This document shows, piece by piece, positions 1 through 64,000 of a stretch of DNA of 64,000 nt (positions are counted from its first letter, which is position 1; each line of letters opens with the position of its first letter). The DNA comes from Botryllus schlosseri (taxonomy: Eukaryota). The stretch lies in contig CM119372.1 of the NCBI GenBank assembly GCA_051294905.1, positions 18,044,001 through 18,108,000 on the forward strand, written 5' to 3'. The notes under the pieces are model-generated. The model did not search any database. It saw only the letters and a program-made list of their open reading frames with translations, and was not told the origin of the DNA. The translations under genes and the position numbers were made by a program.

Positions 1-725
1 GCTACCTTCTTTGACCACTGCCGATTAGATGTCTGTTTTCTATAGCGAACAGAATAAGCTCTTTACTATACACTGTATAATATATTTATTGGCCACGTCT
101 ATGAAGATAAAAGCATTAGACATCTGCCGTCGATAAGATATTGCTATTAAATTGCGTTGGATGGTGCTTTGAATTGTAATTTGAAAATATTGTGCTAATG
201 GGGGCAGATGCCATTTTCAGGTTTGATATCTGAAAGAGTATAGGTCTAGTCATATCATTACGGCTTAGATTTGGAAGGAGAGATGAGAATCCATTTTACA
301 TCAGACTACAGAAGGGGGCTGACTAAAGCATATTATTCACCAAATAAACGCTATATCATCACTATGTTAAAGACAATGCAGCAACGCAAATTTGGAAGAT
401 ACACGGAATCTCATAGCAGTGATCTCTGATTCCAATAATATTTGCCTTTGTGACTGAACAATGGCAGTAACGTTTTTACAGCTTAATCGAGTGCAAACAA
501 GTACTGCTTTTTAAATGACAGGCAACAATAAAATGTAACGGAGTAAATGAGGTACTTTGTGGCCATTTATGACATAAGGCGTAATACGAAACCACTGACA
601 TTGTGGATCTGAAAATAATCAGGTGTTCTCCTTCGAACGGTGACACAATGGATGTTAAATATAATCTTAGTTTACATACAACCAAAGTCTGTGACACGAA
701 TAGTGACACAGGAACTGATACTCAC

Positions 726-3700
726 GTCTCTTTGAAGATTGGATTTAGATCGTTTTTCACCACTTTGGTCTTCTTCTTCTGGGTGCTCCTATGACGGCGA
801 TGAAGATAGATTCTGACGTAGGGATCGGAAGTATTATTGTCATCGTCACAGACAATTAGATTCCTGCGGAAAGGAAGGAAGCATTAGCAATTTGCATGAC
901 AATAGGAGTACTGAAGAATGGACCACCACTTGAGATACGGAGACCAAGAATCATGATTGTTGTAAATGGAAATTGATGTCAATGATTCTCCTGCTAACTA
1001 GCAATATATCAGTAACTGCATTACACTCGATTCTATGGGCAATGACATGTCAAAGAAGCATAATTATTAAATTCAGCATAACCGATTAATAATTTTAGTT
1101 CTTTAACTAAGCGATCAAATTTTTTCTACGATTAATAATATTGTAAGTGAAATACGTAAATTTTAAATTTGTGATAATTTGTTTTACAGAACCAACTCAT
1201 GCCCGACTTGGTTCGCACATTTTTTTTTCAGGTTGACAGACATTTGGAGTCGCAAATGATTCAGAAAACAATTTCAAAATCCATGTTTACCACCTGCTAG
1301 TCAGGAAGTCACCCATGGTATTTTAAAACGTTGAACTTACTAATATATACATCAATTATGAATTGATTTAATAGTATTAGTTCAAAACGTCACAAGATCG
1401 CAGCGCAACGAAATAGTAGGGAGGACTTGGCAAGGTAGCCGGAGGAACACGGAAAAAGTTGATTAAGCAATGTGTTTTCTTCCTATTTTTGGTAATGATG
1501 TTATACTTAAACGAGGGTGCATACGTTGCACAGACAGTACACTTGTACTGGTATAATGCAGAAGTGAAGAAGTTGATTAATTGAGCAAGACATCGGCTGC
1601 AGTTGAAAAGATACACAAATCCACAGATTCCCCTATCTTTTATATTATTAACGCAAAATTTTGTGAGAATAGAGTCCCTGTTTACCAGCTTCATAACCTA
1701 TACAAACGACACACCACATATCCAAACAAACAATTAAAAATCACTTATTACCATTGCCAAGGTAGGTGGAATCATGGGTATGAGGAAATATGTAATCAAA
1801 TCCCTAGCCAACAAAACGAGGCAGATGTGGAAATGACATGATCAGCGATTTAACCACGAGCCACAATGGACCCACATGCTAATACTTGCAAATTGCAGCA
1901 TATTGATATTGATTTTGAGATTAGGAGGCAGAAATTTGGGAACGGATATGAAGAATGGACGTGGAGTGAATTATAATATTATTGCCCTGTCACGCAAAAG
2001 CTTTTTTGGCAAATGACGGGCCATGACGTTGGCGCATCTACCCTTTACAGCTCAGTTTCTTAGACATGAAACTTCTACATAGAGTAAAAATCTTGCTTTA
2101 TTGACCTAGAAAATACACCAATTTATTGGGCAGCTGAAGATTCACGTATCAAAAGCGGCAGGCATACCACAGTTCAGGAACCACTGGTCTAGCAGATTTA
2201 TAAATGTGAAATTAACGAGGGTTTTCCTATATCATTTCATTACAATAATAATTAACCACAATAAATTACATCAACATAAAGTGTCACAATTCTATTTCAG
2301 GTGCTAAAACAGGCACAAATACATACTCGGCTTCCCATATTTCAACGCTTAGCTTCTCATGTTTCTCAGAATACGATATCTTCAGACGCAGCCTGCCGAA
2401 CCGAGCCTCGTTAGCATTTGATGCATTCCTGAATGGATCCAAACCAAACAAATAACATATTACCTACCTACTCGCAAAACACATGCCAACTTACCTGTTT
2501 CGTGGGTCCCTCGACTCATCGAACGCAGAAAGTTCAGAAGCAGTCGAACCGGTCAAGCTGGTGTTCCGGTCTCTCCCTCTGAAGCTCGGACTGTTCGCTA
2601 CAAACAACAAGATCCTTCACACAACCACATAAAAACAGGTAATTTAGCTGGACATTGATATTTTCCAATCTTAATTCCTGATGGCATTACGGCCAGAAAG
2701 AATACGGGTACATGCAGTTTCGTTGCCGAAGCAGTGCATTTTTGCGATCTGTCGATTGCAAATCTATTTCACTATCAGTGTTCTCTGCGATCAAGGGAAA
2801 TCAACTGTCTCCGAATTAATTACAACACCGAAAGATATGAAACAGCCACCGATATGTCCCACATTTTCAAAGTTGTTCAAATTGTAATTAAAGTGATCAT
2901 GATCATGCAGTCTACAAGAACAAGTATAATATTTGAGCTTGTGTCTATTGGTTACGCAGCAATGAGAAGGCAGTTCAAATTGATCTATACAGCAGTGGAA
3001 TGTCGGCTTATGCTCAAAATGCAGACGTCAAGCTTATGGGTGAATTGCCAAATGTATGGGGCAGGATGAAAACTCATTTCAGTGAAAAATAATTCAGCTA
3101 CGACCAGCTTAATTTCAGTGACAGTGTTGATGATGGTAATCGAATGACAAATAATTAAATATCAAGTACAGTCAGTTTTATTTGAGCAACAATATCGATG
3201 ATGGTTATTAGAGTGACAAATATTTCAAGTCAGGATAGGGTTATGGTTTGGATTAGGTTAGGTGTAGGCGTTTAGACACGATAATTGAATATGCCATATG
3301 TCACTGTAAAAATCTTCATTTCTGAAACTCGAATGATTGAAACGTCACTTTTCAACGTGGCTCTAACTAAAACACTATTTTGTCAATCAAATTGGTTACT
3401 CAGGTTATTAGCACCCAACTTATGGCTACAAAAACAAAGGTGCCGACAACTGAATTCATTTTCTTTCAGTGAAATTCTTCAAAGCAGGCATCGAGCCGTG
3501 CACAATTTGGTGCAATTCATGTATCTCTCCGTTGGCGTCAAAAGTATTTTAGTCAGACCCTTTTGAAGCAACAAGTATGCTTCCAAGACTGACAGTCATA
3601 TTGAGTTTTACCTCTCCACTGCAAAAGACTTCATTTATTGCAATGATGAAAGGATTCTTCTCTTTAATATTCACAATTCCAAGACCCAGTATATGTAAAC

Positions 3701-6700
3701 TTTAAAATCATTACAGGTACATGCACTAGCCAGTTCTCAAGAAATAAGGATATTAGCCAATCACCATCTACCCAAATTGTTAGATGATAAACTGCTGGTG
3801 GATAAACTGAAGAGAGGGAAAACAGCAATACCATTAAGAGTTAAAGGTAGCCTACGCAGCAATGTTGAGATACCCATCGAAATCACCATAACAAAAGATT
3901 ACATCATGCTTTCTCTGTACGTGAGTTAAGGAAAGAAACAGGATTAGCAGCAAGGCGATTGCGAGCACTGCAGTCCACAAATTGAAAGAACGGTCTTACC
4001 TAAAAAGTGCTGTAGGGTTTTGTCGACTGTTAGTATGAAGAAGAAAAAATATATGCCGGGTGACAATGAGGACCACCAACACAGAAAAAATTCGTACGAT
4101 CCTAATTAACCAGCAAGGCAAATCATGCGAGCCTTTTTACTCAATTTTTATACTCTAGGCAAAAAGGCTGGAGTCAGGCTGAATCCTGTGTTTATATACT
4201 AAACGGCCATAAACCACAACAGGTAAGACATGGCAATAAGCGCCGTCGTAGGTAGCGCACGTCTGTGTGCACCATACATTACTGCTGCCATAAACAGAAG
4301 TCAAGACCAGACGTACTTATATTTTTTTGAAGTGCTCAAGTAGGTTTGCCTACTACCTACTATGCACCAAAGTAACTATGATTTTGGACCACTTCTACTT
4401 CTACTTGACAGTTCACAGTTTTCTATGCAAATCCAGGCCTAGAATATACACTCGGACATTGCTACTTCTACTAGTGCTTGAATACCAACCATAACTACTT
4501 CGACCACCTCTGGCCAGGACAGTTTTGGTACCTATGAAGTCAGAGCCGAATGATAATCGTGAAAAAGGGGAAAAATCAGGAAAACCCCATTATAATAAGT
4601 TGCTATATAATTTACCGACTTGGCGGAATTTGTGGTAGAAAACTCAGTTACGGAACCGTGGAAACGATCACCAGGCAAGTCAAATGTTCAATGTATCAAA
4701 GTAGTTCATATCATGCTGGTTACCGATGTTATGTTAAGCAGGATGTCCATAATTCCAATGACAAATGAGTATATTTCGCCATGTTCGCAATGTAATTGAA
4801 CTTGGCTCGATTCGTACGTGTCGCGATAATCTTAATCGTACCGAAATTGAGTTCGTCGGTGGCAGTGGAGGCGGCGTCAGAGTCATTTCGTTCCTTTCCC
4901 GGTTCGGTGGTTGGATGATTGTCAACAGAGGTGCTTTTCTCTTCCGGTATTATCGATGCTGTTCAGGCAGATAATGCCGTCATGATTTCGCTACAATATC
5001 ACATTCTACGGAAGATGCGGCTTTCAAATCAATTCGAACATCCAATACCCTTGACATTTGACATCTCTGGCATATCTGCCATTCTACTTAATTCTTGAAT
5101 ATGTGTCTATGACCTCATGATCTGACCGCGGCGTCACTTCAGGATTTAAAATATTTTTATATCTTATCACTTCTACTTGCGACCCTGCACAATGCAGTCA
5201 AACGTTCTGAGGGGACGAGGAAAAAACGAATTTTTTTACGAATAGGAAGCAGAATAGAAGTAGCTTGATCAAGTAACAATAGAACAAATCTATCGGAAAA
5301 GAAGGATTTAAAACGTAAAAACGTAACAAACTGAAGGAATTTTCTGACATCACACGCACAGAATTGCAATTGAACAAAGGATCAATCAAGCTACAGGATA
5401 CAAACAGAAACACAAAGCCTACTTGGAATCGAGCTCGTAGATGGTCGATTTCCGTCGTCACGAGCTTTACGATTAGGCTCCGCCACCGAAAATGCAGACT
5501 TTCCCAAATTCTCTCTGGGAATACGGGGATTTTTTGGGACGAGCAGCTGAAAAGTAAATTGAATCAGTTTGGATGAAGAGCATTAATATATGACCATTGG
5601 CATGTACAAATGACCAGCTTCACCGATTAAAGTACCCATATATGTATTGTAAGCTTGAAGGAGGTAACATGTAGACTGGTATTTGAGTGAAATCAGTCTA
5701 AATCAGTCTAGTTTAGCAGTACAAAACATTGGAACGGTCTGCGTGAAGGTTTTTCATAATATTTTGATTATACTGTCAAATTCTGAATCCCGTAGTACTA
5801 CCAAAACTACGAGTTTCGCTAAAATCTTAGAAATCCAGCTCCAGCCATACTATCAAAACTACGGCTAGAATCTTAAAATTTGACTCTGATATTACTACCA
5901 AAACTATGATTTGTGGATTTGCGAATCCGGGTAAAATCTTTAAAATCTGGCTCCGGCTGTACTACCAAAACTACGACTCAGACTCCAATCCATGTTCAGC
6001 AAAAGATCTACAAAATCCAGCTCCAAATTCATGCTCTGCAGCATCAGCTGCATGATGGCAAACACAACTCACCCTGAGACACGCTCGTAAATGAAGCTTG
6101 GAATGCGGTCCAGAGTCTTTGAGGCTGAACGACTGCTCCATCGTCATGTCCGGCGCTCGCAACACGTCCTTCAATTTAACTTCCAGCTTACCAAGCACGT
6201 CGTCATCGTTACCGCCGTCGGTAACCTAAACAGCACCGCCCGTAAGATAGCGTCACGGAACGTAAAATTTGGTCAAGATACAGTAAACCATGCAACCGCT
6301 ATCCACACCGAATGCATTTCTACATCTAAAAAATCGGATGCAATATTGTCAATTATATTGCGGTTGACCTATGCAGACTTTGGGCGAGATCGATAAGCAT
6401 CGGTTGTCTCCGATTGGGAATCGATTGTGTACGAACTAATCGAATCTATCATAATATTGAAAATACCAATTTGAAAAACGGTAACCTAGCTAAATCTTGA
6501 TTGGATATGTTGGTGCCAGGCTGGCGTGCAGCCACCCGAGGTTAAGGGGAAAAAAGGAGGAGGGACAATTTGAAAACAAACATTGTTCTCAATTCTAACA
6601 GGTTAATCGGGTTAAATCTATGTACAAATGCCAATTCAACAAGGATCATAATCTTGCTCGTGTTGACGTCTTTATAAGCATGACCATATGCCAGTCAGAG

Positions 6701-9700
6701 TATATTATAATATAGATTTAGATAGATTTTACTCAATTCAGTACTGATATGTGAATAATAACTTACTCACAAAGCAGGGAAAGAGAATCACCAGCAAACT
6801 TTGGTGCACTATTAGTGAATGTGGGGGCATAATCTAGTATGACAATGGTGAGATCGTTAAGACAGTGTGCGAATGCATTCAGAATAAGGGATAAGCAGAT
6901 TACCCTCTCCAAAAGAACAATAAGAGATTTTAAGAGGAGGTAGAGTCAAGCTTCCTATTCTACCCCCTGTCTACACCACTGATGCCTATGATTGAAAGGA
7001 CTGAGTGCTTACAGAGAACGACCAGTGAGATAGCAATGTGAACACTACTGATCTATGTGTCAGTGTGACTTCCTGGTAAAGTGTTCCAGCAATTCAACTC
7101 TACAACCAGGAAATACAATCGCCAGGGTTTCACTAATTTCCGCATGTAGTGAGGTATGAGGATGAGGCGCTATTTTTTCTCTCATAAAAGCTACAACTTG
7201 CTTAGCTTTCCGGCATTACTCTTACCACCACCAAATCAATACCAAATATTTCAAAGTCTGGAACATATTACCCCCATGAGCAAATTAGAGAATGTAGCGG
7301 TGGTGGTAAACACATATTCTATGGATTAACTGTGTACCATAGAGGTTCGATCAAATCAAAATTTAAAAAAAGCAATATAAAATGTAGTGACAATTAATGC
7401 ATTGTGCATACGCTTTACTGCCTGAACAACCGAACACAAAACATGACGAATCTTGTACGTCAACGACTGCACACAAATTAGGTGGCGAATTCCGATTATC
7501 GCAACATACAAATAATTCTAAAAAAGGCATCAGACTTTTCATGCCTTCGATTCTAACACACAGTCACAATACAGGATAAAATCCGGTGATTAATTACTTC
7601 GGCACACAAATAATCTAGAATTTCAAGCCGTAGTCTGACATTTTAAACCAAAGCAATGTGCGTTCTACAAAATTGAATCGAACGATTCGGGCTGAAGATA
7701 GGACTTCCTTTGGCGTGTGTTTGAATTGGAGAAGGTATCATTTCCCAGTGCATAGCATGAAGTAAGATTCACATTTAATAATCGGTTCAAAAGACGCGGC
7801 TCTTCAGCATCTGTATGACTCTTTCGATGTTTATGTGGTAGGACTTTAGTATCAAATATTGGCAGAAAAAATGGTCTGGAATTGTTACAAATTGTATGAG
7901 TGTTATATCGACAGACCATTAGACAATAAAATTCACAGTAATTTAAAATACGATGGATTCCATCAATTTGGTAAAAAAATCAGACAAATGGCAGCCTTGA
8001 TCCACAGTACTCTTCAGGGACGGAATATCCACGTCAAAATGTTCACAACTGGCATAAGTGCAGTATTTAAGGGAGAATTCATTATGTATGTGTGTGCATT
8101 GTAACAGTTGTGGTGAGCAGCTTGGAAGATTTAGTGTGCCTAATATATAATTACAATCGACAGGGCAGTCAATGGGATTCCTGCATTCAGCCCAAAACCG
8201 AATAGAAAGTTCAAGGTAAGCCACAGAACGTACACAAAACTAAAGATGCAGAGAGCGGCTTCGAGCTATGATTACAATCGACCGAAGACTTTGCACACGT
8301 TCCCAACCCGATACTCACGACACGGCGTCTTTGTCGGACGGAAATGTTGCTTTTAACTCGGCCAAAAATATTGCCAAGCGATAAATTGCTGTTGTAATTC
8401 TTGACCTAACGGTTGAAATTCAAATTTCAAAAACCAAAACTTGCCGCGACACATTCGAATTATGTGTTAGTCACCGTCAAACTAAATCTTTAATATTGAA
8501 TATGACAATACAATGTTCTTTCCAACTCTCCACTAGTTGCTGACGATTACCCCTGACGAGAGTCAGCCTAAAATATTCGGGTTCATATCAATATGAATAT
8601 ACCATTCAATTGCATGTTGACTCATCAAATATGTCAAATATGTAATATTTTTACCAAGAATCTAGACATAAATGATGCTGACGCTTAACCCGTATGATAG
8701 TGAAGACAAATGACTCGTCACAATCACATGGTAAATGATTCAGATGTGAAACAAAACTACATATATATCCTGTAGCTCAGATGTGAATATCTTTCGACCT
8801 CGAGATCAATCTGATAATCGATAAACACCAATGGCGCACTACCCCATCACCTGCCGAACCAGCTCTGACAAATAAGATGTCAGCAAACACCGGTTCTTCG
8901 AAGGGCGGTGGGCGTGTTCATGATGTGCAAGCCTAGAATGTTCTGTAACAAATTTAGCTTCAAATGATTAAGAAACCAATCGTTGGTACGACAAGGGACC
9001 ATTGACTACTGAAAAATATCTGGGCAAAAATCATAGAATGGATTGGTGGCGTTACAAGACGCGGTGCTTTTGGTAAGACTGGTGACGGTCTGGACTTTTT
9101 GCCTCGGGTTTGGGCAGCAACCAAAATTTTCAGCATGACGACTTAAACTTACCTGAAGAGAAACAGTCTCCTTTTGCAGATAAGACACCAAGGTTTGAAA
9201 GTTTTCTTCCCAGACAGGATTCGCGGATTCCTCCACAACCTACATTGAACAAAAATACAGGCTTATTGTTGGAAGTCTTCCCGAACAATAAGTAAACAAT
9301 GGACAGAGCAGTTTCAGTGCCAAAAGCTTTCGATAACACCAAACTGTAAGATAACGACGATTTGCGCAATTTTAATCAAAACCAAATCAACAGAACAAAA
9401 GGATTACTACACCGTTGCACAAGTTTGTCAATTCACCGACGTAAAATCAGACGCACAAAACTACATTTATTACATTCGAGGAGACGCGGGCAACCTTCAT
9501 TGCAATCACAAAGAGAAATAACCTGTTGTACTAAGAACAATCCACTATTCAACCAACAATAACTATCCGTAAAATAACTATTAACGGAAGCACAAAACGA
9601 TAACATACCTTCGTTTTGAATGGGGTGTCTTGGAAATTAAATTTGACTTTCACTGCGGGACTTGGCTCGTATTTTGCGTCGAGCCCATCCTGAACGAGAA

Positions 9701-12700
9701 ATTGTTTAGTACTGATGCAATGGCTCACAGAAGACATTATTCGAAGGTCATAAACCTTCTTCAACCAAACGGGCTAATACTAGCCAGATTTGTGATGACT
9801 TAAATATTTCAATCAACTTGAAGCCAATGTGACACTTTTGACAAATAGTTGTTATTATCGCGGAACTCGGCCGTTATATTGGTTCAAAAACAAGAGGGTT
9901 TCATTGGTTAGAGGTCATGATATGACTCAAAATACATCAATAAAGTAGAAATATTTGTGATAATGCAGAGAACTGAGTAAGAGTGGACGTATTGGTGACT
10001 AGCGTAATTCAGCAATTCGAATATTGAACGTGTAACCGTCTTTATTGCCGCATTTGCGTGGATTTGGTGAAAATCCCGTGCCTTCTTGATACCGATGACA
10101 AATATTGACTTTATTGGCCTAAATGAGAACCGATAATATCACTCTTTTCGAGATTGTCTGAAAATTATGATATAGGCAGGTGTCTAGTTATTATGCTACT
10201 GCTACTGAGATAGACCGAGAGGATGAAGAATTTGAATACCCCTGAAACATATAAATACACCAAAAGGTATATGTGAATCTAACGTTCAGTTTCTTCAATC
10301 TTTCCTAAAGTGATAAGACTGGAAGAATGACAAAGCAAATGAACTGAAAGCGAAAAAAAAACTGCACAAGAATAAACAGAACAACACAAGTGGAGAACAA
10401 AAAGTGACCCGACGCACAGTAAAAGTAAATATCTTTCCAGAGTGGATATCAGTTCGGTGATGCAACTATGCATGCAAAATGAATAGAGTGCACATGACGG
10501 AACAAACCCTCCACTGCATGTAGCAACCAAGCACAACAATTTCGTGTGTGAAGTCATTGCCAATAAATCCACTGCCAATTTGATATCCGTATGATGGGGG
10601 ACAGTGGCACAGTTCAAAAAGGGGAATTCATCTGTTTATAGGACTTAATGCCCAAACTAATGCTAATAAGATTGCAAGTGTCGATACGGACAATCAAATT
10701 ATTCAATTAGGATGGATGACAAGGAGCTTGGCAGTGTATCGTAAGAGTTGTGAACTACAATTCAAGCTTTAGCTTGATAATTATTTTGTTATTTTGCCAT
10801 GTAAAAGTATCCCACATTACAAAATATTACTGGATGGTCACGTTGAATACATTGCAAATTGTTTCAGTAGAGACTATGAGCTGTGATATTTGACCCGGTC
10901 GTTTCAACATACGTTTCAATAATTAAGAGTGAGATAACGCACCACGGGAAGCGTGAGGAAATAAAGCATGCAAATGATAGCCGGCGCTTCCTCATTAAAA
11001 ACGACACATCGATTGGGTACAGATGCCGCTAAAACAATTTCCCCAGCTGACTAACAATGTGCGAGGTAGCCAATGCTATAGAAACACCAACGCAAGTCCA
11101 CCATGCTTTCCCCATCGTACAATGCAGCAGTCGATATCCTCTGGATATAAACTTCTCAAGGCATAAGAAAGACAGCACGAATGACATGCACGCGACCAGT
11201 ACGATGAATCTATTTAGTTACAGACCCCGTTGAGCTTTCATAAGCCATAACGTAATAATGTCATAACGCAAAACGACATAAGCCAGAAGGCGAACAGAGT
11301 GCCTTAAGTGCTACAAAACAAATAGTCCCCATACAAGAAGAGTTATCTACACGCGACAAAGAACATGCGCGCCATGTCACCACGAATGTGCTTCAAAGAT
11401 GGCAGTGTTAGTGGATATCTCACCTGCTCGGAAATGGGACTCGTCAAAGTCATGGCTTTCGAAAACTGCAAACACCCCATCAATTTGCGGTTACATATTG
11501 TGACATGAGTAATCACGGTTACAGGATGCCATACACTACCATAGTACTTTCAAAAATAATGTGGAATCACGATTCAATCACCATTTCAGGTCGATATGGA
11601 TGACAAAATCAACCCATAGTACAGTGATGCAAATCAGGAAACATTAAAAGACAATTGCATCACGTACAAATGCAACAAAATTTTGTGTGCTGTATAATCT
11701 CATGTACATATGTTGACGCGTTTTGGGACATTGTGCATTATTATCAACTAGTCACTCTAGAAATAATTTATGGATGGATATGGTAGTGCTGTGCTATATG
11801 CATTGATGAATACAGTGGTAAAATCACACTGACACATTTCAAACTGATACGAGAAAGCTCGCACCAATCATGGATATTTGTAACCTGATAACCATTATGA
11901 TCATGCATCGCTCCGAACGCACACAAAAAACCGCGCAAGGAAATATGCATTGGATGATTCTTGGAGATTTGTCGTAGACCGTATCCTAACCGGCACGGTA
12001 GACAAAGTCCAAAAAGAAATACCGGCCCGTTCCAAAAACGTATCAAATTCCGTCGCAATTACTGCTGGATACTTTGAGGAGACCTACGTCATGTCATTGC
12101 ATACTCACCGGCAAATGTTTTGCGCTGTCGATGTAGAGATTTAAAAATGCCGCATCTAGATCGTATTTGCCTGCTTCCTCCATTGCCTGAACATAAACCG
12201 AGTGTAATATAAAGTCAGATCCAGCTCTATGATTATGGAACGGATTGATTTTGATATTAAATTGTAGAAGACTGACAAATTGGTGTAAATATCGCTGCAT
12301 AACAGTTGGTTATTTAGGCCTGCTTCACACCAAAGTTAGCCGGAAAAACACAAGCAGTGCAATATTATAAACCAGGGGTTTACAACCTTTTCCGCACATG
12401 GCCCGTTAGTTTAGTAAAATGGCATTAGTATCATTGACGTTCAATGAAATACGCCAAGTTTCTACAACACAATACATTAATTCCTTGTAAGTTCACTCAA
12501 ATTTAATGAGAAGGATTTTGCTGTATTTTGTCTGCAACAAATTGTATTCTAGGTGCAGTCGATGAGAGCGAGGGATGTAAATGCTTACTCACACAACTAT
12601 ATTGTGACGAAAGGGAGTGGTTTGATATGACAATTTTTGAAGATTTGTTGATACTACTTGGACCGTTATGTGTCTGTATAAAACATGATTTCTGATAACA

Positions 12701-15700
12701 CCATCACGGTCCGCTACTGGACCATGAACACTACGTTGAAAAATGAAAACCCATGGTATAAGTGGAGGGCCGAAAACAATCGGAATTTGCAACATCATTT
12801 TAATCCATTATATCACAATGCCCTGGTAGAGATCCATTGTCTCAAATACCCCATTTTGTCCCATTCATTCGCTTTTTTTTCCAGGCCCCGCTCCCAGACA
12901 TGACCCACCACGCGAGCCATAATATCACTTACTTGTACAGACAGGGATGGGTCGGCAGACAGCTCCATCCATTCCATCTTGATGTGAACTTCACCTTTGG
13001 CGACTTCAGACAAGGGAATCCACTGCCAAAGAAATTACAAAACTTTTCAAAAGAGAGGTACAGCGAATTTGCATTCTCATACCTCGTCCACGACTCCGTT
13101 ATTGTAAATTGTTGCCATCGGTATCGACGCACTGCAATACGATAGGAATAAATCTTGTCACCGACGGGTTAAAACTGACGTGACGACATCACTTCTACTT
13201 CTACTTGAGTAGCAGCGATGACTATCTCTTGTAATACCAGTAGGGTGAGGTGGATGCTCGATCGATAGACTGTAATTGGTCGTTTTTACAACTTCCCATC
13301 TGCTCATCAGATCAAATTGTGTCTTGGGTCTCGCATTGTACGTTGCGCGTCGTGAACGGATGAAAATAGTAGAACTACACTAATTGAACATAACAAATTG
13401 ATAAGAAACAACACTTTCAGATTCAGATGTAAGCAGAGGGGTTCAAAGCAGACGCCGTTGGTATTGATAGAACCAGAAGTAGCGATTTGAAAGTAAACAA
13501 GTATTCCTGGTCTAGTTTTGCCTATAAAACTAAAAAGTGTTATGCAGAAGTAGAAGCGGTATAAAATCATAAGCACTTGCGTAAGTGGTGCAAGTAAGCC
13601 AAATCTACTTCAGTACTTCGAAAAAGACAAAGCACTTTGTTACTGACCACCTTCGGCATTAAGAATATCAAATCGGCAAACGTCAGCCGTGGCCGAAAAG
13701 AAGCCAATAGGAAATCTTACGATCCCAAAAAGTCGGCCTCGTTCAAAGCTCCGTCGTCGTCGTACAGCGTCACTTCCACCTTCGAAGTGCGCAGTTCCGA
13801 TACCGGACATTGAAAGCGTTCGTTCCACACAGGGTTGAGATTCTTATGGACGATTCCCGTCTGGAAATACTTGTCCCTGCCGACTGCGCAGTCAAAAAAG
13901 GTTGCCACTGAATTAGGCGTGTTGATTTTGTCATGAGAACTATTATCATAATGAAAGCTATGCATCAATGTTGTATTCCAGCACTTATGCGCATTGCGTA
14001 AAGCCTTGAAATATTAGCAAGCAGGCCTCCAACTGCCAATAGTACCAGGAATAGATAGAATAGTTCGTAGGGACATTCACACAGCTCAATTCTTAAGCTT
14101 CATCTGATAGGCTACCCTAAGCCCATGTTACACGGTTAAGTGAACGCGGTCTATTGGTGTGTGAAACGAATATACTTGTACAGCGGAAAGCCCGCTTTCA
14201 CAACACCATATCAAAGACTTGGTAAGCGCTATGCTAACGGCAGCACAATCCACAGATGTGCGTGTTAAAAATTAGTCCAGCGTGCTATATTGCGTATCTC
14301 AAGGGTCGGAAAGGAGATAAAACAGGCCTCACCTTTCACGACGACATAAGGGTCACTGCCGCCACCGAAACCCAGTATCTTTTTGTCTTTTTCCAGAAGG
14401 TTTCTCGCCTCTAGCACGTGCACCCGTAGTACTCCCTAAAATCAGAGAGTTGTCCATGAAACGGATCAAAATAAGGCAAACTCGTAATTTAGGAAACACA
14501 ACCTTTCAGTATTCTCTCCCAAAAGTGACTCCTATACCATTGCCTTTCAGCATTTTCCTCAAGAAGTGCCTCATACGGTCCTCATAAATCAATCCCACAA
14601 TGCTAAACACCATCTCCAATGGAACAACTATGGTACCAGTAATTATGACGTCATTGGACAGGCCTATAGCGGGGTTGCCGTCGACATGGATGAACAAATA
14701 AACAGTGAAAAGGTTCATCACTTTTGCCCAGGTCCAATCATGGCTTCATTACTGAATATAAGGGCAAACTTGTCACAAATAACTACAATGTAGTTTTATA
14801 AGACACCACCCCTCAAATGAAGGACCAATCTGAGAAATAAAGATGATATGGCAACACTACCTATAACCGACCGACTATAATTTACTATGGTCAACCGATA
14901 CTTCTACAGAGACATATATTGATATTTCTACAGAGACAGATGCCAGCCGGGCACTATTCCGAACTCTAATCTCACCTCCGGCATCGGAAACCGGATTCGG
15001 CTCACGTCGACGTCATCTGCCAGTTTCAAGACGTATCTCTCCGGCAGAACCATCATGGAGGACACGACGTCCGCGATGGTGGAATGGAGGACGGAATCCA
15101 AACCGGGAATGTCGAAAAAATTTCCAAGATCTGTCAGATCGAAGTCGATCGACTGGAATGCAATAATGATCTAAGTTCGACGGGAGTATTGTCGCTCGGA
15201 CATCAAGAGTAGATTTGGAAGACGGTGGAATTTAAAATTATTATCAAAGACAGAAAATGTAGGCCTACAGCAGAAAAGAGTCAATCATATGATTTCTTAA
15301 TTTCATACTATTTCCAGTGAATTCGCACCTGGTGGTGATGGGCTGGTGGCCCCAAATCTTCCTCCTAACCTACCCATATCCTAACCTGGATAGATTAATA
15401 CAGTGGTCCACAACATATTGCTATATTGTCCCGCAGGAGGCGAACGAAGGGGCGAAAATGTTAGAACGTTCAAGCACATGTATTTATTTAATCAACCGGC
15501 AAATGGACACCGGCGCAAAATGCACATGAAGAACGGGTTATTTAGGAACTACGGCGAAAGTTGACTAAAAAATGAAAAGTCACCCTCGAACAGACTGTCC
15601 TCAGATACCCATATTTTCAGGGATCGCCACGGAAGTTGATCTTTTTCTAATCAATTTACCAGCGATCAGAGTTAGCTTAATAAATTTCCCGTTTATATGT

Positions 15701-18700
15701 CCTCTTTCTCGGATCCGAAAATATAGGGGGGGGGGTGATAGATATATGTCGACATTGATGAGGGGGCGACGAATTGAAAAAGGTTGGGAATCACTGCAAT
15801 AATACATACTAAGTGCCAAATCCGAATGCCGATTTCACCAAGTGCTGTATATCACAATTCACGCTCATATTCTGAACTGAAACATTTCTTTTCAAATTTG
15901 GTAACACAATATTGATGCACTGCTGTAATAATAATAATAATGGTTATTATTACATTTCTAATGCCGAATACAACATGATTAATTCACCAAGTGCCGAATT
16001 TAGTGGTATATTCACGTTTGTTTGTTGCAAAATGCATGAATTCGCCACGATTAGGTACAGGGGTCAGTATTATTACACAGAGCGTGTACCGTGTAGTCAG
16101 CATAAAACTACTACATTCTTTCCAAATTATGAGCTTATTCTAAATGGCATATGGTGGAGCTTAATTACCCAAATCAATACCACTCAAATGCAGTCAACCA
16201 TTCCTGGACTAAATTAGCGAAGTGTTACGAAAGCAGCTCGTGAAACGTACCAGAAGTGCAATGCAAGATCAACACAACTCTTTCAGAGGCAGTAAGATTT
16301 CACAATGTGCCGCGTACTGTGACGCCTGCACTTCATCTTGTGACTTGTGATGGGATGAAAGGAAGTTTGGACATTGTATACCCGGATATTGAAAGACATT
16401 AGTACAAACGCAAGCGGTCATCAATCAGATATGAACCCGTGGTTCAATCTGGCAAATGGCGTTACTGGGTGTCAAGCATTTTCAAAGCTACTTTACATAA
16501 CTAATGAGCCAATTCTTATTAAATACAGCCGGCAATTCTAGTCACAAAAATCTACCACTCGTCCTATTTTAATGTTTCTATCACCATGACTCAATCTAGG
16601 ATAGTGCATTCCTGAAACAAAGATAATGTTCGATTCATTCTATAATGGAAATCCAGTAATGAAAATTTGTCATGCATAGCTTTCAGCATGAATTAACACA
16701 TCAACCATAATTTCAACACCAATGACACAGCGAGCCAATGTGTAACGGCATTGATGGTGAGCTAAAGTCAAATAAGATTTAACAGCAGGTAATAAAAAGA
16801 CAGTGTCACAATGCAAATTTATATAAAACAACAGGTGAAAGTACTGATACTCAATCGAGCGACAGGAATCAAAACACTGCAACTATACCGGTACGTCCAC
16901 AAAGGAGACAGTGACAGCTCCGAAGAGAGGAATTTCATTGATAAGCGGTCGAAGTTCAACACGAATCAGTCCGCGGATGGACAAGTCTTTGATTCCCACA
17001 CTGAGCACATTGAGTTTGTTCAGTGTGACGCGTATGTTTGTGTCGCTCTTGTATCTAAAATCGGGAATTTAGTACTATAACGTCACACAACCATAAGGAA
17101 ATCTAATGCTAAGAGACTAAGGAAAAGTAGATGGACTAACATTGACACAACCATTAGTCATTGCAAGTATGAACGACAGCTACATGCTACAAAGGGTTAT
17201 CAACACCAGTCGAATCAAAATCAAAACTATAACAAAGAGAGTGTTGCTGAGATATTGGCATTGTATTAGGAAACATATTGGTAGCCTATTAGTCACAGGA
17301 TACATTTTGTTATTTCTAAAGTTTACATGGGGTGAGCTATCAATATCAGGATAAGCAAGCATGAAACTCAAAATACACTTTTTACAAGTTACCTGCTACC
17401 TTTCATATATTCTATTTCCAACTCATAAGTTTTTTACGACTTGACTTGAGCAGTGTCTGCTTGTGTAATATAACAGCATAGCTTTCATTGTTAGGAATGT
17501 TATCAGTGCGCTTTCAACCAACATACGGTCATCATGTGACAGAGCATGCGAATTGCTAGGAAATGAAAATCACGGGAGCCTGACATAACGAAGACAGACG
17601 ATGAATTGACAAATTTTAATTTACATCTCTTCAAGCAATGACTTTTATGCTAAAGGACAGAATATTGCAAACAGCTGCAGACCAGCAAACCAGAAGTTGC
17701 ACCTAGTGTTATCTCAGCTGTCATGAACGTTTCTGAATGATCCTTACATTATTCATGGCCAGTATATGAATCAGTATTCTAGTGAATACGGCAAATTTTC
17801 AGCACAGCGTACTTCGTGTTTGGTGCACTGAGTTAGAGGCATGGTGAGGTGTAGGTAAACCCTGCTTTCACACATGAAAACTGAGAAGTTGAACATCTTT
17901 ACATAGGTAGATTTTAACATGACATCATGGCCTCTACGGGCTTCTCCGTTCTGTGGAACTCTCCATTTGATTTTGCCAAATATTTTCACACAATATGCTG
18001 AGGTTTACAGAGAAAGGATTACAATGGGGAAAGTGACTGCAGTGTACCTGTACGTGTACAGCTGTAGACTATCAATTAAAATGATTATTCAAAGAAGCTG
18101 AATGGATAAGACATGCATAACTTGTGTTGACAATAAGGCTTAGTAAAACAACTATCCTGTAGCAGAGCAGAACTTTGAACCACTACCTCTATTTCTACCT
18201 TGAAGACATGGAGCCCTTTGTCCAAGATCTCATCTATTATTGCAATCTAGTATCCATCAATAATTAAGAGCTAGTCTGCTATAACCACGAAAGTGAATAG
18301 AAAAACGTGAAATCTCACGCAAGCTGCAAATCCATGACAATTTCCGAACGTCTCGTGTGCTTGCTACCGTATACTTTCACGCCGGAGAACCGCGGAGCCT
18401 TATCCCCCAGATCGAATTTTGAGAAGGAGAAACCTTTAAGCAAGTCATTCGACTGGCGAATGGAAGGCTCGATCTGAAATAGTGAAAATGTTACCACCGT
18501 TTACTTTGTGGTTTTGGTGAGAATTTCGAATATGACAACGTTACCTTCTCGAATATCAGGTTTTGTACGTAACGGCCGACGTAAGGCCACATTTGTTCGA
18601 TTACCTTATTCAACCATTCCGCCTTTTCGACATCGGGGAAATAAACCTGGGAGGCAAAAAATGTAATGAGCATAACAGCATTTGGTGTTGACTTGGCTGG

Positions 18701-21700
18701 TTGGTGACATTAGTCAGCTAAACCTTTTTGTCCAATATAATAATATCACTAGCAACGAGCAATGGTTGTGATGGGTTGGAAGGTCTGCATGAACATGACA
18801 TCCGAACTTCCAAACCAAATGTTGGATACCGAATGGATTATTATATATCTTCAAAACCCATAGATCAAAGCTTACAACCAGGCTCCGAAGTAAGTACACT
18901 TAATGGACTGTCTGCAGTGCATCAAATATCTCAATAAAAATGTCATAATTGAGTACGTACTAATCCTGCCGTTTAGTGAGTGTGTTGAGCCACATAGGAT
19001 TGTACCAAGAATGCCGTGTTATTATTAACCCCACAACAGCAACTGTAGCCCAATTTTTACTCAATAGCTAGTATGTAGTATCAGTGTATGCATCACTCTT
19101 TTGACAGTCATGCTATTATTGGTAGCTACATGTAGCCAGAGTAACGATATACGAGAGAGATTTGTAACCCAACAAAGGACTCTATTTAGTCGACATTTCT
19201 AGTACAAACATCAGACCAAACAAAAAATCCACGCAACATGAAGGACAAGCGCAGACATTAGAAAATCAGGATGGACAATTACAACCACCGCACAATGTGA
19301 ATAGATATCATCATGTATCGCAGAGTTTCCAAACAAAATACTTGACAACTTTCCAAGAAGTCTATTTGTCCAAGTTAAACAAATGAGATAATCCACTCCA
19401 TGGAAATGCCATAGCAACCTAAGCAATAAATATCACAAGGTATTTAATTGATGAATTTATGGGTAGTGTTTGTCTATCAGATGCTCACCACATACTGCCA
19501 TATCGGCAGGTTATACTAATCATATGATTGACAGCTTACTTGACTGGTAGGCCTATCTAAAACAAGTCTGAGTAAGCTTTACAACTCTACGTTGAAATAC
19601 GGGCAATCATATACACTGTTTATACACCAATTTCAGCACAGTCATAAATTGTGGAAGTAGTTGTCACATAAATAAACACCATTCATACTGGGATCTGATA
19701 TGATGTGCGCAAAATGTCCAGGGTCCACAAAACAACTCCAGTCAGCTTCTGCAAGGACTAGTTATTGCGATTCAATACTTCTCTGTAATGACATATTATT
19801 GTGGGAATCTCACATGATATCATGAACAATATTATTCTCTCGGGAATAACTTGCATTGGCAGCTGCCATAGGCTGGCCAAGTTGAGTTGCCAAGCGGAAA
19901 ATTTTCTAACGAATCCATCACAAATGTTCTTCCTTCATCGTCTTACAGAGCGGTAACTCAGCATCTGTTTAATGTGATGATGCAAAGAATGAAGAAATCA
20001 GGTTTCATTGTGTTCAAAATATCTTTCATAATAAATTTCTTTCTGATCGGTCCACCATTTCACCGAAATTGGGAAAGAGATAGCTTTGCCCAAGCCGTTA
20101 GTTTGTGCCGTAACTTACCCACGATGGCAATTCCTTCCCGGACAATTTGTAGACGCTTTCGAGTGCCTTGAAATATTTTTGCTCATCGTCCGCAATATTG
20201 TCCAGCACCTGACAAAATGGCAATTTCAAGACCGTGGAAATGGCTGATGTGGGGAAAACAGAAATGAAGAGACAAAGGAATTGTTACACAAACCACAGAG
20301 AAATGTGGTTTCTAAGATATGAACGAGTAAGCTTGCTGCTATGCTGTAGTAAAACTACATTGACCGCGAAAATACGACAGAGCGCACTTTAGAAAATATG
20401 ATGGCGTCAAAACAATTTCAAAGGTAAAATAAAACCATACAAGGAAGCATGATTTCCAAATATTTTGAAACTACAATTTGGTAGTGCTACACTCAGTAGC
20501 CAGTAGTGCAATAAAATACCGAAGGTACGGTAAGACAAAAGAAGACATTCTTTACATCAGATAGGCCTATCGCAGGCCTACTTGAACCTATATACATTGA
20601 ATAGTTTTTCAAATGTAGGCTTAAAAGGCAGTTACGGTAAAGGGGAAAGCACGGTATGTCCTGTTTTTAATATTTCTAGTTGTGCAATAAGGGCAGAAAA
20701 CGCATTTGCAGTATTTCTCACCTGAGAAGCAATTTTTTTCTGCTCTTGTCGATATTTGCGCCATGTATAAGTTGATACTCCTAAAAAGGTGTATGGCCAA
20801 GTAATTAAAAAGTCACAGTCATTAGGTTTTTAAATGACCGTAAATTAAAACTAACCCATTATAAGCCACAAGATACTAAATCCAAAGTATCCAAGAATCC
20901 AGATAAGGAATGCCACCCCGAAGTATGTTGCTCCAAACTGCAATTTCTTGACTGTAGCAAGCATTCTAAAAGTCGAAGTCATCACCATCACCAGAGATCA
21001 TACAAATCAGTTCATGGATCCACAAAAATCCACTACGATAGCCTAAGGTCGGCTAACAGTCTTCATCAGTTACACTGATATCAATCAATGTATAATATGA
21101 TGCTATGTTGAAGCTGGAAGACACTAACAACATGGTACAACATGGACAAAATATATCCATCTGAGGACATAGGAAAGGGAAAGGGCATATTATAAAAAGC
21201 AGTAAAATATTTGAAATCAGCAATAAATCACGACAACAAGCTTAATGTTTGCTGACACTGCCAGTGGGGTCACCACGTCACCTTATCACCATTTGTCATT
21301 TATAAATCCCAATTGGGGAAGACATGAGTGGAAATTGACATCCAGGGAATTAGCCTTCAGAAACGACTCGATTTTTTATTTTCTATTCATTTTTATTTTA
21401 ATTTTATTTTTATTCATTTTTTTTGGGGGGGGGGTGGATTAGGTAAAAATCATGTTACCGGCCAGACCCACACCTATACTATTTTGTTTCATTTTTAGCC
21501 ACGTCTCTCATCAACTCAAACCAAATAAGCCTCATTTAAGAGGTTTTATAAACAATAGACTGGAAAGACAAATAGCTACTTGTACATATGTACAATGTAG
21601 GCCTACTTGTACAATGTACTTGTACATGTACATTGTACATGTTGTACAAAATGTACGTGCTACATGCTTCAGTCTCTTCTGTACTGATTTACTGAGAGAG

Positions 21701-22273
21701 TGAATAGACTTTTGAGCAAATCCTATATAGCTACTGCCAGAGAGTTCTATCTGGAAACAAATTGTTATGCAATGAACGAACATCATCTCTTTTCCATGAC
21801 CTAGGCCGACCTTTGAGGATGTTCCGTCACAATGCAATAACTGGGTATGCCAGATAGAATCGACAACAGCAACACCCAATTACCCATATCCAGTACCGGG
21901 CAGCCTACATTATTATTGCTGAACAGTGAACAATCTGAACTTGCTAGATTCGAGTCAAAGCAAATAGTACTTGCCTATATTCCCTGTTTAAGATGAATAA
22001 AAACACAGTGCTACACTTCAAAGCCGGCAGAAGTAATCAAAAACAATATCCCATTACAGCAACACTGTCGAAAATATAAAAGGGACCATTGAAAACCTTT
22101 TTAGTAGGTAAGCCTTACCTATCTTTGACTGCAACAGCAGCGGGGCTATCGTCTTCTGGTGTTCCCCCATCAGGAGTACCATCAAGTATAGGCTCGCGAA
22201 TCGTACTTTCCAAAGTCCGATTATCGTCAGTATTTTCAGCAGCATCGGTGCGACGTCGTCTTATCTCACTCAT
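726..22273 (-). CDS. ESYT: Extended synaptotagmin (ESYT2/3-like), multi-exon, 3' end outside the window. Exons: 22273-22119, 20965-20856, 20780-20722, 20208-20119, 18646-18545, 18473-18319, 17054-16889, 15152-14976, 14435-14333, 13883-13721, 13131-13083, 13022-12933, 12186-12109, 9689-9609, 9239-9153, 6225-6073, 5546-5423, 4958-4842, 2597-2495, 2428-2327, 863-726 (optional 11465-11424 and 4026-4000)
   Basis: GT-AG exons with consistent phases. They translate to a TM hairpin (YFGVAFLIWILGYFGFSILWLIMG), the SMP entry (ELPSWVYFPDVEKAEWLNKVIEQMWPY) and SMP end (IDFDLTDLGNFFDIPGL...MMVLPER...RFPMPE). C2A: GVLRVHVLEARNLLEKD...SDPYV...NLNPVWNERF...LYDDD...DFLG. C2B: FLNLYIDSAKHLP...NPVWEENF. Basic C2C: GRLRLKISY...SDPYVRIYL...KKKTKVVKNDLNPIFKET. 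Linker exons 5546-5423 and 4958-4842 are less certain. Confidence 0.93.
4300..4511 (+). mobile_element. Degenerate copy of the 'ctacttctact' hAT-type MITE family (same family as 26439-30359; further remnants at ~13190-13655 and ~47465-47550)
   Basis: Shares gaagt.ctcaagtag, the ctacttctactt repeats and the terminal gaccacctctg with the full element. Confidence 0.55.
5780..6035. repeat. Degenerate tandem repeat, ~40-60 bp unit (aaatc.gctcc...tactaccaaaactac), in an ESYT intron
   Basis: tact(a/c)(c/t)caaaacta recurs near 5796, 5848, 5893 and 5960, each near aaaatctt.aaaat. Confidence 0.6.
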
Positions 22274-22349
22274 GATTGTCGCAAATAGATATCTTCTGTG
22301 GCCGCTCAGAATGGCCTACGACGTAATTATAAATGTGCTATTCTACCAT

Positions 22350-22380
22350 CTAGGAAAATATACAAAAACAATTAGAAAAA
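22350..22380 (-). promoter_or_regulatory. Strong splice acceptor 76 nt upstream of the ESYT ATG; candidate spliced-leader trans-splice acceptor
   Basis: Minus strand tttttctaattgtttttgtatattttcctag has a branch-like CTAAT, a long U tract and AG. The only adjacent GTAAGT would give a 38-nt intron, shorter than any other intron here. Confidence 0.5.
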
Positions 22381-23338
22381 AACTTACAATGTAAATATAA
22401 CTTGGACATTAAATTAAATTGCAATTATTACAGTATTATCGTACCATATAGAAAGCTCATGCGCAAATTGTTCTGTGGATCGAATCTACAGTTAAAGTTA
22501 CAGTACCGTAAATAAAAACTAATGCTGACGGAAACAGTTTGAAAACCAACCACAAAACATAAACATAACAAAAAAGGTCGCACTACATATGCACACAGTT
22601 TTGTCACCTAAAAAGCGTTTTCAACAGGTCGCAGTACCGATCATGCCATTAGGAAGTAAAACGAAGAGTGATAGCCTGAAAAAATATTCAACAGGAAGGA
22701 ATGCCATATCACGATGGAATGAGACTTCCTCTTTCCGTAACGACTTATGGATCATAAACACAGATTCAGCATGATAACTCGAAACTGATTGTAAAAGTAA
22801 CCCACTACAATCAACGACACCTCTTCAAATTGAACTCACTACAGAATTCAAAGATATGGCGAGCACACTAAAATTTTCTCGGAACGTACTCGGGACACAG
22901 TGTAACGATCGGCACAAAAGCTACAAGAAACTGAGGGACTTAACAAAGACATCTCTGATCTACCGTAAACACAAGAGCGATAATCGCATATGACTATGTC
23001 TATAATTATAAGTAAAAAAATCGGCTGCAACAAATTGTATCAAAACTTCAACAGACACCACTTAAATGCTTCAGCTACAAACAGGGATACAACATAAGTT
23101 GAAGTGTCCAATGCGGCAATCACAAATGCATCAATGCAATCAAATGGTGACAATGGCAACAGTCTGCTTAAAGATGGTGTTGCATTTGAAGTATGCAACA
23201 CACTTCGAGAGGTGTCAAATTTCTTTGGATTCTACTTTCTAAACACACATCGTCTGCAGTCCCTAATTATCGTCGGATACATGATTAGAATGGACGCCCA
23301 GTTGCTTGCTGATCTATATAATCTGTCGGTAAGTAGCA

Positions 23339-25600
23339 TCACAATGACAGTTCTTCGATGTCGTCATCTTGGATAGGAGTGGAGGCGTTAACGTGAAGCC
23401 CCGTTTTCACTTTATAATTTGAATTCACAGTACCGTTGACTTTCGACGACGTCACCACATTTTTCTCCCAGGGATATCCCGAATGAACCGGCTTCGCCCT
23501 TGGCGTGATTGTCTCCGCGTTTCTTTGCTCTGTCGTTGGTTTCTTATCGGACTTTGCTTGATCTCCGAACAATTGCGATAACAGATCCGAATCCTTGTTC
23601 GCTTTCCCGCTATTAACGTCGAACAACGGTTCATCATCGTCTGATCCGGAGCTCAAAATCGACGCTTTCTTATTGACTCCTCTAGGTTTACGGCTTTTAT
23701 CTATCTTGCCGGCGGTAGGAGCGTAGCTACCGAACGAAAGATCGCTTTCAGACGTTTCCACGGGCCTTTTCACAGTCGTCGGTATTCCGAGATGTAGATT
23801 CTCGACCACCGGGTCTGTATCACTACCTAGCAACGATCGGACTCTGTCCGCCTTTGATTTCTGGGTAGTTTCGCTGCTACTCATATAAACTGAATTTCTG
23901 CTTTGCGTTGCCTCGGCCGTTGTTTGCGAATCGATCAGACTCAACGCGTCGGGAGGTGATCTCGGAGAATCGTCTTCTTGTTCGATATCGCGCATTTTCG
24001 CTAGAAGAGCCGCCTTTTTTCTCTGCTGTTCCGCCGCTAGTCTCTCCTGTTCACGCTTTTCCTCTTCCTTTCTTCTCATGTCTTCCTCTATTTTCTTCAA
24101 CTTAAGATTCTCTTCTTCGGCCTTCCGCCGTAGAAAGGACTCATCGTAAGGGTCCTCGTCTCGGATCGCTTCGGCGCGAGTTTTGGATGGCTTGCGGAAA
24201 GAGTCCGGTTCGGGGCTAGATTTTTCTGCCGTTTTCTCAAACTCCAGCGAGTCTGCCACGCGATCACGAGGCGTCGGAGTATCCGACTTGAAACTTGATG
24301 TGAGGAAGGTTCTTTCTTTCACTTCCAGAACGGTTTTAGTCTCGATGCCGACTCCGTTTGCTTGGACTGCTTTTTTGTGCTCACGCCGACTAATCGGGGA
24401 TGTCGACATGGGTGCCGGAGATGGTGGACGAGGGGATGGTAAACTTTGCTCTACTTGGGTTGGCTTTGATCTATTGCTTTGTTCCGGGCTACTGAACTCA
24501 ATTGCTGCTGGTTTCGACTGCCTGCTTTCTTTATCGACAATTGCTAACTTCAAAGTTGTAGACGGCACCGATGTATCCCTCTGCTTTCTCGGTGTTGAGT
24601 TGATGGATGTAGATTCCATATTTCGAAGGCTGTATATATTGGTAACGCCGAGAGCTCGTTCTTTTTCTTTGAGCTTACCAACGACCGATTGGTGTTCTTC
24701 GATCATTTCGTCTAATTTCTTTTGAGTTTCTTTGTGCTTTTGACGCTCCGTTCGGATTTGTCTCTTGTAGCTATTTTCAATCAATTCGTACTTTTTCTCG
24801 AGCTCCTTCACTCTTCTTTCGGCTACACCTAGGTCGTTCTCTGTATTACTGAGCTTCCGAGCAAGATCGGACCTTTCGCCGAGGTTCTTTTCTTCAACGA
24901 TTACTTTCAATTTCTTCAAGGCTTTGCTCATCTTTTTCATTTCTTGATCATTGTCTCGCAATTTTTCGTTGAGACGCTTTTCCGAGTCTTGAGCTTTTCT
25001 GAGCCGCGCTCTCAAGACTTTTTGCTCCTCAAAATTCTGCGAAATTAATCGTGGGAGATCGTTTTCGACATCTTCAAATTTTCGGAGCGCCTTGTCTTGG
25101 CGAAACTGCACCGTTTTTAATATTTTGTTCTCCTTTAGCAGATCTTCGAGGCGCTGTTCTGCTTCGCCTAGTTCATTTTGAACGTCGTTGATGCGTCTCT
25201 GCTTCGCTGAGAGCAATCTTGCGGCAACCACGTCATGACGAGGTCGGGCCCCGCGGTCTGAATAGTTCGAACGCAATCCATTACTACGTCTTGGCTTTAC
25301 GTAAGTCCTACGGCCAACACTTTGGGTAGTTTTTTTACTGCTCGTCGAATGCAAATCTGAAGTGGAAGATTTGTAACTATCCAGCTCCCCTCGCCGTCTT
25401 GGCCTGTCATTACCTGTCCGCTTTCGACTAGGGGTTCTTTGCCTGCTTCGACTTTCTGTTTCGAAGTCATCAGAATAGTCTGATCGATAGGATACATCGT
25501 CATCGTCGGAGTACGCCGGCGAGCGACGCCGCTCTCGGGAAGACGATCGATCCCGATAACGTCCAACAGGAGAACGACGTCTTGGTATACTTCTGCTCAT
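23339..25600 (-). CDS. LCA5: Lebercilin (LCA5)-like ciliary coiled-coil protein, 753 aa, single coding exon
   Basis: Uninterrupted ORF. Lebercilin coiled-coil signature RLLSAKQRRINDVQNEL...LLKENKILKTVQFRQDKALRKFEDVENDLPRLI...LRARLRKAQ, SFGSYAPT motif, acidic C-terminus DDDIEELSL. Confidence 0.9.
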   Translation of the reverse strand: MSRSIPRRRSPVGRYRDRSSSRERRRSPAYSDDDDVSYRSDYSDDFETESRSRQRTPSRKRTGNDRPRRRGELDSYKSSTSDLHSTSSKKTTQSVGRRTYVKPRRSNGLRSNYSDRGARPRHDVVAARLLSAKQRRINDVQNELGEAEQRLEDLLKENKILKTVQFRQDKALRKFEDVENDLPRLISQNFEEQKVLRARLRKAQDSEKRLNEKLRDNDQEMKKMSKALKKLKVIVEEKNLGERSDLARKLSNTENDLGVAERRVKELEKKYELIENSYKRQIRTERQKHKETQKKLDEMIEEHQSVVGKLKEKERALGVTNIYSLRNMESTSINSTPRKQRDTSVPSTTLKLAIVDKESRQSKPAAIEFSSPEQSNRSKPTQVEQSLPSPRPPSPAPMSTSPISRREHKKAVQANGVGIETKTVLEVKERTFLTSSFKSDTPTPRDRVADSLEFEKTAEKSSPEPDSFRKPSKTRAEAIRDEDPYDESFLRRKAEEENLKLKKIEEDMRRKEEEKREQERLAAEQQRKKAALLAKMRDIEQEDDSPRSPPDALSLIDSQTTAEATQSRNSVYMSSSETTQKSKADRVRSLLGSDTDPVVENLHLGIPTTVKRPVETSESDLSFGSYAPTAGKIDKSRKPRGVNKKASILSSGSDDDEPLFDVNSGKANKDSDLLSQLFGDQAKSDKKPTTEQRNAETITPRAKPVHSGYPWEKNVVTSSKVNGTVNSNYKVKTGLHVNASTPIQDDDIEELSL

Positions 25601-26150
25601 CTGGCTAAATTTTCAAACATCGAACGGGATAAAAATGCAAGAATATCTTCTCCGGTCGGCAATATGGACCAGTAAATTGTCGCAGTGATGGCGCGACGGG
25701 TGCGCAGCGTTAGTTACCAAGCAGGAATGAGAAATATTTGTTTTGATTATCACCTGGAGCATGACTACTGGCGTAAAGTATGGCTCATTACAACTGTCAG
25801 TACTTCGTACTTGGAGAGACCGAATGCGTTTTTCGACAACCTCTCAAACCAACAATATGTATGATACATGAAATTAGTCCTTTAGCAACGAAAATGGAAT
25901 GAGTGTATTAGATTTCCTACCAAGTAAATTCATATTCTGTTCTGCTAATACTTCGTACTTTACAACCCATGATTGCAAGAGAACAAATGAACGGAGCAGA
26001 CTACAATCTATCATTGGGTTATAATTTTCATCTGAACAAGTTACACACAATGTACAATGCGATGTAATGAACAGATAGGAGGATGCCGAACGACACGCAC
26101 CAGTAGCGATCCTTTACTCTAACATCCAACTCGGCCTAGAGTGCCCGAGG

Positions 26151-26362
26151 TCACAGTTCTTTTCGATGTTGATCTTTTTTGAAGCCGCGGTCCTTTCTAC
26201 TAGGTCTTTCCATTCCTTGTGAGTGCTTTCTTTCTTCAGGTCTTTTTTCTTGGCTTTTTCTGGACAGCGGGGGAAGAGGAGCCCAGATGAACCTCCGATG
26301 GGAATCGAACCCGCGGTCCCCCGGCCTAGTAGACACCTATCGTTACCACTACGCTATCTCCG
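26151..26362 (-). mobile_element. tRNA-derived SINE (head ~26362-26294; 3' end approximate)
   Basis: A-box TAGCGTAGTGG and B-box GGTTCGATTCC at tRNA spacing, but no pairing acceptor stem; followed by a purine-rich tail. Confidence 0.6.
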
Positions 26363-27740
26363 CTTATTGCTAAGGCCATAATCAGTGGTGGCCTTACGAT
26401 TAGTGGGCCCTGGGCGATGCTTCCGGGGGGCTTATAAGCAGAGGTGGTCAGTAACGAAGTACTTCTACTTTTTCGAAGTACTCAAGTAGTTTTCCACTAC
26501 TTGTGGTACTTACTCCAGTAAATCTAATTTCCGCTACTTCTACTTCTACTTCGTAATTTTTTGTGATCTACTTACTTACTTCACGCTATTTTCAGTTTGT
26601 CAAGTAGAAGTAGTATAATCCTCCGATTGGACAGAGAGACTGAGGAATTTTGGTGTTGTTTTCATAGAGTACCAACATTTAATTTTCAGAAAAGTGAACT
26701 AAATCTCAGAATTTTCTTCGCGCTTCGCGCAAAGTAGATAGGGCGTGTCAAGTAGCCTATGTTTACACGAAAATATTTGTGAATAGGCTATAATTTAGGT
26801 AGCGGTAGCGAGGCTCCCTTTAGTCACACCGCATTGTCGTCCATATGAAATAGTTCATCACAGTAAATAAGACTCATCATAACATTTGAAACTACTAGTT
26901 TCACAATCCAGCATTTACCCATCACATCGTAATCTAGCAGCCTAGCACGGCGTGTCCTAATCTGGAAAAGTTGTCTCTGACTTTTTGATCATGATACATG
27001 TTTCAGCAGACCACTATTGAAGCTATCTGGACAAGAGACATGTAACACATTTTCCGCTTTTCAGAAGTGGTGTTTGTATTTCTCGTTTAGTTCGCAGTGT
27101 CATTAGTTTCAGTGCGTTTGTCTGGATCTGGAGAACCTACATGTTGAAGTTTAAAAGCAAATGTAGTATTTTCCGAAAATAAAATTACGCTATGGGATGG
27201 CATTTTTACGATCCTTTATATTTTTGAATAATGTATACTAATCTCGCTACAGCTTCTTGGTATTGCTCTTCGACTAAACTATTGGCCTTATAATATGGGT
27301 GAGGGCGCCGCACCAAGACGTTTTCTAAAACGGGGTGTTCGGGTAAACAAAGGTTAGTGTCGATAGCGATGTCTTTCGCACCCAATGATGCGTACGAATG
27401 CTCATGCTTTTGAAAATCGATACCTCATGTGATGCATCAATATGAATCAAGCTCTCTGCACCCTCCGTATAGCTCAATTTGCAGCTTTTTTCAGTCCATG
27501 TGAACGTATTATGACCGTTTTCAAAACTACTTACTTACTTGAGTAGATTTTAAGCCAAGAAATTCTACTTCTACTTCAAGTAGTTTTAGGTTGATTATAA
27601 AAAGAGTACTTCTACTCATACTTGAGTAGATTTTTGGGTCGCTACTTCTACTTCTACTTGAGTAGCCTTCAAATAGCTGGTTCGTGGTACAGAACTTGAA
27701 TATAGCTTTCAATACAATATCCATTGTATAATAATATTTA

Positions 27741-27781
27741 TTAACTCGAAGACTTTTCGGGTGCCTCTTTTCAAGAGTTAA
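27741..27781 (-). ncRNA. Minimal type I hammerhead ribozyme motif (U3-A8 core variant) in the Penelope-like 3' region
   Basis: Minus strand TTAACTC-TTGAAAA-GAGGCACCC-GAAA-AGTCTTC-GAGTTAA. It has a perfect 7-bp stem I, core UUGAAAA, a short imperfect stem II, GAAA, a minimal stem III and a UUC cleavage triplet. Confidence 0.65.
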
Positions 27782-28121
27782 CGGCACACTAAAGGGATTT
27801 GAACAGATTTAAAAGCAAAACCAAAAAGGCAAAGTATGACGCAACAATCGAAATCACAAACCATGAAATTCGCATTGTACCAATGGCAACAATAACAAAC
27901 TATGAAGTATACGGACATACGGTACTATAGTAGCAACGCAATTCGTAAATAAACAGTTACACACACGAAACACATGAACTAATGGGAAATTTGTAGGTTA
28001 TAGAGAAAATCTTTTTGTCTACATAAAATAGGTTTGTTCAACTGAATAATAGTAGACTCCAGCACTTTTAGATGAAACAAAGACCTACCACGCGCAATGA
28101 CAGTGAACATATTGTCATCAT

Positions 28122-29094
28122 GGTTGCCAGTAAACTCGCCCCAAAGTAAATTCGGCCCGTCGAATTCGGCCCTCGGTCACTTCGGCCGTCGGTGAATTCG
28201 GCCCTCGGTAAATTCGGCCAGGGCCAGAGTAACAACAACAGTTACAATACCATTATCTAACCTGAACCCTAACCCTAATCCTAACCTAACCCTAATCCTA
28301 ACCTAATCCTAATCCTAACCCTTACCTAATCCTAACCTAACCCTAATCCTAACCCTAATCCTAACCATAACCTAACCCTAATCCTAACGCTAATCCTAAC
28401 CCTAAACCTAACCCCTTACCAAATCACTTGATAATATTATAATTATGTAATATAATACACATTATTAGTTATTAGTAGGTTTAGGGTTTGGATTAGCGTT
28501 AGGGTCAGGGTTAGGTTAGGTTAGGATTAGGTTTAGGATTAGGGTTAGGTTAGGGTTAGGTTAGAATTAGGGTTAGGGTTCAGGTTAGATAATATTATAA
28601 TTATGTATTCTAATACACAATTTCACACAATGTTCTCCGAGGGCCGAATATACCGATTGAATTCGGCTGTCGGTAAATTCGGCCCCGTAAACATCGGCAT
28701 ATATATATACATATATATATTTATACGCATACCCTGTTCTCCAAATCACTTGATAATAATATAATTATGAAATTAATTCACATTAATAGTTGGTAATACA
28801 TTTTTATAAAATATTCTCCGAGGGCAGAATTGACCGAGTAACCAGTGAATTGACCGGTGAATTCGGCCGTCGGTAAATTCGGTCCCCGTGAATATCCGCG
28901 CTATCTCCCGTGATTACGCGATCTACGCATACCCTGACATCCAAATCACTTAATAATAGTATAATTAGGCAATTAATTCATGTTAACGGTTGGTAATACA
29001 TTTTAATACAATTTTCTCGGTGGGCCGAATTTACTGATGTAATGGCCGAATTTGCCTGGGCCGAATTTACTTTGGGGCGAGTTTACTGGCAACC
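28122..29094. mobile_element. Foldback/MITE, Mutator-like by TSD length, with internal telomere-like arrays (level 4 of nest)
   Basis: Perfect 37-bp TIR GGTTGCCAGTAAACTCGCCCCAAAGTAAATTCGGCCC; perfect 9-bp TSD tgtcatcat (28113-28121, 29095-29103). Subterminal aattcggcc repeats; ~190-bp internal duplication at ~28630-29000. Confidence 0.9.
28256..28590. repeat. Degenerate telomere-like arrays: (CCCTAA/CCTAA)n at ~28256-28400 and (TTAGGG/TTAGG)n at ~28478-28590
   Basis: Read directly; the two arrays form an inverted pair inside the foldback element. Confidence 0.85.
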
Positions 29095-31309
29095 TGTCAT
29101 CATAGTGCTGTGCACAGGCGAGGTTTTCACTCAAATGCTGACCGATTGACGAAGCACATGCTTGGTAATCGTCATAGCAGTCTGTTTTGGCAGCCAATTT
29201 GCACTGACGTGTGAGCTCCGTGCGAGTATTTGCGCATGTTTTTGACCGAATCAATTTTGGGATATGCTGCTTGATACGCTCAAACAATCTTTGAGATGTA
29301 CGTCCTACATACCTACTATCACAGTGGCACTTGTATTGGTGAACAACATTACTTGCATTAAAGGCAGGAAGTACATCTTTTCGAGAGTTGGGCAACATGG
29401 GTTTCGTTGTGTACACCACATGCGTGTTTACGCTGTAATAACAACGGTGAACAGCCGACTTAATGAGTTTTTCAAAACGGTTGGACACGTTACCTAGCCA
29501 AGGTAAGTGTAAAAATGCCGGGCATTTTTCTGGTCCGTATTTGGGAGCTATATCCGATTTTTTCAAAACCCTGGAGATGGAGCATTTTAATATCTGGTCT
29601 GGATAGCCATTTTTGGACAGAATCAAGTGGATATCATCCAATTCACGTGACAGTTTTTCCGGTGAACAAATGCGCAAGGCCCGATTGACAAGAGATGAAA
29701 TAAGGTTTAGTTTACGCCGCTTCGGGCAGAATAAATCCCAACGGATATAATGACCAGTGAAGGTAGGTTTTCTGTACACCGACGTTAAAAACGTTTGTCC
29801 TGATCTCTCTACTAAGACGTCTAAAAAGGGAAGGGCAGCATCAGTTTCCTTTTCCACGGTAAATTGTAGAGCTGGATGGAGACAGTTCAATTTTTCGAAG
29901 AAATTATCACACTCTCGCTCATTTTTAAAGGCAACAAAGGTGTCATCGACATATCTAAAATGGAGGAGAGGTTTTGCGACGTTTTCAAACAATTTCTTTT
30001 CATGGTATCCTACGAATATATCGGCCAAACTAGGTCCCAACGGTGAACCCATCGCAATGCCATTGCATTGGCGGAACATCGTGTCATTAAAGCTAAATTC
30101 AACGCTACTAGTAGCAGTTTGCAACAATTCAAGAAATATTTCACGCGGTAGTTTCGGAGGTTCAAGCGTGCCATCATAAAGCGCGTCTGCGCAGATTTCG
30201 AAAGTTTCCGACAATGGTACGTTGGTAAAAAGACTTTTCACATCAAATGAGCTAAGAAATACATTGGACGGATTTAATTTGGCGCGTTTTAATTCGTCTA
30301 CAAACGTGAACGAGTCGCGAATACAGTAGTAGCCTTCGTGACTACTTTGACCACCTCTGCTTATAAGTATGTAGTCGCAGCTTCTGGGGAGCTCCTCCTC
30401 CAGACTCCAATTTCGCCTACCAACTTAATAGACATGCAGAGACTTGATGATTGTCGGGATATGAGAATTTTATACCAAGTGCGGAGATTTGATAATTGAC
30501 CCATCTGAACGGAATCATCTTCTTGATTGATACACGGATTTCTACGTCTATTCGCTACGACCCTTGAAAAAAGCGCTAAAACCAAAGAGGGTGGGCCCGT
30601 TGACCAGGGGGGGGGGGGCGGGCGACCGACCACACCACTCGCCCACCCCAAAAGCCACCACTGGCTATAATCATAGTCAAGGCTATGCTATAATCATAAT
30701 CATGATGAAGGTTTTTTCATTCGCTCAAGGCATAAAATGTCCTATGCGACACATAAGACACAGTGCGATGTAATGAACGTATAGGAGGATGTCGAAAGGC
30801 AAGACGTGGCAGAGTAGTCTTGATCTGATGACTCATGACTGTCCACGTCCATACCAGGGTTGTAATGACCCGATTAATTTTGTTGAAATGCGTAAAATGA
30901 TTTTGCTGGACTCGAGTAAAAGTGGGATTGACTTAATTCGGAATTTTGACCTTGTGTTTCTTTTTTCGTGGCTTCAAGATTTATCCAAACCCCCGTTAAC
31001 AACAACAAATTAACAAGTTTGAATCATGGCACAAGAAAACCAATTGAATTGAATAAAAACCAAGACTGTGAGCAAACTCATTATCATCATCAGGGTCTGT
31101 CATCGATTGTCTTTTCTCCAGATCCTTCCAGACATTTTATAATTATCCGGTTGGCATGACGAAGGCGTTTCTGTTTTCTCTTGTACCTTCACGATTCTGC
31201 CGGAAATATTATGCGAAAGTCAAAAGTAAGATTTGCTGGCTCAGATATCTGCGGGTCTGCGACTCCGTCGAAAATATATATATATATTATATCGTAGAAG
31301 GAAGGAACT

Positions 31310-47844
<16,535 letters not shown>

Positions 47845-48961
47845 TCGGCGTCGAGTTGTAGTAGAATGTCGTTGCGAACGTGCCGGACGAAGGAACGCGC
47901 TCAAGCTGTTCATTTTTGTCGCCAAATGAAGTTTACGGCGTGCGGCACGGGCTGCTCAGGCTCTAAAAGTAGTCAAGACTTTTATGTTATCGACCTGCAT
48001 CAGAATGGCATCGTGTTCCCATCGGAAAATGGTCGCGTTATTGCAATGAAATCAGTGTCTTTCCCTTGTAGGGTTTTTCTTGTATTTTTTGAATAGTTTG
48101 CATCGCTCTGCACTGCGTCGCGTCGGGAAACAGTCGACTTTTTGTATGACCTGGCGAACGCTGACGAGTAGACGCTAAGTTCCGGCAGTAGCGCATAGTA
48201 TGATATGATTTGAACAGACACACTTGTTATCCCGATTATGAGCTTTTTTGTATCATCCTGATTGCATTTTTATTAAGAGAGTTAATACCGAAAATCAGCG
48301 CTTTTATCCGTCTTGCATACAGTACATTCCATGATCGGCCTTTCTCCGAATGCAGAACGCTTATGATGCGCTCTTCGGGGACGCGGTGTGTAAAAAGAAA
48401 CGGCTTGTGCGTGTTTTGTACTGACGCGGGCCAGTGATTATTGATTTAGCAGGTGATCGTAATCAAATATGTATCCGCAATGAAATAGATCGAATCAATG
48501 GTGCCGATTCCACCTCAACTTGGGGGGATATTAGTGGGCCCAAAGTCCGATACCGAGCTCGGTTTAGTAACTTTTTGCTACTGCTCGTGTTTTTATGGAA
48601 GTGAAAGAAATTCGATACCAAACAAAATTTGGTTCATTCCATTATAAATGGGGAGATGACAACGCTAATTATATAATACAACATACATATTCAGGCTTCG
48701 CAATTTCAACAAGATCAATTCCTATTCTGAAATGGAACTAATGATTACTTCGCATTTGTACATGGCATATTAGCTTTATTGTAGACGCGTAAATGTATAT
48801 TCTACATGGTTAATTTTGAACGTAATGCATTCTGTAATTTTATGCGATGCGGATGATCTATTTTTCAATTGTATGATTTTAACACTCATATCGGTGAATT
48901 GATTAAATGCTGAAAATTAGTACTTGTCTCCTGAAACGATGTTCAAAGCGGGTTTAAAGGT

Positions 48962-49230
48962 CTGACCGAGCGAGATAGTGTAATGGTGATGCGTCCGGCT
49001 TCTTGATCGGTAGGTCGTAGGTTCGATCCCCGGCCGGCTCAGAGCAAAGACTCGGAAACTGGTATCCACAGCTATCCTGCTAGGCGTTCAGCATCCACGG
49101 GCAGCTTGGAGGAGAGAAAAAACGGCAGTGCATGCTCGATGACCTTACGCCACGGTCGTATCGCATCTCCGTCGTCAAAGCATCTCGATGGTGCGGGCGA
49201 AAAAGCATATCTTATCTCCTTCTCTCGCAG
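48962..49230 (+). mobile_element. tRNA-derived SINE
   Basis: A-box TAGTGTAATGG, B-box GGTTCGATCCC, then body aaagactcggaaactggtatcc...tcgcatctccgtcgtcaaagcatc. A second copy lies at 52140-52371 (-). Confidence 0.85.
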
Positions 49231-49610
49231 TCTACAGGTTGACTTTTTTTGACAGATAAAGTATAAACCAGGCACCGAAATCGCAAGAAGCGCAAAGAAA
49301 TTCAACAAATATTACATATTAACACAGGGGTGGGCAATTATTTTCTTCCACGGGCCAAATGAGAAGTAGAAAATACGTTGGCGGGCCGAGTGGAAAATTT
49401 TAGCTATATTCTCCAGCGCCTTTTGATTTTGCATCTAAATTACATCGTTAGTAAATGTTGCTCAGTGAATATGCTGATGTTTAGTAATGAGAAACTGACG
49501 GATAATTGAAAAATATCTATTTACCGTCATGATTGGAAGCAACGTTAAACATGATACATTTTTAACTCTCTTTAAACCCCTGTCCACGTTCTTCTATTAA
49601 GACTCCAAAA

Positions 49611-49920
49611 CAGTGGTTCTCAAGCTTTTTTAGGCACGCCTTCCTTTATGAGAATGAAACATTTCGCGCTCCCCATATCAAGATATTAGAAAATATTAAA
49701 TAGTATAACCAGAAAGCTAGCAATACTAACGGATAGTTTGATGGCATGGAAGGTTCTGGCTGTTAATGAGAGAATTCAGAAATATGAAAGTCGCCGAATA
49801 CATATAGCCAAAACGAAACGCAAGAGATAAATCACGCGTAGCGCGGAAAAATGTTTCATTAAACGTCGGCTTCGCGCCACCCTTCTGATGCTTTAACGCC
49901 CCTCAGTTCGAGAACCACTG
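49611..49920. mobile_element. hAT-type MITE, related in opposite orientation to 52912-53226
   Basis: TIR cagtggttctc/gagaaccactg; shared internal tttgatggcatggaagg. TSD not recognisable. Confidence 0.65.
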
Positions 49921-52139
49921 CACTGAAATGTATATGCAATAGTACAAAGCTTGTTTTCGTGGTCGCTACCTTCCGAGCAGTGTGCACTGTGCACTGTGCA
50001 GCTTAAAAAGCCCTTATGTAGAGTAAAGCTTGCAGTTTTTCTGAACTTCGTCCTCTCTTGACTGAGAGTTTCGTGTTTTTGTCATAAGATCGACTTTACT
50101 TAGTGTCCTTAATCTTATCGACATGCTCCGCAAAAACTAAAACGACGGGTTTACCCCTGACTCCAGTATACAAATATTTAGTGCTCTAGTCTAAACCTAA
50201 ACCTTCTTTGAATTTCAGTTTTAGGCTTTCTTTTTTGGCATGCCCGTTAATCCTTTATGGGTGATACATATGATGAGTCGTATAGTAATCGCGAGCACTG
50301 ATTGATTTGCTTTACGAATTAGGGATTCGGAAGCGTTTTACGAATTAGGGATTTAGAAACGTATCACGTAACAATTTTAAACGCATGCCGTATAATGCAC
50401 AATGTGGCATTGTCACAGTGACAATGGCAAGGAAGAAGGTTTGAACTATTTCTAAATAATTATTTTTTGTGACTTCAATTGCTAGTCATAATTTGCCACA
50501 TTTCCTTTATTTTGAATCTGGATTACGCATGCGAGGTAAGTAGTCAGCGTAATCGTGGCATATTATTGAACAGGTTTCAAAGTATACGAATTTACTGTTC
50601 ATTTGATACCGACTATGGTTTTAGTAATTCAAAAAGCAAGTTTCATGTTTTGAATTACAAGCAACCTTTGGTGCCGTAACGACCCGAGTTCTACCCCTTG
50701 CGTGACAGGTTACAGAAACTTCGAAATTTGAATCTTCAGTGATGGTATTTGCAACTATCCTCGTGCTAGTAGAATGATGATTGTTTCGTGACAGAAAGTA
50801 GAAGGACAATTTAACGTCATTTTTCCCGCGCGTCGAGGACGTGCTGATGCACAATGCCGCTGGCTACACCCGTTTTCGTACCATACTTTCGAACCATTAC
50901 AGTGCGCAAACATAAATTCACTGCGGCTGGTGCGGAACAAAGTTATTGGTAAAGCTACAAGTAGTCGTAAGTCAAACGACTTTTTACAATTGCTTCGCAA
51001 CTACAAAAGTTGGGAGCCACTTCACTTGAATTTCCTATAAGGTATATTTGAATCATCCCGTGCGTACCATCCCACAGATTGAAAATCACTGCTGTATGAG
51101 ATTCGTGGCCAGCTAATAAGTCTCATGCTGTCAGCCAACCATCTTCAGCCACCAGTGTAACATTGAAGCGGTGGTGTGTGTAAACATGAGACACGTCAAT
51201 GCAAACAAAACTGCCGGCAGTCCTAATCGAGTATCGACAACAATTGATCAGAGAAATTTCAGAAAATTGCTTGGTTCGACATCACCCAGAATGGGTAGCG
51301 ATTTTTAGAACAGGCAGATGTTCAGAAGATTTTTCGTTGAGTTCACGTCAGTGGCTTACGTGACTGCATACTGAGTGTGCACTGTGCAGTGCATATAGAG
51401 GCATTCATATATTGAAGATACACATCAAATTAGCATGGTAGTTTTCAAGATTAAGACGGTAAAGATACAGGGGTATAGAGAACGGGCGGACACTATGTTT
51501 TCACCGCAATCATTAAGCAGCTGTTATCGCTCATGCTCATTGCTCAATGCTCACTAAATTATTGCTCAGCCTCAGTAGGGTCTGTATCAGGCCTCAGGGG
51601 TGGTGCGAAAGTTCTGTTCACATTCGTGTTCGGTATGAGGACCTCGATATTTCACAGATTTGAGTTCTCAATATGTAAGCCGACCTAGCATGATTCTCCG
51701 CAATGAGCATTTTTTGAACTAGGATAAGCCTTTCAAGGCAAACCAGCCTCATGCGCCTGCCGCATATCAAAAATCTTAGCCGCGCGAGATTTCATGTTGC
51801 CATGCAGGCTTCTTGATTATTGAGTACCTTTCCCTCAAGAAATAATACGCATGATTTATCGAAATGGGCATTTCGGCGTCGTCCGTTACCGCGCCGCGAC
51901 GCACCCAGACATAATGAAGTTGTAGGCCCTTTAACACGCGACTCCGAGGAGTGTTCCAAAACGAACAGTTCGATATCTGTACTAGGCTTACCATACGTCC
52001 TCTTTTAAGAGGATTTGTCCTCTTTTTTGACTTTTTTGAAAGTGTCCTCGGAGCAGTGGCGTAGCAGCCATCTGGCGGTTCTGGCTCTGCGCCAGGGGCG
52101 GCAGGCTCCAAGGGGGCGGCAAAATGAGGCTGCACAGTG

Positions 52140-52371
52140 AGAGAGATGCCTGCATCATCGTGATGCTTTGACGACGGAGATGCGATAAGGACTTTATAGT
52201 AAGGTCATCTAGTCTGCACCCCGTTTTTTTCTCCTCCGTGATTGCTGGGCGTCTAGCGGGATAACCGCGGATACCAGTTTTCGAGTCTTCGGTCTGACCC
52301 GGCCGGGGATCAGGCCCACAACCTACCAATCAAGAAGCCGGACGCATCACCATTACACTATCTCGCGCGGC
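52140..52371 (-). mobile_element. tRNA-derived SINE, same family as 48962-49230
   Basis: Reverse complement gcgagatagtgtaatggtgatgcgtccggcttcttgat...gaagactcgaaaactggtatcc...tcgcatctccgtcgtcaaagcatc. Confidence 0.85.
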
Positions 52372-52911
52372 GTGTAGACAGCCGGCTAAAAGAAGAGTGC
52401 TTGGTAGTCCTATAGCTGGCGTCCCGTCAGCTAAAATTTAATTAAACAGGTCTCAATCGAAAGCTAGTGTCGCACTGATTCCGAAAACACGAAATAATAT
52501 GGTAACATGGCGAAGGAATCACTCCGAAATAGCCGTCACGGCCGATTGTTCGGAGAGTTCGCAGAAAAAGGAGAATGTCTGGCGAATAAAACAGAAGATG
52601 CTGGCCTCAGTGTTGTTGAAGAATTTAGACGATGCATGTTTCAAGCATAGGACAGATTTAAACTTGAAGCTGAAACTAGGTTTACCGGCATTCACCACTT
52701 AAATGATATATTTGGATTTTTGAATTCCCACGCGCTGCTGCAAAGCGAAAGTCACAATTTATTCACCAGCGCTTTTAGAAGCACTTATGACGACGAGGTG
52801 GACTTTTTGGCGTTAGCTGCGAAAATTGTCATGCCTTATACCTCGAATTAGGGGTCATATAAAGCAGAAGATTGCTAGCTTTTCGTACAAACCAATATGA
52901 GGCCTCTAGGA

Positions 52912-53226
52912 CAGGGGTTCTCAACCTGGGGGACGCGCCCCCGTTGGGGGTGCGTGAAAGCATCTTAAGGGGGCGCGAAGAATCGGTCAAATGATTTTTT
53001 TTCGCGCTATGCGCGATTTATTTCCAATTCACGCGTGTTTCTCTTTATATAGACCCAGTTTCTTATTTTTAAATTCTCTCATCAACAGTCATACCCTTCC
53101 ATGCCATCAAACAATCTGTTAGGGTTGCTAGCATCCCGGTTGGATCTTGTAATATGACGATACGAGGGCGCGGAATTTTTCGCTATCCTAAAGGGGGGCG
53201 TGTCTAAAAAAAGTTGCGAACCACTG
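52912..53226. mobile_element. hAT (Buster-type TSD) MITE nested in 52054-53841
   Basis: TIR caggggttctcaac/gttgcgaaccactg; TSD ctctagga/ctctggga. Confidence 0.78.
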
Positions 53227-54251
53227 CTCTGGGACGAACACAAATTAAGTTATAATCATATGAAGTTGTTCAACTTGAGATTTTAAAAGGGTTAAGAGGC
53301 TGGTGCGGAGCAGTGAAACCACGTTTGATCGTAGTGCAACAACGTTTGATGTTTTACAGTGGTTGTTTAATGCAAAGCTACTTGATTCGACACCGTATTT
53401 ATGCTCGTGTCTGAAACTTTATCTGAACATTGGTGTTTCAACTGCGAGCTGTGTGAGGAGCTTCTCAAAGCTCAAACTGATTAAGTCTTATATATTTAGT
53501 TCTATCATGAATAATGATCGGCTATCAGCTCCATCCATTCTGTCTATAGAAAGAGACTACGTTCAAAAACTTGAATTTGAGGATATTATCGCTGCTTTTG
53601 CTTTGAGGCGGCCATTAATTTTCTATTTGTACAATACATTCGTTCGCTATTTCTTGTTTTTATTATTTTTGGCGTCATTAACGTCGAGACGGTGAGGCTG
53701 AGAAGCGGCATATTATTTGTAATCATTCCTATTGACAAGATTACTTGAACATCAATCTATGTCGAAATTTGATGCGGTCTACCTAGGGGGGCGGCATTTT
53801 CAAGAGAGCCAGGGGCGGCAGCACATGCTGCTACGCCAGTGCCTCGGAGGACGCCCTTTTGTCCTCTTTTTTGAGATTTTGTCCTCTTTTTTGAAAATTT
53901 AGGTCAGATTTAGAGGAAATCGCGAATGATATGCCGTAAATTAGCGCAGAAGTGAAGCTCCGGCGGGTATTTCGGAGGGAAAAGTGGTGATTTAAGCCCT
54001 GAGCGAAAAGAATCCCTTTTTTTTTTCAAGTCATCCACCTGGCAATGTAGAGGGAAAAACGTTATTTTGAGCTCTGAGTGGAAGTGATGACCTTTTATTT
54101 TTATTTTTTTAGTCAACCGATCACGAAGTGGGAAAAATTTACCGGTTTTTGAGAATTCTTCTCCAGTTTTGCATGTCTGAAATTTCTGAAAAAGTGTCCT
54201 CTTTTTACATTTCCAAAATATGGTAAGCCTAATCTATACAGATATGTTTAA

Positions 54252-54605
54252 TAGGGCTCTTCAAAAATGACTTTTTTTCTCAAATCGTATTGGCTGCTTG
54301 ATAAAATTGTTAGGTTACCTAATTTCAGCCTACACACAAAATTTGGTTCAATTCCAGCCAGTAACCGCTTTGCTACATGAGAAGAAAGTTTCTATTTATT
54401 ATCTAAAAATAAATAATAAAAAATTTGAAAATTTTCTATTCACCCCATGAAAGTGTTAGGCTGACTATAGAAACGATCCTCACCGAATTTGGTTCAATTC
54501 CAACCAGTGGAAGCGGAGTTATTGCCGTCGAAAAATTTTGATTTGAATATAATAGTATTTACGGTGACCGATTCTTTGTTTATTTATTATAGTTGTGCTC
54601 ACCGT
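54252..54605. mobile_element. Truncated copy of the 34785-35348 MITE
   Basis: Near-collinear with 34785-35135 from the tagggctcttcaaaaatgac terminus. Confidence 0.8.
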
Positions 54606-55771
54606 AAATACTATTTTATTCAAATCAAAATTTTTAGTAAGTACATTAATAACTGATCTGAATAAAGTTTGTCGCCATTCGCCACACGACATTTCAATCT
54701 CCCAGAAAATAGGTAAATCCAATCCAAATCCAAATCCGTTCTGAAAAAAATGTCTAATCCAAATCCAATCCAAATCCGACAAAATTTCACAAATCCTGTT
54801 TTTTCAAAACCTAATCCTAATCCATGCTCATGCTCATCTCTGCCTCCTGTATAGCTTTGACAGCTAGGCTAATGAACAGGCTGAAGTATAGAACGCCATA
54901 AATGACGCGAAATCTGTAATGTAGACGTTCGAACGGGTCATTCGGGAGTAGGGCTGGAAAATGACCTTCTTTTTACTCAACTATATTTGTAAATACTATT
55001 TATGAATCTAATAAGTAACACTCCCATTATTCGATTTACGGATAAATCTCCCAAACTATTCCCTCTTTTCCATACATCTAACGCAATATGACTATTGGTT
55101 ATCAACCTTTTGCAAGCCGTGACAGGATTATTATGAACAGATTGCTCAATGCCCATTGCTCAATGACATAGATGCGACTGGCGAGGCGCTAGAAGAGAGG
55201 TGTCATGGATTACATACGCCAACGCCAAGTAATGCCGAGTAACTGAGAATATGCTGTAGTTCGTCCGTATGAATAGGGCTGGGCACAATGATTCGAGCAA
55301 TCCAACCTGAATCGAGTAATAATTGTAATGATTCGGGTAGTGAGCAATGTTCCCTTTAGGCTGCGCACGTGCGCAATTGCGCAATGCGCAGTGGTGACAC
55401 GGTCTCGGCGCACAGAAAATCTAAGCTGCGCACAAAACAATCCGAACTGATGACCTTTTTTTAGTCGTTACGCACTGTTGTCCAAGGGACCGAGCAGTGA
55501 GTTGGTGAGTGCGCGCAGACTCGTGAAGAATTAGAGCAACTCAAATTGTGTCGCGGGCCGGATTCAAACCATCTCATCGCTCGCAGGCCGGACCATTCAA
55601 ATGATTGAAATTCAATACCCTTGTTTTTTGCTTGAATACTCAATTATTAAGCCTACACAATAATATATTACATTATAACGGATCGTAGGGTTCTACTCTA
55701 GCTACACCTTCATTAGCGAACAATGGAATCAGCAAAATTAAGAATATGGCTGGTTACATATGGTAATATCA

Positions 55772-56008
55772 TAGTGTCCTATATCGTGTGGACACAAGCA
55801 AATCACACGGCTCAGTGAAATTGGTCCACGTCACACTTTCCATTTGGTCAAAGACAATTTTACGGCCATTTTTGACCGGCTTTCTGAGCGCTAAATTCGA
55901 TACTACGGGTATCAATGGAAAGCTGCTGCCGTACCGATTAAAAGTGTGGCGTAGACCAATTTCACTGATCAGTGAGATTTGCTTGTGTCCACACTATATA
56001 GGACACTA
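55772..56008. mobile_element. Short palindromic MITE with TA ends
   Basis: tagtgtcctatat.gtgtggacacaagcaaatc is inverted at gatttgcttgtgtccacac.atataggacacta. Confidence 0.75.
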
Positions 56009-56377
56009 GGGTAATGTAAAGTGCGAAAAGAGTAGTGATATACCTCATGTGTATGCGTTATGAGGAATACGTAAGATATATTGAAGCTGGTTCATTACTA
56101 TTATATCGCGATTCGGGTTTCTCCGTGTGCAGCGGTTCTCTGTTAAGTCATAAGCGAAATTGGGTGTGCGTCCACAGATATTTGAATTATATTTTTGTGT
56201 AACAATTATATTCTCCATGTAACCTGCAAATACCGGTTTCTCGCTATGGCGGTTTCACTGCTGTGAATAACTACTTTTTGGCCCATTTTCCGTAAAACTC
56301 GGAATTGAGTGTGCATCATTTTGCTTTCTCGTAATTGGACGTTAATGACGGCTCTTCCTTGCTGATGCTGACTAGAA

Positions 56378-57418
56378 TAGGGTTGCCATACGTCCGGAAT
56401 TTCACTGAAAAATCTGCGTCCGGGAGTAATTTCTAAAATACGCCTAAATGTCCGGAATTTTGAAGGCTTGAAGCAGGCTCAAAAGTTTATCGTAAATCAA
56501 CATAAACAATATTATTTTCAAGCAGATTTATGCTATTCAAAGTTGTTCTTCGCGCCGCGCGCGAGTTAATGCAACGTATAATGATATTAGTATGGGCACC
56601 AGACACCACCCTCTCCAAAAAATGCAATCAAAAGTAATATAAATAACCATCATTTACTGAAATAAGTCTGATTGGAATCGCAATTATAAGCTAACGGTAT
56701 ATTCCTAGAGCTGGTTAAGGCCGATTGGATGCTTCAATCACAGACAGTGGTTCCAAATCTTGGGGTCGTTCGCCTTTATCTTGGGATCGCGATGATGTTG
56801 AGCTTTGTCACGGAACATTTTCAAGTGGGAAATGAGGTCGCGACCATGAAAGGTTGGAAATCACCGGATGTGCAACCTGCTGGTGTATTTATACTTATAG
56901 CCTAATATATGGAAGAATCAATGTTATTGACAGAATTCATACATAAAATTTAACAGCCAAATGTACACAGTAAGTGCCCAACAAGTTACATTGACTATCC
57001 TATGATGGGCCCAAGATCAGAGCTTTTTTATGCGGAAGGGGGGGGGGGGGGGAGAAAAAATGTTGTTTCGGATCTGATTAAAACACATATACAGATAGCC
57101 GCACCGACCTAACAGTATAGCAGGACTGCCAAACACAATTCTGAAAGGCCAGACACGACTCGCCAGATGATTTCATGCGGCCCGTGGAGGAATCTATTGC
57201 AGACCCTAGCAAGTAGCAATCACCAGAGCTCACATTACAGATGGCCCAATTCATAACCTATGTTCCACTGCATTCCTGTATAGTGTATACAGTCGATGGA
57301 CGATGCTTTGCCAGTGTGACGTCATATTGACGGTCAATGAGTTACACCTCATTTTAAAATCCGCTAGTGGGCGCTAAAGAGTATCCGGAATTTGCTTCAC
57401 AAAAATATTGTAACCATA
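56378..57418. mobile_element. hAT MITE (tagggttgccata) nested in 55345-57662; holds a further small MITE at ~56745-56866
   Basis: Imperfect TIR tagggttgccata/tattgtaaccata, tccggaattt subterminal repeats, perfect TSD gactagaa (56370-56377, 57419-57426). Confidence 0.8.
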
Positions 57419-58051
57419 GACTAGAAGGAAACCACAACACCACAGTAGGATGCTCATAATGTGACCTATGAATAATTGAACATATACTCGACATTTTCTA
57501 TCTTGAGGGATTATTTGATGATAATATTTCGGGCAAAAATCTCAACATTTGTAAGAAATGTACTGGATAATACACTATACTGCCATTTTTCAAAATAGCT
57601 TCGCGGGCCGGATGCGGCGAGCCGGCCGTATGTTTGACACCCCTGAATTAGAGGGAACATTGGTAGTGAGGATGTTTTCGAATAGACCTGCTGAAATTAC
57701 ACGATCGTAGTCACTGTATAAGAGTTAATTTATCAACGAGAATTATACGATACGATATAACGACCGTAAAGCAGCTTCGGTCGGAGAGAGGAATTGAAGT
57801 TTCCAACCAGCTGGTTCTCCGTATGGAATTAGATCATCTGTAATTGCGAATACACTTCGCAGTCATTCCTTGCTTCCCAGGTATCATAAAACACGGTCGA
57901 CATGAACGCTGCAGCTACAAGTTTGATGTTGACTTGGCTTACTGATCGATTAAATAATTCATGCTGACTTAAAGAGAATATTTATATGTGTATTTATATA
58001 TAGTGTTGATTGGTTTTTGGCTTTCGCCGCCCTAGGTGGGAAGCGCTAACT

Positions 58052-58438
58052 GGTGTGCGGTCAATACCGAGAATGCTATTACCGAGAAGGACAATACCGA
58101 GAATGGACATTAGCGAGAATGGACGCCACCGAGAATGGACATTACCGAGAATGCAATATATGCAATGCAGGCATGTTATGCATATGAACAGGTCGTGTGT
58201 GTACATCACGGCGTTTCCACATTCGGTATCGATTCTCAGGTATAAATTTCTCGACAACGTCTGTTAATGATAGATTCTTGGTATTGGCAATTTCTCGGTA
58301 ATGTCCATTCTCGGTAATGACCGTTCTCGGTAATCTCCATTCTCGGTAATGTCCGTTTTCGGTAATGTCCATTCTCGGTAATAGCATTCTCGGTAATGTC
58401 CATCTCGGTAATAGCATTCTCGGTAATAGCATGGATCC
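58052..58438. mobile_element. Foldback/MITE, Mutator-like by TSD length, with inverted 15-bp subterminal arrays
   Basis: (attaccgagaatggac)n on the left and (gtccattctcggtaat)n on the right; GG...CC ends; 9-bp TSD gcgctaact (58043-58051, 58439-58447). Confidence 0.85.
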
Positions 58439-59356
58439 GCGCTAACTGTGTTAATTTCTCTGGATGAAGCTATATAATCGATTGTGACGACATACAGGAA
58501 TGGTAGCGTATTTTCATATTGGAAATATAAATATTGTAATTCGCGAATCTCATCCCTATATTCAATATCTATTAGGCTGCTTCTCGTTGCTCATATCTTT
58601 TCGTGGTGTTCTTATGGAAAATATTGCAATTTGGTGCAGCATGACAAATTCCTCAGTGTTGCGACGAAATCCACTCCGAAATTTATCTTCTTCTATGATG
58701 TTGAAAGTTTAAGTCTGGATGTCTTTCATCGGCTGCCACCATTTACGACAGTAAGGAAAACCGACCTGGAAGCATATATATTTCAAATCAAAACACAACA
58801 AGATTGTGATATAATGATTCCGCGATAATCTCATAAATAGTTTTAACCGTGTGAATATGGCAAACGTGCACTAAATTTTCGAAAGCCCCATCTCAATCAG
58901 CTCTGTCTGTAAATCTGATAACGTGATGGTCTGAGAGAGGATAAAAATGAATAGTAATGTAGGAATGAAACATATAGGCCTATATCGAAATGCTTGAAAA
59001 TCGTTTTCGCTTCACGTGACGATCTTACATTACATCAATTCCCTCGATTTTGGCACGGATAACAATAGGTATATAAGTAAGTCTCACGTTTGCCGTTACC
59101 TATTTCTATCGTTCTTGAATCAGGTAATATAAGACTTAGTTCGCGATAGGGAAGGGGTGTGTATGTTTTTGCGAACCATATGGATAAAGAGTAGTGAGGA
59201 AATTGCCCGGAGTAAAAGCCAGTCTGGGGAAGTCTGAGAGGACGACTTGCTTTAACGTGGTGTTAAGGCTCTCGACAAAGATCGTGAAAAATCAATACCG
59301 TGATTCCCAAACTCGTGCGTCCTGGTGCTCGCCATTCGTCCAAGTAACCTCACACC

Positions 59357-60604
59357 CAGGGCCGTAACAGCACTTCGTCAGGCCCCCCCCCAAAACGTTG
59401 GCCGTGGGCCCCCCATAGGGTGATAAGCCTAACTTCTGGGGGGCCGTTTGGTGAATCAGCTTTTCCCGCCTAGACGCGCGAAGCGCGAATAATTTCAGTA
59501 AATCATGATTGAATCAGGCAATATGATCGGGAATTACATATATATATTGCTATCAATTTTGATCCTCTCCCTGCTCACGTAATCAGATTTACCGGTAGAG
59601 CTGAGCGAGGTATGTTTTAAAACGTAGGACCGCCCAATAATAATTAGACAACTTCGGGCGTATACCCATTGGCAGGAACGAAACAGCACTTCGTCAGCCT
59701 CGCCACCCCACAAAAACTTGGGTTTGGGGGTCTCATAGGGTGATAAACCGACCCCTCATCACAGTGTTCGCTTTTGCCACGAAATTAGCTGCATTGTTTA
59801 GTGAGCCAGCTCGAAGCGCGAAAATTTTCGATAATTCATGATACAATCGGTCGATAAGATCGGGAATTGCTAATATATTGCTATCAATATCTTGTCCTCT
59901 CTGCTCACGTTATCAGATTTACCTGAAACTGTAGGGCCCGTAAATAATAATTAAACATCTTCGGACGGACCCGTTGGTATGACTTCGTTACATGATTTTA
60001 TTTCGTGACCTCCTGTCTGCTATATCAAAAATATAGAATCGCTCAAACGTACTAAACTAAAAGACGCACACGATTTCAAATTGGTATTTCTTCACAGGCA
60101 TATATTTTTTTCCTGCTGGATGGTATTTGTCTTCTGAGGTTCAGATTGCCAAGACAGGAAGCAACATATGGCGCCAGTCATTTAGGCGCCTATGGACAAT
60201 TAAACCTATTATTTTGTATATATAACGAAGTTTTCGGTCTGCGTAAGGGCAGTCTGTTTCGGCCAAGCTTTTCGTGCTGCCGATCGTTCTGGCACACTTC
60301 TTGGAGTCGCATGTAATAAGTCCTAAATCGTTATACATCTTGGTGCGTAGTGGCGTATTAATGGCCAACGCCGATATGTCCATTTCTATAAATCTTGCGT
60401 GTTTTTTCTTGGGGGAAGAGTACCAAATAATCAAGATATTTGGCAACTTTAAATCGCGCGCAGCGCGAAAAATTTTGGAAAATATTGCATAAATTTTCAA
60501 AAAATACTCTATAATTTATGCTAATTCACGAAATAATTTGGGGCCCCCTTCGAGCTCGGGCCCCCCCCAATTGGGGGGTTTGGGGTGCGGCAGTTACGGT
60601 GCTG
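59357..60604. mobile_element. Non-autonomous hAT element with ~320-bp internal tandem duplication, inserted in a coding exon
   Basis: TIR cagggccgtaac/gttacggtgctg; perfect TSD ctcacacc (59349-59356, 60605-60612). Units at ~59367-59680 and ~59683-59970. Confidence 0.88.
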
Positions 60605-63336
60605 CTCACACCAATATCTACCAGTGTCGCCAGCTTCAACTCGATCAATTGTCAATTCCTCTTCTGCAAAATTGCACGGAATTATACCAATTTCAGTTGC
60701 AAGAGAAATGGCATTGACTCATTAGTTACCGTTGTACGATATTCTGTCTTTGCGACTGCCAGAGCGCCGGGTGTGGTACTGTGTAGGTCCGGACATTAAC
60801 TTCTGCTCTATTATTGTTTCGAAATGATTTGCCCATTCGTTTGTCGGTCCCTTGAGCCAAGCCACTCCGTCACACCAGCGACATCTAGATAGAAATATTC
60901 ACTGGCTAAAGATAAAATGTTCATGTTGTAGCCTTCGCCGTCGTAAGGGGATCAACGGCCAACACCATTCATGAAAATTAAAATTAATTCGGGTGTTAGC
61001 ACCATTTTGGAACTAGGAGAAGTGGCCACTTGGCAGTAATGAAGGACTTACAATTTTTCAGCGTATAGTGGAGGTTGTGGCTACTTGAACCACATACACT
61101 CAAGTCCATGGTAATATTTTTAGACTACTGCTGCTACTAACTAGGCCTACTTCAACCGTGTTTCAAGCAAAACGACGAACTTTTCGCTTCCGAAATTATT
61201 TCAACTATAGAAAGTAGTTTTGGAGATAATATATCTGTATTATTTGTGATAATGAAATCATTACCACAGCCGAGCGATATAGATATTAGGCCAAACACGA
61301 CATTCGAAATATATGAACTAAGCGGGTGAGGAAAGTATGAAGCAATATCTAAATCAGTGGTTCTCGACCTTTTTGGCTTCGCGGTCCCCTTTTCGACCGT
61401 CACGGACCCCCTCAAGTTTTACTTCAAATTTGACTCAATTATGGTGCGACCGTCATCTGTCTTGTGTAAATATGAACTGTGGGCTTGTGACAACAGCAAC
61501 TAAATAACTTTTCTTGGAAAATAATATCATACAATTTCTGTAGAATTAGGGTAGACTTTTAATATTTCAAAGCTAATTTTGCAGCTGTATTTTTTTCCAC
61601 AAACCCCAACAAAGCGTCTCTAAACAGCAATATGTTTGTATCAGTAGCCTAAGCACAATTGGATATTTCATGTCAGACGATTATTCTGATGATGTGATTA
61701 ATGAGGTTTCAGCAGTTGTGGAGGAAAACTGCCTCATGCTTTCCCCAATTAAAAAAAGGTTATCAATCATTTTGCAAATTTAGAGGTCCCGTGGACCCCC
61801 TGAAATTGCTTCGCAGGCCCCTAGGCAATTCCAGCAATTCCACATTTAAGCCAGCTTCAAAGCTGTGTTATAGTGTCATACAAACTTCACGTAATTCCGG
61901 CCATATGGCGCACTAATATTAAGTTGGTAATAACAGATGCGAAATTGGGTTTGGGGGGGGGCTACGATTACATACTTGTAGACCCCCGGAAAGTCTTGCC
62001 CAGCCCCCTAATCGTAGGGCCACCACTGCATATACCTTTTCGAAGTGCACTGTATAGTTTTTGCTTAACTACTCTAATTCAATTGACTGTATTTGAAGAC
62101 TTGAACGACGTGCTTTGTACATTTAGATCGAGATTCCTCCGCGTAGGAAGTAGACTAGTAGACTTTGGATAGACTTACGTCACTTCTATCAGTACAATTG
62201 CTAGAAAAATTGGATATGAGTTTGAAATTGCAGCTGTGTTCTAGGGTACGCTATCAGGCATAAACACATCGTCTGGGAAGGCATATATATTTCATTACCT
62301 GCATTGTAAGGTAACTGAATTTCCAGCGGTAATCGATTCGACACCTGTCGACATCAGTAATCGGTCGCTATTTTCATCTAGATCCCAACTGCTAGCTGTC
62401 GATTTTAAGGTAATCGATACTGCATCCATCCCGTATTCCGCATCCTCCCCAGTTTGCACTACACACCAATACTTTCCGATATCACCTTCGTGAAACTTGC
62501 ATAAATTTTGGAAAAGATGTTCACATGAAGGCAGTGAAAACTGTATTTAAAGGGGATATATAGGCTACCCCTACCTTTTTCAGTTTCATGTCATTGTCGC
62601 CAGTTCCTGTCACCACTAACCGCTTGGCAAATTGTTTATCAAACACTTTGAAATCTGCATAATGGGTTCCGTGTGAAGTGAGGGAGACGGTGTAGGAAGC
62701 GATCCGCGAAGCAGACATAAGTCGTTGCCCTCTTTTCCAAGTGATAGTAACCGGATTCGTTGACTTCGGGCAAGTGGAAAATTTGCAACCTAGGTTGACA
62801 GCATATCCGGGTTCGACAAGAAGCGCGTTGTTCTACAACAATACATTGGTTTCGATAACAGTTGGCAAATTGACATGCGTGGTGAATTTTTGTAGGTTAG
62901 CGTAGGCTACTTGTCATAAAGCACGAGAGTCGATGCATGAGTGAGTAATGCTATGCAATACATGCTTTAATTATCGAACCACGCAGTTCGCGTTGTAGTG
63001 TGTAATTGATTGCGATCACTGATTGCGATTGCCTATTAGATGAAGTGGTCTGTAACGAAGTAGGCTACTTATTTACTTACTTATTTTTAAACTGTAGACA
63101 TCTTTAAATCAGTGGTTTCAACCTAGGGTCGTATTCGGCTTCCCAAATAGGCCGTGACCAAGGTATTCTAGTGATATCCTATTAAATTTATTTGAATTAT
63201 TCCACGTCAGCAAAAATACAAAAAAATGCGCAATTTTCATCCGTACCAAGGTTGTCATCATCATTGCAATTTTTGTACTCCGCACAAGTGCGTATACCAT
63301 CCCACAGGTTGAAAAGCACTGGTAGGCTACTTAAAA

Positions 63337-63737
63337 TAGGGTTACCATATGTCCTCTATTAAGAGGATTTGTCCTATTTTTTTGACTTTTTTGAGAGTGT
63401 CCTCGGAGGACGCCCTTTTATCCTCTTTTTTGAGATTTTGTCCTCTTTTTTGAGAATTTTGGTGATATTTATAGCAAAATTTGACTGAGATGCCGTAAAT
63501 TAGCACCGAAATGACGGTCCGGCGGGTAGTGGAAAGTTGACCTTTTTTTTAGTCAACCACCCGACAACGTGAAGGAAAAAACTGTATTTTGGGCACCGAG
63601 CGAGAAAGTTGACCTTTTTTTATTAGTCAACCGACCACAAAGTGGGAAATTTTTTTGAGAATTCTACTCCGGTTTTGCAAGTTAGAAAATTCTGAAAAAG
63701 TGTCCACTTTTTAGATTTCCAAAATATGGTAACCCTA
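63337..63737. mobile_element. Intact hAT MITE in intron 1 of the VCBP-like gene
   Basis: TIR tagggttaccatat/atatggtaacccta; tgtcctctttttt repeats; sibling of 51983-54231. Confidence 0.85.
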
Positions 63738-64000
63738 AATTATAATCACCTGTGTCGTGGCGGTAATGATTATCTTGTTTTCGGAAGTTTGTGGAAATAA
63801 ATTATTCTTAACCCATGACAGGCTTATTTGGTCTTCTTGAGATTTCCTTGTCACTTCCGTGAGTTCCGCTGTTTTGACTGCTATTCCACGAACGGTCCAG
63901 CATGTCCCGAAAAACAGAAGCAGGCTCAGAAATTTTGGCTTCATTTATCACAACAGATGCCGATATATTGGTACAGGTAATAATTAAATGTGCATATGCA

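Follow-up and report, generated by a model that had tools for sequence, protein, structure and literature searches.

The window, that is, the whole stretch of 64,000 nucleotides analyzed here, carries on its minus strand a gene with two tandem V-type immunoglobulin (Ig) domains, V1 and V2, encoded by six coding exons at 63944–58726 (Table 1). A splice context check found GT..AG at all of the splice sites of this double-V gene. With an inserted transposon and one copy of its flanking duplication removed, the coding sequence of 954 nt contained no internal stop or frameshift, giving a predicted protein of 317 residues. An earlier note on this DNA had proposed an in-phase, multi-exon gene on the minus strand for a signal peptide, V1 and V2, and this was borne out, the signal peptide as a putative one, by the splice sites, the motifs and the collinearity with a relative, P0001. 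The two D-x-G-x-YWC motifs that it listed are present, one in exon 3 and one in exon 5. The C-x-C-x-x-C ... VAW ... GPT run crosses the boundary of exons 3 and 4. The count of five short exons had to be revised, however, to six. Exon 1, at 195 nt, is more than a short leader exon, and the latter half of V2 is a single exon of 109 nt, cut in two by a transposon that the note did not report.

Table 1. Features of the double-V locus and of the DNA downstream of it, numbered by position in the window.
Feature	Position	Strand	Description
Coding exon 1	63750..63944	-	195 nt; phase 0 end; donor CAG/GTGATT
Coding exon 2	62575..62832	-	258 nt; begins and ends in phase 0; V1 strands A-E
Coding exon 3	62299..62495	-	197 nt; phase 2 end
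Coding exon 4	60730..60884	-	155 nt; phase 1 end
Coding exon 5, first part	60605..60663	-	59 nt; V2 strands E-F
Inserted non-autonomous TIR element, hAT-like	59357..60604		1,248 bp
Target-site duplication copies	60612-60605 and 59349..59356	-	identical 8 nt
Coding exon 5, second part	59299..59348	-	50 nt; phase 2 end; donor CG/GTATTG
Terminal coding exon	58726..58765	-	40 nt including TGA at 58728-58726
Tail piece 1	~57837-57765	-	single occurrence in genome
Tail piece 2	~57713-57662	-	dispersed repeat: 39 other copies, 74-86% identity
Tail piece 3	~55335-55219	-	dispersed repeat: at least 40 copies, 87-92%; 1,076 candidates
Tail pieces 4 and 5	~50953-50869 and 50764-50621	-	repeat copies 66-80% and 92-99%; 1,195 candidates

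Exon 1 begins with the ATG at 63944. Its first residues, M-K-P-K, lead into a hydrophobic stretch of ~14 residues, which aligned with the hydrophobic start of P0001. This putative leader is followed by a conserved spacer of ~35 residues, common to the double-V gene and P0001, and by the start of V1. Residues 8–73 of P0001 aligned by tblastn to 63932–63732, corresponding to exon 1, for which no Pfam family was matched; the 5′ UTR probably extends beyond the end of the window. Exon 2 shares 42% identity with residues 68–153 of P0001 (tblastn), and exon 3, which runs from V1 strands F-G through the linker to V2 strands A-B, shares 48%. Exon 4 encodes the V2 cysteine cluster through strand D/E, and its site was found with P0001 in a search of the own genome (E 7.8e-6), with which tblastn agrees. 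The first part of exon 5 ends one codon past the conserved V2 cysteine and the second part supplies the FG (CDR3-like) loop of V2; the latter was detected with a C-terminal query in tblastn, P0001 residues 289–307 matching 59354–59298 with 42% identity (E 0.004). Rejoined, the two parts make up the 109 nt of exon 5. The terminal exon encodes V2 strand G and a tail of 5–6 residues. The 3′ UTR starts after 58726; a scan to 58500 found no AATAAA within 230 nt past the stop, only a GATAAA at 58687. Rfam gave no match in the window or at 48700–49500.

The element within exon 5 is flanked by a perfect 8-bp direct repeat, GGTGTGAG, the first copy of which constitutes the last 8 nt of the first part of the exon; the insertion point lies one codon past the F-strand cysteine of V2. 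Its terminal inverted repeats (TIRs) begin with CAG and are imperfect, with 12 of 15 end positions matching in inverted order. Other copies in the genome, 90–99% alike, start at query positions 55–57 and end at 1304–1305 (40 scored of 9,299 first-look candidates), and the borders of the element match the ends of these copies exactly. We surveyed the duplications at 12 loci, one of which was without an end match. Among the 11 copies with both ends, this one counted, eight have a perfect 8-bp duplication, two a partial one (5–6 bp) and one none. The frames of the element yielded no significant Pfam family and no transposase frame, and at least 150 matches to Dimer_Tnp_hAT occur in the genome, many of them in open frames of 600–934 aa. 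Duplication length and end motif are hallmarks of hAT transposons. Based on these two features and on the many hAT dimerization domains in the genome, the element would be a hAT-like, non-autonomous and MITE-like transposon.

Excising the element together with one duplication copy restores the frame, and the resulting empty site aligns with P0001. None of the 21 in-frame GT..AG pairs restores the 109-nt exon, although a splice from 60598 to 59428 keeps the frame and adds 87 nt. By its sequence, the allele as assembled has no GT..AG splice that would yield the normal protein, but since this in-frame splice is possible, the allele is not proven to be dead. The element appears to be recent, because it is 98–99% alike to other copies, and its presence in the CDR3-like loop probably represents a recent, perhaps polymorphic, null allele.

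P0001, a protein of another organism, has 319 aa and derives from a transcript-type contig of 1195 nt; it was retrieved with exon 2 alone (E 6.6e-11) among 1.84 billion representatives. It is collinear with the gene model from start to stop, with 135 of 312 aligned positions identical (43%). In the global alignment both proteins finish about six residues past the last V2 strand, the stop codon of P0001 being deduced from the matching protein end and not read from DNA. Pfam recognized only V2 in P0001 (V-set, E 1.5e-10), and an AlphaFold2 model built on a 5-row alignment had a mean pLDDT of 29.9, too low to read the fold. A word-based protein search with P0001 (proteins up to 559 aa) returned no relatives beyond P0001 itself, and the exon 2 query found none among longer proteins. 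The genome-wide searches covered the 495.5-Mb genome, in which P0001 had three matches at E<0.4, all of them at the double-V locus; the double-V gene is single-copy.

Among four RNA runs examined, a piece of exon 2 was the only piece of the double-V gene listed, and no joints were listed for exons 3 to 6. This piece belongs to a 1118-nt contig of run X3, matches 62577–62832 with nine other letters in 256, and stops at both edges of exon 2. The contig extends 259 nt 5′ of it and 603 nt 3′ of it, which fits the model: 64 nt of UTR plus the 195 nt of exon 1, and the 503 nt of remaining coding sequence plus 100 nt. Spliced contigs of the neighboring gene occur in the same run. Raw RNA depth over the exons was low in runs X13 and X17. 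Exon coverage estimated from depth in the low-depth bins agreed with the model but carries no weight as evidence, summed contig depth being a poor measure.

The gene is predicted to end right after V2 and to have no chitin-binding domain (CBD). The terminal exon, whose stop the earlier note had offered as one of two possible ends, keeps the frame set by the 59299 donor, and it ends where P0001 does. The note's failure to find CBM14 downstream was likewise reproduced: no CBM_14 at E≤1 occurred in the 150 minus-strand open frames scanned (172 in the list), CBM14 was not found on the strand of the gene at 50224–63663, and none of 42 genome-wide matches lies within megabases on the same chromosome. 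Many of the CBM14 matches in this genome span only profile positions 24–53. A tblastn search for V-V-CBD paralogues with an early five-exon model, in 70 kb around the three strong CBM14 sites ranked 1, 2 and 3 and in 10 kb on either side of the window, had no match below E 8.6; a genome-wide V-set search (93 matches listed) missed the V exons of the gene itself and was hence too insensitive for canonical VCBPs. That the locus holds a canonical VCBP with an overlooked chitin-binding exon, one too divergent for the CBM_14 model, split into small exons, or far downstream and reached via GTAAAT in the terminal exon, is very improbable. The frequent splitting of CBM14 in this genome and the candidate donor GTC/GTAAAT ahead of the stop speak for it, but beyond the negative scans stand P0001, which stops there too and likewise has no CBD, and a convergent LIM-domain gene that ends at 48913 and leaves less than 10 kb of repeat-rich DNA between. 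The other end proposed earlier, a transcript that runs on through the five tail pieces at 57837–50621 into a novel C-terminal module of ~165 more residues, we consider extremely improbable. Its pieces have open frames that join up in phase if spliced from a GT at 60598, and the piece at 57837–57765 is unique in the genome. However, the chain is in phase only with this donor, which sits inside a TIR of the hAT-like element, whereas the real donor of exon 5, at 59299, has phase 2 and matches the terminal exon that starts at 58765; moreover, the conserved stop at 58726 precedes all of the pieces. Four of the five overlap dispersed repeats, the tail frames scanned had no Pfam match at the curated cut-off, no splice joint of the pieces was listed in the RNA runs, and raw-read depth was 0 at 50671–51337 in X13 and X17. 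The X3 contig also has 603 nt 3′ of exon 2 where ~900 would be needed, a weak point as the contig may be incomplete. By its sequence, the apparent module is to be regarded as an artefact, brought about by a splice-like GT inside a transposon together with open frames in repeats. Annotators should be aware that such a combination can mimic an extra C-terminal module.

The VCBP-type identity suggested in the earlier note was upheld by the searches against PDB. P0001 matched amphioxus VCBP3 in PDB (2fbo) with E 1.7e-11 over both V domains, the next match being at 0.0018. A profile of P0001 and exons 2–4 matched 2fbo at 1.1e-15 and 1xt5 at 1.6e-4, against 0.002 for the best non-VCBP entry, so that VCBP3 and the next match lie 12 orders of magnitude apart in E. 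Should the locus encode a two-V protein of the Ig superfamily unrelated to VCBPs, this likeness would be no more than that of V-sets in general. In line with such a reading, exon 2 alone placed antibody chains, heavy chains among them, on top, with VCBP3 absent from the 60 matches listed. P0001 gave only generic V-set clusters in Atlas, and a protein search with the profile of P0001 and the exons returned P0001 and no named VCBP, nor was one found among the matches of the word-based searches. Exon 4 alone had no PDB match, and single-exon Pfam scores were weak (V-set 0.052, from exon 2; I-set 0.066). Set against these observations are the gap in E, the single profile alignment that covers both V domains and the linker, the C-x-C-x-x-C cluster of V2, which aligned with that of VCBP3 in both the P0001 and the profile searches, and exon 3, for which the only two matches in PDB at E≤10 were VCBP3 chains (2fbo, 1.3e-5; 1xt5, 0.0086). 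An unrelated origin is hence quite improbable, and assignment of the V-V part to the VCBP type is supported by these sequence comparisons. As to the allele, the gene could be dead in the species as a whole rather than in this haplotype, with the RNA being residual or derived from the broken allele. The broken coding exon, with no in-frame GT..AG pair to restore it, and the low raw depth over the exons would agree with that, but the 954-nt frame is intact apart from the insertion, the element is recent, and the differences of the X3 contig in exon 2 imply that other alleles, with or without the element, are transcribed. We regard the loss of the gene species-wide as unlikely.

Most probably, then, the locus holds a single-copy gene for a secreted VCBP-type V-V protein of 317 residues without a CBD, in a haplotype with a young hAT-like insertion in exon 5. 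In the protein, two V-type Ig domains like those of VCBPs would stand in tandem behind a leader and the short conserved spacer, and the chain would stop 5–6 residues after V2; the young 1,248-bp non-autonomous element would have entered exon 5 in the assembled haplotype. VCBPs are well-studied diversified Ig V domains in immunity outside the vertebrates, and to our knowledge nearly all of the work on them has been done in amphioxus and Ciona; a search of the available literature for VCBP together with five other ascidian genera turned up a review that covers Ciona genes only. Together with P0001, the double-V gene would show the V-V form without a chitin domain, with its own conserved N-terminal spacer, to be conserved in no fewer than two more genomes. 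Such a form suggests that the V-V module also acts without being anchored to gut chitin, and the gene offers a second system for asking what V domains bind. By analogy with the V regions of the VCBP family, from which this role is deduced, the chances are about even that the protein is a soluble factor which, in the gut lumen or in blood, binds the surfaces of microbes free of any tether to chitin. What is new here is a hAT-like element splitting exon 5 of a VCBP-type gene that has no CBD.

In the antigen-receptor genes of vertebrates, V is split from J at the spot after the F-strand cysteine, where by the prevailing view a transposon divided an ancestral V exon. Both RAG and hAT enzymes produce hairpins at the flanking ends, and the repair of these is imprecise. 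By analogy, somatic excision by the hAT transposases of the genome might leave variable footprints in the CDR3-like FG loop, a far-fetched idea which, if true, would provide a present-day counterpart of how V(D)J joining began. We estimated that ~7% of random insertions in the coding sequence would land no more than six codons from one or the other such spot, and chance placement may suffice.

With non-autonomous hAT transposons the element has in common 8-bp duplications, short imperfect TIRs beginning with CAG, a high copy number and the lack of a transposase frame, the proposed label following from the duplication length, the end motif and the many hAT dimerization domains in the genome. 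Amphioxus VCBP3 (PDB 2fbo for V1-V2; 1xt5 for V1) has a tandem V1-V2 that can be aligned in one stretch with that of the double-V gene, the likeness in sequence being low (~60 bits over 220 positions); the two share G-x-YWC F strands and, in V2, a C-x-C-x-x-C followed by a V-x-W-x-x-GP run. Unlike the double-V gene, which stops after V2, VCBP3 carries a C-terminal chitin-binding domain (PMC4008424). Ciona VCBP-A, -B and -C, described in the same paper and in a 2021 review as secreted immune-type proteins of the gut and haemocytes, resemble the double-V gene in V-V and in its putative leader (PMC4008424; PMC7947342). They differ from it in the CBM14-type domain at their end, which in these accounts binds gut chitin. 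The architecture may fairly be called non-canonical, as in the earlier note, but it is already known, since the review states that Ciona VCBP-D is without a CBD (PMC7947342). The double-V gene, which lies in a genome far larger than that of Ciona, has the ~35-residue spacer between leader and V1, and, compared by that published description only, VCBP-D resembles it in being of the VCBP type, with two V domains and no C-terminal CBD (PMC7947342).

The locus is a real VCBP-type V-V gene that lacks a chitin-binding domain (CBD, CBM14) and ends after V2; it occupies 63944–58726 of the minus strand, its pieces having first been read from stop-to-stop frames together with the sequence. Exons 2 to 4 and the terminal exon of the earlier note stood, the former with GT..AG borders and compatible phases, and its two D-x-G-x-YWC motifs and C-x-C-x-x-C ... 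VAW ... GPT run were present. Exon 1 and the second half of V2 had to be redrawn from a tblastn search of the window with P0001, a 319-aa transcript-derived relative from another organism. The extended exon 1 codes for the leader, a conserved spacer of approximately 35 residues and the first V1 strand, and residues 289–307 of P0001 aligned to 59354–59298, which is 1.25 kb downstream of the V2 YWC. With a transposon and one copy of its flanking duplication left out, exon 5 measured 109 nt with a phase 2 donor at 59299, and the CDS assembled without the element comprised 954 nt (317 codons plus stop; no internal stops).

Features of the gene, the proposed tail (approximate coordinates, placed from stop-to-stop frames) and the neighboring gene
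Feature	Position	Strand	Remarks
Exon 1	to 63750 (195 nt)	-	donor CAG/GTGATT; tblastn of P0001 vs window
Exon 2	62832-62575 (258 nt)	-	GT..AG, in phase
Exon 3	62495-62299 (197 nt)	-	GT..AG, in phase
Exon 4	60884-60730 (155 nt)	-	GT..AG, in phase
Terminal exon	58765-58726	-	acceptor compatible with exon 5 donor 59299
Tail piece 1	~57837-57765	-	unique in genome
Tail piece 2	~57713-57662	-	overlaps repeat, 39 other scored copies
Tail piece 3	~55335-55219	-	overlaps repeat, 1,076 candidates
Tail piece 4	~50953-50869	-	with piece 5, overlaps two repeat families, 1,195 candidates
Tail piece 5	~50764-50621	-	with piece 4, overlaps two repeat families, 1,195 candidates
LIM-domain (paxillin-like) gene, convergent	44219-48913	+	spliced contigs in RNA sets X1, X3; Pfam LIM E 4e-23

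Exon 2 alone, run with HMMER against 1.84 billion representative proteins, had 23 matches at E ≤ 0.001. Nearly the whole exon was covered at 41% identity by both P0001 (E 6.6e-11) and P0004 (133 aa; E 5.3e-9), the latter of which looks like a genomic frame continuing into the intron behind its exon 2 counterpart; the remaining 21 are long proteins with several stretches aligned in each, and one scanned among them, P0013, is a multi-Ig protein. P0001, whose source is one 1195-nt contig in a public sequencing run, aligned end to end with the gene's protein, with identity at 135 of 312 aligned positions; the two proteins terminate approximately six residues beyond the last V2 strand. In the 495.5-Mb, 219-contig assembly (window at C2:18044001-18108000), P0001 had three matches below E 0.4, all at the gene's own locus; the gene is therefore single-copy at the sensitivity of this search.

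Assignment of the V-V part to the VCBP type was borne out. Among all PDB sequences, P0001 best matched amphioxus VCBP3 (2fbo, E 1.7e-11) in one alignment spanning V1, linker and V2, followed by an antibody light chain (E 0.0018). A profile combining P0001 with exons 2–4 retrieved the VCBP3 entries 2fbo (1.1e-15) and 1xt5 (1.6e-4), the best non-VCBP entry scoring 0.002, and exon 3 alone matched two VCBP3 entries and nothing else. Other results count against this kinship: exon 2 alone favored antibody heavy chains (best E 0.059), with VCBP3 absent among its best 60 PDB matches; exon 4 alone had no PDB match; Pfam matches were weak exon by exon (V-set, 0.052), and in P0001 Pfam recognized V2 alone (1.5e-10).

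At the RNA level, positions 604–859 of a 1118-nt X3 contig span 62577–62832, i.e., exon 2 edge to edge, with nine differences. The flanks of 259 and 603 nt agree with the gene model given approximately 64 nt of 5' UTR and 100 nt of 3' UTR, and are too short for a long tail, in a contig that may be incomplete and for which the exon 2 piece alone is listed. Raw-read depth across the exons was low in runs X13 and X17.

Two ends had been proposed for the gene, a stop just after V2 or a continuation through phase-matched downstream exons. The stop is in phase with the donor at 59299, and P0001 ends at the matching place. The tail chain is phase-compatible solely with a GT at 60598, inside the transposon's terminal repeat, and all five pieces are situated past the gene's stop, four of them overlapping repeats. 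No piece (0/5) had a Pfam match reaching the curated cut-off, and no joint connecting the pieces was among the RNA joints listed (246 further joints lay outside the list). The extra module was hence rejected on its donor, its placement and its repeats; it is an artefact. The reported absence of CBM14 downstream held: among 172 minus-strand frames of at least 28 aa overlapping 49000 and above, none of the 150 scanned (50224 to 63663) matched CBM_14 at E ≤ 1, the other 22 lying below 50224 (18) or above 63663 (4), and the exon 1 frame, scanned separately, matched no Pfam family. The 42 CBM_14 matches listed genome-wide include none near the window (18.04–18.11 Mb), the nearest on C2 being at 5.29 and 26.13 Mb.

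The 1,248-bp element separating the halves of exon 5 (60604–59357) is flanked by identical 8 nt (60612–60605 and 59356–59349). A genome search with it gave 9,299 first-look candidates, 40 of which were scored; full-length copies among these begin at query 55–57 and finish at 1304–1305 (90–99% identity), ends that coincide exactly with the element borders. At 12 loci examined, 11 copies had both ends, with perfect 8-bp duplications in eight, partial ones in two and none in one, and, compared as inverted repeats, the element ends agree at 12 of 15 positions. An 8-bp duplication with inverted ends is a hallmark of hAT-type elements, and on these features the element is putatively a non-autonomous one. 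Domains for hAT dimerization are numerous in the genome, in long open frames, none connected to this family. The family (59357–60604 plus copies L017–L027) is very abundant, young and non-autonomous with TIRs, at 1.25–1.33 kb and with identities reaching 99%; near the 3' end, most copies have approximately 58 nt that the element in exon 5 lacks. Splicing across the element cannot rebuild the 109-nt exon 5 with any GT..AG pair: the 21 in-frame, stop-free pairs each delete at least 12 nt or add at least 48 nt, and splicing 60598 to 59428 would insert 87 nt with the frame kept. In the assembled allele a young transposon interrupts V2 at its CDR3-like loop; this disruption is most likely ordinary and perhaps polymorphic.

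Intron 1 opens with a repeat (63337–63744) that recurs approximately 9.5 kb downstream (51983–54238; 85–88% identity); contigs and reads connect 52045 to 53842, and therefore the 1.8-kb middle is missing from copies elsewhere. An array of 16-nt units (six copies listed) occupies 58065–58425, a short way past the gene's stop; it forms long inverted arms of 87 nt that are 83% complementary, and as a repeat it reaches high depth in the runs. The convergent LIM gene comprises pieces 44219–44393, 45907–46137, 47234–47353 and 47682–48913, with three GT..AG joints in X1 and X3 contigs. Beyond it, approximately 85 nt (48966–49051) reach an RNA depth near 180–190 in X13, with reads that start at 48966 directly after the template-switch oligo, carry a near-fixed G>C at 49044 and are unlike the window beyond 49051; the stretch has no Rfam match and is probably part of some strongly expressed gene or repeat elsewhere. 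In X17, 139 reads connect 45475 with 57024, the two lying on opposite strands, and a further 310 reads carry poly-G tails behind 57052 (region 57024–57052); a transcript start that gave rise to a library artefact is the likely cause. Minus-strand frames further left include a K/E/R/S-rich single frame of 757 aa (23342–25612) with a domain of Lebercilin, an LCA5-type ciliary protein (E 1e-50), a 473-aa frame (29006–30424) with reverse-transcriptase domain RVT_1 (1e-9), and an exon-sized frame (13720–14013) with a C2 domain (E 1e-10) that belongs to another gene in the window's left half. The C-terminal part of the 473-aa frame has a Y-x-C-x-C ... Y-V-G-R-T run that may be akin to the GIY-YIG nucleases of Penelope-like elements.

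The build of the VCBP family is outlined in PMC4008424 as leader, V-V and CBD. On VCBP in five ascidian genera besides Ciona, the literature searched yielded one review, dealing with Ciona genes. Ciona VCBP-D is reported without a CBD in PMC7947342, which alone among the papers searched uses that name. The present gene adds to this known kind, a VCBP-type V-V protein without a CBD.
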